Source: an uncultured Gammaproteobacteria bacterium (GTDB taxonomy: Bacteria > Patescibacteriota > Microgenomatia > Levybacterales > GWA1-39-11). From it: a stretch of 64,000 bases of DNA. The notes under the pieces were generated by a model. It had not been told where the DNA came from, did not search any database, and was given only the letters and a program-made list of their open reading frames with translations. How positions within the stretch are numbered: position 1 is the first letter of the stretch; each line of letters starts with the position of its first letter. Both the position numbers and the translations under genes were made by a program. Location: assembly GCA_964448725.1 (NCBI GenBank), contig CAYVAJ010000004.1, forward strand, positions 17,535 to 81,534, read 5' to 3'. Of this stretch, positions 1-64,000 are shown piece by piece.

Positions 1-654
1 ATCGTGTGCTTCTGCATCATCTTGATTAACATAGTGATTATCATTTGTTGCAACCATTGGTACACTGTATTTGCGGGATAGCTCAATAAGTTTTTCATTG
101 AGTGTATCTTGTTTTTCTAGATTTTGATGGCGCTGTAATTCGAGATATAAATTACCTTCTCCATATATCTTTTGAAGTTTTTGTAATCGTTTTTCTGCTT
201 CTTCTTGTTCATCATGCATGAGAGGGTCTGAGATATATCCATTGAGACATGCAGTCAGACAGATGAGTCCATCTGAGTACTGTTCAAGAAGTTCTATATC
301 TGTTCGTGGCTTGTAATAAAATCCTTCCAGATAGGAAGCAGTAATAATTTTTATCAGATTTTTATATCCTGTCTCATTTTTTGCAAGTAGAATAAGGTGA
401 TTATAGTCATTACTTCCTTGACCTTTTTCTAATCTATTTTTTGTAACATAAATTTCACAGCCTATGATTGGTTTTATATCTGCTGCTACACAGAGCTTAT
501 AAAAATGGATCGTGCCATACATATTGCCATGATCCGTAATCGCCAAAGATTTAAATCCTAATTCCTTTGCACGATCAACCATGTCCTCAACACGGGACAA
601 TCCATCAAGTAGTGAGTATTCGGAATGGTTGTGAAGGTGGACGAAATCAGTCAT
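1..654 (-). CDS. dnaE: DNA polymerase III alpha subunit, N-terminal PHP domain (partial; 3' end beyond window start)
   Basis: Reverse-strand translation from ATG at 652-654 reads MTDFVHLHNHSEYSLLDGL...AITDHGNMYG, the canonical DnaE PHP-domain start. Reading frame stays open to position 1. Not in the ORF track because it is truncated. Confidence 0.8.
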   Translation of the reverse strand, partial: MTDFVHLHNHSEYSLLDGLSRVEDMVDRAKELGFKSLAITDHGNMYGTIHFYKLCVAADIKPIIGCEIYVTKNRLEKGQGSNDYNHLILLAKNETGYKNLIKIITASYLEGFYYKPRTDIELLEQYSDGLICLTACLNGYISDPLMHDEQEEAEKRLQKLQKIYGEGNLYLELQRHQNLEKQDTLNEKLIELSRKYSVPMVATNDNHYVNQDDAEAHD

Positions 655-655
655 A

Positions 656-1531
656 TTATCTGTCTTCTATTTTACCACTTTCAGGCATTATCATGCCTTC
701 GGTAAAGACAGTATAGCGGTTTTTTAGGGAGTTCCCTTCGCTATCTCGTTTGCTGTGATACGCAGCTACATCTGCATCTTTGATGAGTTGTTCTGCGTCT
801 ACTTTTCTTCCTTGGTTTGTCGCAATACCAATGCTAAATTTAAAGGGCATATCCTGTGATTTGCTATGGATTCTTTCAGCAATTTTCATGACGGTATCCA
901 TATCAATTCCCGATAAGTAAATATCAAACTCGTCTCCACCGCTTCTCAAAACTTTATCATTAAGGCGAATATGTGCTTTGAGAAACTGCACCACTTGTTG
1001 GAGGTATACATCACCAGCTGAATGTCCAAGCTCGTCATTTACTTTTTTAAAATCATCTACGTCTATTTTGAGCATTGCTACAGAAAGACCTTTCTCAAGA
1101 TCTTCTGTTACTTGTTGAGGAAGCTCGTTTCTGTAATACGCCGGAGAGTATGCACCCGTCAGTGGGTCTAAGTGATAGCGCAATTCAGCGTCCCGCAATT
1201 CTTGCTGGTGTCTTATTTCTCTGTTCACATTTCGGAGTGCGGTCGGAAGGTGTTTGAAGTTTGAATCGTCCTCAAACGGAGTAGTATCGTTATATTCGTG
1301 TTTAAGGTTTGTAACTTCCACAGAAAGCAGCGGCCAGAATTCATTTCTTTCATAGGGAATTTCGATCTCTGGAAGATTTTCTGTTGTAGACACGTATCTT
1401 TCTAAGAGTTTTTGAACCAGTGGAACTTGAGGGTCGACAAGCGTATCTGTTTGTCTTCGTCGCTCAATAGAAATATCTTGTAACCTCTCTTGGTTTTCTG
1501 GTTGTGGAGTACCTTGGTCGAATTCGCTCAT
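656..1531 (-). CDS. GGDEF-domain diguanylate cyclase
   Basis: 291-aa ORF with RSGGDEFDIY active-site motif and a surrounding GGDEF-like fold pattern (KVNDELGHSAGD). Confidence 0.6.
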   Translation of the reverse strand: MSEFDQGTPQPENQERLQDISIERRRQTDTLVDPQVPLVQKLLERYVSTTENLPEIEIPYERNEFWPLLSVEVTNLKHEYNDTTPFEDDSNFKHLPTALRNVNREIRHQQELRDAELRYHLDPLTGAYSPAYYRNELPQQVTEDLEKGLSVAMLKIDVDDFKKVNDELGHSAGDVYLQQVVQFLKAHIRLNDKVLRSGGDEFDIYLSGIDMDTVMKIAERIHSKSQDMPFKFSIGIATNQGRKVDAEQLIKDADVAAYHSKRDSEGNSLKNRYTVFTEGMIMPESGKIEDR

Positions 1532-1533
1532 AG

Positions 1534-2910
1534 TTATAGCAATTGGGATTTAATTTTTGCTAAGACCATTTGTGTGTCAACTTTTTTGCCAATTTTACGC
1601 ATGGTCTGTCCCAATAAGAACATTATGACAGATTCTTTGCCGCTTTTGAAGTCTTGCACTGCCTTTTCATTTTCTGTTAATACCTCAGAAATTATCAGTT
1701 CTAATTCTGACTCATCTACAGATTCTACTTTGTTTTCTTCTACAATTTGTTTTATCAATGATGCAGGAAGAACTTTCTCTATATCTGTTTTTTTATTAAT
1801 AATTGCATTGGCGATTTGTTTTGCATTAACAGAATGTTTTTTGCCAACTGTTATTGCTTCTTCATAATAGTCAGCCATTGCTCTCTCGCGGGTTAATATC
1901 TCTGCATCATATTCAGGAATTTTGTAGTCAGATATAAATCGTTTCATCTTCAAATCAGGTAATTCAGGTAGCTGTTTCTTTAATTCTGTAATATATGGTT
2001 CTTCAAATCGAAACGGTGGAATATCTGGCTCTGGGAAGTAGCGGTAATCATTTGCTTCTTCTTTGATTCGTTGAGAAAATGTCTCTCCTTTAGGATCATA
2101 CCATCCTCGTGTTTCTTGTACTGGAATTTCCCCTTTCTCAAGTATTTCAATGTGTCTTTTGACCTCATAATTTATTGCTTTCTCAACAAATCGAAAAGAA
2201 TTAATATTTTTCACCTCAACTTTATAAGGTGGCAATTCAATTTCTTTGGAATTTGGAATTTGTTCATTTGAAATTTTTAGAACCGAAATATTCGGTTCTA
2301 ACCGCATATCTCCTTTTTCCATATCAGCATTTGATACACCGAGATATCGGACAATTTGTTGGAGTCTTCTTAAATATTCACTGACTTCTTTGGCATCATG
2401 AAAATCAGGTTCAGTAACAATTTCTACGAGTGGTACACTTGATCTATTGAAATCGATTAATGAAACTTTTGTATTGGAATCAGCGAGTGTTTCGTGCATA
2501 AGTTTACCTGTGTCTTCTTCCATGTGAACCCGGGTAATCCCGATTTTTCGTCCGTTTGATAGCTCCATAAAGCCGTGTTCTCCAAAAGGTAAATCATATT
2601 GGCTGATTTGATAGCCTTTTGGTAAGTCGGGATAAAAATAATTTTTCCGATCAAATTTTGAGAATTCTGCTATTGTACAGTTGAGTGCAAGTGCAATTTT
2701 AATACACCATTCAATTGCTGTTTTGTTCGGTACTGGTAATGCTCCTGGCAGTCCGAGACATACAGGACAGGTATGAGTATTTGGTTTTTGTCCAAAATAG
2801 TTTGCATCACATCCACAGAACATCTTACTTTTTGTAGATAGCTCAATATGCGTCTCAAGACCTATGATAGGCGTATAGTTTATGTTTTTTGGATTATTGT
2901 TATTAGTCAT
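1534..2910 (-). CDS. gatB: Asp-tRNA(Asn)/Glu-tRNA(Gln) amidotransferase subunit B
   Basis: 458 aa. N-terminus PIIGLETHIELSTKSKMFCGC and overall GatB/YqeY architecture. Confidence 0.9.
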   Translation of the reverse strand: MTNNNNPKNINYTPIIGLETHIELSTKSKMFCGCDANYFGQKPNTHTCPVCLGLPGALPVPNKTAIEWCIKIALALNCTIAEFSKFDRKNYFYPDLPKGYQISQYDLPFGEHGFMELSNGRKIGITRVHMEEDTGKLMHETLADSNTKVSLIDFNRSSVPLVEIVTEPDFHDAKEVSEYLRRLQQIVRYLGVSNADMEKGDMRLEPNISVLKISNEQIPNSKEIELPPYKVEVKNINSFRFVEKAINYEVKRHIEILEKGEIPVQETRGWYDPKGETFSQRIKEEANDYRYFPEPDIPPFRFEEPYITELKKQLPELPDLKMKRFISDYKIPEYDAEILTRERAMADYYEEAITVGKKHSVNAKQIANAIINKKTDIEKVLPASLIKQIVEENKVESVDESELELIISEVLTENEKAVQDFKSGKESVIMFLLGQTMRKIGKKVDTQMVLAKIKSQLL

Positions 2911-2921
2911 ATTTTCTCTTA

Positions 2922-4361
2922 TTAACTACGACCATTAGTTAATTTCGGTTCCTCCTTCCAGTAAGGGTTTGCTTGTTCAAAGGTATGTGTTGTTCTATAG
3001 AGTGTTGCTTCATCAAAATGTTTACCGAGTATTTGCATACCGACCGGAAGTCCGTCTACAAATCCAGCAGGTACTGATATTCCTGGAACACCAACAAGAT
3101 TTGCATGTACAGTAAAAATGTCTGACAGATACATTTGTAATGGATCGCTTGTTTTCTCTCCTAATTTCCAAGGGAGAGAAGGAGATGATGGAGTAATCAA
3201 GACATCAACTTTTTCAAACGCTTCATCAAAATCATTTTTCAGAAGCGTTCGGACCTGCATTGCCTTTTTATAATACGCGTCATAGTATCCAGCAGAAAGG
3301 ACATATGTTCCAAGCATAATTCTTCGTTTGGCTTCTTCGCCAAAATCATTGCGTTCATTGCCATAGCGAATACCAGTATATCGTGCAAGATTTGATGATA
3401 CTTCTGCAGTTTGGATTACATAATACACTTCGATTGCATACTGGGTATGCGGAAGGGAAATATCAATTATCTCAGCTCCTTGAGATTCGTAAAATTTGAG
3501 CGCATCATGAATATGATCTTTAATACGAGAATCTAGTCCTTCAATAAAATATTCTTTCGGAACGCCGATTTTTAGTCCTTTTACTCCATTTCCAATATTT
3601 GCAGTATAATCTGGTACATCTTTTGATGGAGTTGTTGCATCCATTGTGTCTCTTCCTGCAGTAACGTTCAATACGAGCGCATTATCTTCAACTGTTTTTG
3701 TAAAGTGTCCAATAGAGTCAAGAGAGGATGCCATTGCAATCACTCCATAGCGACTGACACGTCCGTATGTTGGTTTCAGTCCGACAGTATTGGTAAAGCT
3801 TGCTGGGAGCCGAATAGATCCACCTGTATCAGTACCTGTTGCCATGAGACTCATACCGGCTGCAACAGATGCAGGAGATCCGCTTGATGATCCTCCAGGA
3901 ACGTACTCAGTATTATATGGATTTGCGGTTGCTCCAAAATCTGAGTTCTCTCCACTTGACCCATGTGCCCATGCATCAAGATTTGTTTTGCCTAAAATTA
4001 CTGCCCCTGCATCTTTTAATTTCTTGACAACTGTTCCATCGTATTGCGGGATATAGTGTTCAAGCACTTTTGATGCCGCAGTTGTCCGAATGTCTTTAGT
4101 AACAAACAAATCTTTTAATGCGACTGGAATCCCAAGCAGCGGCTTATCCTTGTCCAAGGTCCGACCTTGGTCAGCACGCAGCTTGTCTGCGGTCTCTGCT
4201 TGTTGTAGCGCTTCTTCTTCAGTTACGGTTAAAAATGCATTAATCTCGGTGTCATATTTTTCAATTTGACCAAGATATGCTTTTGTTAGCTCAACTGCAC
4301 TTATTTCTTTTGCCAGCAATTTCTTTTTTGCGCTAGCTATTGTTAAGTTTTTAGTGTCCAT
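2922..4361 (-). CDS. gatA: Glu-tRNA(Gln) amidotransferase subunit A (amidase signature family); carries an in-frame REP-like palindrome insertion
   Basis: 479 aa. Amidase signature GGSSSGS plus LLGIPVALKD motifs. The palindrome CCAAGGTCCGACCTTGG at 4154-4170 is translated in frame as QGRTLD. Confidence 0.9.
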   Translation of the reverse strand: MDTKNLTIASAKKKLLAKEISAVELTKAYLGQIEKYDTEINAFLTVTEEEALQQAETADKLRADQGRTLDKDKPLLGIPVALKDLFVTKDIRTTAASKVLEHYIPQYDGTVVKKLKDAGAVILGKTNLDAWAHGSSGENSDFGATANPYNTEYVPGGSSSGSPASVAAGMSLMATGTDTGGSIRLPASFTNTVGLKPTYGRVSRYGVIAMASSLDSIGHFTKTVEDNALVLNVTAGRDTMDATTPSKDVPDYTANIGNGVKGLKIGVPKEYFIEGLDSRIKDHIHDALKFYESQGAEIIDISLPHTQYAIEVYYVIQTAEVSSNLARYTGIRYGNERNDFGEEAKRRIMLGTYVLSAGYYDAYYKKAMQVRTLLKNDFDEAFEKVDVLITPSSPSLPWKLGEKTSDPLQMYLSDIFTVHANLVGVPGISVPAGFVDGLPVGMQILGKHFDEATLYRTTHTFEQANPYWKEEPKLTNGRS

Positions 4362-4367
4362 AGTTGT

Positions 4368-4832
4368 TTATGCGATCTTTTCTATAAAATTTACTGATTC
4401 AAAACCTTCTTCTGAGAACATGATTCCATTCTTGTAATTGTTCAGTGCTTTTTTAATATAGGAAAGAGTATTCTCAGGTAGATTATTAATATCAAACCAC
4501 TTGAGATCATCTGCTTTGTTAGGCTCTTTTATTTCAGGGTTACCTTGCCAGCTGTGTGCTTGTGCAAAGTAATCAACATATTCAAAGTTTGATTTCCTAT
4601 GCATAGCATGTACAATTTCTATATCTTTATTGTTCAAAATTATTCCTATTTCCTCTTTTGCTTCACGAATAGCGGTATCACTCACTGTTTCTCCTCCATC
4701 AAGATGACCAGCAGGAAGAGTATATTGTCCATCTTCCCATCCTGTGTTATAACGTCTTAACAATAATATTTTATGTTCTTTTTCAAGAATTATATATACT
4801 GCTGCATGAAGTGAGAACTTTTTATCTCCCAT
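4368..4832 (-). CDS. NUDIX hydrolase
   Basis: 154 aa. Nudix box GHLDGGETVSDTAIREAKEEIGI. Confidence 0.65.
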   Translation of the reverse strand: MGDKKFSLHAAVYIILEKEHKILLLRRYNTGWEDGQYTLPAGHLDGGETVSDTAIREAKEEIGIILNNKDIEIVHAMHRKSNFEYVDYFAQAHSWQGNPEIKEPNKADDLKWFDINNLPENTLSYIKKALNNYKNGIMFSEEGFESVNFIEKIA

Positions 4833-5116
4833 TATTCCTCCTCAAAAATTCCTTTCACTTGGAAGAGTCCGTTATGTGATTTCTTTGCATTGGAGAGTGC
4901 TTCTTCTTGGCTGAGTGATGGATGTGCTTTGTCTTCGCGTGTCACATTTTCAAGTCCGGTGACTTGGCTGGTTGGTTCAATGTCTGTGGTATCAAGCTCG
5001 TTAAGTCGTGAAATATATTCCAGTACTTCTGAGAGCTGTTTTTCAAATTTTTCCTCTTCTCCTTTTTCAAGGGTTAGATTTGCAAGTTTTGCAACATGAT
5101 TAACATCAATTTTCAT
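4832..5116 (-). CDS. gatC: Glu-tRNA(Gln) amidotransferase subunit C
   Basis: 94 aa. MKIDVNHVAKLANLTLEKGEEEKFEKQLSEVLEYISRLNELDT is a typical GatC. It lies in the gatC-(nudix)-gatA-gatB array. Confidence 0.8.
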   Translation of the reverse strand: MKIDVNHVAKLANLTLEKGEEEKFEKQLSEVLEYISRLNELDTTDIEPTSQVTGLENVTREDKAHPSLSQEEALSNAKKSHNGLFQVKGIFEEE

Positions 5117-5145
5117 AGTTATTTTAGGCAGGGGATATACATCTA

Positions 5146-5955
5146 TTATATCTCAATACCAAGCTTTTTTACAATCGAATTGTGTGCTTTTTTCTCAATT
5201 GTGTCATCAAGTGGTGTCAGTTCGATAGGTTTTGAATATTTTACTTCGAGTGCTTTCTGAATGAGAAAATCTGCAATATGAGGATTCTTTGGAAGTAGTG
5301 GGCCATGAAAGTAACATCCAATTGCGTTTTTATAGACTACACCCTCAGTTCTGTCGATTCCGTTATTGCCATTGCCTTTTATAACCGTTGCAAAAGGCTT
5401 TGCTGTTTTTCCCAAAGTAGTACGTCCACCATGATTTTCAAATCCCACAATATAGGAAAATGGAGAATTGAAAGTTGAAAGTTGAGAGTTTAAATTCTCC
5501 CAATTCACTTTTGCAACAACATTTCCAATGAGCCGGCTCTCTTGTGGTCCTGGATGTGTTGTTTCAATATCAAATATGCCGACTCCTTCAATTCGTTTTC
5601 CTTCCGATGGTTCATAATATTTACCCATTAATTGAGGTGAGCCACAAACAAATAATGAGGGAGCATTTTGTTCGATCAAATTAATTATGCTGTTGGCCTT
5701 CTTCCCTTTTAAATCACGCATAACTATTTCTTGTTCACGATCTTGTGCACCGCCGCCAAATAAGAGGTTAATGGTTGATAGTTCTTGGTCTGTAGTATCT
5801 GGAGTAATGGGGAGAATTTTTACATCAATTCCTCTCCACTCACTTCTTTTCTGTAATACGAGTATATTCCCTCGGTCTCCGTATGTACTCATTAAATCTG
5901 GATAAAGCCAACCGATGATTAGAGAAAAGTTACTAATTTTTGGTTTATTGTTCAT
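5146..5955 (-). CDS. gatD: CobB/CobQ-type glutamine amidotransferase, probable lipid II isoglutaminyl synthase glutaminase subunit GatD
   Basis: 269 aa GATase-like protein immediately downstream of a MurT-like Mur-ligase gene. The pairing is characteristic of the MurT/GatD complex. Confidence 0.55.
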   Translation of the reverse strand: MNNKPKISNFSLIIGWLYPDLMSTYGDRGNILVLQKRSEWRGIDVKILPITPDTTDQELSTINLLFGGGAQDREQEIVMRDLKGKKANSIINLIEQNAPSLFVCGSPQLMGKYYEPSEGKRIEGVGIFDIETTHPGPQESRLIGNVVAKVNWENLNSQLSTFNSPFSYIVGFENHGGRTTLGKTAKPFATVIKGNGNNGIDRTEGVVYKNAIGCYFHGPLLPKNPHIADFLIQKALEVKYSKPIELTPLDDTIEKKAHNSIVKKLGIEI

Positions 5956-5957
5956 GG

Positions 5958-7340
5958 TTAAAGAATTTCCTTTCCGGTTAATATCTTTCGTAACTCAAGC
6001 ATGGCTGAGTATGTAGGGAGTATGAATGCAGTGTCTCCTTCAGGTGTCGCTTGTACTAACTCGTTAATTGCTTTTTTAGGATTCTCAAAAATTGTAACTG
6101 TAGAATTGTAATAATCCTTTTCTAGAGAATATTTCATTCGAACCGCCATGTCATATGCTCTGTCACCGGTAACAATGATTTTACCAGCGACATTTACTAA
6201 TTCTTCAAAGTCCACATCCCATATCCAAGATACATCTCGTCCATCAGGAATTCTATCATTCAAGGCAAGTAAAACAGTACAAGGTCGGACCTTGGTATTG
6301 TTTTGTGGTTGTACGGAATTTTTCAGGCTCGTACCAAGGTCCGACCTTGGTATAGTAGTCTCTGTAATAACACTGATTGATTGATTGAATCCAGCGGGGT
6401 TTTTTGAGAGGATCATAAAGAAATCACGATTTTTATAGGTGATTTTTTCTTGTCTTCCAAATGCCGAGGTAAATGACGCAAGTGATTTGCCAATCTCTTT
6501 ATATGAAATGTCAAATGCTTCTCGAGCTGTTTTTAATGCCGCTTGTAAATTGTACATATTATAAGTACCAGCAAGAACGACAGGGATAGATTCATCAATT
6601 TTATCTTTAATGTTTTCATTTGTAAATTTACAATTAGGGCAGGTATATTTTCCTAAATGGGAATATGCAATTTTTGAAAAAAGTAACTTGGTTCCGCATT
6701 GAGGACAATGAGTAGAGTCAGTATCATGGGTAGTTTCTTTTTTTGAAAAGTACTTGTTAGGAATAGAAAAATAAAATGTTTTACTCGTTGTGCTTTTTCT
6801 TAAATATCGTATCTCAGGATCATCTGCATTGAGTATAAGTTGTGTATCAGTTGTTAGCTTTTTCAGTGCTTTTTGCCAATTTCTAGCTATGGTATGTACT
6901 TCTCCATATCGGTCAAGCTGATCACGGAAAAGATTTAACAATACGATTGCGCGAGGAGTCATCTGAGATAATATGCGGGGAAGATTATTTTCGTCAACTT
7001 CAAAAATAGCCACATCATAGCGTAGTTTTCCTGTAACTGAAGCGTAGCGGATTAAGCTTGTTGCAAGTCCATTCACGAGATTTGCTCCTTCTTCGTTTTG
7101 AAAAACACGTAATCCATTTTTCTCTAAAATATGTCGTAAAATTTTAGCTGTTGTTGTTTTACCATTTGTTCCAGCAACAAGAATTATTGATAGATTTTTA
7201 CTGGATAAAAAATCCTGTATAAAGGTGGGATTTACTTGTAATGCAATATGTCCAGGCCAGGTAGAACCGGATCCAAGACCGAATTCTTTTATTACAGCAC
7301 TGGTGAATTTTCCGGCGAAAAATGAAAGTAATGTTTTCAT
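5958..7340 (-). CDS. murT: Mur ligase family protein MurT (lipid II isoglutaminyl synthase); contains two in-frame inverted REP-like palindromes
   Basis: 460 aa. P-loop VAGTNGKTTTAKIL, Cys4 ribbon CPQCGTKL...CPNC typical of MurT, and a C-terminal DUF1727-like region. Palindromes at 6279-6297 and 6332-6352 are translated as NTKVRPCT and IPRSDLGTS. Confidence 0.65.
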   Translation of the reverse strand: MKTLLSFFAGKFTSAVIKEFGLGSGSTWPGHIALQVNPTFIQDFLSSKNLSIILVAGTNGKTTTAKILRHILEKNGLRVFQNEEGANLVNGLATSLIRYASVTGKLRYDVAIFEVDENNLPRILSQMTPRAIVLLNLFRDQLDRYGEVHTIARNWQKALKKLTTDTQLILNADDPEIRYLRKSTTSKTFYFSIPNKYFSKKETTHDTDSTHCPQCGTKLLFSKIAYSHLGKYTCPNCKFTNENIKDKIDESIPVVLAGTYNMYNLQAALKTAREAFDISYKEIGKSLASFTSAFGRQEKITYKNRDFFMILSKNPAGFNQSISVITETTIPRSDLGTSLKNSVQPQNNTKVRPCTVLLALNDRIPDGRDVSWIWDVDFEELVNVAGKIIVTGDRAYDMAVRMKYSLEKDYYNSTVTIFENPKKAINELVQATPEGDTAFILPTYSAMLELRKILTGKEIL

Positions 7341-7455
7341 ATATAAAAAATTGTTATATTGTTAGACTGTTACATTGTTGGAGCGATAAAACAATGAAGC
7401 AATTCAGTATATTTTTCATTATACCAAGTGAATAGATGATTATACACTCAACGTA

Positions 7456-8349
7456 TTACATTGATCTGAGGATTTTTATTCGTTCTTCAATTGGAGGGTG
7501 AGTTGAGAACAGATTTACATACCATGATTTTTTTCTCTTACCTGATTTAAAAGGATTTTCAATATACAAGTGTGCTGTTGCAACGCTTGCTGCCTGTAAT
7601 TTGTCATCGTCAGCCGAAATTTTTTCCAGTGCTGCTGCTAGACCTTCTGGATATCGAGTGAGTAGTGCACCATCAGCATCAGCAAGAAACTCTCTTTTTC
7701 TTGAAAGCATGAATTGTAGTAAGGTAGCAGCAATTGGAGCAAGAACTGCTGCTGCGATCGCAATTATAAGAAAAAAACCATTTTGATTTCTATTTTTGTC
7801 TCCGCGTAACCAGAGTGAACGCAGGAAGAAATCAGATAGTAATGCGATTGATCCTGCTAAGATAGTAACAATTCCAATCATACGAGTATCATAATTTTTA
7901 ATATGAGAAATTTCATGTGCGATAACTCCTTCTATTTCCACTTCGCGTAATTTTTGTAAGAGCCCTGTTGTTGCGACTACTACTGCATGTTTCGGATCAC
8001 GTCCAGTTGCGAATGCGTTTGGCGAGCTGTCTTGGATAACATACAGTTTTGGCAGAGGAATACCTGCTGCAATACTCATATTCTCTGCTGCAGTATAAAA
8101 TGAAAAATTATGTTCTCGTGTTGCAGGCTTGGCATGACTCATTGTCAGAATTAATGAGTCTGAGAAATAGTACGAAATTAGGGACCAAATACCTGAAATA
8201 ATAAGGAAAATTCCTGCAACGGTAAGTCCATTATATCCTTGAGCACGGCCAATTACATAAGATACTGTTACTGAAAGAATTATAAAGAAGATAATAATAA
8301 ATATGCTTTTTCGTTTATTAGAACCAACTATATCGTAAGGAGTTTTCAT
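7456..8349 (-). CDS. htpX: M48 family zinc metalloprotease HtpX-like
   Basis: 297 aa with N-terminal TM helices and HEISHIKNYD (HExxH) motif. Confidence 0.7.
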   Translation of the reverse strand: MKTPYDIVGSNKRKSIFIIIFFIILSVTVSYVIGRAQGYNGLTVAGIFLIISGIWSLISYYFSDSLILTMSHAKPATREHNFSFYTAAENMSIAAGIPLPKLYVIQDSSPNAFATGRDPKHAVVVATTGLLQKLREVEIEGVIAHEISHIKNYDTRMIGIVTILAGSIALLSDFFLRSLWLRGDKNRNQNGFFLIIAIAAAVLAPIAATLLQFMLSRKREFLADADGALLTRYPEGLAAALEKISADDDKLQAASVATAHLYIENPFKSGKRKKSWYVNLFSTHPPIEERIKILRSM

Positions 8350-8394
8350 TATTGTACCTCTTTTCAGAATAGAGATATTGTATTATGAGTATGT

Positions 8395-8961
8395 CTAGGA
8401 AGTGAAGTCAACTTTTACGGGTTCACGTTCGCCTGGTTCTGCTTCAAAAAATTCTTCTTCTTTAAAGCCAAAAATATTAGCGATAAATACGGTTGGAATT
8501 GTTTTCAATTTAGTATTATAGGAGAGTACATTTGAATTATAGAATTGACGAGAATATGAAATCTTATTTTCTGTATCTGTCAGTTCTTCTTGTAATTGCT
8601 TGAAGTTATCACTCGCCTTAAGATCGGGATATGCTTCTGCAACTGCAAAAAGAGATTTTAATGCATCTGTCATCATATTATTCGCTTGAGCTTTTTGATG
8701 AGGGGTATTTGCTTTCATGAGGTCGGTGCGAGCTTTGGTAACTTCTTCAAATACTCCTTTTTCATGTTTTGCGTATCCTTTGACAGTCTCTACTAAATTT
8801 GGAATCAGATCAGTACGGCGTTTTAATTGTATGTCAATGCTAGAAAGTGCTTCGCGAATTCGTTCACGCAGAGTAACCAATGAGTTATAGGTGAGCCATA
8901 AAAACACTAATATTGCTACACCAATTCCAATGAGTATGAATGGGAGGCTTAAAAATTCCAT
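8395..8961 (-). CDS. lemA: LemA family protein
   Basis: 188 aa. N-terminal TM helix then the LemA-like pattern [43 protein letters not shown]. Classic LemA-HtpX gene pair. Confidence 0.6.
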
Positions 8962-9103
8962 ATATAGTTACATTTTCTACTTCTTTATTTCATTTGTCAA
9001 CAGACATTAATTTCTTATTTTACTCTATCAGCTAAACGAGCAGTATTAAAATAATCTTTAAATTTTAAGTTGTGATTTTGAATTTTTACATGTAAGTTTT
9101 TAG

Positions 9104-10903
9104 TTATGAGAGTAGCCACTTTTCAAATTCTTTTACCGAATAGGTATTAAGTATGTCTTTATTTTCGCACCATCCACGGCGTGCAACTGATACGCCGTAG
9201 AACATATTATCCATATGTTCTATTGCATGGCTGTCTGTATTAATAACGAACTTAATACCATTATCTCGTGCTTGTTTGACTAACATATCAGGGAGATCGA
9301 GTCGGGTAGGCCATGAATTAATTTCCAATGCTTTATCATGTGTCTTAATAAAATCAAAGAGTGTATCCCAATCCACTTCATATCCTGCACGTTGATTGAT
9401 TAATCTGCCTGTTGGGTGGGCAAAAATTTTGGCTTTTGGATGTGAAAGGCCTTGGATGATTCTTTCTGTCATTTTTTTTCGGTCCATAGAAAATGAACTG
9501 TGTATTGATACAATTACCGCATCTACATATTCAAGGGCAGAATCATGGAGTGCAAGATTACCATCGGCAAGAATGTCTAATTCAAGCATATTAAATACTC
9601 GAACACTATATTTACTCTTAATATATTGTTCAATATGATTATTACGTCTTGACATAATAGTCTTTATTTCATCTTTAGTGTGATTTGAAATGCTAGGATT
9701 ATGTTCAGAAAATCCTATATATTCATAACCAAGCGACTCTGCTTTTTTGACATGATCTTCCATACTGTCTTTGCCCAGATCATGGCTCGGCTCTATTGGG
9801 TAATTGCTATGAATATGAAGATCACCGTTAATATTGTTTAGATCTACAAGTTTTGGTAACGTATGAGTACGTGCGCGCTCAATTTCTCCTTGATTTTCAC
9901 GAAGTTCTGGCGGTATCCAGTCAAGCCCTAAAAATTTATAAAAACTTTCTTCTGTTTTAAATTTCTTCATTTCGCCATCTTTTTTTATTAATTTTATGCC
10001 GCGTTCAGAGAGTGAATAGCCTTTTTTAAGCGCATATTCTCGAAGTGCTACATTATGAAATTTGCTTCCGGTAAAATGTTGCAGCATCGATCCAAAGCTT
10101 TCAGGAGGAAGAACAAGTAGATCGATGTGTTTACCCCCTGCTACCAAAATTGCAGCAGTTGTTGGGCCGCGTTCGATGATACGCTCAGTACCTGGATATT
10201 TCGTGAAGTACTCAAGAACAGCCTCTGAGTTATGTGATGTTACAGCAATATCAACATCTCCAATGGTTGATACCATGCGTCTGAGGCTTCCGAGTGGTTG
10301 AATCTCTATGACTTCTTTACATTTTTTCATATAGGTAAGTATTGTTTGGGAAAGAGCATATGCATAAGGGAGTACCATTCTACTTGATTTACTGACTCCT
10401 TCTTTGTATTCACTGAGTGCTCTAAGAATGTCTTTCTCACTTTTTTCACCAAAACCTGGTAGCTCTGCTATTCTTCCATCCTTTGCAAGCTTCTCTACAT
10501 CATTAAGTACGGTTTTAGGGTCTGTAAGATTGAAATTCATGACAATTTTTGCTGCTTTTTTGGGACCGAACGATGGTACATCTAGTAGAGGATATATTGA
10601 TTGCGGGATACGTGAAAGTAAGGATTCAAAATGCTCAGATTTGCCGTTTTTAAATAATTCTTCTAGATATTTTTTAATTGTTGCGCCGATCCCTTGGAAA
10701 TTATTTAACGTACCTTCACGATAGAGGTCTTGGAGTTCAATGGTTGAGTGTTCTACTGCTTCACTTGCATTTTGATAAGCAATTGCTTGAAAGCGATATT
10801 TCTTATCATTAGTGAGTGTATAGGCAACAGAAACATTTCTTAATAACTTTGCAATATCAGAGTTTGTAAATCGTTGTGCCATATCTCGATTATACAATAA
10901 CAT
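9104..10903 (-). CDS. polX: DNA polymerase X family protein with C-terminal PHP (histidinol-phosphatase-like) domain. The true start may be the second ATG at 10882.
   Basis: 599 aa. N-terminal PolX HhH region (MAQRFTNSDIAKLLRNVSVAYTL...), a nucleotidyltransferase core, and a C-terminal PHP domain (HIHSNY...). The first ATG lies within a TATAAT-like stretch, so the start may be at 10882. Confidence 0.75.
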   Translation of the reverse strand: MLLYNRDMAQRFTNSDIAKLLRNVSVAYTLTNDKKYRFQAIAYQNASEAVEHSTIELQDLYREGTLNNFQGIGATIKKYLEELFKNGKSEHFESLLSRIPQSIYPLLDVPSFGPKKAAKIVMNFNLTDPKTVLNDVEKLAKDGRIAELPGFGEKSEKDILRALSEYKEGVSKSSRMVLPYAYALSQTILTYMKKCKEVIEIQPLGSLRRMVSTIGDVDIAVTSHNSEAVLEYFTKYPGTERIIERGPTTAAILVAGGKHIDLLVLPPESFGSMLQHFTGSKFHNVALREYALKKGYSLSERGIKLIKKDGEMKKFKTEESFYKFLGLDWIPPELRENQGEIERARTHTLPKLVDLNNINGDLHIHSNYPIEPSHDLGKDSMEDHVKKAESLGYEYIGFSEHNPSISNHTKDEIKTIMSRRNNHIEQYIKSKYSVRVFNMLELDILADGNLALHDSALEYVDAVIVSIHSSFSMDRKKMTERIIQGLSHPKAKIFAHPTGRLINQRAGYEVDWDTLFDFIKTHDKALEINSWPTRLDLPDMLVKQARDNGIKFVINTDSHAIEHMDNMFYGVSVARRGWCENKDILNTYSVKEFEKWLLS

Positions 10904-11104
10904 AGAGGTTCTACGTTGGTGTTATATTCTCATTGACTGGTACTCAAATATTTGATACTATTCCGTATAGCCTCCTAGCTTCAGTTTTACTGGAGAGGTA
11001 TGGATCTATTTACTACACCAATATAATAAATTGGTTGGTTGTAATAGGACATTTCGACCAAGTAAATGGGGTCCCCAGATTAAATAAATTTGGGGAGGTG
11101 CAGA

Positions 11105-11181
11105 GGGGGTGTAGCTCAGTTGGTTAGAGCGCTTCCCTGTCACGGAAGAGGCCGCGGGTTCGAGTCCCGTCACTCCCGCCA
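11105..11181 (+). tRNA. tRNA-Asp (anticodon GTC), CCA encoded
   Basis: Manual cloverleaf: acceptor GGGGGTG/CACTCCC, D-arm GCTC-AGTTGGTTA-GAGC, anticodon arm CTTCC-CTGTCAC-GGAAG (GTC), T-arm GCGGG-TTCGAGT-CCCGT, discriminator G, CCA. Confidence 0.85.
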
Positions 11182-11400
11182 CGTCAAACGTGGCTTGCAA
11201 TAGAGCGAGTCGCGTATGACGCGAACGCACTTCGGCGCGTTACACTTGCTCAGTGCAAGTAACAAACCGAACAGGGAGAAAGTTAAGACGAGAAGTTTAT
11301 CCCGATAAACATCGGGAAGTCCCGTCACTCCCGCCACGTCAAATGTGGCTTGCAAATAAAGCGAGTTATGTCTGACGCGAATGTGTTTCGATGTGTTATT
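11163..11400 (+). repeat. Degenerate tandem duplication (about 155-bp period) beginning with the last 19 nt of tRNA-Asp
   Basis: AGTCCCGTCACTCCCGCCACGTCAAA(C/T)GTGGCTTGCAA... occurs at 11163 and again at 11318. Similarity continues for about 70-100 nt at roughly 75% identity. Confidence 0.6.
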
Positions 11401-11492
11401 TGCTTAATGCACATTATACATCGAATAATAGACTTAATTTATTCTGCCTCAAAACTGCCTATAACTTCTTGCCCAGAAGGGAGGTGTATACA

Positions 11493-12182
11493 ATGCCACG
11501 AACAAAAAAGAAATCTGAAACAAAGAAAAAAATTGATACAAAACAAAGAGCTGAGATGCTTACAGATAATCTTCGTGCTCGGATAGCTAATTTTTCCCTT
11601 TCACGTTCATATACGTCTCTTGTATATGGAATTATTACACTTATTGTGTTATTTGCATTAGGCTTTGCAGCAGTTCGACTTTTTACTCAAGAACAAACTC
11701 CTGAAATTTCACAACAGGGTGTTGATTCTACAATAGAGGAGAATAACAACGAATATGTAGTAAAAGAAGGAGAAACATTATGGTCAATCGCTGAGCAAGA
11801 GTATAATGATGGATTTGCATGGGGAGAAATTGCGCAAGCAAATGAACTTCCAGATCCAAACAATCTTGAAGCAGGAACACGATTAATCATTCCTGAAAGA
11901 ACTACTCCGGAACAAGCACAAGACAGTGAAGAGCAAGGAGAAGAAGTAAATGTAACTCCAACTGAAGATGTACCGACACCAACAGCTGTATCTGAACAAA
12001 TGCAAACAGCTGGTGAGCAAATTACTGGATCAGAATATACTGTTGTTGCAGGAGATACCCTGTGGGATATTTCTATTCGCGCATATGGTGACGGATACCG
12101 TTGGCCAGAGATTGCAGCATCAAATAATATTGTGAATCCTGATTTAATTTATGTTGGAACAACCTTAAACTTGCAGAGATAA
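11493..12182 (+). CDS. LysM domain protein (N-terminal TM anchor, two LysM repeats)
   Basis: The ORF track's longest frame starts at 11391. The ATG at 11493 is preceded by GGGAGGTG. Two LysM motifs (GETLWSIAEQEY... and GDTLWDISIRAY...) follow a TM helix. Confidence 0.7.
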   Translation: MPRTKKKSETKKKIDTKQRAEMLTDNLRARIANFSLSRSYTSLVYGIITLIVLFALGFAAVRLFTQEQTPEISQQGVDSTIEENNNEYVVKEGETLWSIAEQEYNDGFAWGEIAQANELPDPNNLEAGTRLIIPERTTPEQAQDSEEQGEEVNVTPTEDVPTPTAVSEQMQTAGEQITGSEYTVVAGDTLWDISIRAYGDGYRWPEIAASNNIVNPDLIYVGTTLNLQR

Positions 12183-12372
12183 CTTTGATGAAATAACTCA
12201 TTATCTCTGCAGTTTATGCTTGGTATTCTCTCAGTGAAGAGGGCTGTGGAGTTGAGAACTCATGTCTCAATACGGATATGTATCTGTATGTCTCACATTG
12301 GTTTATGCTACTATAATTAATACGTAGTGTAGGCGGTTCAGTGAACCTCAGAATTCATCTGCTGTGATATAT

Positions 12373-12553
12373 GCGGGTGTAGTTGAGTGGTACAATGCTT
12401 CCTTCCCCGCCTGAAATCGCTTTTGCGATGGTAGTTCAAAGGTAGAATGTCTCCTTCCCAAGGAGAAGGTTGAGGGTTCGATTCCCTTCCATCGCTCATG
12501 CATTAGCGGGCAGGCCAAGGAAGAGTTCGTGGATTCAATTCCCATCACCCGCT
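12373..12553 (+). pseudogene. Split tRNA-Gly-like gene with a 109-nt insert at the anticodon loop. Intron-containing or disrupted tRNA.
   Basis: The 5' half GCGGGTGTAGTTGAGTGGTACAATGCTTCCTTCCC (12373-12407) and 3' half AAGGAAGAGTTCGTGGATTCAATTCCCATCACCCGCT (12517-12553) together form a tRNA-Gly-like cloverleaf. The acceptor pairs GCGGGTG/CACCCGC and the anticodon stem pairs CTTCC/GGAAG. The insert ends pair GCCTG/CAGGC. The T-stem has one mismatch. Confidence 0.4.
12425..12496 (+). tRNA. tRNA-Gly (anticodon CCC), no encoded CCA; nested inside the split tRNA-Gly-like gene
   Basis: Manual cloverleaf: acceptor GCGATGG/CCATCGC, D-arm GTTC-AAAGGTA-GAAT, anticodon arm TCTCC-TTCCCAA-GGAGA (CCC), T-arm GAGGG-TTCGATT-CCCTT, discriminator T. 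Confidence 0.75.
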
Positions 12554-12893
12554 CATAGTCTCGACCTTTTTGTGAAACAAAAAGAGACAGACTTATTAAA
12601 TCATAATATACTGTTGGAGAAGTAAAACCAGCTAAAAGGCAGAATTCCATTTGTCCTCGGGTATAAAGAAGACTCTCTAGATACATATCAGGCATTCAAA
12701 CGTGAGAAGCATTGTAAAACTTCCTGGGGTCGTAGGCTATTAAAAAAGTTACTTAACAATCAATAAAATGAAGGTCCACTTCTAGTGGAAAGAATAGAAT
12801 AATTTTGCTACTTGATTTTTTTACAAAATGCTTACTATTATGATGTAGGAGGTGCTTTTAAAGCAAAAAAAACAGCTTTACACCTAATAAATA

Positions 12894-15800
12894 ATGCACT
12901 CCCGCAAAAAAAAGTTTAAAGACTATTGGGAATTCGCTGAACTACAAGACAAAAAAGTCCGCATTGCTATTGCCATCTCTGCTTTAGGACTTTTGCTCTT
13001 TATCGCCTTCGCACTTACTTTTCCTTTTTATGATAATCTCTTTACTCGATTATTTCCGAAATCTCCTTCTCTTGCGGACGTAACAGCTCCAACAGTTGTA
13101 CAGTCAAATACTGCTACCGTTTCTTCTGGGAGTGATGTGTCTATTTCATGGGGGAGTCCAACATCAAATGGAAATTTCCTCATTGCAGTATTAGCAGCGC
13201 AGAGCGGAGATGAAGCATTATCGATATCTCAAGCGCCACAAGGATGGACATTAGTATCGGATACTATTAATGAGGAAGTAAGACAGTGGGTATATGCCTA
13301 TGCGAATGCTCCAGAACAGAGTGGAGAAGTAAAATTCACCCTCTCTTCAGGAGTAAAATCATCACTCGTGGTTGCAGAATATAAAGATGTTGCAAAAGAA
13401 AATGCTATAGAAACTCAGAATTCTTTAGTAGGAAATAATGATTCTCCCACTGGATCTGTTGATCCAAATACTGATTATAATTTAGTAATTGCAGCAGTAA
13501 GTTCGGTTGTAACAAGCAGTGAAAGCGCCAGTTTTAATAATGCTACTAATGACTTTTCTCTTGTAGGTCAAACATCAACAACAGGAGATGCTGTTAATAT
13601 CGCAACTGCATTGTTTAGTTCGTTTGTTGCCAATCAAGAACCTGTTAATAATTCCGTAACTATTGGATCAGGTACTCAATGGATACATACAATGGTAGCT
13701 ATAAAGCCTGTTGTACCTATCCCGACCTATACTCCTATTCCCAGTAAAGAACCAGAACCAACACCAGAGACAGAACCTGAGTTTTTACTTCAAGGATTAG
13801 ATCCTGAAAACACACAACAGAGTGGTCTGAGAAGTCTTGCGCTTGAGAGTACACAAATTTCGGGTACAACCTATTATGTAGATTGTCAAAACGGAAATGA
13901 TAGTAATAATGGAAGATCAGAGGGTGCTGCATGGAAATCATTAAATAAAATTAATAATGCCACATTAAATCCAGGAGATGGAATTCTATTAAAACGAGAT
14001 TGTTCATGGACTGGAACCTTGGATGCTGCGTGGAATGGTACTGCTCAAGAACCTATTACAATCGGTGCATATGGAGAAGGTGTGCTCCCTACGATTAAAT
14101 ATGACGGATCAAAAGGCGGTGGACCAGCTGTTAAAGTATCAGGATCATATGTCGTAATTGATAGTCTGAAAGCTACACTGACCAATCCCAATAGAAGTTC
14201 TGATTGTACATTAGCAGATGGGCAAAAACAGCATTTTGGTTATTATCAAGGCTTTAATTTATCTGGTCATCATCTTACCCTGCAAAACTCAGAGGCTACA
14301 GGCAATTCGTTGGGAGTTTTCACTACAGATTCCAGTCACCATAATAAAATACTGAACAACCATATCCATCATAACGATGGTTTATGGAGAATTGGCCCAA
14401 TTCCTCCAGGATCAATGGGTGGTATGGGTATGAATTTGCATGGCGATGATCATGAAGTTGCACATAATTTCTTTGAAAAAAATGATGCAAATTGTGATCC
14501 CCCAGACCATACGCATAGAGGGTATAGTGCAGCAATTGAGCTATATAATGCTAGTCGTGCGCACGTACATCATAATAAAATGGTAGGACATCGAAAGCAC
14601 TTTGAAATGGGTAAGAATAGCGATGAAATATCTGACGATAATATCTTTGCCTATAATTTAATTGTCAGTAATTTGGCAAATGCAAAAGGTCCTAATATTC
14701 ATGGCGCAGGAAATAAATTCGGTCCTGTTAAAAGGACAACAGTAGTCAATAATACTATATATCTTGTGGGTTCAGGGAATACTCAAGCACTCAATTGTGG
14801 GTGTACAGATGGCGCAACAATACGAAATAATATATTTTGGGCAGAAGAAAAAGTCGCATTTTTTAACGGTACATACACAGAATCTAATAATATTTACTGG
14901 GATAGTGATGGAAATCCAAATGCTCAAAATTTGAGTTTGCACGCTACTTCAAAAAAGACTAATCCGCAGTTTGTGAAGGCTGCTGTCAATGATGGTGACT
15001 TTCGTTTGAAAGCAGGGAGTCCTGCAATTGATGCCGGTATTTCAGTGGGATATGATTTAGACGTTGAAGGAGTATCTGTTCCACAAGGCTCAAAAGTTGA
15101 TATCGGTGCAATTGAATATACTGGTCAGGTTGTAACAACTCCAACCCCAACTGCAAGTACTGTTACCCCTACTCCAGGCGTTCAAGAACCATTCAGTGGT
15201 TCACGGATTTCGCTTCCAGGTACCATCCAAGCAGAAGATTTTGATAATGGCGGTGCTACTGTTGCATATGTTGATAATGATACAGGCAACAATGGGAATA
15301 TATATAGACAAACAGATGTTGATATTGAGGCTACGACTGACACTGGGGGAGGGTATAATCTTGGCTGGACTCGGCCAGGTGAGTGGGTAGAATATAGCGT
15401 TAATGTCTCATACTCAGGTTCTTACACGATAGGAACACGAGTAGCATCAAATGGAGGCGGCGGAGTATTTCATATAGAAGTTGATGGTACAGATGTAACT
15501 GGTCCAATGACCGTGCCAAATACAGGAGGTAATCAAATTTGGCAGACAGTTGAAAAAACAGGTGTACAGCTTACTGCAGGACAACATATTGTTCGTCTCT
15601 CATTTGATAATAATGGCGCAACTCAAGGTGTAGGCAATTTTAATTATATGACCTTTACTTTTGATCCTGGTCCTCAAACGCCGTACACAGGTACTCCTAT
15701 TTCTCTTCCAGGCATAATACAAGCTGAAGACTTTGATAATGGGGGTGTTATGGCTGCTTATTTTGATCAAGATGCAGGCAACAAGGGTAATGTGTATAGG

Positions 15801-18800
15801 GAAACAGATGTTGATATAGAAGCAACGACTGACACTGGTGGAGGGTATAACCTTGCTTGGATGTGGCCTAATGAATGGGTAGAGTATACAGTAAATGTAA
15901 CAGAAACAAGTACATATACCGTTGGAGCACGAGTCGCCTCCAATGGAGGTGGGGGAGTGTTTCATATAGAAGTTGATGGGCAAGATGTAACCGGTTCAAT
16001 GACTGTCCCGAGCACAGGAGGAAATCAGGTTTGGCAAACAGTTGAAAAAACCGGAATTCAATTAAGTGCTGGACAGCATATTATCCGATTGTCAATGGAT
16101 AGCAGTGGAGCACAGCAAGGAATTGCCAATTTTAATTATCTAGAATTTACTCAAGACACATCTACTAGTCCAGTACCATCCACCTCACAGGAATATACAT
16201 TATCCGGATCAGTATATGTCGATGTAAATAGAAATGGGGTAAAAGATACTGATGAATTAGGCCATAACGGAGCTGAGGTTACGGTATCAGGCGGATTATC
16301 AGCTAGTACCAATGCATCCGGGCTTTATACATTAACAGTTCCTGCTGCAGTATATACTGTTACTATTACCATACCTGATGGATATGAGGGAACAACTACA
16401 AATCCATTGTCTATTTCAGTCTCTGCAAATACTTCGGCGAACTTTGGTATTGCCCCAACAGCTACTGGAGGTAGAACAAATTCTGTCTTCACAGTGAATG
16501 CAGCTAAGACAGGTACTGAATTGAATGGACAACCTTTTCAAGTTGTTGGTATTCGTGTATCAAATGCACTTATTAATGACGCTAAAACACAACAACTCAT
16601 AGATAACCTTGATGTATTCAGAACTTATGGTATTAATACCGTTAGCGTTTTCTTCCAAGGTTCACGATTTGGTGACATCAAAGGCTATAGAGAAGATACA
16701 ACACTAAATCCTACCTACGCTGCTCGGATGGCACGAATTATTGAAGAAGCTGATAAACGTAAGATGGTCGTTCTAGTGGGAGTTTTGTATTATGGCGATG
16801 CAACCTTTGCAAAATGGGATAGTTGGGGACAAACTGAGGCAAACAGTGCAGTTGCTAATACTGTTCAGTGGCTCAAAGATAATAATTATCGCAATGTATT
16901 TATCGATGTTGATAACGAACAAATGTCACCGTTTGATAGTCAAAAACTCATTGCAGCTGGAAAAGCAGTTGATGCATCCTATGTAATTGGTTCTGGTGGC
17001 AAAATAACGCCATCAAATGCTGACCTATCTTTGCACCAAGGAGGCAAAAATATAACCGGTAAACCATATATTGAATCTGAAGGAACACCGCAAGGATATT
17101 GGGGTGCATATAGCAGACAGTCAGGAGACACACAATATCGAAATATTGGCATTTATACGAGTGATTTAAAATCTGCATGGTTGTCTGAAACTTCTAGTTT
17201 ATTGAATCAAGGAAAAGGATATATGGGTGCATCAACCTGGTTACAGGCCGACCTTCCAGAGGGACCAAATCACATACCTGGTGGAAATGGGACATCAGCA
17301 GATCCTGGGATTAAATTCTGGTTAGAGCATGTAAAGAGTTTGGTTGGGCCGTATGAGCCATCAGGTATTGGAGAGGAGACTACTCCAACCCCAACTCCAA
17401 GTGCTATTACCCCTACTCCTACTCAACCACCAACTGGGGGAACAGGGGCATTTTTGGAAAACAACGGTCAGCTAGTTATTGAGGTAGAGGATTATAATGA
17501 TATTTTTCCATCTACATTTAATAACTATACACAAACACACAATTGGGAAAAGAAAACAAATATTCCAGACTATAGTGGAAGCGGATTTATGCATAATATA
17601 CCAGATGAGCGAGGAGAGGATGGAGTAGGTCCTAATTCACCTCGAGGAAAAGGTGGACCTGAAATGCGGTATCCAATCAAGATATCAACTCCTGGAACAT
17701 ACAATGTCTGGGTAAGAGGGTATACTACGGGAGGAGAGTCAAACGGAGTACATATCGGGGTTGATGGGGTAATGACAGGTACAGAAGCTGGAGCTTCAAA
17801 TATGTCAGGGTTTAGACCTAAAGAATCGTGGATTTGGGAAAGTGCAAGAAAAGAAGGATATACGCTCCCTGCAACTCTCAATCTTACTGCTGGTTATCAT
17901 ACACTTAATGTCTGGGGAAGAGATGATGGATTTAGAATGGATAAAATAGTATTACGAATAGGAAGTGGTGTCCCATCAGGGACAGGACCTGCCCAGAGTG
18001 CGCGAGAAGCCATACCAACTCCAATAATTACACCAACTCCCACACCTGTGGTTACCACAACTCCCACACCTACTCCAAGTGTTCAAGCACCATTTACGGG
18101 AACTCCTATTTCGTTACCTGGAACAATCCAGGTAGAAGACTTTGATAATGGTGGTGCAAATGTTGCGTACTTTGATACGTCAGCAGGTAATAACGGTGGA
18201 GTATATCGAGATACAGATGTTGATCTTCAAGCTACTACTGATACTGGAGGAGGATATGGTCTTGAGTTTACAAGATCTGGAGAATGGTTAGAGTACACTG
18301 TAGATGTTGCTGAGGGCGGTACTTATGATATTGGTGTACGTGTTGCCTCTAAAGTAGTTGGTGGTGCATTCCATATAGAGATTGATGGGCAAGATGTAAC
18401 TGGGCCGATGTATGTACCAAATACTGGTGATTGGCAAACATGGACAACAATCGAGAAAACAGGTATACAGCTTACTGCAGGAGAACATGTAGTCAGATTA
18501 TCATTAGATAGCAGTGGTGAGCAGGCAGCTATTGGAAATATCAACTATATTACATTCACGAAAGTTGTCACAATTCCTACCTATACACTCTCAGGTACTG
18601 TATATGTAGATGCAAATAATAATGGTATACAAGATACAGATGAGGCTGATTATGCAAATGCAATTATTGAACTTTATGAAGGACCTGAAGCGACAGATAT
18701 TCCTTACCACACAGCAGAAACCAATACAGCCGGAGCGTATACTTTCAACACATTAAATCAAGGAGTATACACAGTATCACTTCTAATTCCTGATGGATAC

Positions 18801-21800
18801 AGTGTTACTACAGCTATCCGTCAAGTAGTCTCGCTTACAGCAGATACTATAGTGAATTTTGGTATCGCATCCACACAAACACCTACTATTACTCCTACTC
18901 CTGTAAGTCCTTCAAATCTTCTAAAGAATGGAGGTCTTGAGAGTAGCACTACTGTTTGGGGGTTATATGGGGGTGCAAGTATAATGCAAGGTACTTCACA
19001 TGGTGGTAGTAAAGCTATTCGTGTAGGTAATGCAAGTGGTGGGGGTGAATCAGGTGCCGAGCAAGCTGTTGCTGCACAGCCAGGAAAGACATACTCACTT
19101 ACTGCCTGGGGTATGATGAGTAATTCAGCTCAGAGTGATAAAGGCGCTGTGGGTATTAAATTTAAGAACAGTGCAGGAGATGTTCTTGGTAATGAAACAT
19201 CCATCTTTATTCCTGAGACTGATTGGACTCAGAAACAAGTGTCTGCAATTGCACCTGCTAACACGGCAAGCGTTGTAACTTATGTATATAAAGAAGTGGG
19301 AGATAATACTTTCTTATACATTGATGACTTTACGCTTACAGAAAGCGGAGAAGTTACTACTCCAACCCCAACATTGACAAATACTCCGACACCTACTGTT
19401 GCACAAAATACACCGACTCCAACGCCAGTACAACTATCTGATTTAGTAGTTAGTGATATAACATGGAGTCCATCTAATGCTACTGTAGGACAAAATGTTA
19501 CTTTTGGTGCTACCTTAAGAAATATTGGATCAGCTGCAACTCCTGATGCAACTGCCCATGGAGTAGCGTTTTATGTGAATGGAGTAAAAGTATCTTGGTC
19601 GATAAATCATAATGCGTCTATTGCACCAGGTGACTCAGTAACAGTCACTGCTAATGGTGGTCCTGAAGGTTCACGATTCTGGACAGCGACAGCAGGTACA
19701 CATGAAATTGAGGCAGTAGTTGATGAGCCTGGCAGGATTACGGAAAGTAATGAGGAAAATAATACTGCAAGCAACCAATTTACCATTGTTGCTGCTCCTA
19801 CGGTTACTCCGACTCCGACATCTGTTCCTACTTACACAGTAGATGGAACTGTATATGTAGATACAAATAAAAATGGTGTGCAAGATACAGATGAGGCAGG
19901 GTATGCAGATGCAGTTGTTATGATATCAACTAACCCTGAAACAGCAGGTATAAGCGATGAAAATGGGCGTTTTATTCTTACTGGAATAAATCAAGGAGTA
20001 TACACAGTTACTCTTTCCGCACCTAATGGGTATACTATCACGACTTCCAATCCAATTGAAGCAGTTGTAACTGCAAATACTACAATCAATTTTGGAATCG
20101 GTCTTATTCCAACTCCAACCCCTACAGCTCCTGTTATAACGCCTACATTAACAACAACTCCTACCCCTACTGCAACAGCTACTCCGATTCCAACTGTTAC
20201 TCCTCTTCCTACGGGTACTCAGTCAGTAACATACTCGGTCCCATGGACAAGTGAAGATGTACAAGAAACAAATACATCATTTACGGTAAATGACACCACT
20301 CTTCGAATTGGTGGATGCGGACAGACAGCTTGTTATACTGGTCTTCGGTTTACGAATATTAACCTGCCTAAAGGTTCTATAATTAATTCTGCATATGTAG
20401 AGTACAATGCAGCCCAAAGTAACTCACTTGCAAATGTAGCGGTAGAGATTGCAGGACATGATTCGGATAATAGTTCGCTTTTCTCTTCATCCAATAAACC
20501 TTCACAAAGAACACTTACAGCTGCTAAAGTGACTCCTCAAACTGATACAGTAGTTGCTGCTAATCAGTGGTATCGTTTAGGTAATATCTCATCAATAGTG
20601 CAAGAAGTCATAGATAGAGACAATTGGCAAACTGGAAATAGTATTTCACTTATTATTCGTGCTACATCTCCAACAGAGCAAGATACAGGAATTCTTGCAC
20701 ATAGTTACGATGGAAATTCTGAGAGAGCACCACGCTTAGTAATTATATATAGTAGTCCGATAGGCGGAGAAGAACCAACAAATACTCCTGTCCCTATTAC
20801 AGAGCCTACTGAAGCACCTATTCCAACGTATATTCTTTCAGGTACTGTCTATGTAGATACCAATAAAAACGGCGTAAAAGATATAGAAGAATCAGGTCAA
20901 AGTAATATAACAGTATCTCTGTCAAATGGAGCATCGGTTTCAACTGATGCACAAGGTAGATATCAATTTACTGATTTAATCCAAGAACTCTATACTGTAA
21001 CTGCAACAGTACCAAATGGATATACATTGACTACTCAGTCATCAATCCCTGTATCACTTATAGCTGATACAAGTGTACACTTTGGAATGGTACAAGTACC
21101 AATAGCCACGGTAACTGCAACATCTGCACCAACCCCTACCCCTATTCCATGTTCACTTGTATCAGCCAAATGGCAAACAACCAATAATCAAATAGATGAA
21201 GGTGAGATTGTAGGACTTGAAGTTATAACCTCAGGAAACTGTGTTGGAGAAGAGCTGGAGTTTGAGGTACGAGAGGACGATGGAATTATGGGGTCTGATG
21301 CAACAAATATTATTCCAGCAACAGTACCAATAATCGGAAATAACGCACAGACTTCATGGATAGTTGAATGGCAGCAGGATTGTATGGGATTTGCACTTTG
21401 CCAAACTCCGGAATATTACTATATTGTTAGAATTGTGGGAACCACAACTGAGATACGCTCAACAAATCCAACACTTAAAGTGCAGCGTACCAACAAAGCA
21501 CGGTTTGTGACTATTCCTCATGTGGATGTGACTCAAGATACTGTGAAAATTACATGGAAGACAAGCCATGATATGTCATCACAGATTAGCTATGGATTAT
21601 CTGCAGAATCCCTTGTAAGTACAGATGAGATAAATACCAATATACGAGCAGCTGATCATGCTATTACAATTGACAACTTACTTCCTTGTACTGCGTATCG
21701 GTATCAGGTACGTTCACGGGAAATAACTGGTGATATGGTAGAGAGCCCTTTTGCTCAATTTATAACAAAAGGTTGTGAAGGAAACTCGTCAGTACTTGCA

Positions 21801-22514
21801 TTATCTACCACTGATGTTGATCCTGCTAGTGGAGGAGTTGTAGAGTTAATAGATGAGGAAACAGATAAGGGTATATTGCTCCAGGTGCCTGCTGGGTTTA
21901 GCAGTCGGCCAGCACAATTCCAAATGAAAAAATTAGAACAATCTCCTGTATTATCAGAATTATCTGTACCATCAGGAAGGTCACTCGTTGGATCACACAT
22001 TTATAACTTAGCTGCACTAACAAATATTTCATCAAAATCAGCAACTTTTGAAGAACCGATCTTAGTTACGATAAATTATTTGCCATCTGAAGTATCTAAT
22101 CTTGCAACATTGGCTATGTATCGTAATAATGGACAGCAATGGACACAGTTAGAAAACTGTACACATAACCAAACAGAAGCTTCAATTTCCTGTAATACTA
22201 CTGCATTCTCGGTATTTGCTCTATTCTCTGAAACACCTGCTAGTGAGACAAATCAACCGCCTAAAAACCAAAACTCAAATTCATCTGGAGGAAATTCTTC
22301 AACTGGGGGATCAGGAGGTTCTTCAGGAGACTCTTCAGGTGGTTCATCAAGTACTGCAAACGGACCAGATTTGAATAAAGATGGAAAAATAAATATTTTC
22401 GACCTTAGTATATTGTTAAGCCAATGGAATAGATCAGGGAGCGGTGACTTGAATAATGATGGAAAAGTGAACATCTTTGATCTCTCACAGCTTCTTGTAA
22501 AATGGACTCGGTAG
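12894..22514 (+). CDS. Giant (3206 aa) secreted or surface multidomain carbohydrate-binding/active protein with a C-terminal dockerin
   Basis: Single uninterrupted frame. Features read from the translation: N-terminal TM helix; parallel beta-helix-like region (NNHIHHNDG...); three CBM6/CBM35-like repeats; four Cna-B/SdrD-like modules (Y.LSG.VYVD.N.NG..DTDE); a GH-A (TIM-barrel glycosidase)-like segment; a CARDB-like module; an FN3-like module; Pro/Thr linkers; a C-terminal double dockerin repeat. Confidence 0.8.
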   Translation: MHSRKKKFKDYWEFAELQDKKVRIAIAISALGLLLFIAFALTFPFYDNLFTRLFPKSPSLADVTAPTVVQSNTATVSSGSDVSISWGSPTSNGNFLIAVLAAQSGDEALSISQAPQGWTLVSDTINEEVRQWVYAYANAPEQSGEVKFTLSSGVKSSLVVAEYKDVAKENAIETQNSLVGNNDSPTGSVDPNTDYNLVIAAVSSVVTSSESASFNNATNDFSLVGQTSTTGDAVNIATALFSSFVANQEPVNNSVTIGSGTQWIHTMVAIKPVVPIPTYTPIPSKEPEPTPETEPEFLLQGLDPENTQQSGLRSLALESTQISGTTYYVDCQNGNDSNNGRSEGAAWKSLNKINNATLNPGDGILLKRDCSWTGTLDAAWNGTAQEPITIGAYGEGVLPTIKYDGSKGGGPAVKVSGSYVVIDSLKATLTNPNRSSDCTLADGQKQHFGYYQGFNLSGHHLTLQNSEATGNSLGVFTTDSSHHNKILNNHIHHNDGLWRIGPIPPGSMGGMGMNLHGDDHEVAHNFFEKNDANCDPPDHTHRGYSAAIELYNASRAHVHHNKMVGHRKHFEMGKNSDEISDDNIFAYNLIVSNLANAKGPNIHGAGNKFGPVKRTTVVNNTIYLVGSGNTQALNCGCTDGATIRNNIFWAEEKVAFFNGTYTESNNIYWDSDGNPNAQNLSLHATSKKTNPQFVKAAVNDGDFRLKAGSPAIDAGISVGYDLDVEGVSVPQGSKVDIGAIEYTGQVVTTPTPTASTVTPTPGVQEPFSGSRISLPGTIQAEDFDNGGATVAYVDNDTGNNGNIYRQTDVDIEATTDTGGGYNLGWTRPGEWVEYSVNVSYSGSYTIGTRVASNGGGGVFHIEVDGTDVTGPMTVPNTGGNQIWQTVEKTGVQLTAGQHIVRLSFDNNGATQGVGNFNYMTFTFDPGPQTPYTGTPISLPGIIQAEDFDNGGVMAAYFDQDAGNKGNVYRETDVDIEATTDTGGGYNLAWMWPNEWVEYTVNVTETSTYTVGARVASNGGGGVFHIEVDGQDVTGSMTVPSTGGNQVWQTVEKTGIQLSAGQHIIRLSMDSSGAQQGIANFNYLEFTQDTSTSPVPSTSQEYTLSGSVYVDVNRNGVKDTDELGHNGAEVTVSGGLSASTNASGLYTLTVPAAVYTVTITIPDGYEGTTTNPLSISVSANTSANFGIAPTATGGRTNSVFTVNAAKTGTELNGQPFQVVGIRVSNALINDAKTQQLIDNLDVFRTYGINTVSVFFQGSRFGDIKGYREDTTLNPTYAARMARIIEEADKRKMVVLVGVLYYGDATFAKWDSWGQTEANSAVANTVQWLKDNNYRNVFIDVDNEQMSPFDSQKLIAAGKAVDASYVIGSGGKITPSNADLSLHQGGKNITGKPYIESEGTPQGYWGAYSRQSGDTQYRNIGIYTSDLKSAWLSETSSLLNQGKGYMGASTWLQADLPEGPNHIPGGNGTSADPGIKFWLEHVKSLVGPYEPSGIGEETTPTPTPSAITPTPTQPPTGGTGAFLENNGQLVIEVEDYNDIFPSTFNNYTQTHNWEKKTNIPDYSGSGFMHNIPDERGEDGVGPNSPRGKGGPEMRYPIKISTPGTYNVWVRGYTTGGESNGVHIGVDGVMTGTEAGASNMSGFRPKESWIWESARKEGYTLPATLNLTAGYHTLNVWGRDDGFRMDKIVLRIGSGVPSGTGPAQSAREAIPTPIITPTPTPVVTTTPTPTPSVQAPFTGTPISLPGTIQVEDFDNGGANVAYFDTSAGNNGGVYRDTDVDLQATTDTGGGYGLEFTRSGEWLEYTVDVAEGGTYDIGVRVASKVVGGAFHIEIDGQDVTGPMYVPNTGDWQTWTTIEKTGIQLTAGEHVVRLSLDSSGEQAAIGNINYITFTKVVTIPTYTLSGTVYVDANNNGIQDTDEADYANAIIELYEGPEATDIPYHTAETNTAGAYTFNTLNQGVYTVSLLIPDGYSVTTAIRQVVSLTADTIVNFGIASTQTPTITPTPVSPSNLLKNGGLESSTTVWGLYGGASIMQGTSHGGSKAIRVGNASGGGESGAEQAVAAQPGKTYSLTAWGMMSNSAQSDKGAVGIKFKNSAGDVLGNETSIFIPETDWTQKQVSAIAPANTASVVTYVYKEVGDNTFLYIDDFTLTESGEVTTPTPTLTNTPTPTVAQNTPTPTPVQLSDLVVSDITWSPSNATVGQNVTFGATLRNIGSAATPDATAHGVAFYVNGVKVSWSINHNASIAPGDSVTVTANGGPEGSRFWTATAGTHEIEAVVDEPGRITESNEENNTASNQFTIVAAPTVTPTPTSVPTYTVDGTVYVDTNKNGVQDTDEAGYADAVVMISTNPETAGISDENGRFILTGINQGVYTVTLSAPNGYTITTSNPIEAVVTANTTINFGIGLIPTPTPTAPVITPTLTTTPTPTATATPIPTVTPLPTGTQSVTYSVPWTSEDVQETNTSFTVNDTTLRIGGCGQTACYTGLRFTNINLPKGSIINSAYVEYNAAQSNSLANVAVEIAGHDSDNSSLFSSSNKPSQRTLTAAKVTPQTDTVVAANQWYRLGNISSIVQEVIDRDNWQTGNSISLIIRATSPTEQDTGILAHSYDGNSERAPRLVIIYSSPIGGEEPTNTPVPITEPTEAPIPTYILSGTVYVDTNKNGVKDIEESGQSNITVSLSNGASVSTDAQGRYQFTDLIQELYTVTATVPNGYTLTTQSSIPVSLIADTSVHFGMVQVPIATVTATSAPTPTPIPCSLVSAKWQTTNNQIDEGEIVGLEVITSGNCVGEELEFEVREDDGIMGSDATNIIPATVPIIGNNAQTSWIVEWQQDCMGFALCQTPEYYYIVRIVGTTTEIRSTNPTLKVQRTNKARFVTIPHVDVTQDTVKITWKTSHDMSSQISYGLSAESLVSTDEINTNIRAADHAITIDNLLPCTAYRYQVRSREITGDMVESPFAQFITKGCEGNSSVLALSTTDVDPASGGVVELIDEETDKGILLQVPAGFSSRPAQFQMKKLEQSPVLSELSVPSGRSLVGSHIYNLAALTNISSKSATFEEPILVTINYLPSEVSNLATLAMYRNNGQQWTQLENCTHNQTEASISCNTTAFSVFALFSETPASETNQPPKNQNSNSSGGNSSTGGSGGSSGDSSGGSSSTANGPDLNKDGKINIFDLSILLSQWNRSGSGDLNNDGKVNIFDLSQLLVKWTR
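15207..15662 (+). repeat. CBM6/CBM35-like module, copy 1 (within the giant ORF)
   Basis: ISLPGTIQAEDFDNGG...GGGYNLGWTRPGEWVEYSVNV...GGGGVFHIEVDG...NFNYMTFTF. The copies are about 60-70% identical. Confidence 0.5.
15699..16152 (+). repeat. CBM6/CBM35-like module, copy 2
   Basis: ISLPGIIQAEDFDNGG...GGGYNLAWMWPNEWVEYTVNV...GGGGVFHIEVDG...NFNYLEFT. Confidence 0.5.
18108..18563 (+). repeat. CBM6/CBM35-like module, copy 3
   Basis: ISLPGTIQVEDFDNGG...GGGYGLEFTRSGEWLEYTVDV...GGAFHIEIDG...NINYITFTK. Confidence 0.5.
22368..22511 (+). other. Dockerin-like module (two Ca-binding repeats) at the C-terminus of the giant protein
   Basis: DLNKDGKINIFDLSILLSQW...DLNNDGKVNIFDLSQLLVKW matches the dockerin type-I duplicated D.N.DG.VN..D pattern. 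Confidence 0.6.
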
Positions 22515-22673
22515 ATACGATACTCCGCCAGTATTACTAAGTTTATTCTTAATTTAAGACCCAATTTTATTTATCTTGATGTGATTATATATATGAGGTA
22601 TTGGTAAGTACAGCCTAAAGATGTCAGAGTAACGAATAGTGTATGGTATTCAATAATGAGGGGTAAAACAAAA

Positions 22674-22698
22674 ATATACCCTCTTTAAGAGGGTATAT
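22674..22698. terminator. Bidirectional hairpin terminator between convergent genes
   Basis: Perfect palindrome ATATACCCTCTT-TA-AGAGGGTATAT flanked by A/T runs. It lies between the giant ORF's stop (22514) and the minus-strand ORF's stop (22720). Confidence 0.5.
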
Positions 22699-22719
22699 TT
22701 ACTATGTTGAAGTTAAATA

Positions 22720-23169
22720 TTATTCTACAATTACTGTTCCTTTTCTCTCCGGGTGGAAATAATCATGGTATGTATATTCTCCTGGTTGTGAAAAAATGTG
22801 CATTACCGTAGATCCTTTAGGAATTTCTCCTAAATTTAACTCAGGATATTTTTGGTTAGTAGGATGATCATCTGAATTTACGGAAACTTTTTCATCAGTT
22901 GAATTATTTGCCCACCGAACTGCCCCACCTCGTTTAATAGTGACTGTTTCAGGGATAAAACCATCGTTTGTAAGTTCAACTGATACTTCTTGAGGAAGAT
23001 TAGCAGTTGGTTGTGTATCTATTTGATTCCTAATAAAGGCAAAAATACCTACTGCAAGCAAAATAATAACTACTACAATAACAACAATAAATCGCTTGCT
23101 CTTATTTGATGTTGGTTGATTTAGTGTTTGTGAAACCTCTTGTTCTGGCATAAAATCACCCCCTCTCAA
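22720..23169 (-). CDS. Membrane-anchored small protein with a cupredoxin-like C-terminal domain (tentative)
   Basis: 149 aa. N-terminal TM helix (FIVVIVVVIILLAVGIFAFI). The C-terminal region GGAVRW...STVMHIFSQPGEYTYHDYFHP resembles plastocyanin/cupredoxin-fold proteins, but no Cys ligand is present. Confidence 0.3.
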   Translation of the reverse strand: MRGGDFMPEQEVSQTLNQPTSNKSKRFIVVIVVVIILLAVGIFAFIRNQIDTQPTANLPQEVSVELTNDGFIPETVTIKRGGAVRWANNSTDEKVSVNSDDHPTNQKYPELNLGEIPKGSTVMHIFSQPGEYTYHDYFHPERKGTVIVE

Positions 23170-24363
23170 CTAGTATTGTGGAAAGTTGTTTCGATATTTA
23201 CGGATAATTATAATGAGAGCTATCAGAGCTAATACTGTTGGAATTGCAATAAGTGCTGCTGTAAGAAGAGTAGAATTTTTGTCTGGATCTATTGCGGCAC
23301 CTGCGACTTTAATCTCAAACTCCTGTGGTTGAGCAGGAGAATTTCCATCTTCTGGGATATTTTCGAGTACATCAATAGATGAAGAATATGTAGCATCTCC
23401 ATCTTTCACTACTACTACATGCTCTCCAGGAGGAAGATTTCCAACTGTTGCAATACCATTGGCATCTGTCTGTACTGTTACCGGACCATTAGGGCTTGAG
23501 ACTGTTACCTGCGCTGAGGCAAGTGGTGCATTATGTTCATTACGAACATTGATGATTGCCGAGAATCCTAATGTACTAAATGTAAAATCAGAACTTGTTG
23601 ATTCCTGGCCTGTCTCCGATCCTTTCCCTATTACTCGCAGATGATAGGTGGTTCCTGGTATTAAAAGCGCAGAGGAGAGTGTTGCAGTGTGGGTCTGTGT
23701 AAGCGTTTCAGTACTCTCAGTTACTCCATATTTATTCGTAAGCCCGTACTCAATAATGGAATAAGAAGGACGGTCTGTAGTCCATGATACAAGTGCTGAA
23801 GAATATCCGATATCACTTATTTCTACACCATTAATAGTAGGTGGCATTTCAGATGCTTTGGGAGTAGGTGTTGAGGCTGGTTTATTAGAAAAAGTAATTG
23901 TACTTGCCGATCCTCCACCATATATATTTGCCTGATCACTTGCCCGTACTAATGCAGTACCTCCGCTTACAGACACTGTTCCGCTTCCAGAATTAGCTTT
24001 ACTTCTAAAGGTGACCGTTGCGATAAGCCGATCACCTGACACTGGATTGATGTTTCCACGACTGATTGAGATAGAGCCTCCTCCGCCACTAGAAGGGGCT
24101 TCAATGGCAAAAGCACTGCCTCCTCCGCTAATACCTATAAAATCAAGCTTATCTGCTGGATAGGTAAGATTTACAGTAACTCCATTTACCGCATCTCCTC
24201 CAGTGTTTGTTCTCACTGAAAGAGAAAAACGCTCTCCAACACCAACTGTTCTACTCGCAGGAGAGACATATACAGAACCGGCAGCTTGCACAGGAGTAGT
24301 AAAAGGGGCTATTAATAGAAAGTATACAGAAAATAGAAGAAAAAAACGAATAAGTTTTTTCAT
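23170..24363 (-). CDS. Signal-peptide surface protein with a cohesin-like domain, an FN3-like domain, a Cna-B-like domain and a C-terminal TM anchor
   Basis: 397 aa. Signal peptide MKKLIRFFLLFSVYFLLIAPFTTPVQA. Cohesin-like beta-sandwich pattern VYVSPASRTVGVGERFSLSVRTNTGGDAVNGVTVNLTYPADKLDFIGI...LIATVTFRSK. FN3-like region (VEISDIGYSSALVSWTT...YHLRV). C-terminal hydrophobic anchor followed by RKYRNN. Confidence 0.5.
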   Translation of the reverse strand: MKKLIRFFLLFSVYFLLIAPFTTPVQAAGSVYVSPASRTVGVGERFSLSVRTNTGGDAVNGVTVNLTYPADKLDFIGISGGGSAFAIEAPSSGGGGSISISRGNINPVSGDRLIATVTFRSKANSGSGTVSVSGGTALVRASDQANIYGGGSASTITFSNKPASTPTPKASEMPPTINGVEISDIGYSSALVSWTTDRPSYSIIEYGLTNKYGVTESTETLTQTHTATLSSALLIPGTTYHLRVIGKGSETGQESTSSDFTFSTLGFSAIINVRNEHNAPLASAQVTVSSPNGPVTVQTDANGIATVGNLPPGEHVVVVKDGDATYSSSIDVLENIPEDGNSPAQPQEFEIKVAGAAIDPDKNSTLLTAALIAIPTVLALIALIIIIRKYRNNFPQY

Positions 24364-24387
24364 TTAATTTTAAGTTAGTAATTACAT

Positions 24388-26046
24388 TTAAGATAGTTTT
24401 TTTTCATTTGTCAATAAGCGATATGTGGGTGTGTTCTTGTGGACTAGTAATTCAAGCGTAATGTATTTGCTGCTGTCGTCATAATTCACCTGAACAGGTA
24501 TCTGGAGATAGTGTGAAATCATTTTTGCAATATGACCTTCAAGTCCTGATCCTAATTGCATTGTCTGCACGGAGATATTTTCGTAATTTTTGGAAAAAAG
24601 AGCATCTTTGTCTTGTTCAGAAAATGAAGATGCACGTGCAGATATTTTAATGCTTACTGTCTCTTCAAAATCCTGTTCAACTGCTACTATAACGTTTTTT
24701 TGGCTATCAGATGCGGAGAGAAGGACGGCCATCTCAACTAATTTTTGAACGAGTAGACCAGTATGAGTGACATCACAGTTAGCAGAAAAGAATGGTCCAG
24801 TTGCCATATCAGGTGAAAATTTAAATATTTTTGTCATAAAAGGTGGTAAATTTTGATCTGAGAAATTGGTAAGAGTAAATGTGAGCGTGACATGAAAAAG
24901 TGCCGCAAATTCCTGCTCAGCATTGACTGTGTCACGGCAAAGCTGTGCGATATCAACAACTGATTTTTTTTCTACCAATCCATGTGCGGTAAGAGATTTT
25001 AATTTTTCAATATCACGTTGATGTTTGTTTATGAGAAGGAATTGACCTGCAAGCTCAGTCAGTCCTTTGTTATATAACTGAGTTTTTAGATTTTCACTTA
25101 ATGCCTCAAGCTTGAGTGAAGATTCATCGTATTCAGGAATAGTATTATTCTGTGTCTGGTGTACTGTCTGATCTCGTATGATAAATGTAATGCTTTGCTC
25201 AAATTCTTCAATTATGCTAATTGGTTTTATTGTCATACAGACCTTTTTACGGGGGGCAGAAGTTGATATAAGAAGTAGATCACAGATATCAGTTGGCTTG
25301 TGATTTTTAACAAGAGTAGTGAGCTCAAGGTGACTTGAATCAATAAGCTTTCCATTTTCATCTTTTAAAAATAGTACATCAAAAAGTTTTTTACGTTGCA
25401 TTTCAGAGAAGCTCTTATTCAGGACACGCTGAGCTGTTTCATTCGCTGAAAGAATATGTGTCTCTATATCAGTAACAAATACGAGTTCATTTACATCTTT
25501 TAAAATTGATTCCTCTACTTTTACCTGATATTTCAGAAGATCAAACACGCGATCTTTAATGTGATATTGATGGGCAAGAATCTGCGCAATCGGCAGAAAT
25601 GCAACAAATGAAATTCCATACACAATAAGCGTTGTTGGCTGTTCCAATACTAACTGTAGACTCTCAGGGTTAAGAAGTGTGTAAGTAGTGAGATTTATGA
25701 GTGAAAATATCAAAAAAAGAATAGAATTAGAAATACTGAAAATAAAGCTAATCCCCAAAAATGCTAAATGAAAAAATATAAAGAAAGGACTTTCTAATGC
25801 TCCGGTATACAATATCAGAAGCTGAATAAGTAAATTAATAATAAAAAGAAACGTCCATCTTCCCCAATTACCAATTCTTTTTTTAATGGATGAAATCCAA
25901 AACCCGTTAATGGAGAGTACAATGAGGAAACCTAAAAGTATAATTATCCGGAAAACAATTTCAGGCGATATATGCAGAAAGTTATAAACAAAAAGAATAA
26001 AAGAGGTAGAAGAGTAGATACATGATGCAATCGCAAAGTTGCGCAT
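24388..26046 (-). CDS. Membrane sensor histidine kinase-like protein (6 TM + PAS-like + degenerate HisKA/HATPase)
   Basis: 552 aa. About 180 aa of TM helices. PAS-like segment VFVTDIETHILSANETAQRVL. C-terminal GSGLEGHIAKMI (G2-box-like) and F..F D-box-like motifs. The motifs are degenerate. Confidence 0.4.
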   Translation of the reverse strand: MRNFAIASCIYSSTSFILFVYNFLHISPEIVFRIIILLGFLIVLSINGFWISSIKKRIGNWGRWTFLFIINLLIQLLILYTGALESPFFIFFHLAFLGISFIFSISNSILFLIFSLINLTTYTLLNPESLQLVLEQPTTLIVYGISFVAFLPIAQILAHQYHIKDRVFDLLKYQVKVEESILKDVNELVFVTDIETHILSANETAQRVLNKSFSEMQRKKLFDVLFLKDENGKLIDSSHLELTTLVKNHKPTDICDLLLISTSAPRKKVCMTIKPISIIEEFEQSITFIIRDQTVHQTQNNTIPEYDESSLKLEALSENLKTQLYNKGLTELAGQFLLINKHQRDIEKLKSLTAHGLVEKKSVVDIAQLCRDTVNAEQEFAALFHVTLTFTLTNFSDQNLPPFMTKIFKFSPDMATGPFFSANCDVTHTGLLVQKLVEMAVLLSASDSQKNVIVAVEQDFEETVSIKISARASSFSEQDKDALFSKNYENISVQTMQLGSGLEGHIAKMISHYLQIPVQVNYDDSSKYITLELLVHKNTPTYRLLTNEKKLS

Positions 26047-26124
26047 ATATACCCATTATAGGGAGCAATTGTGTAAAAAGTCTATATCGACAATTTATAG
26101 TAGGTTCCTATTTGTGAGAGTTAT

Positions 26125-27909
26125 TTATGCTGCTCTTGGAGAAAGGAGATCTTGAAATTTGACGATTCCGTCTTCAGGCGATCGCTTCAAATACATATTC
26201 CATGGACTTTCTGGATCTAGCGCTGACTCAAATGTCATTTTTCCTCCATCAATAAAGTACTGCAGCATATTTATTAATGCATCCTGGCCAGTTTCGACAT
26301 ATTTCTTGTGTAGATCTTTAGCTTCAGAAAATGAAAGCTTCTTACCTGAATAGTCGTGTAAGTTTGATGAAGCAAGTGCTCGTCCAACTCGTGCTTTGAA
26401 CTTTAATGAAAAATCTTTTACATGCCGGCCTCCAATAACTGCTTCTCCATCTTTAAGATCACGATCAAGAAGAGGTGCAGCATGATTAAAAAATTCAAGC
26501 ATCTTCATATACCCTTCGAAATATACAGCATCTTTTACAAAAGTTTCTGCAACAGGAATTTGGATTACATGGTTTTTTGTTGCAACTTCAATGGGGGTTA
26601 CTTGATGTTGCATTGAAGTGCCCCGAGTTATTCTCCACACCGTTTGTGCCGCATCGCTGTGTGAAATGTTATAGTCACGCAAGGTTGTATAAATATCCTG
26701 TAAGGAATACTTTGGTACTATCTGGTTATTCTCTTGCTTTGTTTTCAAGCTCATTGCAACTGAAAGGTATCTTGCAGCAAAAAGTGCCTGACGTCTATGC
26801 CCATATGGTTGTCCAAGTATCATCTCTGCCATAGATGCAAGACCTTCTTCTGTAGGTAAATATCCTTCCATACCTGTTCCAAGTAACGGACAATCCTGTT
26901 TAAATCCATTAGCTCCTCGGGTTACATGCACAAATTCATGCCCAGGTATATATATCATTTCTCTCCCGACAAGTTCACGATCTTCAGGAAACTTTATTTT
27001 TTTGCCATTAGCGTTGACACTGACCGCTTTTGTCCCTTTTTCAATTTCTACATTCCAATCATCAAGCTCAAGTCTTTTGAGCAGTACTTCAAATTTGCGT
27101 TTTCCTTGATGTGGCGTTAATTTATTCTCTTGAGGTGGTTCATCTCCTTGAATATATGAGCGTTCTTCAACAGTATAATTCCAAAAATCAAAAGCTTGAT
27201 CCGTAGTCATTTTTTCATCATCTGATTGTGCTTCCCGATTTCGTTCAAGTGTTTCACGAGCATGGTCTTCAAATCGTAATGTAAGCTCATTACGCGTGCC
27301 TGATTCTTCTATATCAATGAGCGTAGCCCATTCTTCAGGTGTCCTTTGATATTGAGTAAACTCAGAGTTGCCAATAAATTGTGCATATTCAGAAAAGTTG
27401 ATCTGGTTTTCTATTGCAGAAAGGTATGCATTTTGAAATGGAGTAGGAACGTTGATAAATTTATGTGGAAGTTGTGCTTTTAACAACGAAAGGTTTCTTC
27501 TATACGATTCTAATTGCTGTGGTTGATGGTTTTCCCAAGTTTTGAGTGTGCTGTCCTGGGGTTTTACAGGAGAGGTGGTTATATAGATGTCGTCTACGCC
27601 TGATGCGCTAATGGTCTTTAAAAAGTCATCACCTGATGGTTCAGTTGCGTTATCATAATGCGTTTGGAGAGCTTGCTCAAAACCATTGATAACGGGACTG
27701 TGGGCTTTGGTTACTGATACTTCTCCGTAGTTATTCCGTGGATAACAGGCTCTGTACTCGTCTTCAAGAGCACGTGTCATTTCTTTTTCTTTAGGAGCAA
27801 GGTCTTGAGTATCTTGTGGTGATACTAACTCTGTGTATTGCTCAAATCTTTGTGCTTCAGTAGCCATTGGTAATAAAATTATCATAATCAATACCATAAA
27901 TAGTGTCAA
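26125..27909 (-). CDS. DUF1704/MATCAP-like putative zinc metallopeptidase (HExxH plus QEGLA-like motif)
   Basis: 594 aa with an N-terminal hydrophobic segment. HEFVHVTRG followed by LPTEEGLASMAE resembles the HExxH...QEGLA signature of the DUF1704 / tyrosine carboxypeptidase family. Confidence 0.35.
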   Translation of the reverse strand: MTLFMVLIMIILLPMATEAQRFEQYTELVSPQDTQDLAPKEKEMTRALEDEYRACYPRNNYGEVSVTKAHSPVINGFEQALQTHYDNATEPSGDDFLKTISASGVDDIYITTSPVKPQDSTLKTWENHQPQQLESYRRNLSLLKAQLPHKFINVPTPFQNAYLSAIENQINFSEYAQFIGNSEFTQYQRTPEEWATLIDIEESGTRNELTLRFEDHARETLERNREAQSDDEKMTTDQAFDFWNYTVEERSYIQGDEPPQENKLTPHQGKRKFEVLLKRLELDDWNVEIEKGTKAVSVNANGKKIKFPEDRELVGREMIYIPGHEFVHVTRGANGFKQDCPLLGTGMEGYLPTEEGLASMAEMILGQPYGHRRQALFAARYLSVAMSLKTKQENNQIVPKYSLQDIYTTLRDYNISHSDAAQTVWRITRGTSMQHQVTPIEVATKNHVIQIPVAETFVKDAVYFEGYMKMLEFFNHAAPLLDRDLKDGEAVIGGRHVKDFSLKFKARVGRALASSNLHDYSGKKLSFSEAKDLHKKYVETGQDALINMLQYFIDGGKMTFESALDPESPWNMYLKRSPEDGIVKFQDLLSPRAA

Positions 27910-27967
27910 TAAATTGGGAAAATAAATTTCTTATTGACTGAGCAATTTTGATTTGCTATAGTGAATC

Positions 27968-29650
27968 GTGCCCACACAACAGTCTAAATTGAAACGTACA
28001 AAATATATATTTGTTTCAGGTGGTGTTATCTCAGGAATAGGGAAAGGAATCACCGCCGCATCCATCGCCCTTCTTCTTAAGCAAGCAGGTTATCATATAG
28101 CCCCCATAAAATTTGAAAATTATCTCAATCTTGACGCTGGTACTATTAATCCTATAGAACATGGTGATCCATTTTTGTGCGAAGACGGCACAGAGACAGA
28201 TATGGATATTGGAACGTATGAAAAATTCCTTGATGAGAACATGGGGAAAAATAATTTCGTGACCATGGGCAAGATTTATCACACTGTAATTGAGCGGGAA
28301 AGACGGTTTGAATACAACGGTGAAGACGTAGAAGCAATTCCTCATATTACTGATGAGATTATCAACAGAATAAAAACAGTAGGCAATAAAAAAAATGTTG
28401 ATATTGTTATCGTAGAACTTGGCGGAACAGCTGGAGAATATCAAAATGTGTTCTATTATGAAGCATCTCGAATACTGGCATTAAAATATCCCGGTGATGT
28501 AGTCCATATTCATGTGAGTTATGTGCCAACTCCTGGTCATCTTGGGGAACCAAAAACAAAACCAACACAACTGTCTGTGAGAACGCTCAATTCTATGGGA
28601 ATACAGCCAGATTTAATTGTCGCGCGTTCTGACCGTATGCTCGATAAACGCCGCCGTGACCGTTTTGCATTATTTTGCAATATGCATTCCGAAGACATAA
28701 TTTCAGCTCCCGATGTTGATTCTGTATACCGAGTACCATTTGTATTACATGAACAAGGGGTAGAAAAAAGAGTATTGGAAAAGCTGGGACTACCGATTAA
28801 AAAACCAGATCTTAGAAAATTTGAGAAATTACTTGCAAAAATTGAAAAATCAAAAGATAAGACGATTGAAGTAGCAATTGTTGGCAAATATTTCGGAACT
28901 GGAGAATACCAACTGAAAGATTCCTATGCTGCATTATTTGACGCAATTGATCATGCAGGATGGGAAATAGGGGTAACTGTCAAGACACGGTGGGTAAATG
29001 CAGAAAAAGTAGAGGCTAATGGTCCTGAAAAAGAAATTGGTACACCTGATGGGATCATAGTACCAATTGGATGGGGAGAACGAGGGTCTGAGGGAATGAT
29101 TGCTGCAGCTAGTTATGCACGAACTGCAAAAATTCCATACCTTGGTCTGTGTTTTGGTATGCAGTTAGCAGTAGTTGCGTTCGCACGCGATTTAATGAAA
29201 TTTAGGAAAGCTAACAGCGAAGAAATTGATCCAAAAACAAAGTATCCAGTAATTCATTTTATCTCAAATCAGAAAGAATTAATTGCGCAGCGGGCATATG
29301 GCGGGACAATGCGGCTTGGAGGCTGGGATGCAAAAGTGAAGCCAGGAACCCGCGCTCATGAGATATATACTAAATATAATGCTATGGATAACAAAGCAAA
29401 AAGCATTGCAAGCGAACGGCATAGGCATCGGTATGAATTTAATAATATTTATTCAGATGATTTTGAAAAAGCAGGTCTTGTGATTAGCGGACGATCAGTA
29501 AAAGAGAATTTAGTCGAGATTATAGAACTTCCTGAATCAGAACACCCTTTTTATATGGGAACCCAAGGTCACCCTGAGTATAAGAGTAGACCAGGTAAAC
29601 CACACCCTTTCTTTATCGAATTCCTCAAAGCAGCAGAAAAACAAAGATAG
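27968..29650 (+). CDS. pyrG: CTP synthase
   Basis: 560 aa. YIFVSGGVISGIGKGITAASIA at the N-terminus and a C-terminal glutamine amidotransferase with GLCFGMQ. Confidence 0.9.
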   Translation: MPTQQSKLKRTKYIFVSGGVISGIGKGITAASIALLLKQAGYHIAPIKFENYLNLDAGTINPIEHGDPFLCEDGTETDMDIGTYEKFLDENMGKNNFVTMGKIYHTVIERERRFEYNGEDVEAIPHITDEIINRIKTVGNKKNVDIVIVELGGTAGEYQNVFYYEASRILALKYPGDVVHIHVSYVPTPGHLGEPKTKPTQLSVRTLNSMGIQPDLIVARSDRMLDKRRRDRFALFCNMHSEDIISAPDVDSVYRVPFVLHEQGVEKRVLEKLGLPIKKPDLRKFEKLLAKIEKSKDKTIEVAIVGKYFGTGEYQLKDSYAALFDAIDHAGWEIGVTVKTRWVNAEKVEANGPEKEIGTPDGIIVPIGWGERGSEGMIAAASYARTAKIPYLGLCFGMQLAVVAFARDLMKFRKANSEEIDPKTKYPVIHFISNQKELIAQRAYGGTMRLGGWDAKVKPGTRAHEIYTKYNAMDNKAKSIASERHRHRYEFNNIYSDDFEKAGLVISGRSVKENLVEIIELPESEHPFYMGTQGHPEYKSRPGKPHPFFIEFLKAAEKQR

Positions 29651-30059
29651 AAGATATTTATTACTTATTATTTATTATTTAAACCTAAAAAGATTTTTTA
29701 TTATACGTAATACTTAGTTATTTATTATTTATTACTTATTATTGATTATTTATTATTGATGTTTAGTTTTTAAGCCTATTCGATATATGTTATTTAATAT
29801 TTTACCGTGAACTACGAACAGTGAACCGTGAACGCTATTTATTACTTATTATTGATAATCAATACTAACTCCCTAACTCCATATACTTTATAACTTTATG
29901 AACTTTACAAACTTTATAACTAAAACGACTTTATGAACTTTACAAACCTTAAGAACTTTACAAACCCTAATCCCTAGACTCTAACCCTATACCTTACGTC
30001 TTATACCCATCTCATCTCATTCTTGCAAACTACGCATGTTTCACGTATAATTACCTCTT
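29651..30059. repeat. AT-rich intergenic region with short tandem/dispersed motifs (ATTACTTATTATTGAT x2, GTGAAC x4, GAACTTTACAAAC x3)
   Basis: Direct reading. Exact 16-mers at 29731 and 29841. GTGAACTACGAACAGTGAACCGTGAAC at 29806-29834. AACTTTATGAACTTTACAAAC repeats at 29905-29975. Confidence 0.6.
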
Positions 30060-30332
30060 ATGGATACACAATATAGAGTTGGAGACATTATTCAGGTTAG
30101 CCAAAAAATTGAAGAGGCAAAACGAAGCCGTGTTGTCACGTTTAAGGGCAAACTGATTAAGTCTCGTGGAAAAGACGAAAATCGTATGATTACGGTCCGT
30201 CAGCTCATTGATGGTGTATATGTTGACCGTATTTTTCCTGTAAACCTTCCAACAATTACTGATATTACTCTGGTTGAAAAGCCAAAGAAAGTTACCCGAA
30301 AGGCAAAACTTCTAAAACTACCTACAAAATAA
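30060..30332 (+). CDS. rplS: 50S ribosomal protein L19
   Basis: 90 aa. YRVGDIIQV...RVVTFKGKLIKSRG...TVRQLIDGVYVDRIFPVNLP is a typical bL19. Confidence 0.85.
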   Translation: MDTQYRVGDIIQVSQKIEEAKRSRVVTFKGKLIKSRGKDENRMITVRQLIDGVYVDRIFPVNLPTITDITLVEKPKKVTRKAKLLKLPTK

Positions 30333-30334
30333 TT

Positions 30335-30610
30335 ATGGAGCGACTAAAACCAAATGGAGTTTTATCTATTCAAGAAATAGATATCCCGCAAACTCAAGAT
30401 AATTTGATACTGGATACGCCTGAGAGTCTGAATTTAGACAATTTAGATTTATGGTGGGATATGTCAGTTGGACATTTAGATGATCCTGTACTACCTCTTG
30501 AGAACAGTAAGACACAAACTTCAGAGGTTGTCCTTATTGATACGACTTCAGAAGATACAAACTCATTTGATTATACTGTAGGACACCTGGACTTTCCTCC
30601 TCATAAATAA
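30335..30610 (+). CDS. Acidic hypothetical protein
   Basis: 91-aa ORF tightly spaced after rplS with an internal VGHLD..P repeat. No recognisable family. Confidence 0.35.
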   Translation: MERLKPNGVLSIQEIDIPQTQDNLILDTPESLNLDNLDLWWDMSVGHLDDPVLPLENSKTQTSEVVLIDTTSEDTNSFDYTVGHLDFPPHK

Positions 30611-30656
30611 TAATTTTCCTGTTTTACATTTATAAAATTTCAACTACACTAATACT

Positions 30657-31013
30657 GTGGCAAAGCATACTATTACCGGTAGAGTAGGCGAAACATATGC
30701 AGTCTCTTTTCTCATGCAACATAAATACAAAATAATATCTACTAATTTTCGCTCGAAATTTGGTGAAATTGATATTATTGCCAAAGATGGTAATCAGTTT
30801 GTGTTTGTTGAAGTAAAAACGCGTTCAAGTACAGTGTTTGGTACGCCTGCTGATGCAATAACTCCTAAAAAGCTTCAATTAGTAATAAAAGCAGCTGAAT
30901 ATTTTATCTTAGTGAATAATCACGTACAAAATTATCGGGTAGATGCAATTGAGGTATTTATGACCAGAAATACTGTCACCAGTATTAATCATATTAAAAA
31001 TATTACGTTCTAG
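30657..31013 (+). CDS. yraN: YraN family (UPF0102) endonuclease; GTG start
   Basis: 118 aa. GRVGETYAVSFLMQHKYKIISTNFRSKFGEIDIIAKDGNQFVFVEVKTR matches the YraN/UPF0102 pattern. Confidence 0.6.
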   Translation: MAKHTITGRVGETYAVSFLMQHKYKIISTNFRSKFGEIDIIAKDGNQFVFVEVKTRSSTVFGTPADAITPKKLQLVIKAAEYFILVNNHVQNYRVDAIEVFMTRNTVTSINHIKNITF

Positions 31014-31021
31014 TACCTTTC

Positions 31022-32530
31022 TTATAAATCATATAATGCAGTGTACTTTTCCGTGATATAAGTAAGGAAGTGAGAAGACGATAATTTTTCCCCTGTGGCT
31101 TTTTTTATCAAATCACTTGGTATATAGAGTGATCCGTACTGGTGAATTGTATTGCGCAACCATGCAAGTGGTTTTCCAAACTCTCCTTGTGAGAGCTGAG
31201 CTTCATAGTCAAATTCTTTTTTCATTGCTGTCCGAAGTTGTGCTGCATATAAATTCCCTAAGGTATAGGTAGGAAAGTAGCCGAATGAACCATACGACCA
31301 GTGTACATCTTGTAGTACTCCTTGGGTATCAGTTGGTGGCGTAATACCAAGATATTGTTTCATCTTTGTATTCCATGCTTCTGGCAACTGTTCTGGATCA
31401 AGTTTTCCTGAAATAAGTTCCTGTTCCAGTTCAAATCTGATGACAATATGCAGATTGTAAGTTACCTCATCAGCTTCAATACGAATAAAACCAGGTTTTA
31501 CATGATTAAAAAGCATAGTAATGGTATCTGCATCTGCTTTTTCTAATGAGGGGAAGAACGCATGGAGTAAAGGTGTGAGAAATCGAAGGAACTCAGGGTG
31601 TCGTCCTATTTGGTTTTCCCAAAATCGGGATTGTGACTCATGAATACCTAAAGAGACTCCGCCATCAAGCGGTGTATTTGCATACTCAGGATTTATTCCT
31701 TGCTCATAGAGCGCATGTCCCCCTTCATGAATAGATGCTGATAGCGCGTCGCGAAAATCATATGATTTATAGGCTGTAGTTATTCTAATATCATGATTAC
31801 CGAGCCCAGTGGTAAAAGGATGTGGTGATACATCTAATCTTCCAGAGGCAAAATTATATCCCATTTTTTTTAGAATGTAATGAGAAAGTTGCTCTTGCCG
31901 ATCTTGAGGGAAATTTGTCTTTTCCCCTACAAATCCAAGATTAGAGACATAATCTTTTTTATGAGTAATTGTTTTTATTAAGTGTGTGAGCGGTTTTTTA
32001 ATCTCAGTGAATAATGTATTGCACTCTTTTGTTGTTAATCCAGGTTCATAAAGATCAAGTAATGCATCATATGGGTTATCTTTATAGCCTAAGTGTTGCG
32101 CAAACATCTGATTAAGCCGAATTATTTTCTTGAGATGTGGCAAAAACTCTGAAAAATTATTATTTTGTTTTGCAGAGTTCCATGCCATAAATGCAACAGA
32201 AGTCTCTTTTGAAAATTCAATAATAAGCTCTTTGGGTATTCGTGAATAATACTTTAATGACTGTTCTAGATTACGAATAACAGCATGTTCTTCTACGCTT
32301 AAGCTTTTTTCTTTTTTTACTAAATCAATGAGTTCTTGCAACTGAGGATTTTGCCACTTCTCAGTGGTAAGTTGAGTCATATATGCTGATTGGTCAGCAC
32401 GGGTTTGTGCTGCATTTGCTGGAAGATTCACATTTAAATCCCAGTTGAGTGCAGAATTGATTGAGGAAATAAGAGCAATTTCATTGTAGTACTCAAGAAG
32501 TTGTTTTACCGATTTCTTTGATGAATGCAT
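31022..32530 (-). CDS. M32 family carboxypeptidase (Taq-type)
   Basis: 502 aa. HEGGHALYEQG (HExxH), HESQSRFWEN and DVSPHPFTTGLG motifs are characteristic of M32. Confidence 0.75.
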   Translation of the reverse strand: MHSSKKSVKQLLEYYNEIALISSINSALNWDLNVNLPANAAQTRADQSAYMTQLTTEKWQNPQLQELIDLVKKEKSLSVEEHAVIRNLEQSLKYYSRIPKELIIEFSKETSVAFMAWNSAKQNNNFSEFLPHLKKIIRLNQMFAQHLGYKDNPYDALLDLYEPGLTTKECNTLFTEIKKPLTHLIKTITHKKDYVSNLGFVGEKTNFPQDRQEQLSHYILKKMGYNFASGRLDVSPHPFTTGLGNHDIRITTAYKSYDFRDALSASIHEGGHALYEQGINPEYANTPLDGGVSLGIHESQSRFWENQIGRHPEFLRFLTPLLHAFFPSLEKADADTITMLFNHVKPGFIRIEADEVTYNLHIVIRFELEQELISGKLDPEQLPEAWNTKMKQYLGITPPTDTQGVLQDVHWSYGSFGYFPTYTLGNLYAAQLRTAMKKEFDYEAQLSQGEFGKPLAWLRNTIHQYGSLYIPSDLIKKATGEKLSSSHFLTYITEKYTALYDL

Positions 32531-32678
32531 GAGATTTAGTATATCAAATCTTTCCTGTTTTATCAGAGAAGATTAAATAACCAATAACAACTGTCAAATA
32601 ATAATAAATTTTATTGAAATTTGATTTATGGATATTATTTGTAATTTGTTTTTGTAATTTGAATTTTTATACCAGTAT

Positions 32679-33860
32679 TTATGCCGATAAACTAGGTGGG
32701 CTTTTGTGATATGTTCTCTTTGTATACTTTATAAATTGTTTTTCAGCCAGCGCTATTGCATCATTGATACTGTCTATATAATCCCTGCCTTCTGCAGTGA
32801 CTATGACATTGTTACCGGGTATATCAAGCTGCATGCTCGTTTTAAAGACTGCAACTTTTTGATTTGCGTATTTTTGCTCATCTATAGCTATTTCTACTTT
32901 CATAATATCGCGAATTTTTGATAATTTTTTAACCATAATCTCAATCTTTTCCTGTGCTTTTTCGATTTGTCGATCAGTAACAGTACCATTTGGTTTTTCA
33001 AATACAATCGGTATATCAACGTCTGGTTCAAATGTGGCAAGACAATGTAAGATATTCTTCAGTGAAACTATACTTGTTGGATGATTCAGTGCATCTACAA
33101 TTACCAGACTTCTTTGATCAGACTGTATTAATGTATTGAGGATTTCTCTCGTGCTTTTATCATCTGATATGGTAAATACATTTGTCTGAGCGTATCGGGA
33201 TATTGGGTCATCTATTCGGTATATTTCCTCATCATCAAAAATATGATTCTTCTCGGTCTCTGTAATACCTCTATACCGTGGGCGATGAATTGGTCTAAGA
33301 AATGCTGTCTTTATGTCAGATCTCGTAACTATACCCCTTACTTTATCATGTGAGTCTGTTAGGACTATACGAGAAATTCCTTTTGTCCGTAAGAGTTTGA
33401 AAATATCTTTCACTGTTCCTTCAGAAGGGTGAGTAGTTACAGGTGGAATTTCAATACACTCTACTAGATAGGTAGATATCATTGGATCATGAATCAATTG
33501 GCGCATAATATCTACTACATGGACAATTCCTGCAATATCTCCTTTATCATCAAGAATCGGAAGTTCATAGAGTCGAGTATCTAACATTGCACGCAGTACA
33601 TCGAATAATGAAGATTCTTTTGTGAGATTTGGGGTCTGAAGTAGCTCTGAAATTACTTTCTTAGTATATGGTGCATGGTAATTATGATAAATCGCATGAT
33701 AGGCAGATATCACCCCTTTGTAGTGTTTATTATCAAATACGTAAATTGGTTTATGAGAGCTTTTGGTATATTCCAGGACTTGTCCAAGTGTTTTGTCAGG
33801 AGAGGCAATTGGTTTATCTTCAAAAGGTTTTATAAATTGTTCTATTGAATACCTTGCCAT
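32679..33860 (-). CDS. CBS-domain protein (four CBS motifs) with a C-terminal ribosome hibernation factor (HPF/RaiA)-like domain
   Basis: 393 aa. Four CBS-like segments. The C-terminal ~100 aa (KIEIMVKKLSK...VEIAIDEQK...TAEGRDYIDSINDAIALAEKQFIKYTKR) follows the HPF/YfiA pattern. Confidence 0.45.
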   Translation of the reverse strand: MARYSIEQFIKPFEDKPIASPDKTLGQVLEYTKSSHKPIYVFDNKHYKGVISAYHAIYHNYHAPYTKKVISELLQTPNLTKESSLFDVLRAMLDTRLYELPILDDKGDIAGIVHVVDIMRQLIHDPMISTYLVECIEIPPVTTHPSEGTVKDIFKLLRTKGISRIVLTDSHDKVRGIVTRSDIKTAFLRPIHRPRYRGITETEKNHIFDDEEIYRIDDPISRYAQTNVFTISDDKSTREILNTLIQSDQRSLVIVDALNHPTSIVSLKNILHCLATFEPDVDIPIVFEKPNGTVTDRQIEKAQEKIEIMVKKLSKIRDIMKVEIAIDEQKYANQKVAVFKTSMQLDIPGNNVIVTAEGRDYIDSINDAIALAEKQFIKYTKRTYHKSPPSLSA

Positions 33861-33980
33861 GTGATTATATTCTAATTGTTATTTGCAATAGAACATTACA
33901 GATATCGTAAGATTATTGTAAGTATCAACATATAATTACATATCGCTATTTCTTTACTCAATACATTAAATGGTATAATA

Positions 33981-34463
33981 ATGGCTATGAAATCAAGACG
34001 GCCAGTCCAACAGCCTGAGCAAATATCATTTACAAAAGAAGGATATAAAAAAATCCAACAAGAGCTTGCAGAATTACAATCATCACGCAAAGGTGCAGTA
34101 GAGACTTTATCAGCTGCACGTGCATTAGGTGATCTATCAGAGAATGGGTTATATACTGCTGCAAAATCAAGGCTTCGTTCAATCGATTCTGAAATTAATC
34201 GACGTAAGTACTATCTAAAAGTAGGAGTTGTTGAAGAAGGGAGTGCTTCTAGAGTAAGTATTGGCACAACAGTAGTGGTTGATGATGGTAAAAAAGAGCG
34301 TACATTTCAAATTGTTGGTGATACAGAATCAGATCCATTGAATGGTAAAATAACCAAGAAGTCACCTATCGGGAGTGCATTGTTGGGAAAAAAAGTAGGA
34401 GAATCAGCATCTGTTTCCACACCTTCAGGCAGTATTGATTTTACAATTCGTACAATTTCGTAA
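33981..34463 (+). CDS. greA: Transcription elongation factor GreA
   Basis: 160 aa. ISFTKEGYKKIQQELAELQS...ALGDLSENGLYTAAKSRLRSIDSEI is a canonical GreA N-terminal coiled coil plus C-terminal FKBP-like domain. Confidence 0.8.
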   Translation: MAMKSRRPVQQPEQISFTKEGYKKIQQELAELQSSRKGAVETLSAARALGDLSENGLYTAAKSRLRSIDSEINRRKYYLKVGVVEEGSASRVSIGTTVVVDDGKKERTFQIVGDTESDPLNGKITKKSPIGSALLGKKVGESASVSTPSGSIDFTIRTIS

Positions 34464-34820
34464 ATGGAACAAGAAGCATCAAAACAACAGAAAAAAGACG
34501 ATACACTAATTGGATTATTGGTTGTCGGGGCAATACTACTTGGAGTAATTGGATTTGTGTATCTGCTTTCAGTACAACAAAAAAGCGGGGAGTGTGAGAC
34601 ACAATACAATCCTGATGGTACTGTCCGTGTAGGATGCTCACCCATAGACTCACTTGTTTCCCCTTCACCTGCAGGATCAGTCGAGTTACTCGATCAGCTC
34701 AATAAAAACTCAGTCTCTGAAGTAGATAAAAAATTACAAGAAGCAGCGCAAGATCTCCAGCGAAGACAAAATCAACGTACACAACAGCAGCAACCACAGG
34801 TTCCTCAGATTCCTCGCTAA
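34464..34820 (+). CDS. Hypothetical membrane protein (single TM helix, Gln-rich C-terminus)
   Basis: 118-aa ORF starting at the greA stop. TM helix LIGLLVVGAILLGVIGFVYLL. Confidence 0.35.
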   Translation: MEQEASKQQKKDDTLIGLLVVGAILLGVIGFVYLLSVQQKSGECETQYNPDGTVRVGCSPIDSLVSPSPAGSVELLDQLNKNSVSEVDKKLQEAAQDLQRRQNQRTQQQQPQVPQIPR

Positions 34821-35140
34821 TCATAATCTTTTTTAAAAGTAGTGAGAATTGCAAGAATTTTTTCTTCAGATGCCCCACGTCTAAAGTAATCAGATGCGAT
34901 CACCATAAGTTGATAATGGGTCTCAGATAATTGTTCGCGCTCGCTCATATATTCACCACTTACAGTTGTTTTTTGATCATAGCCAGTAATTGGGTAATGG
35001 ATATGGTTTAAAATCCAGGTTATGACCGACTTTGGCACAAAAATTTCGTGTATAATATTTCGTTTATGATACATTGCTATATTTCTCATGATACATTTAT
35101 ACAATGTCTTCGTAAAATGAATAGTAAGAAACGGTAACAA
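34817..35140 (-). CDS. Hypothetical protein
   Basis: 107-aa ORF. No recognisable motifs. Confidence 0.3.
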   Translation of the reverse strand: MLPFLTIHFTKTLYKCIMRNIAMYHKRNIIHEIFVPKSVITWILNHIHYPITGYDQKTTVSGEYMSEREQLSETHYQLMVIASDYFRRGASEEKILAILTTFKKDYD

Positions 35141-35190
35141 TTTTGCGTGAAAGAAGGCAATAATTCCAGATATAAAGTTCGTTATGATAT

Positions 35191-36342
35191 TTATACGTGT
35201 GGTAACAATATTTCTTTTGAGGGGGGAATAGTAATGGTAGTGTCTTTGGTAAGGGTACCTGATGTATTGTGTGAGTTATGAACTCTTTTAGATAACTCAC
35301 GAATTATTATACGAATGAGTTGTTTTTTTAATTTAATATTTTCAGGTAACTCAGGATGCCAATCAATTCCAGGATTAATATTTCCTTCAAGAATATATAC
35401 ATTCTTTGAGTTACTCACAATAAAATCGAGTGTATAAAGAGCATTTTTTCTATTTAATTTTTTAACAATTGATTGAGAAACTTTGAGTACATTTGAAGGA
35501 ATATCTTTATTTGTAATAAGTATTTCTCCATTGCCATCATTACAAAGGAAACTATCGTTTTGTGCTACACGGATATATGTCTGTACAATTCTGTTTCCTA
35601 AATAAATGATTCTAATTTCAGTGAAATTTCGATAGTTTTTATAATTATATCCCGAATTAAAATATACAAATGGTTGAATTACAAATGACTTGTCTTTGTT
35701 TGCTGCAAGTATTTTATAAATTTTAGAACTATAGTCTTGATCAATTTTGAAAACAGACATTCCTCCGGATCCATATTTATCTTTTAAGATAATAGATTTA
35801 GAAAAATCTTGTTTATGAGGATGGGTACTGATAAGTTCGTGAAGTTGATCAATAGCTGCACATACATCTTCCAATGTATTATTTTGGATGCTTACTGTCG
35901 GAATTGAGTATTCAGAAAGAAAATCATATGTTTTTTGTTTATCTGAAAAAAGTTCATAAAGGAAAGAATTAGAAAAGGGTACAATGTTTGAAGATGAAAA
36001 AAGTTTTTCTCTATTAAATTTTTGGACTGTATTTATAGGAGCAAATTTGTCAAATATGTGCTGAGAAAAACATTTACGTTGGACTGGAATCCACGTATTG
36101 TTCTCAAATAACCAATAACTTCTGCATTTGCCAGCACCTGTAATGTCTGCTGAGGTTGTTAGTGCAGCAGTTATATTATTTTTTTTACATTCTTCGATAA
36201 AAAATCCGTATACAGTGTTATATATTGATTGGTCAGAAACAGGTGAGAAAGGGAGTAGAGGTTCATTAATTATGGTAGATGCACTTCTTGCGATTTTGTG
36301 GGAATACACAACCAGTACATCAAAGATGTCTGTGTTTTTCAT
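35191..36342 (-). CDS. ATP-grasp fold protein (RimK/TTL-like ligase) in a very AT-rich segment
   Basis: 383 aa. ILKDKYGSGGMSVFKI (ATP-grasp Gly-rich loop) and YTLDFIVSNSKNVYILEGNINPG (catalytic E/N loop). Confidence 0.45.
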   Translation of the reverse strand: MKNTDIFDVLVVYSHKIARSASTIINEPLLPFSPVSDQSIYNTVYGFFIEECKKNNITAALTTSADITGAGKCRSYWLFENNTWIPVQRKCFSQHIFDKFAPINTVQKFNREKLFSSSNIVPFSNSFLYELFSDKQKTYDFLSEYSIPTVSIQNNTLEDVCAAIDQLHELISTHPHKQDFSKSIILKDKYGSGGMSVFKIDQDYSSKIYKILAANKDKSFVIQPFVYFNSGYNYKNYRNFTEIRIIYLGNRIVQTYIRVAQNDSFLCNDGNGEILITNKDIPSNVLKVSQSIVKKLNRKNALYTLDFIVSNSKNVYILEGNINPGIDWHPELPENIKLKKQLIRIIIRELSKRVHNSHNTSGTLTKDTTITIPPSKEILLPHV

Positions 36343-36576
36343 AAATACGTAAATTACAGTTGTAAAGTACTCTTACATTATACCTTGTTACGTTTAAAAT
36401 TGCCAATTTAGCCATATCTAGGATCAATTTTACAGGAGAAAATTCTTAGATTGACGTTATAGAGTTTGAAAAACTGAATGTTTATTCTATAAAAATTCAA
36501 GTATCAATTAGTACAAAATTTATTGTACAATTGTTGCAATTAGAGGAATAGTATTGTTTGCATTTTTCAGTACATT

Positions 36577-36903
36577 TTAATTTAATAGGTTCTCATCTTC
36601 ATTAGTATCATCAAGAATTGAAGTCGGTGATACTTCTGGGCTGATAGTACTCTCTCTTTCAGATTCTGTTGGTGAAAGAGTTGGTGTTATTGTTGGAGTA
36701 GGCGTTGCTCTTTCCTCTGCATCAAATGGACCACTTCCCACACCTGGTTCTGCTTGATAATTTATATTTTGTGTAAGGGCATCATTCGCAAACCAGCCCA
36801 TTATAAAGAACAGTGGTAGTAATAAAACCCATATCCATCCAGTGTTTCTTCTCGTAGATCTTGTAGTTGTATGTCGTTCATTATCCATATACTTCACCTC
36901 CAA
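36577..36903 (-). CDS. Hypothetical small membrane protein with a Pro/Thr-rich tail
   Basis: 108 aa. TM helix WIWVLLLPLFFIMGWFA, then PTPTITPTLSPT. Confidence 0.35.
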   Translation of the reverse strand: MEVKYMDNERHTTTRSTRRNTGWIWVLLLPLFFIMGWFANDALTQNINYQAEPGVGSGPFDAEERATPTPTITPTLSPTESERESTISPEVSPTSILDDTNEDENLLN

Positions 36904-37000
36904 TTCTCATTGATGCACAGGTTAAAGCATACAAATTAGGGAGAGGAAAAAATAGAGTAATAAAAGAGTGAGAATAAATAATTATAAGAAAAAATTCCAA

Positions 37001-37127
37001 GAAAAAAGCACCTTGGGGTAATAGAGAATAGATAACCCAAGTGACTTTTTTCTGCTGCTTATGCAGCGAAGCTCCATAGGCGTATCTTCCTCTTCACATC
37101 AAACGTGTTTGACCTTACGGTGCTTTA
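37001..37127. repeat. Copy 1 of a two-copy ~120-nt structured element (candidate small ncRNA / MITE-like repeat)
   Basis: Shares with 41185-41301 the outer helix AAGCACC...GGTGCTT, the internal hairpin GCTGC-TTAT-GCAGC (CCTGC-TCAT-GCAGG in copy 2, compensatory), the first hairpin CTTGGG.../...CCCAAG, and the conserved CCATAGGC and CCTTACGGTGCTT boxes. A U-run follows the hairpin on both strands. Confidence 0.5.
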
Positions 37128-37140
37128 TAGTATTGAGCGG

Positions 37141-37332
37141 TTAGTTATCTGAGTCATGTGTGTTTCCATGCACGGTATTCGCGACTAGCAGCCACGTTGC
37201 AACGATGAAAAACACAATGACAAGGACAAACGCCCACTGACCAATACTTGCAAACCATCCCATTAACCCTATCCAAAACAGGGTAAGGAGGATTCCGCGT
37301 CTCAGATCACGCCGTTCCGGAATGTATCGCAT
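37141..37332 (-). CDS. Hypothetical small membrane protein (GC-richer than surroundings)
   Basis: 63 aa with two TM helices. Confidence 0.35.
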   Translation of the reverse strand: MRYIPERRDLRRGILLTLFWIGLMGWFASIGQWAFVLVIVFFIVATWLLVANTVHGNTHDSDN

Positions 37333-37524
37333 GGTGTCCCTCCTTGTTCTTTTGCGAGATATCTACCTGCTTAATAAAGATAATGAGTTGATACGTACGA
37401 AGACTGATTTCGCACGCATCTTTCTCATAACCTTTTAAGTGATACTATTTAAAGTGCGAAATTCAGTATTTATATATGCAGAAAATAGTGTATCTATATA
37501 CAGTATAGCATAGTGAATAGAATA

Positions 37525-37549
37525 GGCGCCGTGTACTGCACGGCGCCTG
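37525..37549 (-). terminator. GC-rich hairpin terminator downstream of the 37567..38154 gene
   Basis: GGCGCCGTG-TACT-GCACGGCGCC is a perfect 9-bp stem, 18 nt beyond the minus-strand stop. A T-rich tract follows on the minus strand. Confidence 0.5.
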
Positions 37550-37566
37550 AAAATTTTGCTCAGTAG

Positions 37567-38154
37567 TTAGCTAATACGTGCTCTGTGAATCATTGTTACT
37601 GTGATGACACCACGTTCACTCGTTAGCTCATCGAGCAACTCAAGATTTAGTCGATGTTGTTTGCACACACCGACTTTAACTTGACCATTGTCGGGTTCTA
37701 ACATGGGATAGGTATAGGCTGCACCGTATCCGAACATTTCTACAATCCGCTCACCGGCTTCTTTGCACTGAACATGTGCTGAGAGATTGATGCGAAGTTC
37801 AGTTGAACCTCCGCAGACAAAACACCCGGGTGTTGTATCGATACCAATGCCTCGTGAATGGAAATATTCTCCTCCTTGTTCAGGACGTATGTCAGGACGT
37901 CCATGACACGGTATGCCTCTCCGAGGATGGATTGATAACTTAGGATAGTATCCTCCCCGAAATCCAATAGCAGACTGCGTTGTCCCATCTGTGAGTATTG
38001 CGTAGTCACCGTCACATTCACCGCAAATTCGCAGTTCTGTTCCCAGACTTGCAACTGGAGAGAATGAAGACCTAAAACCGCAATAAGGACAACCGAATTG
38101 TTCAGCCTCCTTAATGCTGATAGCAACAGGGATATAGCGTACCGTATTATTCAC
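37567..38154 (-). CDS. Cys-rich hypothetical protein (zinc-ribbon-like CPYCG...CGEC, PGCFVCGG)
   Basis: 195-aa ORF in a visibly more G+C-rich segment. Multiple CxxC pairs. Confidence 0.4.
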   Translation of the reverse strand: MNNTVRYIPVAISIKEAEQFGCPYCGFRSSFSPVASLGTELRICGECDGDYAILTDGTTQSAIGFRGGYYPKLSIHPRRGIPCHGRPDIRPEQGGEYFHSRGIGIDTTPGCFVCGGSTELRINLSAHVQCKEAGERIVEMFGYGAAYTYPMLEPDNGQVKVGVCKQHRLNLELLDELTSERGVITVTMIHRARIS

Positions 38155-38337
38155 GGGATTCTCCTCATGGTTAGGAACCTATGCCACCAGTTGATGGCGC
38201 ATTATGTACCATAACAATACACAAAGCGCCATCAACTAAATGATTAAATTTCATGATCTGTAAATGTACAATAACAATCGAGTATGAGTGTACTAAGTAG
38301 AATTTGAGTGAATTATACCAAAACGGGTGCCAAGGCA

Positions 38338-38973
38338 TTATCGCATATTTTCTACTGTCCGAAGAAGTATAACTGCAGCTTTTCTTACAACCCCTCGCGG
38401 GCTCTTTTCATACATACGTGCTAGTATATATATCTCATCAGCTAAATTGGAATCAATTTCAACAATATTTTGTAAACCTTTTAAAATACGTGCTGCTTGC
38501 TTTTCTCCCCATACCTCTAGAATTCGTTTGAGTAATGGTAATGTTTCGTGCGCTGCGTTGATGCTAGATTTTGCATAGTTGCATATCACAACTACTGAAT
38601 TATCACGGACAATTGTACTGGTATCAGATAATGCCATGCGCTGAAATTGAGAGAGAAGGGGTTTTACTTGATCAGGAATCATATGCGCGATAAGTCCAAT
38701 CGCATGTGTTACTTCCCAACGTACACGAGTATTTTTGTGCATAAGTAATGATAATAATTGGTTGGTGTAAGGAACAATTAATGCAGGATTTGATTCTGCA
38801 ACTTTTGTAAATATTTCAGCACAATCACCTATAATGGCAACATCAGAGGAGGAGAGGTGTTTTGCGATATCTTGAAGGGATGCAGGGTGGGCAAGACAAT
38901 ATTCGGCAACTTTTCTATTAGATTCTTCTGTCTTATCACCTATTTCGGATGATAATTGACTAATAATATCCAT
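38338..38973 (-). CDS. HEAT/ARM-like repeat protein (possibly DNA alkylation repair enzyme-like)
   Basis: 211-aa all-helical pattern with repeating ~35-aa hydrophobic periodicity. Weak resemblance to AlkD-like HEAT proteins. Confidence 0.3.
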   Translation of the reverse strand: MDIISQLSSEIGDKTEESNRKVAEYCLAHPASLQDIAKHLSSSDVAIIGDCAEIFTKVAESNPALIVPYTNQLLSLLMHKNTRVRWEVTHAIGLIAHMIPDQVKPLLSQFQRMALSDTSTIVRDNSVVVICNYAKSSINAAHETLPLLKRILEVWGEKQAARILKGLQNIVEIDSNLADEIYILARMYEKSPRGVVRKAAVILLRTVENMR

Positions 38974-38974
38974 G

Positions 38975-39394
38975 TTACTTTTCTCTTTGTTTCATATATT
39001 GAAATGAAGACTTGATTAATTTCTTGAGGACAGCAGGATCGACATCAGAAAGACGTTTTATATAAACACAGCCTACGCTTGTTTTATGTTTGCCAAGATT
39101 TTTAAATAAATCATGGTTGTTTTCATTTCCTGCCATGATATATAGTGTTAAATTCTGCTTTCGTGGAGAAAATCCAATAAGCGGCCAGTCACCTTCCTGA
39201 GCGCTTCGTTCTGATTTATAATGATATTTTCCAAATCCAACAATACTTGTTCCCCACATTACTGCCTTTTCTCCTGTAATTTCTTGAAACATTTCCAGAA
39301 GCGTGAAGCTATCGCGTTGTTTTTCTTCTGGTTCTACTTTTTCTAGAAACTCAGTAACACTTTCAGTTGTCGCCTTTGTCTTTAACTCTGCCAT
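38975..39394 (-). CDS. DUF1801 (YdhG-like) domain protein
   Basis: 139 aa. VTEFLEKVEPEEKQRDSFTLLEMFQEITGEKAVMWGTSIVGFGKYHYK follows the DUF1801 pattern. Confidence 0.45.
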   Translation of the reverse strand: MAELKTKATTESVTEFLEKVEPEEKQRDSFTLLEMFQEITGEKAVMWGTSIVGFGKYHYKSERSAQEGDWPLIGFSPRKQNLTLYIMAGNENNHDLFKNLGKHKTSVGCVYIKRLSDVDPAVLKKLIKSSFQYMKQREK

Positions 39395-39462
39395 ATCGTA
39401 ATGTTAATTATATAAAAAAAGAGAACAGAAAATATAAGATGTTTCTATGATTTGTATATATA

Positions 39463-40158
39463 TTATTTTCTTGCAATTACAAAACCAGAGACAGCTCTAA
39501 GCGGAAGATCTCGCTTTATTATTGTACCAATATAATCAGGTGGAATAGTAAAAGACTCACTGAAGCCAACATGAGTAGCATCAGTTGCTAATGCTTTTGT
39601 GGTCGTATGTTGTTTCATGCCATTATTAATTTTCCAAGGTATACGTTCAGGCGGAAAAATAGGCCATAATAAAATTCCGTTAGGACGTAGTACTCTAAGT
39701 GATTCAGATAGAAAATGATCAGAGTCAGTAATAAATCTATTTGCCCATACACTTGTAATCCCATCAAAACTATTATCATGAAATGGAAAGTCTTCATTCA
39801 TATCAGATAGCACAATATCTATCTCTTTTCCTTTTTCAGGAATAAGATTGAGTGATGGAAGACTTAAATCAGTGGATGTTACAGAATATCCAGAATCTAA
39901 AAGAGCTTTAGAAATAAGTCCAGTTCCAGCACCTATATCTAGAATGTTGGGTTTATTCCCATTTTCATCTACACTTGGACCATATTTTTTCATAAGATCA
40001 GCTACTTTTTGACCAAGTTTCTCTCTTCCATACTTTAAAACGTATGATTCGTACTCATGTGGATCAACATCATGCGCATAATTTCGGCTTAATGCCACAT
40101 TCTTTGCAACACGATATGTATCTCGTATAGCAGTAAATGATTTGATTCTTTCAGACAT
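39463..40158 (-). CDS. Class I SAM-dependent methyltransferase
   Basis: 231 aa. Motif I ILDIGAGTGLISKALL. Motif post-I ...VTSTDLS. Confidence 0.65.
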   Translation of the reverse strand: MSERIKSFTAIRDTYRVAKNVALSRNYAHDVDPHEYESYVLKYGREKLGQKVADLMKKYGPSVDENGNKPNILDIGAGTGLISKALLDSGYSVTSTDLSLPSLNLIPEKGKEIDIVLSDMNEDFPFHDNSFDGITSVWANRFITDSDHFLSESLRVLRPNGILLWPIFPPERIPWKINNGMKQHTTTKALATDATHVGFSESFTIPPDYIGTIIKRDLPLRAVSGFVIARK

Positions 40159-40265
40159 GGCTGGAATTATACCATTTTAAGTGAAATGTGGTTATACTGG
40201 GAAAAGTAAAAAGAGTGCGCTTTCGATCAATCAGGCAGTTTTCCAACTGGCGCACCCAACCTTAA

Positions 40266-40595
40266 TTATCGGAGATACAAGTTAACCTTCTGGAGTACCT
40301 TCATCCCAAGTTCTCTTTTCTCCTCAGGTAGAACTGAGAATAGTCCTGCTGCCATTCTCAGGAATGACTGAGGATCCTCGAGTCCTTTGTGATGTTGATC
40401 ACTGAGGATTGCAACCGATACTAGACAAAGAAGAATTTCCTCAAGTTCCTCTCTATCTTCATTCCTCAAATCAAAAGAAGAATGATGTGCTGCATTCGTG
40501 ACGAATTCTACAGGATTTATCTCGTCCACGTTTATCCTCCTAACAGTACTATCCAATAGTTTTGAGAGTATATTGAAAGAGAGTGAAAGTGTCAA
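40266..40595 (-). CDS. Hypothetical protein (GC-richer segment)
   Basis: 109-aa ORF. No recognisable motifs. Confidence 0.3.
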   Translation of the reverse strand: MTLSLSFNILSKLLDSTVRRINVDEINPVEFVTNAAHHSSFDLRNEDREELEEILLCLVSVAILSDQHHKGLEDPQSFLRMAAGLFSVLPEEKRELGMKVLQKVNLYLR

Positions 40596-40657
40596 GCTAT
40601 AAATCTATTTTTTAATTCACAATCTTTCTATCAGAGAACAGAGTAGTCTAAATAAAA

Positions 40658-40681
40658 TGGCGCTGAGGGATTCCCCAGCGC
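40658..40681 (-). terminator. Hairpin terminator downstream of 40693..41079
   Basis: GGCGCTG-AGGGATTCCC-CAGCGCC stem-loop immediately after the stop. ATTTTATTT follows on the minus strand. Confidence 0.45.
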
Positions 40682-40692
40682 CCTGACGTTCT

Positions 40693-41079
40693 CTACTGCG
40701 AGCTACGAATATATCCGTACAAACGGTACGGATATCCGTTGCCGACATTAAGGCCTGACTGAATGTGGACTAAATTTAGTCCACTATCTTCGTAATACAC
40801 CTGCAGATATGCTTCCAATTCAGCAGCACTGTTAGGGGCGAATCCCTTTGTTTTAGCAGCTGACATTGAGCGTTTATTCTTATCATAGTCCCATTGAGCG
40901 AGACGGTCGGAGTAGTCATATTTTGCTTCTACGACCGTTTCCATAAAGTTTTCCCGCTTGAGACTATAACCTGGTGCTATGAAAATTGTCTGTGGCCTAT
41001 TAAAGACAGTCCGCGAGAAGTGTGGGTTAAGCAAGTTAGTATCCAGTGACTTTAACTTGTCAGTTTCCACGTGGATCAC
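40693..41079 (-). CDS. Hypothetical protein
   Basis: 128-aa ORF with a coding-like composition. A terminator hairpin lies downstream. Copy 2 of the structured element lies upstream. Confidence 0.35.
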   Translation of the reverse strand: MIHVETDKLKSLDTNLLNPHFSRTVFNRPQTIFIAPGYSLKRENFMETVVEAKYDYSDRLAQWDYDKNKRSMSAAKTKGFAPNSAAELEAYLQVYYEDSGLNLVHIQSGLNVGNGYPYRLYGYIRSSQ

Positions 41080-41184
41080 ACAATCCTCCTTTTAGCGTAC
41101 GAACGACAATAGAAAGAATTATACTATGATAAAAAAAGAAAGTCCATACTATAAGTTTATTATTTAACAATTAAATTAACTCAC

Positions 41185-41301
41185 GAAAAAAGCACCTTGG
41201 GGTATATGAGAGGATATATCCTAAGTCACTTTTTTCGTCCTGCTCATGCAGGAGTAGTGCCATAGGCAAATTTTTCTCTATTGTTACCTTACGGTGCTTA
41301 T
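41185..41301. repeat. Copy 2 of the two-copy ~120-nt structured element (candidate ncRNA / MITE-like repeat)
   Basis: See copy 1. The same box order is present with compensatory changes in two helices. Confidence 0.5.
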
Positions 41302-41311
41302 GTATTGCAGC

Positions 41312-41863
41312 TTATGTACCTTGGTACCAGTCGATCTCTGAGCCGTTCCAGTGTCCTACAAAGAATAGACCACTAGGAGCGCAATCCCAAAGCATACAGC
41401 CTACCGCGAGATGGTCATCAACCACTGTGAACTTATAGTCCTTAGCCACAACGCTTTGAGCGTCATATAGAGCTACAGGCTCACCAGGGATAATACCACT
41501 TCCGCAGAGACAACAACGGATACTCTCACGTTTCAGCTCTTCCAGGCTGCAATCTGGGCAGAGACGATCAGCTTTTTTCGGATTTGGCAGTAGTGTCCTT
41601 CCGTATATCCGAATTTTGAATGCTCCTGGTCCTCGGTGTCCGCATTTGTATCTTCGCGTCTTTCTTAGACCCAAGAAACCAATCTTGGATGGAATTTCCA
41701 TCCAATCCACAATACTCGGATCCTGATCCATCACGATTGGTTCTCTTTCAGAACCGCCCTTCGCAAAGACAGTCAAGCCATCAAGCGTTGGGTCTTCAGT
41801 GACAAGTACTTGCTCATCACGCCTATTCGCCATGTCACACTCCTTAATATGTATGGAAAACAA
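41312..41863 (-). CDS. Cys-rich hypothetical protein
   Basis: 183-aa ORF with a good RBS (TTAAGGAGTGTGACATG). CxxC pairs: CPDC, CCLCG. Preceded by a TATAAT-like box and the shared 37-nt upstream motif. Confidence 0.4.
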   Translation of the reverse strand: MFSIHIKECDMANRRDEQVLVTEDPTLDGLTVFAKGGSEREPIVMDQDPSIVDWMEIPSKIGFLGLRKTRRYKCGHRGPGAFKIRIYGRTLLPNPKKADRLCPDCSLEELKRESIRCCLCGSGIIPGEPVALYDAQSVVAKDYKFTVVDDHLAVGCMLWDCAPSGLFFVGHWNGSEIDWYQGT

Positions 41864-41921
41864 ACAAACGCTACTAATGGAGGATTATATCAGATTGTAT
41901 TCTATATGAAACAATAAATTA

Positions 41922-41958
41922 CACCTTCCAGGTGGTTTAGGTTCACACCTCTTCTTTA
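41922..41958 (-). promoter_or_regulatory. Shared 37-nt upstream motif containing the palindrome CACCTGGAAGGTG (copy 1, upstream of 41312..41863)
   Basis: CACCTTCCAGGTGGTTTAGGTTCACACCTCTTCTTTA is identical to 45646-45682. It lies just upstream of a -35/-10-like region of the downstream minus-strand gene. Confidence 0.45.
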
Positions 41959-42046
41959 ATGATATTAGTAACTATTGATAAATATATTTTAATCTGTAAG
42001 TTTCCTGAGAATTAAAATCAGTAGTGGTTAATCAATTACACACACA

Positions 42047-42628
42047 TTATTGTATTCTCATTTCACTATCATATGGTTTAAAAAAACTGCTTATTTCTGA
42101 ATACTCGGTCATATCTGAATTTAAATATTCTTTTTCTTCATCTCTATCTAGTATTGCTATGCCTCTATTATGAATAGCTTTCATGTAATTACCTGCAGGA
42201 GTGGTAATCATGGTATAGGTAGGAATTTCATCACCATTTTCACCTTTAAAGTATTTATATAAACCTGCAACACTGAAAATTTTACGGTCAGGGAGGGTTA
42301 TTTCAACTCGCTTTTTCTTCCCATCATCCTCTGTTTTATATTCAAAAAATGAGGTAAGCGGGATCAAACATCTTTGTGCAAGTACTTCTCTGAATGATGC
42401 TTTTTCATCGAGGGTTTCTGATTTGGCATTAAATAATTTATGTTTGTTTTTGCCTTGAACCCAAGGTGCAATAAATCCCCATTTCATCAGTTCAATCCCA
42501 TTTTCAGTGACTACCGGTGCTTCATATCCTGGATATACATCATACGATTCTTTTAGGTCGAAATTAGCCCTCATATCATAGTATTGTTCAATGTCTTTTC
42601 CTTTAGAGAAGTTATAGTGTGCACACAT
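42047..42628 (-). CDS. SOS response-associated peptidase (SRAP/YedK/HMCES family, abasic-site processing protein)
   Basis: 193 aa starting MC (catalytic Cys2). The conserved hydrophobic-aromatic core (LIPLTSFFEYK) is present. It lies divergent to a Y-family polymerase gene. Confidence 0.6.
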   Translation of the reverse strand: MCAHYNFSKGKDIEQYYDMRANFDLKESYDVYPGYEAPVVTENGIELMKWGFIAPWVQGKNKHKLFNAKSETLDEKASFREVLAQRCLIPLTSFFEYKTEDDGKKKRVEITLPDRKIFSVAGLYKYFKGENGDEIPTYTMITTPAGNYMKAIHNRGIAILDRDEEKEYLNSDMTEYSEISSFFKPYDSEMRIQ

Positions 42629-42752
42629 ATATAAATTATATCATCAATCTGATAGTAATTTTGATCTAGTATGTTCGACTAATGTTCTATTTACTTTCGT
42701 ATATATTTCATATAGTCTTATTACACTGTCCTGAGATATTTATCGTAGAAGT

Positions 42753-43007
42753 ATGACTATACAGTTAAATGAGAAAGTAAAAGTAATTACTTTGTATGAT
42801 CCGATTAATAATCAGAATAGACCGATATATGTACACTGGCGATACAAGCGTCATACTATCTCTCAAGTAGGATACCACCATAAAGTACGGTATGGTCGAA
42901 CCATGATGCACATATATCATGTGAACACAGAATCAGTTTCATTTCGACTACGATTCGATACAGAAACACTGGATTGGATTTTAGAATCAGTATATGTATC
43001 AGATTGA
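42753..43007 (+). CDS. Hypothetical small protein overlapping the start of the Y-family polymerase gene (possible accessory factor)
   Basis: 84-aa ORF whose 3' end overlaps the polymerase start by 14 nt. No recognisable motif. Confidence 0.3.
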   Translation: MTIQLNEKVKVITLYDPINNQNRPIYVHWRYKRHTISQVGYHHKVRYGRTMMHIYHVNTESVSFRLRFDTETLDWILESVYVSD

Positions 43008-44379
43008 ATATAATAAAGATCTTCCCACGATCATGCATATTGACATGAATAGTTGTTTTGCGACTGCAGAACAGCAAGCAAATCCTTTTCTTCGTGGGAG
43101 ACCAGTCGGTGTTGCAGCATATACAGGTGAGAATGGATGCGTTATATCTCCTTCATATGAGGCAAAGAAATTTGGCGTAAAAGTAGGATTTCGTGTAAAG
43201 GATGCCAAAATGTTATGCCCTGAAATTGAAATAATTCCTCCTGATCCACCGAAGTATCGTGATGTACATCAACGATTCTCCCGTATATTTAAGCAATATG
43301 CTCCAATTGTCATTCCAAAGAGTATAGATGAAGCTGTATTGGATTTTAAAGGTACTGAGGTATTAATTAAAGAAATTCCAGGATTGATTGAAGTTGGCAA
43401 AGAGATTAAATATCGAATCAGAAAAGAGATTGGAGAGTGGGTAACGTGCAATATTGGTATTTCCACAAACATGTTTCTTGCTAAAACAGCTGCATCTCTA
43501 CATAAGCCAGATGGACTTGATGTAATTACACATGAGAACTTACGTGAGGTATTTTCAACATTAAAATTAACAGATTTATGTGGTATAGCTGATCGTAATG
43601 CAATCAGGTTAAAACTCGCAGGAATTAAAACCCCGCTTGAGTTTCTTGATGCAGATTATTGGAAGTTACGAAATGAAGTATTTCAGAGCATAGTGGGTCA
43701 TTATTGGTTTGCAAAATTAAGAGGATGGGAGGCTGATAAGTATGAACATAGGAGGAAAACATTTGGACAGTCATTTGCACTTCATGAGTGGACAGGTGAT
43801 ATAGAAGTACTGAAACCATTAATGATGAAGTTATGCGAGAAAATGGGTAGACGAGTTAGAAAAAACAAATACTACGCACAAGGAATTCATGTGGGCTGTC
43901 TGTACTCCAATGGAAAATATTGGCATATTGGTAGAAAATCATCAATGAAGCTTTATACCACACAAGAATTTTATGAACGAGCTGTCTGGCATCTCTCATC
44001 TGTAAAACACCAGCCAGTTACGCATCTTATGGTTAACTGTTATAACCTTATGGAGTTAGATAACAACTTTCAAGAAGAGTTATATGATAAGAACAGATTA
44101 AAGTGCTGGGAACTAAGTCGTGCACTTGATTTGATAAATGATAGGTATGGTGAATATGTTGCGTACCCAGCACGAATGATGGGATTAGCTGATTCCATCA
44201 TTGATAGAATCCCATTTGGGGGACTAGGAGTTGCAGAACTAGAAGAAATGTACGAAATCGAATCTGGTTATTCCTTGGAGTCAGAAGAACTACCTAGAGA
44301 CTTACATGAAATATATGTCCGAGATGCAATGAATGGAGTACTAGGAAGTATGTATAACAATAATCATTCAAGACTATGA
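42994..44379 (+). CDS. Y-family (translesion) DNA polymerase, DinB/ImpB-like
   Basis: 461 aa. IMHIDMNSCFATAEQQANPFLRGRPVGV (catalytic DxD block), followed by the SIDEA motif. Confidence 0.8.
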   Translation: MYQIEYNKDLPTIMHIDMNSCFATAEQQANPFLRGRPVGVAAYTGENGCVISPSYEAKKFGVKVGFRVKDAKMLCPEIEIIPPDPPKYRDVHQRFSRIFKQYAPIVIPKSIDEAVLDFKGTEVLIKEIPGLIEVGKEIKYRIRKEIGEWVTCNIGISTNMFLAKTAASLHKPDGLDVITHENLREVFSTLKLTDLCGIADRNAIRLKLAGIKTPLEFLDADYWKLRNEVFQSIVGHYWFAKLRGWEADKYEHRRKTFGQSFALHEWTGDIEVLKPLMMKLCEKMGRRVRKNKYYAQGIHVGCLYSNGKYWHIGRKSSMKLYTTQEFYERAVWHLSSVKHQPVTHLMVNCYNLMELDNNFQEELYDKNRLKCWELSRALDLINDRYGEYVAYPARMMGLADSIIDRIPFGGLGVAELEEMYEIESGYSLESEELPRDLHEIYVRDAMNGVLGSMYNNNHSRL

Positions 44380-44460
44380 TCCGTATTGGAACACCTATTC
44401 AAATTTATCTATGAAATTATACCGAGCTCTCAACCGATATAATGTTCAGGTTTCTGCATA

Positions 44461-45609
44461 TTACTGAGAATTAAGTACTTGGACAGGATAATCTGAAGAA
44501 TTACATCCAGCAGCGATTAATCCAGCACCTTCTTGAATAGCGTGACTATTACCAAATCCAATAAATAAGTCATATCCCTCATTAACTCTTGTGACAATTT
44601 GATCAAGTATGTATCTATCTCTATTGTCACTTAACTTTGCAGAAAGATAATTCAACATCCCCTTAGGATTATCAGGATTATTAACAAATGGATTGACTAA
44701 AGGTTGATAATGCTTCTCTAAATCATATTCAGAGACATATAGAGGATTACCTTGTTCATCAACTCCATTTTGAACTAATAGTTGAATTCCTTCTTCACCT
44801 GTAACTTCATTTTTTATGAACTTTGAATTGTCTTTCAAATGAGTATTTAATTGAGGGAGCATTTTATCAATATACTGCTGAATTCTTGATCTACCTTCTG
44901 ATGTGTTGAATGATCCTAGTTTCTTTATTTCTTCAAGTTCACTCTGAGCAAAATCTTTTTCCCAATCTGTATAGACTAGGGATAAATTTAATAATAAATC
45001 AGCAACTTCTTGTTGAGTAAAGTGTTGCTCATGACGTAATTCTTTGTCACGTAAGGCAGAGTGCAAATTTCTGAAGGCAAAGTTTAATGCAATCGTAAGG
45101 TTGGGGATGCCTTGCTCCTTCATAAACGTAACTGTTTCTTCGTAGGGAATATCAGGAGACATTACATCTATTCCAGCTTCTTTTGCATACCAAGTAATTG
45201 CACCCATTTCACCACCTCGTTGAACTGCTTCCTCAAAAGTAGCATATTCGTTAGTAATGATACCTGGTTTGCTACCTTCAATTAAAACTAATCTTTTTTG
45301 AGAATCAGTGGTTGCACCATTAAACTCATCAAAAGCAGTTTTTAACCCAGTAGTTTGAGTATGATTTTGTTCCGAAGTAAGGTTATGGGGATGAATTGTA
45401 CCTGAATAGTGAATTATCCGCTCATTGGGAGATTTATATCTAAAAACCATCGGCAAATCTTTACCCTCCATTGCTTTATAAACTCTATCTATTGCAAGAT
45501 CGCCCATTTTAAGCATACCTTCTTGAGCTTTTTCTGGGGAAAGTTGTTTAGTATCCATTTCTTTGGATAAGTCAATTCCTAATTCTGCTGCAGAAGGATT
45601 ATTATCCAT
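44461..45609 (-). CDS. Hypothetical protein (382 aa)
   Basis: Long ORF with no recognisable motif. Preceded by the shared 37-nt motif at 45646-45682. Confidence 0.4.
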   Translation of the reverse strand: MDNNPSAAELGIDLSKEMDTKQLSPEKAQEGMLKMGDLAIDRVYKAMEGKDLPMVFRYKSPNERIIHYSGTIHPHNLTSEQNHTQTTGLKTAFDEFNGATTDSQKRLVLIEGSKPGIITNEYATFEEAVQRGGEMGAITWYAKEAGIDVMSPDIPYEETVTFMKEQGIPNLTIALNFAFRNLHSALRDKELRHEQHFTQQEVADLLLNLSLVYTDWEKDFAQSELEEIKKLGSFNTSEGRSRIQQYIDKMLPQLNTHLKDNSKFIKNEVTGEEGIQLLVQNGVDEQGNPLYVSEYDLEKHYQPLVNPFVNNPDNPKGMLNYLSAKLSDNRDRYILDQIVTRVNEGYDLFIGFGNSHAIQEGAGLIAAGCNSSDYPVQVLNSQ

Positions 45610-45645
45610 AGTTCTAGTATATCAGAACAAAAGGGTTAATTATTC

Positions 45646-45682
45646 CACCTTCCAGGTGGTTTAGGTTCACACCTCTTCTTTA
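45646..45682 (-). promoter_or_regulatory. Shared 37-nt upstream motif (copy 2, upstream of 44461..45609)
   Basis: Identical 37-mer to 41922-41958. Confidence 0.45.
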
Positions 45683-45722
45683 GATGGTTTTTAGTAACAT
45701 TTGAATGGAGTATGTAGAAGTG

Positions 45723-45795
45723 TGAGCCGACTGGGACTCGAACCCAGAACCAAAAGCTTAAAAGGCTTTTGCTCTACCGATTGAGCTATCGGCCC
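45723..45795 (-). tRNA. tRNA-Lys (anticodon TTT), no encoded CCA
   Basis: Manual cloverleaf on the reverse strand: acceptor GGGCCGA/TCGGCTC, D-arm GCTC-AATCGGTA-GAGC, anticodon arm AAAGC-CTTTTAA-GCTTT (TTT), T-arm CTGGG-TTCGAGT-CCCAG, discriminator A. Confidence 0.8.
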
Positions 45796-45841
45796 GCCCG
45801 CCATGCAAGACGAGCTTGCGAGGCGTTGCGGGCAGGCCCGG

Positions 45842-46105
45842 TTACCTCTTTACAAGTACGTCTACATTTCCGATGCGAGATTTTAAGTATCGACGTCCAA
45901 ATCCTGTTTTGAAATAGTGTTCACGCTGTATAGCGCTTTCAAGGCTTAAACAAGCTTCATAGTACACCAGTTTCAATGGACGTCTATGTTTAGTTGATTC
46001 AACTAAACCATCGGTATGTTTCTTGAATCTTTTCCTTAAGTTATCGGAATGTCCTATGTAAAATCTTGTGTCTTTAAGACTGAACAATACATATGTATAG
46101 AACAT
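45842..46105 (-). CDS. GIY-YIG nuclease family protein (small YhbQ/UPF0213-like)
   Basis: MFYTYVLFSLKDTRFYIGHSDNLRKRFKKH carries the GIY...YIG motifs. The ORF track frame extends 13 codons further upstream, to 46144. Confidence 0.6.
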   Translation of the reverse strand: MFYTYVLFSLKDTRFYIGHSDNLRKRFKKHTDGLVESTKHRRPLKLVYYEACLSLESAIQREHYFKTGFGRRYLKSRIGNVDVLVKR

Positions 46106-46245
46106 ATAAGATTCAATAATCCATATTTTACCAGACTTACGCACAGTAAATCAATTCAAATGTATGAAACAGGTAAAATATCTTGACTTGCTATATATTC
46201 TTGCGTAATCTTAAATTAACAATTGATGAAAGGAGGTGAAAAATT

Positions 46246-46902
46246 ATGGATAATGTAAATACTTTGTTGACGAGTACTGCCAATAGTGTACTTTTTTCCA
46301 TTGCTAATTTTATTCCTCGTTTTGTATCCGGATTAATTGTACTTCTTATTGGTATTATTCTTGCAACATTTTTAAAGCAAGTATTGCTTGAGCTTTTTAA
46401 ATTTATAAAGCTTGATCAAATGCTAAAGCGGTATGGAATTCCTGAGACAAAAGAAGGAATTGACTGGCCAAATATTCTCTCTGAGCTTGTACGATGGTTT
46501 GTAATCGTATTATTCTTAGTACCGGCAGCAGATGTATGGGGATTAGGACGTTTTACCGAGATATTAAATAATCTCTTGTTATATCTCCCTAATGTCTTTA
46601 TTGCGGTATTGTTACTGCTTGTTGGCTTTGCAATATCGAAATTAGTATATGATTTGCTTCGAGCATCAATTCATGGTCTGTCACCTGAAGCATCAAAATC
46701 AGTAGCAATAGTTGGTCGATGGTCAGTGCTTGTTTTTGTATTCCTAATTGCACTTAACCAACTCGGAATTGCAAGCGATTTGATCAGAATTCTCTTTACA
46801 GGAATAGTTGCAATGCTGGCAATTGCTGGTGGGCTTGCTTTTGGACTGGGTGGACAAGAAACTGCTCGTGAAATTTTAAATAAAATTAGAAAGAAGTTGT
46901 AA
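46246..46902 (+). CDS. Membrane protein with duplicated conserved TM-helix repeats (MscS N-terminal-like)
   Basis: 218 aa, preceded by GGAGGTG. Repeating FIPRFVSGLIVLLIGIILA / LPNVFIAVLLLLVGFAIS / ILFTGIVAMLAIAGG units. Confidence 0.4.
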   Translation: MDNVNTLLTSTANSVLFSIANFIPRFVSGLIVLLIGIILATFLKQVLLELFKFIKLDQMLKRYGIPETKEGIDWPNILSELVRWFVIVLFLVPAADVWGLGRFTEILNNLLLYLPNVFIAVLLLLVGFAISKLVYDLLRASIHGLSPEASKSVAIVGRWSVLVFVFLIALNQLGIASDLIRILFTGIVAMLAIAGGLAFGLGGQETAREILNKIRKKL

Positions 46903-46994
46903 GGAGAGAAGAAGCGTAATTAGATTGCAGTCTGGGGTAAAATCCAGTATAATTATTGTGTGCGAAATGGCCAGTAGTGCCACCTTACATAAGT

Positions 46995-47068
46995 GGCCCC
47001 ATCGTCTAGTGGCCTAGGACGTCGGGCTTTCATCCCGAAAATCGCGGGTTCGACTCCCGCTGGGGTCA
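46995..47068 (+). tRNA. tRNA-Glu (anticodon TTC), no encoded CCA
   Basis: Manual cloverleaf: acceptor GGCCCCA/TGGGGTC, D-arm GTCT-AGTGGCCTA-GGAC, anticodon arm TCGGG-CTTTCAT-CCCGA (TTC), T-arm GCGGG-TTCGACT-CCCGC, discriminator A. Confidence 0.8.
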
Positions 47069-47272
47069 CACTTCAGCAAGATAGTATATTGAATTTGGAC
47101 CCTATAGTAATTTGACAAACGTTTAATATTCCTGTATACTGAGTTTCGATTTAGATTAGAGCTTCAGTTATTCTTCCTTTTCAGGCAATAAATATTCTTG
47201 ATAGCTCGCTGATTGCGGTATCAGGCAATATGTATCTGCCATACATTTTTCAGTTTTTCTATTTCACACATT

Positions 47273-48496
47273 ATGTACAACAATAGATTTCGTAAATCGT
47301 CACGTGGTCGTGGGAGAAAAGCATTGAACAGACCAGATAATACCTATGGAAATAGGTTCTCTCAACCTGTCAGAAAAGCTCGAAAAATAACCAAGCTCGA
47401 TCATAATTTATTCATTAATCAGGCTGTAACAAACAACACTCCACTGCAAGTACAGGAAATAAAACATGTCTTTAATGATTTTGCAGTATGCGCTGAATTG
47501 AAAGGTAATATTGCTGCTAAAGGCTTTACTACGCCAACTCCTATACAAGATCAGGCAATTCCTGAAATATTAAAAGGTAGAGATGTAATCGGTATTGCAA
47601 ATACTGGAACTGGAAAAACTGCTGCATTTTTAATTCCTATCATTGACAAGATTTATAAAAACAAACAGGAGAAAGTGCTAATCGTAGCTCCGACACGTGA
47701 ACTTGCAATGCAAATTAACGAAGAATTCCGAGCATTTTCAAAAGGAATGCATATTTACTCAGCCCTAACTATTGGGGGAGCAAGTTTGAATCGACAGGTA
47801 CAAGAGCTGCGTCGTGGAGTACATGTGGTAATCGGCACTCCTGGACGACTCAAAGACTTGATTGGTAACCGTGCACTTGATCTTTCCCGATACCGTACTG
47901 TAATACTCGATGAAGTAGACCGGATGGTAGATATTGGGTTTATTAAAGATATTCAGTACTTAATTTCACTGATGCCAAAAGCACGTCATTCACTCTTTTT
48001 CTCAGCAACAATAACCGATAAAGTTGATGAAATATTACAGCAATTTGTCACAAATGCAGTGACAGTCTCAGTCAAGACAACCAGTACTGCTGAAACAGTT
48101 GAGCAGGATATTGTAAGAATCACCGATGGAAAATCAAAAGTAGATATATTACATGATCTGCTAATTACTGAAGGATTTGATAAAGTGATGGTATTCGGAC
48201 GAACAAAGTGGGGAATTGAAAAATTGACAAGACAGTTAATTGAAAGAGGATTCAAAGCAGCGTCTATTCATGGGAATAAAACCCAAGGGCAACGTCAACG
48301 TGCACTTAACTCATTTAAGAAAAATGAAATCTCTATTTTACTTGCAACTGATGTGGCCTCACGCGGTATTGATGTTGATGATGTATCACACGTTATTAAC
48401 TATGACGCACCAGAGTCCTATGATGACTACGTACACCGTATTGGCCGCACAGGACGTGCGAACAAAAGAGGTAAAGCGTTAACGTTTGTAGACTAG
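47273..48496 (+). CDS. DEAD-box ATP-dependent RNA helicase with an Arg-rich N-terminal extension
   Basis: Q-motif GFTTPTPIQ, motif I ANTGTGKT, DEVD (motif II), SAT, and HRIGRTGRA (motif VI). The ORF track's longest frame begins at 47213; the ATG at 47273 (MYNNRFRK) is preferred. Confidence 0.8.
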   Translation: MYNNRFRKSSRGRGRKALNRPDNTYGNRFSQPVRKARKITKLDHNLFINQAVTNNTPLQVQEIKHVFNDFAVCAELKGNIAAKGFTTPTPIQDQAIPEILKGRDVIGIANTGTGKTAAFLIPIIDKIYKNKQEKVLIVAPTRELAMQINEEFRAFSKGMHIYSALTIGGASLNRQVQELRRGVHVVIGTPGRLKDLIGNRALDLSRYRTVILDEVDRMVDIGFIKDIQYLISLMPKARHSLFFSATITDKVDEILQQFVTNAVTVSVKTTSTAETVEQDIVRITDGKSKVDILHDLLITEGFDKVMVFGRTKWGIEKLTRQLIERGFKAASIHGNKTQGQRQRALNSFKKNEISILLATDVASRGIDVDDVSHVINYDAPESYDDYVHRIGRTGRANKRGKALTFVD

Positions 48497-48502
48497 CTTT
48501 TT

Positions 48503-48545
48503 CAAAAAAAAGCGTCTATTTAACGACAAATAGACGCTCTTTTCT
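48503..48545 (+). terminator. Rho-independent terminator after the helicase gene
   Basis: AAAAAAAGCGTCTATTT-AACGAC-AAATAGACGCT followed by CTTTTCT. Confidence 0.65.
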
Positions 48546-48733
48546 AAAGGGCATAAAAGAGAAATTAGGCAAAGCCTAGAGCTCCTTTACGCCCTACAGA
48601 CACTGTAACACACAAATATTTCCCAGACAATATATCAAAATGTAAGAATTTGCATGCAGTGTTACTCTTGCCTTTTTTATGCGTAAAAAAAATGAAAATT
48701 TACCATATATAGTGTACAATTGGAGTTATTCTT

Positions 48734-49897
48734 ATGCGATTTTTCCTAAATAAGTATTCCGCTATTATCTTTTCTTTTTTACTCATGTTTCATATTGGAA
48801 GCAGCAGTGCTCATGCGCTGTTCGATCCGCTCTCAAGACCAAATAACATGTATGGAATGCATATTTTGTTCGATCATGAGTTATCTGATGCTGCATCACT
48901 TATTAATTCAAACGGTGGTGAGTGGGGATATGTCACGATTCCGATCCAGATGGGAGATTATGATCTGCAAAAATGGCAGCATTTCATGGATGACGCGCGT
49001 TCAAAAAAACTTATTCCTCTCGTACGCCTCATGACTGACCCTTATTGGGCAAATACCCATGTATGGCGCAAGCCAAAAACAATGGATATTATAGATATGG
49101 CAAATTTTCTTAACTCTCTCAATTGGCCGATAGAAAATAGATATATCATCGTTTTTAACGAAATGAACCGTTATGACGAGTGGGGCGGTGAATATCCAAA
49201 TCCAGAGGAATACGCAGATATTCTAGATACAACAATCTCAGTTTTTAAAGAACGTAATCAGGACTTTTACATGATTATGGGAGGGCTGGATAACGCAGCA
49301 CCAAATGACAGTCAACATATGTCCTCATTTACATACCTAGAACGTATGGCAAGATATAAGCCTGAAGTTTTTAAGAGAATAGATGGGTTTTCAAGTCACT
49401 CGTATCCTAATCCAGGTTTTTCACAACCGCCATCTAGTACAGATAGAATGGGAACTGCGACATATAAATTCGAGTATGAATTTATTTCACAGGTAGCAGG
49501 AAGTAAAAAACCAGTATTTATTACTGAAACAGGATGGGATGCACAAAAAGTATCTGAAGAAACCATTGCGCAGTATTATCAACAAACATTCACAGAAATA
49601 TGGGGGCAAGACGCAGATAAAATCGTTGCTGTTACACCATTTTTATTAAAGTCACATGGAGGATTTAACCAGTTTGCCTTTTACAAAAATGGAGAAAGAA
49701 CAAAATATTACGATGTCTTTTTTAATCAAAAAAAAATTGCAGGTACTCCGATCATTCAACATAGTCAGCTTACAGCACAGCTGCCAATATTACCTGAAAT
49801 AAAAGGAATAGATTCACATATTGCACAAGAAGTATCATCTCCATTGGAGATGTCAACGCCGTTAAAAGAGTATTTTAAGACAATACTTGGCATATAA
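48734..49897 (+). CDS. Secreted GH-A clan (GH5-like) glycoside hydrolase
   Basis: 387 aa. Signal peptide MRFFLNKYSAIIFSFLLMFHIGSSSAHA. VFNEMNR (NE acid/base) and ITETGW (TE nucleophile) spaced as in GH5 TIM barrels. Confidence 0.5.
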   Translation: MRFFLNKYSAIIFSFLLMFHIGSSSAHALFDPLSRPNNMYGMHILFDHELSDAASLINSNGGEWGYVTIPIQMGDYDLQKWQHFMDDARSKKLIPLVRLMTDPYWANTHVWRKPKTMDIIDMANFLNSLNWPIENRYIIVFNEMNRYDEWGGEYPNPEEYADILDTTISVFKERNQDFYMIMGGLDNAAPNDSQHMSSFTYLERMARYKPEVFKRIDGFSSHSYPNPGFSQPPSSTDRMGTATYKFEYEFISQVAGSKKPVFITETGWDAQKVSEETIAQYYQQTFTEIWGQDADKIVAVTPFLLKSHGGFNQFAFYKNGERTKYYDVFFNQKKIAGTPIIQHSQLTAQLPILPEIKGIDSHIAQEVSSPLEMSTPLKEYFKTILGI

Positions 49898-49929
49898 CCA
49901 AATTATTCATATTACTGTATAACTAATCA

Positions 49930-50340
49930 ATGGCTCGAAGAAAAACTACCACAGTACGTTTAGAATGGATGGAAGATCCGGACATTCAAATACAGATAAA
50001 TCATCTGATTCATACACTTGAGTTAACACACCTGCGTGCTGATAGAATTTTGTGTTACAGAACTACTGGATCATCTGCCCGTGCGTATGCCCGTATATGG
50101 TCCTTTCCAAAAATTTTCCAGCATGCACTGCACTTAGAACCTGCATATGTGATTGAGGTGATATCAGAAAAATATGATCGTCTACCCGACGATAAAAAAT
50201 TGCAAGTATTAATTCATGAGCTGCTTCACATTCCTAAAAATTTTTCAGGAAGTCTTCTCCCACATAAATTTGGTAAAACTACGATTGACAGAGAAGTCGC
50301 ACGGTTATACAAAGAGTTTAGGGAAAGGAGTAAAAAATAG
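49930..50340 (+). CDS. Putative small zinc metallopeptidase (HExxH; SprT/DUF45-like)
   Basis: 136 aa with IHELLHIPKN. Confidence 0.3.
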   Translation: MARRKTTTVRLEWMEDPDIQIQINHLIHTLELTHLRADRILCYRTTGSSARAYARIWSFPKIFQHALHLEPAYVIEVISEKYDRLPDDKKLQVLIHELLHIPKNFSGSLLPHKFGKTTIDREVARLYKEFRERSKK

Positions 50341-50398
50341 TTCACTGTTCACAGTTCACGGTATAATGGTTAATAAGCTATTGCTGTGAACTTGCATT

Positions 50399-51082
50399 AT
50401 GTACATCATTCACGGAGAAAATACAGGAGAGTCACGAAAAAAGCTTGATGAGATCCTCGCAGGCAAAACAAATATAAAGAGAGTCGATGGAAAAAAACTG
50501 CGTGAGGATGAGATCCAGATGCTCTTTGCAGCAACAGAGTTATTTGCACAAGAAAAAGTAATAGTAATAGAAAATTGCAAAGGACTTACAAAACCAATTT
50601 TGACATCACTTCTTTCTGCGTATCCCACTTCAGAAGCAGAACTTATTCTCTGGCAAGACGGAAATTATGATGCACGACTTATTAAAAAGTTTAACGATGC
50701 CAAAGTATTTGCATTTCCGTTGCCAAAATATTACTTTGTCTTTTTAGACAATCTTATGCCCAAAAAAGGAAATCAACTCCACGAAACATATCAAAAATTA
50801 CTTGAATCATTTGTACCTGAACAAATATTTTTTTCTTTGATAAAACGAGTGAGACAGTTATTAATTATCAAAACTGCTAATATGAACGAATTTGAAGAGT
50901 TTGCCAAAATGAATTCATGGCAGCGAAATAAGCTAGAGGCACAGGCACGAGCGTGGAGTGAACAATCACTCAAATCATTTTATGCCTCGCTATATAGAAC
51001 AGAAACAGCACTTAAGACAAGCAACATCCCTACAAATCTTGGAAAGCATATTGACATTCTATTGCTCACTGAGTTACATTAG
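50399..51082 (+). CDS. holA: DNA polymerase III delta subunit-like (short HolA)
   Basis: 227 aa. MYIIHGENTGESRKKLDEI...LFA..ELFAQEKVIVIEN resembles the HolA N-terminal pattern. Confidence 0.45.
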   Translation: MYIIHGENTGESRKKLDEILAGKTNIKRVDGKKLREDEIQMLFAATELFAQEKVIVIENCKGLTKPILTSLLSAYPTSEAELILWQDGNYDARLIKKFNDAKVFAFPLPKYYFVFLDNLMPKKGNQLHETYQKLLESFVPEQIFFSLIKRVRQLLIIKTANMNEFEEFAKMNSWQRNKLEAQARAWSEQSLKSFYASLYRTETALKTSNIPTNLGKHIDILLLTELH

Positions 51083-51092
51083 ATGGAGTTTC

Positions 51093-52490
51093 ATGAACAT
51101 CCCATCACATATCTTCAAAAGTTACGATATTCGCGGAATATATCCTGATGAAATCAGCGAAGAAAACTTTGCAGGAATAATAACGGCAATCTATATCTTT
51201 TTTACAAAAAAACTTGGTAAAGACCGTGTTCAAGTTGCTCTTGGTCATGACATGCGGCTTTCATCTCCTGCGTTACATAAGATTGCACGAGACACACTCG
51301 TGAATTGTGGAGCAGATGTCGTTGATCTTGGACTCGTTTCTACACCCACATTTTACTACGCAGTCTCAAATTACAATTATGAAACAGGTATAGAGATTAC
51401 TGCTTCTCATAATCCAAAAAATTATAATGGAATTAAATATGTGATTAGAGGAGAGAATGGATTAATTAAAATTGGTAAACCAACTGGTATGGAGGAAGTA
51501 AAGAATCTTGCACTTGAAGGTGTATCACACGAAGCAAATGAAAAAGGTTCTGTCACTGAAAAGCAGTCAATTATTGCTGATGAAGTAAAGAGCGCAATTG
51601 AAGCATTTGGCAATCCTCAGCTTAAAAGTTTCAAGATAATTGCAGATCCAGCTAACGCAATGGGTATTACCTATCTTGAGGAATTAGAAAAAGCTATTCC
51701 TATGGATTTAGAAAAAATGAATTTTACGCTTGATGGAAGTTTTCCAGTACACCAACCAGACCCTATGCAGCCAGAGAACTTAGCTGACATTCAAAATAAA
51801 ATGCGAGAAGGACAGTTTGATATAGGATTAGCACCAGATGGTGATGGTGACAGGCTATATATCTTGGATGAAAAAGGAGAAGTTGTTCGGCCGTCTGTCA
51901 TTACCAGTATGCTGGCAAAAGAGTTATTTAAACAATACCCTGATAGAAAAGTTGTAGTAGATCAAAAATATATTCTCACTGCACAAAAAAATATTGAATC
52001 AATGGGCGGGGAAGTTATTCCGACTAAGACTGGTCATGCATTTATAACCGAAGAGTTAAATAATTCAGGGGCACTTTTTGCAGGAGAAGCATCAGCACAT
52101 TATTACTATAAATTTACTGGAAATGCTGAATCACAAGTAATGACTATTATTGGCGTACTCAAAATAATGTCAGAGGAAAACAAGCCATTATCTGAAATAG
52201 CAGCTGAATTTATTCACAGTGTTGAAACCGGAGAAATTAACTTTGAAGTCGAAAATGCACAAGAAATTCTTGATACGGTAAAAAATCAATATCAAGATGC
52301 AGAACTCTCAACTATGGATGGTATTACCTTAAGTTATCCAGATATGCGCATTTCTCTTCGCAGTTCAAATACAGAACCCTTACTTCGACTGAATATTGAA
52401 GGACTGGACAATGAAAAAGTAGAAGAAGTAAAAAATAATGTTATTTCTATCATTACGAATGCAGGAGGTCGTACTCCAAGCGGGCACTAA
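51093..52490 (+). CDS. Phosphomannomutase/phosphoglucomutase
   Basis: KSYDIRGIYPDEI at the N-terminus. TASHNPKNYNGIKY active-site serine loop. GDGDRLYILDE metal-binding loop. The ORF track frame (50958) extends upstream; the ATG at 51093 (MNIPSHIF) is preferred. Confidence 0.75.
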   Translation: MNIPSHIFKSYDIRGIYPDEISEENFAGIITAIYIFFTKKLGKDRVQVALGHDMRLSSPALHKIARDTLVNCGADVVDLGLVSTPTFYYAVSNYNYETGIEITASHNPKNYNGIKYVIRGENGLIKIGKPTGMEEVKNLALEGVSHEANEKGSVTEKQSIIADEVKSAIEAFGNPQLKSFKIIADPANAMGITYLEELEKAIPMDLEKMNFTLDGSFPVHQPDPMQPENLADIQNKMREGQFDIGLAPDGDGDRLYILDEKGEVVRPSVITSMLAKELFKQYPDRKVVVDQKYILTAQKNIESMGGEVIPTKTGHAFITEELNNSGALFAGEASAHYYYKFTGNAESQVMTIIGVLKIMSEENKPLSEIAAEFIHSVETGEINFEVENAQEILDTVKNQYQDAELSTMDGITLSYPDMRISLRSSNTEPLLRLNIEGLDNEKVEEVKNNVISIITNAGGRTPSGH

Positions 52491-52492
52491 TT

Positions 52493-52936
52493 ATGGCAGA
52501 TCAAGATTATTCTTCGTTTAAAAAAGCACCATTTTCAAATGACTCATATGTGCGAAAAATCGATAAACCATGGGGATGGGAAATTCATTGGACTCCTGAT
52601 AATCTGCCGTATATGGGAAAAGTGCTACATGTAAATGCAGGAAAAAAACTATCATTGCAAGTACATGATCAAAAGCAGGAGTCATGGTTCTTAATCAATG
52701 GGCGTGCAAAAGCGCTGTGGGACAATGATGCAGGAGAGTTAATAGAGACAGAACTTGAACCAGGCAAAGGATATACACTGCAGGTAGGACAACGCCATCG
52801 GCTGATCGGTATTACTGATTGTGATGTGGTTGAAGTTTCAACTCCTGAAATTGGTACGACATTTAGACTTGAAGATGACTACAAACGACCTGATGAAACA
52901 GAAGAAGTAAGAGCAAAAGATAGAGGATTGGTGTAA
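52493..52936 (+). CDS. Cupin-domain mannose-6-phosphate isomerase (type II C-terminal-domain-like)
   Basis: 147 aa. KPWGWEIHW...LQVHDQKQESWFLINGRAKA is a cupin_2 / MPI pattern. Confidence 0.55.
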   Translation: MADQDYSSFKKAPFSNDSYVRKIDKPWGWEIHWTPDNLPYMGKVLHVNAGKKLSLQVHDQKQESWFLINGRAKALWDNDAGELIETELEPGKGYTLQVGQRHRLIGITDCDVVEVSTPEIGTTFRLEDDYKRPDETEEVRAKDRGLV

Positions 52937-53033
52937 GTAATTGTTAGATTGTTCTCTTGTTCAATTGCTGGGTAAAATACAATTTTAGATTATTAACAAT
53001 ATAACAATTTAACAATACAGCAATAAATTTTCC

Positions 53034-54077
53034 ATGAAAAACTTCAATGATTTAGAGGCAATACAAAAAATAGATCCACAAGATACGCTTGGTTCAACAG
53101 AGCTTGCAGTAAAACAATTTGAGACAGCGTGGCAAGAAATCCAGTCAATTCAGATTACTGAGGATTACAGCGGCGTTAAAGCAGTAGTATTTTGTGGAAT
53201 GGGTGCTTCAATCTATGGTGCGTTAGTAGTAAAAGCACTTGAAGGCGCAAATTTTGCATATCCTACAGAAATTGTTACTGATTACCATCTTCCTTCATAT
53301 GTTGACGCAAATACACTCATAGTACTTACCAGTTACTCAGGCAGTACTGAAGAAGTCCTATCTTGTGCTAAAGAAGCACAGGAAATGGGTGCAAAAATGG
53401 TAGTGTTGACCAAAGGAGGAAAACTAGCACAGTTTGCACAGGAGAATAATGTTCCATCATATATATTTGATGGAAAAATGAATCCTGCAGGGGTTCCAAG
53501 ACTTGGCAATGGATATTCAATTTTTGGTTTGCTTGGACTATTGCACAAAATTGGCATTATAACGCTTGACTTATCGGTAATAGAAAAGGCTATTTCCTAT
53601 GGACAGGAAAATCAATCAAGGATAAAAGAACAGGCACAAGCAGATGTACAAAAATTTGCTGATACAATTCCGGTTATATTTGCCGCAGAGCATTTATCAG
53701 GAAATGCACAAATTTTACGAAATCAGTTCAATGAGACAAGTAAGACATTTTCAGCATACTACTTAGTTCCAGATCTCAATCATCATTTGATGGAAGGTCT
53801 CGCATTTCCAAAAGACATGCCTGTCACATTTTTTATACTGAATAGTAACAATTACTCAGACAAAATTAAAAAGCGTATGGAGTTAACTGTTGATGTAGTA
53901 CGACAAAATAATGGAACAGTTGTTGAATATACGGCAAACGGTTCAAATGTATTTCAGGATTTTGTAGAAGTACTCCTGTACGGAAGTTATCTTACGCTGT
54001 ATCTAGGACTTTATTACGATCAAAACCCTGCAATTAACCCTTGGGTAGACTACTTCAAAGATAAACTATCACAATAG
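53034..54077 (+). CDS. Bifunctional phosphoglucose/phosphomannose isomerase (SIS domain)
   Basis: 347 aa. SIS motif VVFCGMGASIYGALVVKAL. The C-terminal region is typical of archaeal-type PGI/PMI. Confidence 0.55.
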   Translation: MKNFNDLEAIQKIDPQDTLGSTELAVKQFETAWQEIQSIQITEDYSGVKAVVFCGMGASIYGALVVKALEGANFAYPTEIVTDYHLPSYVDANTLIVLTSYSGSTEEVLSCAKEAQEMGAKMVVLTKGGKLAQFAQENNVPSYIFDGKMNPAGVPRLGNGYSIFGLLGLLHKIGIITLDLSVIEKAISYGQENQSRIKEQAQADVQKFADTIPVIFAAEHLSGNAQILRNQFNETSKTFSAYYLVPDLNHHLMEGLAFPKDMPVTFFILNSNNYSDKIKKRMELTVDVVRQNNGTVVEYTANGSNVFQDFVEVLLYGSYLTLYLGLYYDQNPAINPWVDYFKDKLSQ

Positions 54078-54258
54078 ATCGCACCTATAGTAGGATATTG
54101 ATTACTTATTATTGATTATTGGATATTTTAAATTACTCTTACACCTTATGCCCTAAACCTAAAAACCTAATCTATAGTCCCCAATCAATAATCTACAATC
54201 AATAGAATATAATCTCCAGGGCTTGATTTTTTGTTATCAATTTGACCATACTAACAGT

Positions 54259-56523
54259 ATGGTACGACCTTCAGATTTTGTAGTGTGGTTAGAAGATGTC
54301 GATAGAGAAGATACTCCACTTATCGGTGAGAAAGCAGCAAATCTTGGCGAGATGATACAGGCGGGTTTTCCAGTTCCTGCTGGTTTTGCCATTACAACCA
54401 CTGCCTACACTCAGTTTTTACGCACTAACAAGCTTGAGAAACCAATCCTGCATCTCTTAAACACAATAAATTATAATGACCCTAACTCTATCAGACAGGT
54501 ATCTGCCCATATTAAAAAGTTAATTACGCATGCATCGCTCCCAGATGAGTTAAATAAACGTATTTTTGATTACTATGAAAGAATAGACAGAAGAAATACT
54601 GCTCCTCCAGTTGCGATTCGTTCATCAGTAATCTTTGGAAGCACCAATGTCGTACCAGTTGACCAACAAACATTCTTGAATGTGCATGGAGAAGCATCAG
54701 TGCTACACATGATCCGAGAAGCGTGGGCAGGACTTTTTGATACACAAGCAATTTCCTATTATCATCACAATCGAGTCGATCACCTGAAGACAAAAATATC
54801 ACTTGTTGTACAGAAGATGGTTGAATCAGAAACAAGTGGTGTTATCTTTACAAGAGATCCAGTAACAAACAACAAAAATACGATTGTAATCGAAGCAATA
54901 TATGGACTAGGAGAGCTTGCTGTACAAGGAAAAGTAACTCCTGATCAGTATAAGGTTGATAAAAAAGATCTCACAATTTATGAGAAAAATATTGCTGACC
55001 AAAAAGAGATGCTTGTGAAAGCGAGAACACAAAACAAGCAAATATCAGTACCCCGCAAGCTTATCAACAAGCAGAAGATAACAGATGATGATATTCTAAC
55101 GCTTGCAAACTATGCAAAAAAACTGGAAAAACAGTATTACTTTCCGCAAGACAGTGAATGGGCAAAGGAGAGTGGAAAAATTTTTATTGTACAGACCCGT
55201 CCTCTTACAACATCCCCAGTATCTCAAACTGCCAAGTCTGGTTCATCAAAATTATCAGTAACACAAGCGCGAGTAAAACCCTTGCTTGTTGGGGATGGAG
55301 TAAGTCCGGGGATTGCAATTGGTTCGGTTCGAATTGTGAAGTCTTCCAAAGATCTTGGAAAAGTAAAAAGAGGTGATATTCTTGTGACTGATTTTACTAC
55401 TGCAGAATTTTTACCTGCAATGCGTAGGGCCGCAGGTATTGTATCCCAAAAGGGTGGACGAACATCCCATACTGCAATGACTTCACGGCAGCTAGGTATT
55501 CCTGCAATAGTCGGTGCCTCTCATGCGCTGAGAATATTGAAAGATGGGATGATAGTAACTATCCAAGGAAAAACAGGCGAAATAATGCAAGGAAGTTTAA
55601 AAAATGAGAAAACATTTTCTCGTACTGTTCATCATGAACTTCCTACCAATACATCTGTCTTAGCATCTTTGGTTGATTCTCAGAATGTTGAAAAAACTGC
55701 ATTATTACCGTTTGACGGAGTTGGTCTCTTACACGCTGAGGAAATTATTTCAGATCTCGGTATACATCCGAAAAAATTACTCCATGAAAGAAAAGGTAAT
55801 GAATATGTCATGAATCTTGCTGAAGGAATTGGCAGAGTATGTAAAGCATTTTATCCTCGTCCAGTTATATTTCGCACAACAGATTTTACGACTGATGAAT
55901 ACCGAAGTCTGATCGGCGGAAAAGAATTTGAACCGCAAGAACCAAATCCTTCATTAGGGTATCGTGGTGCGTATCGTTACATAAGTGATCCTCGAGTGTT
56001 TGAGTTAGAACTCCGTGCTATCCAGAGGGTACGGGAAAAAATGGGCTTCAATAACCTCCAATTGATGGTACCATTTGTTCGTACTGTCCGTGAGCTTGAA
56101 CATGTTAAAAAAGCGATAAATGCAACAGGCATGAGGCGTAGCAGCACTTTTAAATTGTTTATGATGTGTGAAATTCCTTCTAATGTTATATTGATGGAGG
56201 ACTATTTACGTGTTGGGATTGATGGAGTATCAATTGGTTTAGATGATTTAACAACCTTATTACTTGGAACTGATAAAAATAATGATGAGATTTCACAAGA
56301 GTTTGATGAACGTAATCCTGCAGTGTTATGGGCACTTGAACAAGTAATACGTACGTGCGTTAGGCGCGAAGTTCCAGTCTCTATCTGCGGTACAGCACCA
56401 TCACGCTATCCCGATTTTGTTGAAAAACTGATAGAATGGGGAATAAATAGTATTACGGTATCACCTGACGCAGTTGATATAACTCGTGAGTATATATATA
56501 AAGCTGAAAAGAAAAATATATGA
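54259..56523 (+). CDS. ppsA: Phosphoenolpyruvate synthase / PEP-utilizing dikinase
   Basis: LIGEKAANLGEMIQAGFPVPAGFAITTTAY (ATP-grasp N-domain). GGRTSHTAMTSRQLGIPAIVG (phospho-His domain). C-terminal PEP-binding TIM barrel. The ORF track frame begins at TTG 54223; the ATG at 54259 is preferred. Confidence 0.8.
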   Translation: MVRPSDFVVWLEDVDREDTPLIGEKAANLGEMIQAGFPVPAGFAITTTAYTQFLRTNKLEKPILHLLNTINYNDPNSIRQVSAHIKKLITHASLPDELNKRIFDYYERIDRRNTAPPVAIRSSVIFGSTNVVPVDQQTFLNVHGEASVLHMIREAWAGLFDTQAISYYHHNRVDHLKTKISLVVQKMVESETSGVIFTRDPVTNNKNTIVIEAIYGLGELAVQGKVTPDQYKVDKKDLTIYEKNIADQKEMLVKARTQNKQISVPRKLINKQKITDDDILTLANYAKKLEKQYYFPQDSEWAKESGKIFIVQTRPLTTSPVSQTAKSGSSKLSVTQARVKPLLVGDGVSPGIAIGSVRIVKSSKDLGKVKRGDILVTDFTTAEFLPAMRRAAGIVSQKGGRTSHTAMTSRQLGIPAIVGASHALRILKDGMIVTIQGKTGEIMQGSLKNEKTFSRTVHHELPTNTSVLASLVDSQNVEKTALLPFDGVGLLHAEEIISDLGIHPKKLLHERKGNEYVMNLAEGIGRVCKAFYPRPVIFRTTDFTTDEYRSLIGGKEFEPQEPNPSLGYRGAYRYISDPRVFELELRAIQRVREKMGFNNLQLMVPFVRTVRELEHVKKAINATGMRRSSTFKLFMMCEIPSNVILMEDYLRVGIDGVSIGLDDLTTLLLGTDKNNDEISQEFDERNPAVLWALEQVIRTCVRREVPVSICGTAPSRYPDFVEKLIEWGINSITVSPDAVDITREYIYKAEKKNI

Positions 56524-57779
56524 AAAAAATCAAAGATATTGACGCAATGATGATATTTGATTCCCGAGGGAACCCAACAGTGAAAGCTGGAATACTTCTT
56601 GATGATGGAACAAGTACCACCGCAAGTGTTCCGAGCGGTGCATCAAAAGGGACTTATGAAGCAGTTGAGTTACGGGATGGAGAAGATGCATATGGAGGAT
56701 TAGGGGTAAATAAAGCGGTTGAGAATATTAAAAAAATTATTGCTCCTCAAATTATCGGAATGGATGTTCAACAAGTAACTGAGATTGATAGAAAGATGAT
56801 TGAGATTGACGGTACTGATAATAAAGCACAGCTGGGAGCAAATGCAATGCTTGCAGTGTCATATGCAGTGGTTCGTGCAGCTGCCGCAAGTCAAAATATG
56901 CCAGTGTATGCATTCATACGAAGCCTATTGTCAGATCCTCAGTCAGAGTACACATTACCTACACCGCTATTCAATATGATTGAAGGAGGGCAACATGCAG
57001 ATAATGGTCTGGATTTCCAAGAATATTTGATTGTACCTGCGACTAAAAAATCTTTCACTAAGAAAATGGAGCTAGGAGTATCTGTATACCATGCATTAAA
57101 AAAAATTCTTCAGGAAAAAAATATGTCAACATCCAGTGCTGATGAAGGAGGATTTGCACCTGAACTTGCCAGTAATGTAGATGCCTTGCTGTTGCTTAAA
57201 AATGCAATAGAACACGCACATTACAAATTTGCGCTTGATGCATTTTTAGGTATGGATATTGCGGCAAATCACTTTAAAGATACATCAAATTACAAACTTA
57301 TTGATCGTAATACTGCATACAAACCGGATGAACTTGTAGAGTACTATACGAGCATTGTCACTGATTACTCACTCTTATATATGGAAGATCCATTTGCAGA
57401 AGATGATATTGCGTCCTGGAAAACGCTTCATGAAAAAATAGCAAAAAATATAATGATCGTGGGTGATGATCTAACAGTCACAAATCCATATCGATTACAA
57501 CTTGCACTTGATAATAATACGATCAGCGGAATCATTATTAAGCCAAACCAGATAGGGACAGTAACAGAAGCAATCGCTGTGTCTGAAATGGCTCGTTTTA
57601 AAGATATGGAAATAGTTGTTTCACATAGAAGCGGTGAAACTACAGACAAATTTATTGCTGACTTTGCGGTGGGAGTTGGTGCTGATTATGTAAAGTTCGG
57701 TGCACCTGCTCACGAACGTGTAGCGAAATATAATCGGTTACTTGAAATTAATCACGAAATTAATCCTTCAGAGAAATAA
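56520..57779 (+). CDS. eno: Enolase
   Basis: 419 aa. SRGNPTVKAGILLDDGTSTTASVPSGASKGTYEAVELRDG and IKPNQIGTVTEA motifs. Confidence 0.9.
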   Translation: MKKIKDIDAMMIFDSRGNPTVKAGILLDDGTSTTASVPSGASKGTYEAVELRDGEDAYGGLGVNKAVENIKKIIAPQIIGMDVQQVTEIDRKMIEIDGTDNKAQLGANAMLAVSYAVVRAAAASQNMPVYAFIRSLLSDPQSEYTLPTPLFNMIEGGQHADNGLDFQEYLIVPATKKSFTKKMELGVSVYHALKKILQEKNMSTSSADEGGFAPELASNVDALLLLKNAIEHAHYKFALDAFLGMDIAANHFKDTSNYKLIDRNTAYKPDELVEYYTSIVTDYSLLYMEDPFAEDDIASWKTLHEKIAKNIMIVGDDLTVTNPYRLQLALDNNTISGIIIKPNQIGTVTEAIAVSEMARFKDMEIVVSHRSGETTDKFIADFAVGVGADYVKFGAPAHERVAKYNRLLEINHEINPSEK

Positions 57780-58455
57780 GTATGGTAAGCTCCCCCTTTG
57801 GAGGTTTTTGTGAATATTCTGAAATTATTTCTGATAGCAACCCTGTTTTGAACTCTTCGTGTATTTTTGTAAGCTCTCGTGCGATAGTAATTTTCCGATC
57901 TCCAAACACGTCTTGCAGTATTTCCAATGTATCAATAATGCGATGAGGAGATTCATAGAGAATGATTGTCGGTGAGAAATTTTTTGTAAATGATGTTTTG
58001 AGATGATCTAAATATTTTCGTTTTTTTGTGCGCTGTTTTGAGAGAAATCCTAGAAATAAAAAGGAATCACTGGGTAGACCACTTGCCGATAGTGCAGCAA
58101 TGCCAGCAGATGCTCCAGGTATTGGAGTGACAGGAATATGTTTTTTCCGTGCCTGTCGTACTAAAAGAAAGCCTGGATCTGAGACGAGTGGTGTACCGCT
58201 ATCAGAGACAAGACTTACAGTCGCACCGTTCTCAAGCTCATTGATGATTTCATAGAGAACTGTCTGTTCGTTGAATTCATTTAACGCACGCATTGGTTTT
58301 TTAATCTCATATTTATGAAGTAAATTTCCGGTAACTCGGGTATCCTCACAGACAATCAAGTCAGATTTACGTAATGTATCAAGCGCACGGAGAGTAATAT
58401 CCTGCATATTTCCAATAGGAGTTGCGACCACATACAAATGTCCTGATATATCCAT
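57760..58455 (-). CDS. rsmI: 16S rRNA (cytidine1402-2'-O)-methyltransferase
   Basis: 231 aa. LYVVATPIGNMQDITLRALDTLRKSDLIVCEDTR is a canonical RsmI N-terminus. Confidence 0.8.
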   Translation of the reverse strand: MDISGHLYVVATPIGNMQDITLRALDTLRKSDLIVCEDTRVTGNLLHKYEIKKPMRALNEFNEQTVLYEIINELENGATVSLVSDSGTPLVSDPGFLLVRQARKKHIPVTPIPGASAGIAALSASGLPSDSFLFLGFLSKQRTKKRKYLDHLKTSFTKNFSPTIILYESPHRIIDTLEILQDVFGDRKITIARELTKIHEEFKTGLLSEIISEYSQKPPKGELTILISLKD

Positions 58456-58480
58456 ACTGATGATTATACAATAGAGAGGA

Positions 58481-59134
58481 TTACTGAGCAGTGCGGAAGC
58501 GTCGAACTAACCCGACGCATATTCCTTGTATCCGCAGGGACTTAGGGTAAATAGGTTCCATAGCAGCGTTTGCGGGTTTTAAGACTACTTGTTCTCCTTC
58601 TTTATAAAACCGCTTTAATGTCGCAAGTCCTTCATCAACAAGTGCTACCACAATATCACCATTTTTTGCAACTTCTGTTTTCTCTATTACGACATAATCT
58701 CCGTCTAAAATCCCATCTTCGATCATAGAGCTTCCTTTCACTTCAAGCACATAGGATGGCTTGCGGCCACTGATCATACTTGATGCTACATCAAATGTTG
58801 CTTCAGGGTCTGTGTGAGGCTCTAGAGGTCTTCCAGCTGCAATAAAACCCAGTAAAGGAAGTGACATTGTTGGACCGTTTGCTTTAGACATTGGCCCTAC
58901 AAGATTACCCAAAGATTCTTTCTGCAGGATTTTAAGCGTACGATTATTTCCTTCAACTTTTTGAATATACCCTTTATCAACCATAGATCGAATGAGAGCA
59001 TGGATAGTTGAGACACTGCGGCGATTGAGTGCATCTGCCATTTCCCGAAGTGTTGGAGAATAACCATGTTGTTCCTGGTATTGGATGAGGTAATTTAATA
59101 GTTCGCGTTCTTTTTTGTAGAGTACTGCTGGCAT
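58481..59134 (-). CDS. lexA: LexA repressor (S24 peptidase)
   Basis: 217 aa. N-terminal winged-helix region (LTxRExEVL-like PTLREMADALNRRSVSTIHALIRSM). C-terminal AAG cleavage site and VKGSSMIEDGILDGDYVVI...ATLKRF S24 motifs. Confidence 0.8.
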   Translation of the reverse strand: MPAVLYKKERELLNYLIQYQEQHGYSPTLREMADALNRRSVSTIHALIRSMVDKGYIQKVEGNNRTLKILQKESLGNLVGPMSKANGPTMSLPLLGFIAAGRPLEPHTDPEATFDVASSMISGRKPSYVLEVKGSSMIEDGILDGDYVVIEKTEVAKNGDIVVALVDEGLATLKRFYKEGEQVVLKPANAAMEPIYPKSLRIQGICVGLVRRFRTAQ

Positions 59135-59329
59135 AGGTATGAATAGTTGCTACTTATAATTTATTACGTATTATTTATTATTGATGATCTATAATTAAAT
59201 TATTAAAATCATCTATGTAAAAAATATACGAAATATCCTCGAATTATTCAATATGACATACTATAACAAAGTATAGAAGAATCCCAAAATATGCAAAAAT
59301 TATCACTCTGTATGGTAGAATGATAGACG

Positions 59330-61309
59330 ATGAAATTTAAAGTAGCTTCAAAATTTCAACCAACAGGAGATCAGCCAAAAGCAATCGAACAGCTGACAAA
59401 GGGTATTCTGAAAGGCGAAAAAGAACAAGTTTTACTGGGCGTAACTGGAAGCGGCAAGACATTTAGCATTGCCAATGTAGTCGAGCGTACCCAACGTCCA
59501 ATGCTGGTTATCTCTCATAATAAAACACTTGCGGCTCAACTGTACCAGGAACTTCGAGATTTCTTTCCAGATAATGCAGTATCCTACTTTGTGTCATATT
59601 ATGATTACTATCAGCCAGAAGCATATATTCCAACAACTGATACGTATATTGCAAAAGAGACTCAAATAAACGAGGAAATTGATAAATTACGTCTTGCTTC
59701 AACCACAAATATATTAACCCGTACTGATACCATAGTTGTTGCCTCAGTGTCGAGTATCTACAATCTCGGTTCTCCAACTGAGTATGGAAAGAGAATCCTT
59801 CCTTTGGCAGTTGGCGATGCAGCAGATCGCCGAAATGTGATGGACAGACTCATTGACTTAATGTATGACCGTAATGATTATAATTTTGCCCGAGGAAGCT
59901 TTCGAGTGAGAGGTGAAGTAATAGAAATATTTCCAGCATATGAAGACATTATTAAACGTGTTGTCATTGAAGAGGGAGTAGTACAGAAAATTGAGCACCT
60001 TGATCCAACAACTGGTGAATTTCTCAAATCAGCAGACAGGATGGTATTATACCCGGCAAAACACTATGTAACTGAAAAGAGTACATACGATGAAATATTT
60101 AAACGAATTCGTCATGAGCTTGCACAAAGAATTAAAGAATTAGAGTCACAAGGAAAAATGCTTGAGGCTCATCGTATTCGTCAACGCACCGAGTATGATA
60201 TTAAGATGCTTAAAGAGCTGGGGTATGTGAACGGGATTGAGAATTATTCTCGCTATTTTGACGGACGAAAACCAGGTGAAGCACCGTTCTCTTTACTTGA
60301 GTTCTTTAATAAAGCATATGGAGACGAGTGGATGCTAATGGTTGATGAATCACATATTACATTGCCACAGATTCGTGGTATGTACAATGGTGATAGGTCT
60401 CGCAAAGAAGTACTTATTGACTACGGATTTAGACTGCCATCTGCATTTGATAACCGCCCGTTAACATTTGATGAGTTTAAAGAGCGGGTTCATCAAACAA
60501 TTTATGTATCCGCGACTCCAAACGATTGGGAATTAGAACGTGCCGGAAAAAATAATATTGCAGAACAGCTGATCAGACCAACAGGAATTGTTGATCCTAA
60601 AGTAATCGTAAGACCATCAGAGGGGCAGATTCCTGATTTACTCAATGAAATCACTGAGGCAGTAGCGCGAAAAGAACGTGTACTCGTTACCACACTAACC
60701 AAACGTATGTCAGAGGATTTAACTACCTATTTGGAAGAACAGGGAGTACGAGTTCAGTATCTGCATTCAGAGGTAGACACTTTGCAACGGCAAGATATTC
60801 TTGATGATTTACGATTAGGAACCTATGATGTTGTTGTGGGAATTAACCTGCTTCGTGAAGGACTTGATCTGCCTGAAGTATCTCTTGTTGCGATCTTGGA
60901 TGCTGACAAAGAGGGATTCTTACGCTCACGCTCATCACTGATACAGATTATGGGTAGAGCAGCTCGCCGTGTTGATTCACGAGTAATTTTGTATGCTGAT
61001 AACCACACTGATTCTATGAAAGCTGCAATAGCAGAAGTCGAACGCCGCCGTGAGTATCAACTTGCATACAATAAAGAGCATGGTATTACTCCAAAAACAG
61101 TTGAGAAAGAAGTACGCAAAAAATTAATTGAAAAAGAAGATGTGATCGATGAACTTGCGCCAATGATGGATAAAGAGGTCTTACTTCCAGATCAACGGGA
61201 AAAACTCATTAAACGTCTCCGCACTGAAATGAAAGAAGCTGCCAAGTCCCTAGACTTCGAAACAGCAGCCCTCCTCCGCGACAAAATCCGCTACCTCCAA
61301 CAATCTTAA
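59330..61309 (+). CDS. uvrB: Excinuclease ABC subunit B
   Basis: 659 aa. FKVASKFQPTGDQPKAIEQL...GVTGSGKTF. Helicase motifs. C-terminal UVR domain LLRDKIRYLQQ. Confidence 0.9.
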   Translation: MKFKVASKFQPTGDQPKAIEQLTKGILKGEKEQVLLGVTGSGKTFSIANVVERTQRPMLVISHNKTLAAQLYQELRDFFPDNAVSYFVSYYDYYQPEAYIPTTDTYIAKETQINEEIDKLRLASTTNILTRTDTIVVASVSSIYNLGSPTEYGKRILPLAVGDAADRRNVMDRLIDLMYDRNDYNFARGSFRVRGEVIEIFPAYEDIIKRVVIEEGVVQKIEHLDPTTGEFLKSADRMVLYPAKHYVTEKSTYDEIFKRIRHELAQRIKELESQGKMLEAHRIRQRTEYDIKMLKELGYVNGIENYSRYFDGRKPGEAPFSLLEFFNKAYGDEWMLMVDESHITLPQIRGMYNGDRSRKEVLIDYGFRLPSAFDNRPLTFDEFKERVHQTIYVSATPNDWELERAGKNNIAEQLIRPTGIVDPKVIVRPSEGQIPDLLNEITEAVARKERVLVTTLTKRMSEDLTTYLEEQGVRVQYLHSEVDTLQRQDILDDLRLGTYDVVVGINLLREGLDLPEVSLVAILDADKEGFLRSRSSLIQIMGRAARRVDSRVILYADNHTDSMKAAIAEVERRREYQLAYNKEHGITPKTVEKEVRKKLIEKEDVIDELAPMMDKEVLLPDQREKLIKRLRTEMKEAAKSLDFETAALLRDKIRYLQQS

Positions 61310-61323
61310 CCTTCATCCTCCAG

Positions 61324-61344
61324 ACCAAGGTCCGACCTTGGTCA
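61324..61344. repeat. REP-like perfect palindrome GACCAAGGTC-C-GACCTTGGTC (3' flank of the RAYT gene)
   Basis: Direct reading. The same palindrome family occurs at 62058-62077, 4154-4170, 6279-6297 and 6332-6352, with a degenerate copy at 61641-61655. Confidence 0.7.
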
Positions 61345-62010
61345 AGAATCTTCAAGTAGTAGTGGTCCGAGTATTTCTTCAGAGTTTTGATTAAAATCAT
61401 CTACAAATTTTTTATACTCATTCTGTGGAACAGCTTCAGAGTTTCCAGCAAAGTACTGGAGAATATCATCAGGATTTAGCCATGATGCACGCTTTAGTCC
61501 TAAAAAATTTGCATAGCTTGTGTATTTTGTGAAATCGATTTCAGAGTGTATATATGTTGGATTTAAATGAATATACCGAGTTAAATGAAGAAGATATTGA
61601 TCTGAGTCTATAATGCATGCTTTATATTTATTCTGAAACAAAGGTCCGACCCTGTCATATTTTTTATTAAAATACATTACGTATGCGGTCATCAATCGTC
61701 GCATAAGTTTTGTGATTCCGTTTGCTGTGATTTGTTTTACCAATAGGTGTATATGATTTGGCATTAAACAAAATGAAACAAGTACAACTTCTTCAGAAAG
61801 ATTAGATAAAAGAAATCTTAATTTGCGTTTAGGATTAACATTTATGTCTTGAATGAGGTCAAGTTTTGGTTGTAAATAAAGTTTTAAGTAAAAAAGAAAG
61901 ACAGCACAATCAGATTCATCAAGAAAAATAGTTCGCTTTTCAATCCCACGGTTATAAATATGGTAATAAGAATTCTCAAGATATGTTTTTACTACATTCC
62001 GAGCAGGCAT
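61342..62010 (-). mobile_element. HUH Y1 transposase, IS200/IS605 TnpA-like / REP-associated tyrosine transposase (RAYT)
   Basis: 222 aa. YHIYNRG... and HuH motif PNHIHLLV with a downstream catalytic Tyr region (QNKY). REP-like palindromes lie immediately at both ends of the gene. Confidence 0.7.
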
Positions 62011-62057
62011 ATTCTTGTTTCATTATGCTCCTTTTTACCATATAAATGTCAATATTG

Positions 62058-62077
62058 GACAAGGTCCGACCTTGGTC
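62058..62077. repeat. REP-like palindrome GACAAGGTCCGACCTTGGTC (5' flank of the RAYT gene)
   Basis: Direct reading. Followed by GGTCAAG as at the 61324 copy. Confidence 0.7.
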
Positions 62078-62157
62078 AAGTTGGAGTGAGGCGGTGGGTA
62101 GGGAGGTGATGTGCCGGGAAGGGGTTGCCTTCCCGGATTGGTGCTGTTTAATCGTTC

Positions 62158-62652
62158 CTAATTTCCTGAAATTAGGTCTTCAAGCAGTACACTTGACTGT
62201 AGGAGAGATTGTGCAATCTCTCCGTCAAGTTCTTTGTTCAGATCACTCAGGAGAGTGATAAACATTCGGTGTTCTTGATCCGGTATTGTCAATGTCCATT
62301 TATGATCATCTCCTCTTCTATGTGAGTAACACAACTCATACTCACCCACTTTTTGAGTGGTATAGTGCCAATAAGCACTGATTGTGATCTCTGGATAACG
62401 AATAGTTGATCCAAGAATACGAAGCTGTTCTTCAGCTCCAGCAAATGGGAAGACCCAGGTGTAATCGTGCATATGCTCTTGCCAATGATTTCCGGGAAAT
62501 CGTACGATATCCTCGTTGATCATCCGGAACTTTCTATATGCATCCCAAGCCCTCAGTGATGTGAGCATAGCTATTTCTTCTGGTGTCAAGACAATAGGCA
62601 GCTTTAGACACGCAGAGATCGCTTCCATGCGCACAATGATGGGATTTGGCAT
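62158..62652 (-). CDS. Hypothetical protein (GC-richer segment adjacent to RAYT)
   Basis: 164-aa ORF. A perfect hairpin CCGGGAAGG-GGTTG-CCTTCCCGG sits at 62120-62142 just downstream. Confidence 0.35.
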   Translation of the reverse strand: MPNPIIVRMEAISACLKLPIVLTPEEIAMLTSLRAWDAYRKFRMINEDIVRFPGNHWQEHMHDYTWVFPFAGAEEQLRILGSTIRYPEITISAYWHYTTQKVGEYELCYSHRRGDDHKWTLTIPDQEHRMFITLLSDLNKELDGEIAQSLLQSSVLLEDLISGN

Positions 62653-62891
62653 AATCCACCTCCTGAAATATTAACGAACAAGATGGAGTGAATATATCAA
62701 ATACCATAGTATTATGCAATTATTATCAGTCACTATATATCACTGCTTGTTTTTCGCTTGTGAATTGGTCTATAATGGACTGTTTAACTTTTCTCATGCT
62801 GATAAATTGCTAGACGGTTGAATTGTTTTATTGATGGAGAGTAAATGAAAAACAATATAACCATAAAACAATTGAGCAATGGGCCTAAAAC

Positions 62892-64000
62892 ATGATAGAT
62901 ACTATTGTAATCAAGGGTGCACGTGAGCATAACCTCAAAGATATTGACTTGGAAATTCCTAAGTATAAGCTGGTAGTTTTTACCGGATTGTCTGGGAGTG
63001 GCAAGAGCTCGCTTGCTTTTGACACGATTTATGCTGAGGGACAACGCAGGTATGTAGAATCACTATCATCATATGCCCGTCAATTTTTAGGAGTTATGAA
63101 AAAGCCTGATGTCGACTTGATCGAAGGATTATCTCCAGCTATATCCATAGATCAGAAAAGCACATCACATAATCCTCGCTCAACAGTTGGTACTGTAACT
63201 GAAATTTATGATTATCTACGGCTCTTATACGCACGTGTCGGACATCCACACTGTCCTAACTGCGGACGAGAAATTTCACGAATTACCAAAGAACAAGTCG
63301 TAGAAGAAATTGTCACAAAATTCATTGGAATCACACCCACTCGCATTATGATTTTAGCGCCAATTGTCAAAGGACGGCGTGGAGAGTACACAGATCTTTT
63401 CCGTGATCTCAAAAAAAGAGGATACCAACGTGTCAGAATCGATGGACGTGTTTATTCACTTGATGAGGACTTAGTACTCATTAAGACCAATAAACATACA
63501 ATCGATGCTATTGTTGATCGAGTTACTCTCTCAAAAGATTATGATCGACAGCGGTTAGTTGAATCAGTCGAACAAGGACTCGCACTGGGAAATGGCGAGG
63601 TCATTATCACGAAGGTGACTGATGAGTCATTTAGTTTTCCGGAAAAACCGACTGAGATGGAAGACACATTGTATTCACAAAAATTTGCGTGTCCTGCGTG
63701 TGGCATCGCATTTGAAGAAATAGAACCCCGTTTGTTTTCATTTAATTCACCGTATGGTGCTTGTCCCCGCTGTAACGGGCTTGGTACTCGCCATGATGTT
63801 GATGAAACTCTCATCCTCAATCCTGAGCTAACTATCGCTGAAGGAGGAATTTTGGCTCTTGCGAATATTTATGACAAAGAGACCTGGTTTGGTCGTACTG
63901 TCCGTACCGCATTGGAAGAGAATAATGTACCGATGGATTTACTTATCAAGCATTTAACTGACGAACAGCGAAATATTTTGTTATATGGAACAGGAGACAG
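62892..64000 (+). CDS. uvrA: Excinuclease ABC subunit A (partial; continues beyond window end)
   Basis: ATG at 62892. [66 protein letters not shown] is a canonical UvrA N-terminus. The frame is open to the window end. Not in the ORF track because it is truncated. Confidence 0.85.

What the first reader, a model, noticed from the sequence alone, without database searches (positions are those of the whole stretch)
4154..4170. REP-like palindrome inserted in frame in gatA
CCAAGGTCCGACCTTGG sits within the GatA frame. It is translated on the minus strand as D-Q-G-R-T-L-D, in a region of the N-terminal segment that is usually variable. Together with the murT copies, this suggests the REP family tolerates, or targets, coding sequence.
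Basis: seen in the sequence. Interest (0 to 1): 0.55.

Follow-up and report, generated by a model that had tools for sequence, protein, structure and literature searches.

The report
Translated REP hairpin inside gatA
A 17-base palindrome inside an essential tRNA-amidotransferase gene of a Candidatus Levybacteria genome is a real copy of a short hairpin repeat that flanks a single RAYT-like tyrosine transposase gene, and in these tiny, gene-dense genomes most copies of the repeat lie in frame inside genes and are presumably translated.

Summary
CCAAGGTCCGACCTTGG sits at 4154-4170 inside gatA (2922-4361, minus strand) and reads D-Q-G-R-T-L-D. Five good copies occur in the window, against 0.01 expected by chance. 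Two are in murT. Two flank a Y1 (HUH) transposase gene at 61342-62010, whose predicted fold best matches the E. coli RAYT-REP complex.

QGRTL is extra sequence: 110 of the 120 closest GatA homologues, and solved GatA structures, lack it. The murT pair sits in a roughly 20-residue insert that 104 of 121 MurT sequences lack.

The element is a hairpin: stem (CC)AAGGT/ACCTT(GG) with a variable 3-nt loop. The exact 17-mer recurs across many Patescibacteria (CPR) lineages, usually as inverted doublets and next to diverged RAYT homologues. Of these copies, 64% lie deep inside long ORFs, in all three frames, often at the same loops of TopA, UvrC, GatA and MurT.

Orthologous intragenic doublets are far better conserved than the coding DNA around them (p = 2e-8).

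The best explanation is a REP/REPIN-RAYT-type system whose copies survive in permissive protein loops. Mobilisation by the RAYT is inferred, not shown. This is a new variant of a known kind, and I found no description of it for CPR.

The parts
4154..4170 (.). REP-type hairpin core, a singlet, inside gatA. It encodes Q65-G66-R67-T68-L69 plus one base of each flanking Asp codon. The extended imperfect palindrome is 4152-4172.
   Evidence: As single-stranded DNA it folds as a 7-bp stem with a 3-nt loop, -6.5 kcal/mol. It is 22/24 identical to the copy upstream of the RAYT gene.
2922..4361 (-). gatA (Glu-tRNA(Gln) amidotransferase subunit A), the host gene. The invariant K83 and the S158 and S182 motifs are intact.
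6279..6295 (.). REP copy in murT (16/17, central G on the + strand), read as T-K-V-R-P-C. It is one arm of an inverted doublet.
6334..6350 (.). REP copy in murT (17/17, central C on the + strand), read as P-R-S-D-L-G. It is the second arm of the doublet, 55 nt start to start.
   Evidence: The two arms can pair as one long hairpin, -19.6 kcal/mol, z -6.4.
5958..7340 (-). murT (lipid II isoglutaminyl synthase subunit). It carries a roughly 20-residue insert that holds the doublet.
   Evidence: The Pfam MurT_C match spans 137 residues for a 110-position profile. 104 of 121 MurT sequences lack the insert. The close relative L135 lacks it.
61323..61343 (.). Perfect 21-nt palindrome between uvrB and the RAYT-like gene. 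It overlaps the RAYT stop codon by 2 nt.
   Evidence: Hairpin -9.1 kcal/mol, z -5.5.
61342..62010 (-). RAYT-like Y1 (HUH) tyrosine transposase gene, one copy in the window.
   Evidence: Pfam Y1_Tnp E 5.6e-11. Invariant HUH motif (H86, H88) and Y146. Model pLDDT 90, best fold hit 4ER8. No second copy in the window. The uvrA-RAYT-uvrB order is conserved.
62059..62075 (.). REP copy (16/17) 48 nt upstream of the RAYT start codon.
61639..61655 (.). Weak 3-mismatch resemblance inside the RAYT gene, at the codons for R-V-G-P-L. Probably not a family member.
   Evidence: Other RAYT genes encode the same motif with unrelated codons.

Best explanation
The palindrome in gatA is one copy of a short hairpin repeat of the REP/REPIN type. 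The repeat has a stem (CC)AAGGT/ACCTT(GG) and a 3-nt loop, CCG or CGG in this genome. Its partner is the single RAYT-like Y1 HUH transposase gene at 61342-62010, which is itself flanked by two copies.

The proposed mechanism follows the IS200/IS605 and E. coli RAYT enzymes. The transposase recognises the folded hairpin on single-stranded DNA, then cuts and rejoins it. In this way hairpins, singly or as inverted doublets, are copied to new sites and can be removed without a scar.

These Patescibacteria genomes are about 85% long ORF, so many new copies land in genes. A copy survives only if three conditions are met:
- it adds a multiple of three bases;
- it carries no stop codon (the CCG/CGG variant is open in all six frames, giving PRSDLG, QG[R/P]TL or KV[R/G]PW);
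- it lands in a loop that tolerates extra residues.

The gatA copy is such a survivor. It makes the loop five residues longer, 14 residues before the catalytic Lys83, and is presumably translated.

Shown here: the repeat family, its hairpin, its association with the transposase, the transposase fold and motifs, the insert status in GatA and MurT, and the intragenic prevalence. Inferred: that the RAYT mobilises the hairpins, the single-strand mechanism, and that the extra residues are near-neutral.
For: - **Repeat family.** Five copies in the window against 0.01 expected.
- **Transposase association.** Copies sit 48 nt upstream of and directly after the Y1_Tnp gene. The same arrangement, 14-60 nt upstream and 0-10 nt downstream, occurs around homologues of 26-47% identity in other CPR genomes.
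- **Transposase fold and motifs.** The best fold match is 4ER8, the RAYT-REP complex, followed by IS608 and ISDra2 TnpA. The HUH motif and the Tyr are invariant.
- **Vertical inheritance.** The gene order uvrA-RAYT-uvrB is shared with a Daviesbacteria relative.
- **Hairpin anatomy.** The hairpins flanking RAYT genes keep the stem while the loop triplet varies, as CCG/CGG, TGA/TCA, GCC/GGC and TTA/TAA. Inverted doublets predominate.
- **Insert status.** 110 of 120 GatA homologues lack the loop extension. Solved GatA structures align with gaps there. 104 of 121 MurT sequences lack the insert.
- **Intragenic prevalence.** 89 of 139 copies lie in ORFs of at least 150 codons.
- **Selection on the peptide.** The frames are uneven: QGxTL 39, PRSDLG 35, KVxPW 15, p = 0.004. 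This is what a filter on the encoded peptide would produce.
- **Gain and loss.** The murT insert is present in the window and in L120 but cleanly absent in L135. L135 groups with L120 in the GatA tree.
Against: - No biochemical or population evidence shows that this RAYT moves these hairpins.
- No empty and filled pair close enough to define the inserted unit or the target was found.
- The protein misses the curated NCBIfam RAYT cutoff (36 bits against 80). The hairpin lacks the GTAG or CGTC tag of classical REPs.
- The gatA loop extension is shared, at the same length, by relatives of 80-83% identity that no longer carry the palindrome. A perfect 17-mer in this lineage therefore needs maintenance, re-insertion or selection, which a purely neutral-survivor model does not supply.
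- Orthologous intragenic doublets are conserved at nucleotide level far above the flanking coding DNA.
- Translation of the segment is presumed, not observed.
Confidence: 0.72

Rival explanations
1. The hairpin is chiefly a host-selected DNA or RNA signal rather than a selfish or neutral passenger. It could be a binding site, an mRNA structure affecting stability or translation rate, or a replication or repair cue. On this view it is kept inside genes by nucleotide-level purifying selection, and the RAYT serves as its maintenance enzyme. This rival overlaps with the best explanation. It differs on why the copies persist.
For: - The identical 17-mer is found across many CPR classes, while the adjacent RAYTs have diverged to 26-47% identity with the window RAYT and 39-67% among themselves.
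- Orthologous doublets in TopA and GatA of different species are 61/66 identical outside the ascertained 17-mer, against 371/614 for the flanks, p = 2e-8.
- An exact or near-exact copy sits at the same loop inside six or more diverged RAYT genes.
- The gatA and murT copies are intact here but decayed in L120, whose RAYT is flanked by a different loop variant.
Against: - Copy number is low: 5 in 64 kb, and 12 to 21 or more exact copies in the two richest MAGs found.
- Most GatA and MurT orthologues do without it.
- Copies visibly decay by synonymous changes where the peptide is kept (L123).
- No Rfam family matches and there is no terminator-like context.
- Recent parallel insertion or gene conversion could mimic the observed conservation.
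Confidence: 0.3
2. The Y1 gene and its flanking hairpins form an ordinary autonomous IS200/IS605-type insertion sequence. The solo palindromes would then be its miniature derivatives (PATE or MITE-like), spread recently by horizontal transfer.
For: The protein matches Pfam Y1_Tnp, and IS608 and ISDra2 TnpA are next after 4ER8 in the fold search. It falls below the curated RAYT cutoff.
Against: - There is a single copy in the window, with no tnpB.
- Both flanks carry the same palindrome rather than distinct left and right ends.
- The gene sits between uvrA and uvrB in both Levybacteria and Daviesbacteria at 56% identity, which points to vertical descent.
- Only 4 hits appear in 2.9 million viral contigs.
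Confidence: 0.08
3. QGRTL is a protein-level feature of GatA, and the palindrome is a by-product of codon choice.
For: In L123 and L124 the peptide QGRTL is kept while the DNA has drifted by synonymous changes.
Against: - 110 of 120 homologues lack the segment.
- The same DNA appears in all three frames in unrelated proteins and in intergenic DNA.
- The exact 17-mer recurs five times in the window.
Confidence: 0.02
4. It is a DNA uptake sequence for natural competence.
For: The motif is lineage-wide, occurs in coding regions in several frames and often forms inverted pairs.
Against: Density is about 1 per 13-45 kb. Known uptake sequences occur at roughly 1 per kb (my own knowledge). The tight association with a Y1 transposase gene is not expected for an uptake signal.
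Confidence: 0.03

Closest known systems
REP/REPIN-RAYT systems of Enterobacteria and Pseudomonas (Nunvar 2010; Bertels and Rainey 2011, PMC3116915; Ton-Hoang and Messing 2012, PDB 4ER8)
   Same: - A short palindromic repeat that forms a hairpin.
- Inverted doublets.
- A single Y1 HUH transposase gene flanked by the repeat.
- The gene keeps the same position between species.
- The predicted fold is closest to 4ER8.
   Different: - REPINs are described as about 100 bp, present in hundreds of copies and 'almost exclusively in extragenic space' (10.1101/2021.07.10.451892). Here doublets are about 36-45 nt, copies number in the tens, and 64% are intragenic.
- There is no GTAG or CGTC tag.
- The protein falls below the NCBIfam RAYT cutoff.
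- The same 17-mer is shared across class-level lineages.
Intragenic REPs reported by Di Nocera et al. 2013 (PMC3733652) in Opitutus terrae, Thauera, Xanthomonas and others
   Same: REP units and dimers inserted in frame in housekeeping genes, adding roughly 20-30 residues. Replication and repair genes are over-represented. Some sites are shared between species, for example recB in Xanthomonas.
   Different: In those genomes intragenic copies are a minority of a mainly intergenic family. The repeats are GTAG- or CGTC-tagged, and the hosts are not CPR.
Rickettsia palindromic elements (RPE; Ogata et al. 2000; cited in PMC3733652 and PMC3184786)
   Same: Palindromic repeats inserted in frame in conserved protein genes, translated, and tolerated at the protein surface.
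   Different: By my own knowledge, RPEs are about 100-150 bp and add 30-50 residues, have no known cognate transposase, and are confined to Rickettsia.
IS200/IS605 insertion sequences and their miniature derivatives
   Same: Y1 HUH enzyme, hairpin recognition on single-stranded DNA, and seamless excision. The mechanism proposed here is borrowed from these elements.
   Different: Those elements are multi-copy and autonomous, have distinct left and right ends, and often carry tnpB. None of these features is seen here.

Membership tests
REP/REPIN-RAYT system | Short palindromic repeat present in many more copies than chance | tested here: met
   Five good copies in 64 kb against 0.01 expected. 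At least 21 and at least 12 exact copies in two CPR MAGs.
REP/REPIN-RAYT system | Y1 HUH transposase gene flanked by the repeat | tested here: met
   Copies 48 nt upstream and 0 nt downstream of 61342-62010. The same layout is seen in most of the ten other loci that carry a homologue.
REP/REPIN-RAYT system | RAYT fold and catalytic HUH and Tyr motifs | tested here: met
   Model pLDDT 90. Best PDB match 4ER8, E 1.4e-5. H86, H88 and Y146 are invariant.
REP/REPIN-RAYT system | Curated sequence membership (NCBIfam NF047646, REP_Tyr_transpos) | tested here: not met
   36 and 42 bits against a cutoff of 80. A profile search of PDB sequences found nothing.
REP/REPIN-RAYT system | RAYT is single-copy and vertically inherited | tested here: inconclusive
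   One copy in the window. The uvrA-RAYT-uvrB order is shared with Daviesbacteria. The position differs in L125 and L127. A whole-genome copy number could not be obtained.
REP/REPIN-RAYT system | Repeats arranged as inverted doublets (REPINs) | tested here: met
   Neighbours lie 18-28 nt apart, nearly always with opposite loop orientation. The window murT pair is inverted. The gatA copy itself is a singlet.
REP/REPIN-RAYT system | Predominantly extragenic location | tested here: not met
   89 of 139 copies lie inside ORFs of at least 150 codons. Three of the five window copies are intragenic.
REP/REPIN-RAYT system | Conserved GTAG or CGTC tetranucleotide at one end (Di Nocera superfamilies) | tested here: not met
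   The flanks show only a weak T-rich 5' and A-rich 3' extension. Window flanks are (G/T)AC and GT(C/A).
REP/REPIN-RAYT system | RAYT binds and cleaves the single-stranded repeat | not testable with these tools
   Needs biochemistry.
In-frame palindromic inserts of the RPE or intragenic-REP kind | Repeat lies in frame in a conserved gene and is absent from most orthologues | tested here: met
   GatA 110/120 and MurT 104/121 lack it. Solved GatA structures align with gaps there.
In-frame palindromic inserts of the RPE or intragenic-REP kind | The insert is translated and the host protein remains functional | not testable with these tools
   Only indirect evidence: the ORF is intact, catalytic residues are conserved and the Pfam match is full length.
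IS200/IS605 insertion sequence | Multi-copy autonomous element with distinct left and right ends, often with tnpB | tested here: not met
   Single copy, the same palindrome on both sides, no tnpB nearby.
DNA uptake sequence | Very high genomic density (about 1 per kb) | tested here: not met
   Five per 64 kb here. About 1 per 44 kb in the richest MAG seen.

The most novel reading that the evidence does not exclude
A single hairpin, AAGGT-N3-ACCTT, together with its RAYT-like enzyme, is an ancient, vertically inherited system of the whole Candidate Phyla Radiation. Its copies live mainly inside essential genes, and inside the RAYT gene itself. They are kept at fixed codon positions by nucleotide-level selection or by enzyme-dependent maintenance. 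This would be a translated, domesticated REPIN-like population with a host function, not merely tolerated junk.
Probability: 0.3. Interest if true: 0.8.

Novelty: new variant of a known kind. Interest (0 to 1): 0.62.

Why it matters
REPINs are held to survive in bacteria only because they stay out of genes. Here a related system persists in some of the smallest and most gene-dense bacterial genomes by living in frame inside essential genes. These include gatA, murT, topA, uvrC, aminoacyl-tRNA synthetase genes and its own transposase gene.

If the nucleotide-level conservation is real, it gives a tractable case for asking whether such repeats are parasites, tolerated passengers or host tools. 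It also bears on practical work with CPR proteins. Short 'lineage-specific inserts' such as PRSDLG, QGRTL and KVGPW are repeat-derived and should not be read as functional motifs. They can mislead alignments, phylogenies and structure prediction.

Tried and rejected
- **Rfam.** The gathering-threshold scan of the whole window and the permissive scan of 61200-62300 found nothing at any copy.
- **Terminator or promoter role.** No terminator-like tail follows the copy at 61323-61343. A -35/-10-like pair brackets the copy upstream of the RAYT gene, but such matches are no more frequent than in shuffles.
- **Sequence searches of the PDB with the RAYT.** Both the single sequence and the profile found nothing useful. 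Only the fold search worked.
- **AlphaFold model of GatA.** Mean pLDDT was 69. It places residues 65-69 at the end of helix 48-70, before strand 79-82, but is too weak to say the segment is surface-exposed.
- **Weak copy at 61639-61655 inside the RAYT gene.** It encodes the conserved R-V-G-P-L motif. Other RAYT genes use unrelated codons for this motif, so I treat it as coincidence.
- **Viral contigs.** Four hits, which I take to be about chance level, so there is no sign of phage carriage.
- **Literature.** Searches for RAYT, REP or palindromes in CPR, and for the DNA and peptide strings themselves, found no description of this element.
- **Defining the inserted unit and target from a filled and empty pair.** The nearest relative (96%) also carries the gatA copy. 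The next relatives (80-83%) have a loop of the same length with unrelated sequence. The boundaries therefore remain undefined.
- **Genome-wide count in this organism.** Not possible. Only the window plus 8 kb beyond it (L129) could be read.
Full report
**1. The observation**

The 17-mer CCAAGGTCCGACCTTGG is at 4154-4170 exactly as reported. It is a perfect palindrome around a central C.

Allowing up to three mismatches, the window holds six sites against 0.01 expected from shuffles. Five are good copies:
- 4154 (17/17);
- 6279 (16/17, central G);
- 6334 (17/17);
- 61325 (17/17);
- 62059 (16/17).

The sixth, at 61639, is a weak 3-mismatch hit. The palindrome can extend to 21 nt, GACCAAGGTC-S-GACCTTGGTC. 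It is perfect at 61323-61343 and has one mismatch at 4152-4172. An independent repeat search recovers the same five copies as one family. The gatA copy is 22/24 identical to the copy at 62055-62078.

**2. Coding context in gatA**

The site lies in the minus-strand ORF 2922-4361 (479 codons). This ORF is GatA:
- Pfam Amidase, E 4e-144, full length;
- gatC and gatB are neighbours;
- the best solved relatives are GatA 4WJ3 (E 5e-147) and 3H0L.

The sense strand reads GCT GAC CAA GGT CGG ACC TTG GAC AAG, which is A63-D-Q-G-R-T-L-D70-K. This is 14 residues before the invariant K83 of the PVALKD strand. By homology to S. aureus GatA Lys79, K83 is the catalytic lysine (established knowledge of amidase-signature enzymes).

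Among the 120 closest homologues, all Candidatus Levybacteria or Patescibacteria, 110 have a short loop of the form ..AD-G-ES-TPLLGIP. The query loop is five residues longer. HMMER alignments to solved GatA structures place a 5-residue gap (4WJ3) and a 10-residue gap (3H0L) at or spanning QGRTL.

**3. The partner gene**

Two of the five copies bracket the ORF 61342-62010 (minus strand, 222 aa). One lies 48 nt upstream of the start. The other abuts the stop codon. The evidence that this gene is RAYT-like is:
- it matches Pfam Y1_Tnp (IS200-like), E 5.6e-11;
- it has an invariant HUH motif (N85-H86-x-H88) and an invariant Y146-x-H-x-N motif across 39 homologues;
- its AlphaFold model is confident (pLDDT 90);
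- the best match among solved structures is 4ER8, the E. coli REP-associated tyrosine transposase bound to a REP hairpin (E 1.4e-5), followed by IS608 and ISDra2 TnpA.

By sequence it is only a distant relative of curated RAYTs. NCBIfam REP_Tyr_transpos scores 36 bits against a cutoff of 80. Sequence and profile searches of the PDB find nothing.

It is the only copy in the window. In this genome (L129) and in a Daviesbacteria relative at 56% identity (L126) it sits between uvrA and uvrB. That is what is described for vertically inherited RAYTs (PMC5581495; 10.1101/2021.07.10.451892). Two other relatives have it elsewhere.

**4. Anatomy of the repeat**

As single-stranded DNA the copies fold into a 7- to 9-bp stem with a 3-nt loop. 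Energies are -9.1 kcal/mol at 61321-61346 and -6.5 in gatA.

Hairpins flanking RAYT genes in related Microgenomates keep the stem AAGGT/ACCTT but differ in the loop triplet:

| Locus | Loop triplet |
|---|---|
| This window | CCG/CGG |
| L125 | TGA/TCA |
| L127 | GCC/GGC and TTC |
| L122 | TTA/TAA |
| L130 | GGA/TCC |

The unit is therefore a conserved stem with a variable loop.

In the frame CAA GGT NNN ACC TTG the loop is exactly one codon. The CCG/CGG variant has no stop codon in any of the six frames. It gives PRSDLG, QG[P/R]TL or KV[R/G]PW, as read directly from the sequence.

**5. Distribution outside this genome**

- about 95 are named Patescibacteria or CPR lineages of many classes (Saccharibacteria, Kaiser-, Lloyd-, Nomura-, Yonath-, Vogel-, Taga- and Yanofskybacteria, and Paceibacterota);
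- 10 are unnamed 'bacterium' MAGs;
- 14 are non-CPR.

My own estimate of chance hits for the whole 596-Gb collection is about 70, so the non-CPR hits are unremarkable. One Saccharibacteria MAG has at least 21 exact copies in about 0.93 Mb, and one Paceibacterota MAG has at least 12.

No sequence beyond about 3 nt on either side is conserved. Ten of the 119 8-kb stretches contain a homologue of the window's RAYT at 28-43% identity. In nine of them a palindrome lies directly beside or inside that gene. Viral contigs give only four hits.

With the looser core AAGGT-N3-ACCTT, copies mostly occur as pairs 18-28 nt apart. The pairs nearly always have opposite loop orientation, CCG next to CGG. These are inverted doublets of the REPIN kind, only much shorter.

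**6. Copies inside genes are the rule, not the exception**

In those loci 85% of bases lie in stop-to-stop ORFs of at least 150 codons. Of the palindromes, 64% (89 of 139) lie in such ORFs, often hundreds of codons from either end. They are thus about three-fold depleted in genes, yet most are intragenic.

All three frames and both orientations occur, but unevenly: QGxTL 39, PRSDLG 35 and KVxPW 15 (p = 0.004). This fits a filter on the encoded peptide.

Host genes include topA, uvrC, a second loop of gatA, a P-type ATPase, carB and several aminoacyl-tRNA synthetase genes. I assigned these by recognising motifs in the translations, not by a database search.

The same loop is used in different genomes, sometimes in a different frame or copy number. 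For example, in UvrC the segment before RIEAYDIS is PRSDLG in one genome and QGPTLgtPKVGPW in another.

**7. The same loops of GatA and MurT are used repeatedly**

On a neighbour-joining tree of 121 GatA sequences, repeat-type loops occur in at least three or four separate places:
- the query and P0001 (96% identity, exact palindrome, L122);
- P0039 and P0077 (two decayed copies, CAAGGaCGGACCTTa GAT CAAGGTCCGtCCTTa);
- P0076 (a GGA/TCC doublet);
- P0063 (an exact CGG and CCG doublet 39 nt apart).

These are documented.

In MurT, 104 of 121 sequences have 38-41 residues between SKNPAGFNQ and DVSW, while the query has 61. Its insert holds the inverted pair 6279 and 6334, read as PRSDLG and KVRPC. 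The pair can also fold as one long hairpin, -19.6 kcal/mol.

Other lineages carry inserts in the same loop:
- L128 has a doublet there with different spacing and frame (LRSDLD...QGRTL);
- P0247, P0244 and P0254 have related or decayed versions;
- five sequences carry a different inverted repeat, HPRG...TPRGC.

This loop therefore seems to be a general sink for small hairpin inserts. That argues for selection of permissive sites. It does not exclude site preference.

**8. Persistence and decay**

The five-residue extension of the GatA loop is shared by the clade {query, P0001, P0002, P0003}. The palindrome is intact only in the first two. P0002 (L120) reads CAA GAC GAA TCT CTC CAC, and P0003 (L135) reads AAG AAT CCG GAG CTT TAT.

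The murT insert is present and intact in the window. It is present but unrecognisable in L120, and cleanly absent in L135.

L120's genome has a RAYT flanked by the TGA/TCA loop variant. It has no CCG/CGG copy in the 42 kb read.

Three pairs of orthologous intragenic doublets from different species were compared: TopA twice and GatA's second loop. Outside the 17-mer used to find them they are 61/66 identical, while the coding DNA on either side is 371/614 identical (p = 2e-8).

Diverged RAYT genes at 39-67% identity to one another carry an exact or near-exact copy at the same internal loop.

Together these results say that copies are either maintained at nucleotide level where the matching system is active and decay where it is not, or that they turn over by repeated loss and gain at the same places. 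I cannot separate these two readings with the data available.

**9. Most likely mechanism**

I commit to a REP/REPIN-RAYT-type system.

Shown:
- a hairpin repeat family;
- its tight, repeated association with a RAYT-like Y1 enzyme that keeps its catalytic motifs;
- inverted doublets;
- insert status in two essential genes;
- prevalence in ORFs, with a frame bias.

Inferred from the IS200/IS605 and E. coli RAYT literature (PMC3733652; structures):
- the enzyme recognises the folded hairpin on single-stranded DNA, cuts beside it and rejoins;
- this allows copying to new sites and scar-free removal.

Scar-free removal would explain the clean absence in L135 and the patchy distribution. In a genome that is 85% ORF, the copies that remain are those that add 3n bases, carry no stop codon and fall in tolerant loops. 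The gatA copy is one of them.

**10. Rivals**

- **A host-selected DNA or RNA signal.** This is the serious rival and is partly compatible with the above. The nucleotide-level conservation favours it. The low copy number, absence from most orthologues and visible decay argue against a general requirement.
- **An ordinary autonomous IS with miniature derivatives.** Disfavoured by single copy, identical flanks, conserved synteny and absence from viral contigs.
- **A protein-level motif.** Contradicted.
- **An uptake sequence.** Contradicted by density and by the transposase association.
- **Chance or assembly artefact.** Excluded by the statistics and by independent assemblies of the same allele (L122 and L129 from different runs, and the NCBI record).

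**11. Comparison with what is known**

Intragenic REPs are not new. Di Nocera et al. (PMC3733652) list REP units and dimers inside genes of several species, notably replication and repair genes. Rickettsia RPEs are the classic in-frame case (PMC3184786).

What differs here:
- the host group (CPR), for which I found no report;
- the very small size of the unit;
- the lack of a GTAG or CGTC tag;
- the fact that most copies are intragenic, whereas REPINs are described as almost exclusively extragenic;
- the sharing of one exact 17-mer across class-level lineages whose RAYTs have diverged to 26-47% identity;
- a copy inside the RAYT gene itself.

I therefore rate it a new variant of a known kind.

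**12. Limits**

- I could not count the repeat over the whole source genome.
- I could not find a close filled and empty pair.
- I could not show translation or enzyme activity.
- The GatA structure model was too weak to locate the segment on the surface.
- The set of 119 loci was ascertained by the exact 17-mer. It says nothing about how many CPR genomes lack the element, and it biases conservation estimates. I allowed for this by excluding the ascertained 17-mer.

Noticed in passing
L011 (codon 57), L054 (55), L118 (59), L037 (54), L051 (74), L025 (83), L071 (112 and 120) of the RAYT-like ORFs: Diverged RAYT-like genes (39-67% identical to each other) carry an exact or 1-mismatch copy of the palindrome inside their own coding sequence. 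In four of them (L011, L054, L118, L037) it aligns to the same loop before the HUH motif and reads QG[R/P]TL. The window's RAYT lacks it. This could be an autoregulatory site or simply another permissive loop.
   Followed up: partly
MurT homologues P0262, P0286, P0311, P0321, P0328 (same loop as window 6270-6356): A different inverted-repeat insert, read as HPRG...TPRGC, occupies the same MurT loop in other Levybacteria. P0261 has yet another insert there (PELVSGS). Several hairpin repeat families seem to share this site.
   Followed up: no
L122:412-488 versus window 4362-4367: The 96%-identical relative has a 76-nt intergenic spacer upstream of gatA that holds three hairpins of the TTA/TAA loop variant. 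The window has only 6 nt there and no copy of that variant anywhere. This is a presence/absence difference between close relatives.
   Followed up: partly
window 62051-62079 (minus strand): The copy upstream of the RAYT gene lies exactly in the spacer between a -35-like TTGACC and a -10-like AATATT. Promoter-like matches in the region are no more frequent than in shuffles, so this is only a hint of autoregulation.
   Followed up: partly
window 62078-62157: A G+C-rich stretch between the upstream REP copy and the next gene contains a separate inverted repeat, CCGGGAAGG...CCTTCCCGG. No Rfam match.
   Followed up: partly
window 11163-11200 and 11318-11355: A 38-nt direct repeat (97% identical). 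Its first copy overlaps the 3' end of the tRNA gene at 11105-11178, which resembles the attachment-site duplication left by an integrating element.
   Followed up: no
window 36998-37052 and 41182-41236; 41918-41958 and 45642-45682: Two further two-copy repeats. One is a 55-nt pair containing AAAAAAGCACCTTGGGG...TTTTTTC. The other is a 41-nt pair, 98% identical, with its second copy about 40 nt before the tRNA gene at 45723-45795.
   Followed up: no
window 29648-29860, 54096-54138, 59144-59200: An A+T-rich repeat (TATTTATTACTTATTATTGATTAT, partly with 14-nt periodicity) recurs at three places.
   Followed up: no
window about 15100-21100: Large internally repeated DNA: 300-nt, 95-nt and 58-nt units, plus runs of ACN/CCN triplets that would encode Thr/Pro-rich linkers. 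This suggests a big repetitive surface protein gene. G+C is slightly raised here (0.41).
   Followed up: no
RAYT homologue P0188 (alignment A2, columns 150-184): One Microgenomates RAYT homologue has a unique 35-residue insert (MNPSPLLAAGYPASGTSSYRTIHPRSRAARYSGS) after the conserved LFQN..K motif. It is possibly another repeat-derived insertion.
   Followed up: no

What the first reader, a model, noticed from the sequence alone, without database searches (positions are those of the whole stretch)
6279..6352. Two inverted REP-like palindromes inserted in frame inside murT
TACAAGGTCGGACCTTGGTA (6279-6297) and TACCAAGGTCCGACCTTGGTA (6332-6352) lie 34 nt apart inside the MurT coding frame. They are translated on the minus strand as ...NTKVRPCT... 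and ...IPRSDLGTS..., with no frame disruption. The same palindrome flanks the HUH transposase at 61.3-62.1 kb. An in-frame palindromic-repeat insertion in an essential gene is reminiscent of Rickettsia palindromic elements and is unusual outside them.
Basis: seen in the sequence. Interest (0 to 1): 0.65.

Follow-up and report, generated by a model that had tools for sequence, protein, structure and literature searches.

The report
In-frame palindromic repeats inside murT
Two copies of a short palindromic repeat, the same one that flanks a nearby transposase gene, sit in frame inside the essential cell-wall gene murT of a Candidate Phyla Radiation bacterium, apparently read through as a floppy ~22-residue surface loop, and such translated repeats prove common in that group.

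Summary
The palindrome (T)ACCAAGGTCSGACCTTGGT(A) occurs five times in the window, against 0 expected by chance. Two copies lie in inverted orientation inside murT, one inside gatA, and two flank a Y1/HUH transposase gene.

Orthologue alignments at protein and codon level show net in-frame insertions: +22 aa in MurT and +5 aa in GatA. An AlphaFold model (pLDDT 91) places the MurT insert in a low-confidence coil between a helix and a strand.

The organism is a Candidatus Levybacteria (CPR/Patescibacteria). Homologues of the transposase in 7 genome loci carry this palindrome at their gene ends. Among 80 metagenome loci chosen by protein homology alone, 12 carry it and most others carry variant palindromes of the same build. 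This is the REP/RAYT (REPtron) pattern.

The same 17-mer lies in frame inside housekeeping genes of many CPR classes, including carB, fmt, purL, topA, ileS, valS, uvrB and ligA. Reading-frame use is strongly skewed: PRSDLG 27, QGxTL 14, TKVxPW 2.

Intragenic REPs were already described outside Rickettsia (Di Nocera 2013). So this is a new variant of a known kind: a CPR REP/RAYT system whose repeats are mostly intragenic. Mobilisation by the transposase and translation of the insert are inferred, not shown.

The parts
6278..6297 (.). REP copy 1 inside murT (TACAAGGTCGGACCTTGGTA; centre G on + strand; one mismatch to the 17-mer). Read on the - strand as NTKVRPC (frame c, with W changed to C).
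6298..6331 (.). 34-nt spacer of the doublet, read as ...TSLKNSVQPQN...
   Evidence: No significant similarity to the spacer of the L101 doublet.
6332..6352 (.). REP copy 2 inside murT (TACCAAGGTCCGACCTTGGTA; centre C, so inverted relative to copy 1). Read as IPRSDLGT (frame a).
6278..6352 (-). REPIN-like inverted doublet of 75 nt (25 codons). It gives a net +22 aa relative to the nearest orthologues. As single-stranded DNA it folds into one long hairpin.
   Evidence: -19.7 kcal/mol, z = -6.3, 0 of 200 shuffles as stable
5958..7340 (-). murT (lipid II isoglutaminyl synthase subunit MurT), intact 460-aa ORF that hosts the doublet. The insert is residues about 330-353.
5146..5955 (-). gatD (GATase_3), partner of murT; context only.
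4151..4173 (.). Single REP copy inside gatA (tgtCCAAGGTCCGACCTTGGtca), read as DQGRTLD (frame b). It is a 5-codon net insertion relative to orthologues and to P. aeruginosa GatA 4WJ3.
2922..4361 (-). gatA (Amidase family, 479 aa), intact host ORF of the single copy.
61342..62010 (-). RAYT-like Y1/HUH transposase gene (222 aa). HUH motif is NHIHL and the Tyr motif is YIHLNP; both are invariant in the family alignment.
61322..61344 (.). REP copy abutting the stop codon of the transposase gene (agACCAAGGTCCGACCTTGGTca).
62056..62078 (.). REP copy about 50 nt upstream of the transposase start codon (tgGACAAGGTCCGACCTTGGTca).
61638..61659 (.). Degenerate palindrome-like stretch inside the transposase ORF (AAGGTCCGACCCT), encoding the conserved RVGPLFQ motif. 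Probably resemblance rather than an inserted copy.

Best explanation
The 75-nt segment is an inverted doublet (REPIN-like) of a short perfect-palindrome repeat. That repeat belongs to a REP/RAYT system of Candidate Phyla Radiation bacteria. The cognate enzyme is most likely the single Y1/HUH tyrosine transposase at 61342-62010, which is bracketed by the same palindrome.

Inferred mechanism, by analogy with E. coli TnpA-REP and IS200/IS605 TnpA: the enzyme recognises the palindrome folded as a hairpin in single-stranded DNA, cleaves it, and rejoins it elsewhere.

In a genome that is roughly 80-90% coding, most landings fall inside genes. Copies survive only if they keep the reading frame and fall in a permissive loop. 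The 21-mer has no stop codon in any of its six frames, so it is pre-adapted to be read through.

In murT the doublet adds about 22 residues as a disordered loop between helix 315-329 and strand 354-359, just upstream of the invariant LNDRIPDGRD motif. In gatA a single copy adds 5 residues. Both genes stay intact and presumably functional.

Shown here: the repeat is real; these are net insertions; the insert sits in a loop; the transposase and the palindrome are associated and co-vary across many genomes; frame usage is biased. Inferred: catalysis by this transposase, translation of the insert, and neutrality of the insert.
For: Repeat and chance: five copies against 0 expected.

Insertion: orthologues lack it, and the GatA +5 aa is also seen against 4WJ3.

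Loop: the gap against 7Q8E/6GS2, and coil with pLDDT about 50-55 at residues 330-353 in the AF2 model.

Hairpin: -19.7 kcal/mol, z = -6.3.

Enzyme: Pfam Y1_Tnp above cut-off. Its best NCBIfam match is REP-associated tyrosine transposase. HUH and Tyr are invariant. The profile hits ISDra2 TnpA 2XM3.

Association:
- tblastn finds homologues of the transposase (34-57% identity) next to this palindrome in 7 independent genome loci.
- In 80 metagenome loci picked only by protein homology, 12 carry this palindrome at the gene ends. Most others carry a different palindrome of the same build, repeated upstream, downstream and often inside the ORF.
- A sister Levybacteria genome has a 57%-identical transposase flanked by the variant AAGGTTSAACCTT.

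Selection signature: 57% of 75 exact copies in CPR loci lie in ORFs of at least 150 aa, against 82% of random positions. Frames are a:27, b:14, c:2.

Recurrence at the same MurT loop:
- An independent doublet of the same palindrome in P0007/L101, with decay by a 15-nt in-frame deletion in P0004/L102.
- A different palindromic doublet (HPRG...PRGC) in other Levybacteria.

Precedent for intragenic REP dimers encoding 20-30 aa: PMC3733652.
Against: - No biochemical or population evidence of mobility here.
- The transposase scores below NCBIfam's RAYT equivalog cut-off (36 against 80 bits). It is as close to IS200/IS605 TnpA as to E. coli TnpA-REP.
- The window copies lack the GTAG/CGTC tag typical of known REP superfamilies.
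- Only one doublet occurs in the window, and doublet spacing is not conserved across loci (55 nt here, 22-30 nt elsewhere).
- In CarB the palindrome occupies a site of unchanged length, so simple insertion does not explain every copy.
- The same 17-mer in many CPR classes is unusual for REPs, which are normally lineage-specific.
- Copy number for the whole genome is unknown.
Confidence: 0.75

Rival explanations
1. The palindrome is a selected DNA or RNA signal, such as a DNA-uptake sequence, a binding site for a conserved CPR protein, or an mRNA hairpin. It accumulates in genes by mutation or gene conversion, and its link to the transposase is secondary.
For: The identical 17-19-mer occurs in many CPR classes. 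In carB and fmt it sits at the same codon positions in four genomes each, while flanking synonymous sites differ. In CarB it replaces a stretch of equal length rather than adding residues. The frame bias resembles that of uptake sequences within genes (comparison from general knowledge of USS/DUS).
Against: The palindrome variant changes with the transposase: each homologue is flanked by its own variant. This is expected for enzyme-substrate co-evolution and not for a phylum-wide signal. Density is low, at 5 per 64 kb. The murT and gatA copies are lineage-specific net insertions absent from the closest orthologues. The copy in L102 is decaying. Only 2 of about 10 unbiased CPR-like CarB homologues keep the peptide. 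The 'conservation' is partly circular, because loci were retrieved by exact match.
Confidence: 0.1
2. The insert has been exapted: the extra MurT loop (and the GatA loop) now has a function, for example modulating the MurT-GatD interface, and is kept by selection on the protein.
For: The insert lies about 8 residues upstream of the invariant LNDRIPDGRD segment of the MurT C-terminal domain. About 15 of 94 homologues carry some insert in this loop.
Against: The inserts at this loop are unrelated in sequence between lineages. The model predicts disorder. The nearest orthologues do without it. One lineage is deleting it.
Confidence: 0.05
3. The palindromes are mobile or generated by some mechanism other than the neighbouring Y1 transposase, such as another enzyme or replication template switching at hairpins. 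The flanking arrangement only reflects a preference of such repeats for that locus.
For: No activity data exist. The transposase is a distant member of the family. There are no target-site duplications or guide tetranucleotides to tie it to a known chemistry.
Against: Palindrome variant and transposase co-vary across dozens of loci, with copies upstream, downstream and inside the ORF carrying the same variant.
Confidence: 0.07
4. It is not an insertion or not real: either conserved coding sequence, or an assembly artefact or chimera.
For: None found.
Against: Orthologues lack the residues. The ORF is intact and models confidently. The same palindrome is in frame in genes from many independent assemblies and studies.
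Confidence: 0.01

Closest known systems
REP/REPIN-RAYT systems (REPtrons) of Proteobacteria: E. coli TnpA-REP, Pseudomonas, Stenotrophomonas, Marinomonas (PMC3116915, PMC8266576)
   Same: A Y1/HUH transposase gene, seen once in the window, is bracketed by the short palindrome that is dispersed in the genome. The inverted doublet with spacer folds as a hairpin (REPIN definition). The palindrome variant co-varies with the transposase. Perfect-palindrome REPs are a known group.
   Different: The protein is a distant subfamily, below the NCBIfam RAYT cut-off. The window copies have no GTAG/CGTC tag. More than half of the sampled copies are intragenic and read through, whereas classical REPs are overwhelmingly extragenic. 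The same 17-mer is shared across CPR classes. Copies also lie in frame inside the transposase ORF itself.
Intragenic REPs described by Di Nocera et al. 2013 (Opitutus terrae, Thauera, Xanthomonas, R. conorii; PMC3733652)
   Same: REP singles and dimers are inserted in frame in housekeeping genes. The dimers encode 20-30 aa. DNA-repair and translation genes are hit (uvrB, ligA, topA, ileS, valS here). There is recurrent insertion at about the same site in one gene.
   Different: There they are exceptions within mostly extragenic families that carry GTAG/CGTC tags. Here intragenic copies are the majority in the sample, the phylum (CPR) is new, and there is a strong reading-frame bias.
Rickettsia palindromic elements (RPE; Ogata et al. 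2000, from general knowledge; cited in PMC3733652)
   Same: Palindromic repeats inserted in frame in essential genes of a reduced-genome bacterium, and tolerated as surface additions.
   Different: RPE-1-type elements are longer (about 100-150 bp), have no associated transposase, and have an unrelated sequence. The element here is a 19-21-nt palindrome or a 75-nt doublet with a cognate Y1 transposase.
IS200/IS605 TnpA (ISDra2 2XM3, IS608)
   Same: HUH and catalytic Tyr motifs align. The presumed chemistry is single-stranded hairpin recognition without target duplications.
   Different: There is no IS structure, meaning no distinct left and right ends and no tnpB. The protein is longer (222 aa against about 140 aa). 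The repeats are dispersed without the gene.
DNA uptake sequences (USS/DUS) within genes (from general knowledge)
   Same: A short motif found inside coding regions, with frame preferences and placement in poorly constrained protein segments.
   Different: USS/DUS are not palindromes, occur about once per kb, arise without length change, and have no transposase link.

Membership tests
REP/RAYT system (REPtron) | Encodes a Y1/HUH tyrosine transposase with HUH and catalytic Tyr motifs | tested here: met
   PF01797 at 43.1 bits, above the cut-off of 23. H86, H88 and Y146 are invariant in 26 homologues. Motifs align to ISDra2 TnpA.
REP/RAYT system (REPtron) | Protein reaches the curated RAYT model (NCBIfam NF047646 equivalog) | tested here: not met
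   It is the best and only NCBIfam hit, but at 36 bits against a cut-off of 80. E. coli TnpA-REP 4ER8 scores only E=0.25 with the family profile.
REP/RAYT system (REPtron) | Transposase gene flanked by the same palindrome that is dispersed elsewhere in the genome | tested here: met
   Window copies at 61325 and 62059 flank the gene, with others at 4154, 6279 and 6334. The same layout occurs in 7 genome loci. Variant palindromes take the same layout in most of 80 loci chosen by homology.
REP/RAYT system (REPtron) | Repeats are extragenic | tested here: not met
   3 of 5 window copies are inside murT or gatA. 43 of 75 copies in CPR loci lie in ORFs of at least 150 aa.
REP/RAYT system (REPtron) | GTAG or CGTC tetranucleotide (guide) at the foot of the hairpin | tested here: not met
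   Window flanks are GGTC/GGTA, not GTAG. In 98 CPR copies the outer positions give TACC...GGTA, with G at +11 in only 27%. A subset (carB, fmt) does read CTACC...GGTAG.
REP/RAYT system (REPtron) | Single-copy transposase and high copy number of repeats per genome | tested here: inconclusive
   One gene and 5 repeats in 64 kb. The rest of the genome was not available.
REP/RAYT system (REPtron) | Enzyme cleaves and rejoins the cognate single-stranded hairpin | not testable with these tools
   Needs a biochemical assay such as the CST assay of PMC8266576.
REPIN | Two REPs in inverted orientation, with a spacer, able to fold into one hairpin | tested here: met
   Centres are G and C. The fold is -19.7 kcal/mol with z = -6.3.
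REPIN | Doublets with a characteristic spacing are the over-represented replicative unit | tested here: inconclusive
   Only one doublet occurs in the window (55 nt start to start). Elsewhere doublets are 22-30 nt apart. Singlets are common.
Rickettsia palindromic elements | In-frame insertion in ORFs that stay intact | tested here: met
Rickettsia palindromic elements | Membership of the RPE sequence families of Rickettsia, with no associated transposase | tested here: not met
   A cognate Y1 transposase is present. The element is 75 nt or a 19-21-nt single. The host is CPR. Sequence comparison with RPE consensus sequences was not run.
MITE | Terminal inverted repeats derived from an IS, plus target-site duplication | tested here: not met
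   No direct repeat flanks 6278-6352. The unit is a self-complementary palindrome with no conserved asymmetric flanks.

The most novel reading that the evidence does not exclude
CPR/Patescibacteria may harbour a phylum-wide family of REP/RAYT systems whose palindromes live mainly inside protein-coding genes and are translated. They would then be a systematic source of the short loop insertions seen in CPR housekeeping proteins. The copies may also be kept uniform by the transposase (concerted evolution) rather than simply decaying. Two observations hint at this. First, each transposase gene carries the same palindrome variant upstream, downstream and at two recurrent in-frame sites inside its own ORF. 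Second, intact copies sit at the same codons of carB and fmt in several genomes.
Probability: 0.3. Interest if true: 0.75.

Novelty: new variant of a known kind. Interest (0 to 1): 0.6.

Why it matters
It extends REP/RAYT biology to the Candidate Phyla Radiation. No paper in the searchable library mentions it there.

It also shows a setting where 'extragenic' palindromes are mostly intragenic and read through, in genes as essential as murT, gatA, ileS, valS, topA and uvrB.

That gives a concrete, testable source for lineage-specific loop insertions in CPR proteins. It is a natural experiment on which peptide frames of a fixed DNA word proteins tolerate (PRSDLG much more than TKVGPW). It also offers a practical marker, since the repeats probably break assemblies: many transposase contigs are only 1-2 kb.

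For annotation, it warns that such inserts are not frameshifts or pseudogenes.

Tried and rejected
- Literature: searches for RAYT plus CPR, for palindromic element / in-frame / Patescibacteria, and for the DNA word or the peptide PRSDLG found nothing relevant.
- Rfam on the whole window returned only four tRNAs and nothing at the palindromes.
- Viral contigs gave 0 exact matches to the 19-mer, so there is no evidence for phage carriage.
- PDB search with the single transposase sequence gave no meaningful hit. The family profile gave only weak hits.
- Homology of the murT spacer between the window and L101 is no better than shuffles: 418 of 1000 shuffles scored at least as high. A shared ancestral insertion is therefore not supported, and independent insertion is preferred.
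- I tested whether inserts at the same sites in the sister genome L104 carry that genome's own REP variant (AAGGTTSAACCTT). They do not, so there is no support for in-situ conversion away from the transposase gene.
- I considered that CarB homologues P0241 (SRRRLD) and P0244 (SRLNLD) carry other REP variants at the carB site. Their DNA is not on record. Two homologues with DNA (L189, L190) are not palindromic there. Back-translation shows such peptides can always be written as palindromes, so the protein alone says nothing.
- The 'conservation' of the carB and fmt copies is weakened by ascertainment, because loci were retrieved by exact match. Among unbiased homologues only 2 of about 10 keep the peptide.
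Total counts and enrichment factors are therefore only rough.
Full report
**1. Observation**

Both lie inside a 460-aa ORF on the minus strand (5958-7340). Its translation runs straight through them...ITETTIPRSDLGTSLKNSVQPQNNTKVRPCTVLLALNDR....

The ORF is MurT. It has Pfam Mur_ligase_M plus MurT_C and matches S. aureus MurT 7Q8E/6GS2 at E=7e-56. It is followed by gatD.

The 17-mer CCAAGGTCSGACCTTGG with up to 2 mismatches occurs five times in the window, at 4154, 6279, 6334, 61325 and 62059. None appeared in any of 100 dinucleotide-preserving shuffles. Relaxing to a 19-mer with 3 mismatches adds nothing.

- Copies 61325 and 62059 bracket ORF 61342-62010 (-), a Y1/HUH transposase.
- Copy 4154 is inside gatA and is read as DQGRTLD.
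- The central base is G in the first murT copy and C in the second, so the two are inverted.
- The three coding copies use three different reading frames.

**2. It is an insertion in a loop**

A search with MurT identifies the organism as Candidatus Levybacteria (CPR/Patescibacteria). The closest relatives are only about 65-70% identical.

In the alignment, most orthologues go from NPAGFNQS(I/L)SVxxxxxxx directly to TVLLALNDR, while the window has about 22 extra residues. Across 94 homologues the segment is 17-19 aa in 74 and 39 aa in the window.

Codon alignments with syntenic loci fetched for five orthologues confirm this. L105 and L106 (P0002, P0005) have no insert. In gatA the window has 5 extra codons, GAC CAA GGT CGG ACC TTG GAC, relative to L102, L105 and L106. 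The same 5-residue gap appears against P. aeruginosa GatA 4WJ3.

Against S. aureus MurT the insert falls in alignment gaps between the helix ending ...NASLSV and the strand YVISLND. An AlphaFold2 model built with a 93-sequence alignment has mean pLDDT 91.1 and pTM 0.90. The only poorly predicted stretch is coil at residues 330-353 (block means 55 and 51), between helix 315-329 and strand 354-359. All invariant MurT residues are retained.

**3. What the repeat is**

The transposase has the HUH motif (NHIHL) and a YIHLNP tyrosine motif, both invariant in 26 homologues. Pfam Y1_Tnp is above its cut-off. Its only NCBIfam hit is 'REP-associated tyrosine transposase', but at 36 bits against a cut-off of 80. 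A family profile reaches ISDra2 TnpA (E=0.005) and E. coli TnpA-REP (E=0.25). It is therefore a distant subfamily of the Y1 superfamily.

The family is large. At least 7826 proteins reach E<=1e-5, and all named close hits are Microgenomates: Davies-, Curtiss-, Shapiro-, Gottesman- and Levybacteria.

A scan of one genome per species for CAAGGTCSGACCTTGGT returned 100 stretches, the output cap. More than half come from CPR lineages of many classes: Kaiser-, Sacchari-, Parcu-/Paceibacterota, Levy-, Davies-, Taylor-, Vogel-, Yanofsky- and Moraniibacteria. The rest are single hits in large genomes, as expected by chance for a 17-mer in 596 Gb.

In seven of these loci a homologue of the window's transposase (34-57% identity) sits next to the palindrome. 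There is one copy 23-70 nt upstream of the ATG and usually one at or just after the stop.

For a test that does not depend on the palindrome, I fetched 80 metagenome loci by protein homology alone. Twelve carry AAGGTCSGACCTT at the gene ends. Most of the others carry a different palindrome of the same build, for example AAGGTTSAACCTT, AGGGTCSGACCCT, AAAGGCCWGGCCTTT or CTGCAGGGCCAGGCCCTGCAG. These are repeated upstream, downstream and often inside the ORF.

A sister Levybacteria genome (that of L104) has a 57%-identical transposase flanked by AAGGTTSAACCTT. This one-enzyme, one-palindrome co-variation is the REP/RAYT (REPtron) pattern.

The murT element, two inverted REPs with a spacer, folds as single-stranded DNA into one hairpin (-19.7 kcal/mol, z = -6.3). 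It therefore fits the REPIN definition of Bertels and Rainey (PMC3116915).

A logo of 98 CPR copies shows that the conserved unit is just the 19-21-nt perfect palindrome TACCAAGGTCSGACCTTGGTA, with no conserved asymmetric flanks. The window copies lack the GTAG/CGTC tag of the classical REP superfamilies.

**4. In-frame copies are the rule in this group**

In the CPR loci the same palindrome lies inside long ORFs that are recognisable housekeeping genes:

- carB: L007, L087, L096, L003
- fmt: L027, L053, L084, L093
- purL: L013, L094
- ligA: L091
- rnr (RNase R): L014
- priA: L047
- topA: L038, L061, as doublets
- ileS: L077, a doublet
- valS: L081, a doublet
- uvrB: L079
- polX: L020
- recJ: L022
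- a P-type ATPase: L019

Of 75 exact copies, 43 (57%) are in ORFs of at least 150 aa, against 82% of random positions in the same loci. Copies are thus depleted from genes but still mostly intragenic.

Frame usage is very uneven: PRSDLG 27, QG(R/P)TL 14, TKV(G/R)PW 2. The 21-mer has no stop codon in any of six frames, while the GTAG-extended form gives TAG in the rare frame. This is what selection on the encoded peptide would leave behind.

Other palindrome variants are also found in long ORFs, in 4 of 8 distal copies.

The transposase ORFs themselves carry in-frame copies of their own variant at two recurrent places, about codon 50-60 and about codon 150-160, and remain intact.

**5. History at the murT loop**

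MurT of the window is closest to the insert-less P0002 and P0005 (70%), not to P0004 and P0007 (65-66%).

P0007 (L101) has a doublet of the same palindrome at the same loop, with the second copy in another frame. Its spacer is no more similar to the window's than shuffled sequence. Two independent insertions are therefore the most economical reading.

P0004 (L102, 86% identical to P0007) shares that insert by descent. It has lost the first palindrome through a 15-nt in-frame deletion and has a substitution in the second. So copies decay.

Other Levybacteria carry a different palindromic doublet there (HPRG...PRGC; DNA TTCCACCCTCGAGGTGGAA ... ACACCTCGGGGGTGT in L108). The loop is a permissive site that has been hit repeatedly.

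**6. Mechanism and its limits**

The best-supported account is that a RAYT-type Y1 transposase mobilises its cognate hairpin through single-stranded DNA, as shown in vitro for E. coli, S. maltophilia and Marinomonas enzymes (PMC8266576). In a coding-dense genome, survivors are the copies that preserve frame in tolerant loops. Catalysis by this protein, translation of the insert and its neutrality are all inferences.

Some observations do not fit simple insertion and decay:

- In CarB the palindrome occupies a stretch of unchanged length. Homologues read LKRKKLDAT or LRREALSRE there, with non-palindromic DNA.
- The copies in carB and fmt are intact in several genomes whose flanking synonymous sites differ.
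- Those loci were retrieved by exact match, however. Among homologues collected without the motif, only 2 of about 10 keep the peptide.
- The sister genome's murT and gatA inserts do not carry its own REP variant.

A selected-signal explanation (uptake sequence or protein-binding site) is therefore not excluded, but it is much less well supported than the REP/RAYT one.

**7. Comparison and novelty**

Intragenic, in-frame REPs are already documented outside Rickettsia. These include dimers encoding 20-30 aa, often in repair genes, in O. terrae, Thauera, Xanthomonas and R. conorii (PMC3733652).

What is not described in the searchable literature:

- a REP/RAYT system in CPR;
- the predominance of intragenic copies;
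- the shared 17-mer across CPR classes;
- the strong frame bias;
- copies inside the transposase ORF.

I rate it a new variant of a known kind, of moderate to high interest.

Noticed in passing
L118, L120, L135/L136, L153, L147, L181, L178, L166; also L006, L017, L067, L012: Many CPR RAYT-like genes carry in-frame copies of their own flanking palindrome variant inside the ORF. These sit at two recurrent sites, about codons 50-60 and about codons 150-160, and the ORF stays intact (e.g. L135 SLQGQALQ and LPAGPGPAGL). The same variant at 3-4 positions per locus suggests cis-acting spread or homogenisation.
   Followed up: partly
L007, L087, L096, L003 (carB); L027, L053, L084, L093 (fmt): The palindrome sits at identical codon positions of carB (LPRSDLGR, with no length change relative to homologues lacking it) and in an N-terminal extension of fmt in several CPR genomes. 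The centre base flips between TCG and TCC, both Ser. Flanking synonymous sites are diverged.
   Followed up: partly
L108:3001-4407 (MurT P0081): A second, unrelated in-frame insert (SVVSGQPAPLRGARPG) in another Levybacteria MurT is GC-rich and palindromic. It is flanked by a 10-nt direct repeat, TGTCAGTTGT, which looks like a target-site duplication of a MITE-like element.
   Followed up: no
L191:1434-2227 (genome of L104): A sister Levybacteria genome has a 57%-identical RAYT flanked by the variant palindrome AAGGTTSAACCTT: two copies upstream and two downstream. Its murT and gatA inserts do not contain that variant.
   Followed up: yes
window 61638-61659: Inside the window's transposase ORF, the codons for the conserved RVGPLFQ motif read AAGGTCCGACCCT. 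This is one mismatch from the 13-nt core of the enzyme's own palindrome, and the peptide resembles frame c (TKVGPW).
   Followed up: no
window 36998-37052 and 41182-41236: Two 55-nt copies (82% identical) of a hairpin-like element: AAAAAAGCACCTTGGGGTA...CCCAAGTGACTTTTTTC. They look like terminators and share a CCTTGG core.
   Followed up: no
window 41918-41958 and 45642-45682; 11163-11200 and 11318-11355: Two further near-identical short direct repeats of 41 nt (98%) and 38 nt (97%). The second pair starts at the 3' end of the tRNA at 11105-11178.
   Followed up: no
window 15100-21200: Large internally repeated genes: 300-nt and 95-nt repeat units with Thr/Pro-rich ACTCCAACCCCAAC linkers. These are probably surface proteins with repeated domains.
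   Followed up: no
window 29648-29860, 54096-54138, 59144-59200: An AT-rich motif with 14-nt period, TATTTATTACTTATTATTGATTAT, recurs in three places in the window.
   Followed up: no
one search hit table: Many homologues of the transposase sit on contigs of only about 1-2 kb. This suggests the flanking repeats routinely break metagenome assemblies at these loci.
   Followed up: no

Follow-up and report, generated by a model that had tools for sequence, protein, structure and literature searches.

A tRNA-Gly gene nested in the anticodon loop of a second tRNA-Gly gene in a Levybacteria genome, and its probable origin by cassette insertion

In the genome of an uncultured member of the Levybacteria (CPR), a 109-bp insert (12406-12514) interrupts the anticodon loop of a tRNA-Gly(CCC) gene and itself contains a complete tRNA-Gly(CCC) gene, and the question that this locus raises is whether the insert is spliced out of the outer tRNA or has destroyed the outer gene and taken over its role. 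An earlier note on the 64-kb window, by which we mean the whole stretch of DNA analyzed here, had offered both readings, i.e., a large intron of archaeal BHB-like geometry and the disruption of a tRNA gene by a tRNA-bearing insertion. The analysis described below favors the latter: a cassette inserted at the DNA level, and not a spliced intron, probably put the outer gene out of action and brought in a substitute for it.

The outer gene was traced with ARAGORN, run with introns allowed, and with nhmmer. Its 5' part (nt 1-34; 12373..12405, on the plus strand like all parts of the locus) runs through the acceptor strand GCGGGTG, the D arm GTTG-AGTGGTA-CAAT, the anticodon stem strand CTTCC and U32 U33 C34, and its 3' part (nt 35-73; 12515..12553) through CCAA, GGAAG, the variable loop AGTTC, the T arm GTGGA-TTCAATT-CCCAT, the acceptor strand CACCCGC and the discriminator T. 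If these halves were joined, the exon junction would read ...CUUCCUUC + CCAAGGAAG..., and the resulting cloverleaf pairs at 7/7 positions of the acceptor stem (GCGGGTG/CACCCGC), 4/4 of the D stem, 5/5 of the anticodon stem (CTTCC/GGAAG) and 4/5 of the T stem, where A53 (12533) stands unpaired opposite C61 (12541). Between the halves, the cassette opens with a left arm, CCCGCCTG (12406..12413), which pairs with 12506-12514 in the minimum-free-energy fold, and a leader, AAATCGCTTTT (12414..12424), recognized by reading the sequence and by comparison with the empty elements described below; the ATCGC of the leader can pair with the GCGAT at which the inner tRNA begins, where empty hairpins have their inner stem. 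The inner tRNA-Gly(CCC) (12425..12496), already noticed as a complete gene in the earlier note, is canonical, lacks an encoded CCA, is called by ARAGORN and scores 68.7 bits with the Rfam tRNA model; its identity to the outer tRNA is 72%. The cassette closes with a trailer, CATGCATTA (12497..12505), equivalent to the 3' linker AGCAAT/AGCATT of empty elements, and a right arm, GCGGGCAGG (12506..12514), a 9-mer that occurs exactly twice in the window, the other occurrence being at 45828-45836. Trailer and right arm together, GCATTAGCGGGCAGG, were compared with AGCATTGCGGGCAGG of L094, L060 and the IMG/VR copies. Apart from its tRNA, the insert comprises 37 nt, and no ORF lies inside 12406-12514. 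The neighbors of the nested locus are genes for a LysM protein and a giant surface protein, and a spurious 115-aa antisense ORF has been called over it.

Run without introns, ARAGORN called the inner tRNA-Gly(CCC) only, at 12425-12497, and with introns allowed it reported in addition a tRNA-Gly over 12373-12554 with a 109-nt anticodon-loop intron. The outer match is dropped solely because it overlaps the inner gene, and it is reported once the inner gene is masked. Each outer half is also matched on its own (12373-12407, E=1.5e-5; 12515-12554, E=1.1e-4; 1.46 Mb searched) by an nhmmer profile built from 57 distinct tRNA-Gly(CCC) genes of Levybacteria and Microgenomates. A systematic scan, in which each of 173 tRNAs was deleted along with 0-45 nt of either flank and ARAGORN was rerun, produced a junction-spanning tRNA in six cases, four of them nests that include the locus at 12373-12553 and two of them artifacts of adjacent intact tRNAs, and the same procedure produced none at 300 random positions. 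Because of a C run at the junction, the 109-nt insert fits four registers, with the anticodon CCC in three and GCC in one, and within this ambiguity the earlier placement of the outer halves at 12373-12407 and 12517-12553 is right. Other copies of the insert family settle the register as 12406-12514, between nt 34 and 35 (TTC^CCAA). The cassette boundaries in those copies and an intact CCC allele speak against Gly(GCC), the identity that ARAGORN picked for the outer gene. Genes for tRNA-Gly(GCC) with a nearly identical body are known in other metagenomes (L186, L187). The ends of the insert do pair in the minimum-free-energy fold, as had been claimed, but in the form CCGCCUG/CGGGC(A)GG, with a 2x2 internal loop and a single A bulge, and not as the GCCTG/CAGGC helix proposed in the earlier note. 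RNAfold returned the outer cloverleaf neither for the spliced outer sequence nor for the full 184 nt, a failure that was kept out of the evidence because it is frequent for tRNAs.

Comparison with relatives reveals the outer gene in uninterrupted form. The tRNA-Gly(CCC) genes of L188 and L193 are identical to the joined outer halves at 70 of 72 positions, with G53A and G57A as the only differences and an identical 5' part; L193 is syntenic with the window (HtpX-LemA-PolX / tRNA-Asp / LysM / tRNA-Gly), and deletion of 12406-12514 gives back UUCCCAA exactly. Among 61 distinct intact relatives, the pair 53:61 is G:C in 60 and A:T in the remaining one, and A53 is the sole departure of the outer gene from positions conserved in 95% or more of these 61 relatives, while the inner gene departs from none. 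The outer gene is best read as a relic in which decay appears to have begun with G53A, and the inner tRNA-Gly is presumably the functional copy, but the sequence of the outer gene, two bases away from an intact allele, would by itself leave room for continued function. The inner tRNA is identical to the only tRNA-Gly at the same locus of the closest relative, L085 (PolX 78% identical), in which remnants of the outer halves were not detectable by local alignment or by locus ranking. A decayed 5' half and leader hinted at in L085 by MAFFT was rejected, given that 915 and 1527 of 2000 shuffles reached the alignment score; the ranking against 64 other loci was likewise without significant similarity. 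The inner type is that of the closest relatives (L085, L094, L005) and the outer type that of more distant Levybacteria (L193, PolX 57%), which is the reverse of the simplest picture of a foreign cassette entering a native gene and counts against the cassette reading.

The ends of the cassette (CCCGCCTG.../...GCATTAGCGGGCAGG) match both arms of a GC-rich hairpin element, which in its empty form, (C)CCGCCTGC-stem/loop-AGCAWTGCGGGCAGG, is 35-40 nt long. Two copies of this family exist in the window, namely the cassette and an empty element, CCGCCATGCAAGACGAGCTTGCGAGGCGTTGCGGGCAGG (45798..45836, plus strand), recognized by pattern scans and from its sequence, which has a GIY-YIG gene on one side and on the other directly abuts, with zero spacer, the 5' end of a tRNA-Lys gene. 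Elsewhere, the left arm opens hairpin elements in L021, L023, L043, L060 and L094 and forms the left ends of cassettes in L081 and L061, and the right arm closes cassettes in L035, L047 and L061. Empty elements are found within the loops of tRNA relics (L023, D loop; L021 and L060, T loop, TTC^GATT) and in non-tRNA sequence (L043, L094 and the window copy at 45798-45836). IMG/VR contigs contain many copies of the hairpin, several per contig, and the elements of L023 (CPR) and L127 (a high-GC non-CPR contig) are identical at 34 of 35 positions. The family was defined in part by patterns with fixed arms, so the uniformity of the arms of empty copies is partly a matter of ascertainment, and covariation of the arms there is uninformative. 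Pairing of the arms survives two-sided changes: L047 has T-A at a position where C faces A in other copies, CTG/CAG of L094 corresponds to CCG/CGG of L057, and L061 has AAA/TTT. No target-site duplication is present at precisely mapped insertions, and an Rfam search found no family for the hairpin in IMG/VR loci. Dispersed copies with conserved complementary termini and no coding capacity are what is expected of MITE/REP-like elements.

Nests with such ends, in which a tRNA lies within a gene for the same isoacceptor, recur in other Microgenomates; they involve Gly, Val, Asp and Thr, comprise as many as four layers and have outer shells decayed to differing degrees. The isoacceptor of the nested tRNA equals that of the host gene in all of them. 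L047 has a tRNA-Val(CAC) within a tRNA-Val(CAC), bounded by CCTGCCTGCC...GGCGGGCAGG, and removal of the cassette leaves a canonical tRNA; L035 has an intact Gly within a degenerate Gly, the insert ending in ...GGCGGGCAGG on its 3' side; and further nests are Asp in Asp (L043) and Thr in Thr (L058). In L081, three 5' fragments in a row, with a CCGCC-type arm after each, precede the complete tRNA-Gly, and L061 contains a matching series of 3' halves as well as a cassette of ~800 bp whose distant arms are still paired (CCCGCCAAA / TTTGGCAGG), so that pairing is kept in cassettes of 109 to ~800 bp. Equivalent inserts elsewhere carry protein genes of 300-800 bp. The outer shells are degenerate in L035, L010, L044 and L058. 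Over all loci, inserts are positioned in the D loop, at 34/35, at 37/38 and in the T loop at 56/57. The tRNAs borne by the cassettes are lineage-specific and not one spreading sequence, which counts against the cassette reading.

A candidate agent for such insertions is suggested by the genes around tRNA loci. In the window, an ORF for a small GIY-YIG nuclease of 100 aa (45842..46144, minus strand; Pfam PF01541, E=5.8e-14) is located immediately upstream of the empty hairpin and tRNA-Lys(TTT) (45722-45795, minus strand). Across 1.4 Mb of related loci, 12 of the 14 small GIY-YIG genes have a tRNA gene at a distance of 160 nt or less, and the order in L094 and L057 is outer 5' half, hairpins, GIY-YIG gene (4195-4467 in L094), complete tRNA-Gly. 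No transposase, recombinase or nuclease gene is present in or beside the cassette at 12406-12514. With neither a mobility gene nor a target-site duplication, it is the recurrence of the cassettes that points to their mobility, and, considering the GIY-YIG genes in the equivalent nests of L094 and L057, the nuclease-free copy at 12406-12514 would be a non-autonomous derivative. In 720 kb of non-CPR contigs, no GIY-YIG gene was found near the hairpin copies, and the hairpin and the nuclease are therefore not obligatorily linked. Perfect duplicates of tRNA ends are broken off at 34/35 or within the D or T loop, and relic tRNA fragments occur as direct repeats in L094, L018, L071, L073 and at the window tRNA-Asp. 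This tRNA-Asp, a neighbor of the nested locus, has its own 3' end and flank partly duplicated. An uninterrupted allele (L188, L193) and a precise insertion without target-site duplication are features of homing-type elements; an endonuclease gene within or next to the element, which is another, is missing at 12406-12514. Nor does an insert of 109 bp without an ORF or a recombinase gene resemble an integrase-type element, and the inner tRNA, complete and only 72% identical to the outer one, is not a partial att-type repeat.

The paired ends of the insert lengthen the anticodon stem, as they might in a protein-spliced intron, archaeal-like or of a new bacterial kind, that is excised at the foot of the CCGCCUG/CGGGCAGG helix, with ligation of the exons, so that one transcript yields both tRNAs. 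The archaeal BHB-like geometry suggested in the earlier note is not supported: when all junction registers and bulge offsets were enumerated, without a positive control, for a 4-bp helix, two 3-nt bulges and outer helices, no register had 4/4 central pairs flanked on each side by 2 bp or more, and the best gave 3/4 central pairs (CCUU/CAGG) and a 1-bp outer helix with the register of the anticodon stem disrupted. The outer gene is nearly intact (70/72 against a functional allele), as splicing would demand, but G53A breaks a pair that is kept or compensated in all 61 relatives, and the outer shells in L035, L010, L044 and L058 are clearly degenerate. The scatter of insert positions is like that of archaeal non-canonical introns, and CPR rRNA genes are rich in short insertions (<200 bp) that lack ORFs, are of unknown type, belong to neither group I nor group II and sit at the tips or bases of stem-loops (PMC11270868); on the other hand, the protein genes in equivalent inserts, and the constant match between the isoacceptors of nested and host tRNAs, which splicing does not require, argue against an intron. 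Archaeal BHB introns and split or permuted tRNA genes share with this locus short structured inserts at canonical or non-canonical loop positions and halves that reconstitute a cloverleaf, but the present case, in the bacterial domain, has no BHB motif, decaying outer halves and a full tRNA of the same isoacceptor inside, and we regard a spliced intron as very unlikely. A group I intron was also rejected: an Rfam search of 10500-14000 (E<=10) matched the inner tRNA only, with no Intron_gpI match, whereas the same tool scores the group I introns in the tRNA-Asp genes of L082 and L083 at 83.6 and 75.2 bits. Group I introns of Patescibacteria occur at 35/36 of the anticodon loop in tRNA-Asp and tRNA-Asn (PMC13011429), and the 109-nt insert shares with them the phylum and the insertion in the anticodon loop but has no group I core and only 37 nt besides its tRNA.

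It is also unlikely, though in keeping with the lack of a target-site duplication and a mobility gene, that a break in the anticodon loop was patched in a one-off repair accident by an illegitimate or template-switch copy of a relative's tRNA-Gly locus, the flanks of the inner gene being there by chance. The junctions lie in a C run, where microhomology is possible, the inner gene is identical to that of the L085 organism, which is present in the same sample (SRR7082976), and the partial duplication at the adjacent tRNA-Asp indicates that tRNA loci are recombination-prone here; but the flanks of the inner gene are unlike those of L085 and match instead the hairpin-family arms and linker known from other genomes, other isoacceptors and non-CPR contigs, and arm pairing is maintained over the whole range of cassette lengths. 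An assembly artifact, in which the tRNA-Gly loci of two strains were joined via a common inner tRNA, could be imagined from the presence in one sample of two related Levybacteria with identical inner tRNAs and from a Logan contig (L089) that stops within the inner gene at 12454. The organism of the window is present in runs SRR7082966, SRR7082976 and SRR7082982. An artifact is extremely improbable, as the Logan assembly of another run (SRR7082982, L088) is 100% identical across 11159-13033, covering the structure and both flanks with 0 mismatches, which means that the nested locus is not a chimera; outer halves that fit perfectly in the acceptor (7/7) and anticodon (5/5) stems would not be expected of one, and nests of the same design exist in many unrelated assemblies. 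A phage origin was discarded: a megablast query with 11000-13500 matched none of 50,697 phage records, and the neighboring PolX, LemA, HtpX and MurT genes and their homologs point to Candidatus Levybacteria.

Cassette insertion at the DNA level, which agrees with the second alternative in the earlier note, is preferred because of the intact syntenic allele, the decay of outer genes, the shared cassette ends, the recurrence over genomes and isoacceptors, the arm pairing, the link to GIY-YIG genes and the identical independent assembly, and because the inner gene matches exactly the one tRNA-Gly of L085, the closest relative. In the proposed course of events, a tRNA-Gly(CCC) gene of the type that is intact at the same locus in other Levybacteria would have been split between nt 34 and 35 by the 109-bp cassette with the hairpin arms CCCGCCTG ... 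GCGGGCAGG, in which a complete tRNA-Gly(CCC) would replace the inner stem-loop. The tRNA would now be produced from the inner gene, by transcription from an upstream promoter through the outer 5' half, release by RNase P and 3' processing, and subsequent CCA addition, and we infer that the inner tRNA is the sole functional one. Since a working copy of the destroyed tRNA arrives with the cassette, we propose that its insertion would be of zero cost to the cell, and that the carried copy, by presenting the same loop target again, would allow repeated events and hence layered, Russian-doll nests. We also infer that the cassette moves as a unit. Its agent might be a nuclease acting in trans, such as a small tRNA-linked GIY-YIG protein, or else the machinery that disperses the hairpin element, for which tRNA-gene loops would be favored targets. 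As a broader and more tentative idea, for which we claim somewhat less than an even chance, Microgenomates may harbor a new class of small mobile cassettes that insert in tRNA loops (D, 34/35 or 37/38, T), carry a replacement tRNA of the same isoacceptor and are not spliced, with hairpin arms conserved across phyla, successive Russian-doll invasions and, as the driver, a GIY-YIG or a hairpin-specific enzyme.

Several known systems resemble this arrangement in part. SegB of phages T4/T6, a free-standing GIY-YIG homing endonuclease in a tRNA gene cluster, is reported to cut within tRNA genes at RAWTSGAAC, a motif that we read as T-loop DNA, and to drive the duplication and inheritance of the neighboring tRNA region (PMC13096335, citing Brok-Volchanskaya 2008). 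The likeness lies in the GIY-YIG genes beside tRNA genes and in the T-loop, D-loop and 34/35 breakpoints of duplicated tRNA ends, while the CPR proteins differ in being 90-100 aa long, with a catalytic domain but no DNA-binding extension, and putative in their cleavage, the cassette at 12406-12514 is nuclease-free, and a tRNA nested within a tRNA is unlike the tandem amplification caused by SegB. Phages and genomic islands that integrate in tRNA genes span kilobases, encode an integrase and repair only a portion of the target. Here, too, insertion is made harmless by a working gene that comes in with the new DNA, and tRNA relics persist as direct repeats, but the 109-bp ORF-less cassette supplies a whole divergent tRNA, with the two halves of the former gene still flanking it. 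With REP/REPIN sequences, MITEs, Rickettsia palindromic elements and mitochondrial GC clusters, the hairpin has in common its form, a GC-rich imperfect hairpin of 35-40 nt in an AT-rich genome, its several ORF-less copies and its occasional location within genes for structured RNAs; it differs from these short palindromic repeats in the near-identity of copies from CPR and high-GC non-CPR contigs, in its preference for tRNA-gene loops and in having a version with a complete tRNA gene in place of the inner stem-loop. CPR bacteria also have GIY-YIG-encoding insertions in their rRNA genes, which are neither group I nor group II introns (PMC11270868). They share with the cassette the organisms, the nuclease family and the preference for loops, but they differ in sitting in rRNA and bringing no replacement gene. 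Literature searches on the arm sequences, nested tRNAs, GIY-YIG proteins in Patescibacteria and mobile elements with replacement tRNAs found no description of the arrangement.

The recurring nests point to an undescribed way for inserted DNA to persist harmlessly in tRNA genes. Selfish insertions in essential genes are otherwise made harmless by self-splicing, as in introns and inteins, by split inteins, or by partial restoration of the target, as in integrative elements. A cassette with a whole spare copy of the tRNA that it interrupts would, if the reading is true, be a further solution. It would also explain the relic tRNA halves around working tRNA genes in CPR genomes, the tRNA sequences of single loci that are out of step with the phylogeny of their flanking genes, and failed or spurious ORF calls at such loci, like the antisense ORF mentioned above. 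Besides, it draws attention to a conserved 35-nt hairpin, without assigned function, that CPR bacteria share with high-GC phage-like contigs. In organisms where most tRNAs are single-copy, the nests would also serve as a clean natural experiment on how tRNA genes turn over and are replaced horizontally.

The tRNA-Gly locus lies in a window of 33–41% G+C, in the order HtpX, LemA and PolX (minus strand), tRNA-Asp, a LysM protein, the tRNA-Gly locus, and a 3206-aa surface protein. Homologues of this PolX are annotated as Candidatus Levybacteria or Patescibacteria, and the order PolX/tRNA-Asp/(LysM)/tRNA-Gly(CCC) is kept across dozens of Microgenomates genomes. The 3206-aa ORF (12894–22514), immediately downstream of the tRNA locus, encodes an N-terminal membrane anchor and repeated carbohydrate-binding-like and SdrD-B-like modules, with Thr/Pro-rich linkers between them. 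On the strand opposite the two tRNAs, an ORF of 115 aa (12348–12695, minus strand) was called as a gene in the public assembly L088; it has no Pfam match and is almost certainly spurious.

In its default mode, ARAGORN called tRNA-Gly(CCC) at 12425–12497, which scores 68.7 bits with Rfam, as the sole gene. When introns were allowed, a second tRNA-Gly with a 109-nt insert in its anticodon loop was recovered at 12373–12554; it was dropped solely for its overlap with the inner gene and was given in full once the latter was masked. The nested arrangement described in the earlier note, which is also seen on direct reading, is thereby recovered in both its genes. The outer cloverleaf pairs at 7/7 positions of the acceptor, 4/4 of the D stem, 5/5 of the anticodon stem and 4/5 of the T stem, and each outer half was matched separately (E = 1.5e-5 and 1.1e-4) by a profile built from 57 distinct tRNA-Gly(CCC) genes of related genomes. 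The insert junction is ambiguous within a C run, where three registers give the anticodon CCC and one gives GCC, and other copies of the insert family place the insert at 12406–12514, between nt 34 and 35 (TTC^CCAA).

The closest relatives, whose PolX proteins are 73–78% identical, each have one plain tRNA-Gly(CCC) at the same place. That of the closest, L085, is identical to the inner gene of the window, and its locus showed no detectable likeness to the outer halves or to the flanks of the insert. With a 23-nt query from the outer 5′ half, a metagenome scan recovered eight loci. In L188 and L193, a tRNA-Gly(CCC) is uninterrupted and matches the joined halves at 70/72 positions, and the L193 locus is syntenic with the window. 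The two changes in the outer copy are G53A and G57A. The G53:C61 pair is present in 60 of the 61 distinct intact tRNA-Gly(CCC) genes, the remaining one having a compensated A:T, and A53 opposite C61 is the only departure of the outer copy from positions conserved in at least 95% of these genes; the inner gene has none. The intact allele, the synteny of L193 and the A53/C61 mismatch together indicate that the site has an intact, “empty” allele, that the 109-bp insertion was precise and that the interrupted gene shows the first trace of decay. On contigs L186 (8821–8895) and L187 (1950–2024), the body of a tRNA-Gly(GCC) is almost identical to that of the outer tRNA-Gly(CCC), with the same D arm and TTCAATT T loop, a likeness suggesting that Gly isoacceptors have switched anticodons in these lineages.

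The predicted fold joins the two insert ends, CCCGCCTG and GCATTAGCGGGCAGG, by base pairing; a pairing of the ends had been noted from the sequence alone. The same cassette ends also bound GC-rich elements of 35–40 nt without a tRNA gene, which consist of (C)CCGCCTGC, a small variable stem-loop, AGCAWT and GCGGGCAGG. In tRNA relics, such empty elements were found in the D loop (L023) and in T loops at TTC^GATT (L021 and L060); others lie in non-tRNA sequence (L043 and L094) and in the window at 45798–45836, flanked by a GIY-YIG gene and tRNA-Lys. Within the 64-kb window, the exact 9-mer GCGGGCAGG is confined to this element and the cassette. The complete tRNA of the cassette sits where the empty elements have their small stem-loop, and its leader ATCGC is able to pair with the initial GCGAT of the tRNA, like the inner stem of those elements. 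The hairpin family had no match in Rfam. Near-identical, intergenic hairpins, often several per contig, occur in IMG/VR contigs of 48–66% G+C, and the copies of L023 and L127 are identical at 34/35 positions; an occurrence in high-G+C contigs was unexpected. The 35-nt form (e.g. CCGCCTGCAACGCTTCGCGTAGCAATGCGGGCAGG) is spread across L096–L175, which are phage-like and not CPR-looking (e.g. L105 4251–4285, 4500–4534 and 509–543; L127 4147–4113), and one copy lies just ahead of a ribosome-binding site. No tRNA or GIY-YIG gene was found near the IMG/VR copies, nor any nuclease gene beside the hairpin in non-CPR contigs.

Nests recur in other genomes. When each of 173 tRNAs was deleted with 0–45 nt of flank and a junction-spanning tRNA was sought, one was found in six cases (four nests and two neighbour artefacts), compared with 0/300 random control positions. 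In L047, tRNA-Val(CAC) lies within tRNA-Val(CAC) at position 37/38, with ends CCTGCCTGCC...GGCGGGCAGG, and removal of the cassette leaves a canonical tRNA. A degenerate tRNA-Gly encloses an intact one in L035, and single degenerate halves remain in L010, L013 and L044. In L081, a run of three 5′ fragments, all with a CCGCC-type arm after them, precedes a complete tRNA-Gly at the contig end, and L061 has a series of corresponding 3′ halves. A cassette of ~800 bp in L061 (7950–8900) separates a D-loop-cut tRNA-Gly 5′ fragment from its matching 3′ half. The tRNA-Gly(CCC) within this cassette is complete, the ORF within it encodes a small membrane-anchored protein other than GIY-YIG, and the pairing of its widely spaced arms (CCCGCCAAA/TTTGGCAGG) is retained. 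The 5′ fragment and left arm of L061 and L081 are almost identical, whereas their inner tRNAs differ considerably. Outer acceptor strands match in L043 (Asp in Asp) and L058 (Thr in Thr), with extra hairpins in the relic D arms. Inner and outer tRNAs are of the same isoacceptor in every nest, and arm pairing is preserved despite changes on both sides. Relic outer 5′ halves often have an extra small GC-rich hairpin in or beside the D loop, as at L094 4532–4590 (CCGCCAACAATAAATAGTTAGGCGGG in place of AGTG), L058 around 6605–6680 and L043 9860–9937, as if relics accumulate hairpin insertions.

Small GIY-YIG nuclease genes mostly lie close to tRNA genes in these genomes. On the minus strand of the window at 45722–46144, a 100-aa GIY-YIG ORF (Pfam E = 5.8e-14), the reverse-oriented empty CCGCC...GCGGGCAGG hairpin directly downstream of it, and tRNA-Lys(TTT) are arranged head to tail, with the hairpin directly abutting the tRNA at its 5′ end; no relic of tRNA-Lys turned up nearby. 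In 1.4 Mb of related loci, with about one tRNA per 8 kb, 12 of 14 GIY-YIG homologues have a tRNA gene no more than 160 nt away. L094 and L057 have the order outer tRNA-Gly 5′ half (to nt 34), two hairpins, GIY-YIG gene and complete tRNA-Gly. Many tRNA genes are flanked by perfect tRNA-end duplicates, several with a GIY-YIG gene between, and the breakpoints are of three kinds: D loop (~nt 17–21), nt 34/35, and T loop (from nt 57). In the window, the final 19 nt of tRNA-Asp and ~60 nt of downstream flank (11163–11242) recur 155–156 nt further on (11318–11398), at 97% identity for the initial 38 nt and 73% beyond, with the breakpoint in the T loop, and perfect tRNA-Asp 3′-end duplicates starting at nt 57–60 occur at no fewer than seven other loci. 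According to PMC13096335, the phage GIY-YIG homing endonuclease SegB cuts tRNA genes at RAWTSGAAC and drives duplication of tRNA regions; we read this motif as T-loop DNA. In CPR rRNA genes, GIY-YIG genes are located in insertions that do not belong to the group I or group II introns, and the tips of stem-loops carry many short insertions lacking an ORF (PMC11270868).

The earlier note had also offered a spliced intron of archaeal BHB-like geometry, which is unlikely on sequence grounds, because a BHB motif fits nowhere, the insert has no group I core by Rfam, the G53:C61 pair of the outer gene is broken, other loci retain degenerate outer shells, and equivalent inserts contain protein genes. 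In recent work, the only tRNA introns reported for Patescibacteria were group I introns (PMC13011429), and those in the anticodon loops of tRNA-Asp genes on L082 (8834–9093, 83.6 bits) and L083 (2247–2529, 75.2 bits; Rfam Intron_gpI) match this lately described class. An assembly artefact is excluded, because an independent Logan contig from a different sequencing run is identical to the window across 11159–13033, so that the nest is not a chimera, and because the two outer halves fit each other perfectly. A one-off repair accident could account for the nest at the window locus, but would leave the ends shared across genomes and isoacceptors unexplained.

The account best supported by these comparisons is a DNA-level event in which a hairpin-ended cassette entered a resident tRNA-Gly(CCC) gene at its anticodon loop. 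This agrees with the insertion of a tRNA-bearing element, the other reading of the earlier note, in view of the demonstrated anatomy, intact allele, shared hairpin ends, recurrence and decay. The cassette, presumably moved as a unit by some mobilizing agent, would enter the loop, its own tRNA-Gly(CCC) would take over the function and probably be the only one made, and the split outer gene would be left as a decaying relic. Four observations fit this account poorly: the inner gene is of the type of the closest relatives and the outer gene of that of more distant Levybacteria, cassette tRNAs vary by lineage, no mobility gene accompanies the 109-bp copy, and the hairpins of non-CPR contigs have no nuclease gene beside them. 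The nest is akin to tRNA-gene insertions that restore the gene, to short palindromic mobile repeats and to nuclease-linked tRNA turnover, but it is not placed in any one of them because none of these families has its full set of defining features demonstrated at this locus; in literature text searches, neither tRNA-in-tRNA cassettes nor the cassette-end hairpin was reported. A preference for loops together with a self-similar target would explain the layered nests. Nest-bearing genomes seem to have just one gene for the tRNA in question, where an insertion is tolerated only if it supplies a substitute for the gene it disrupts; the same-isoacceptor rule would follow from this selection.
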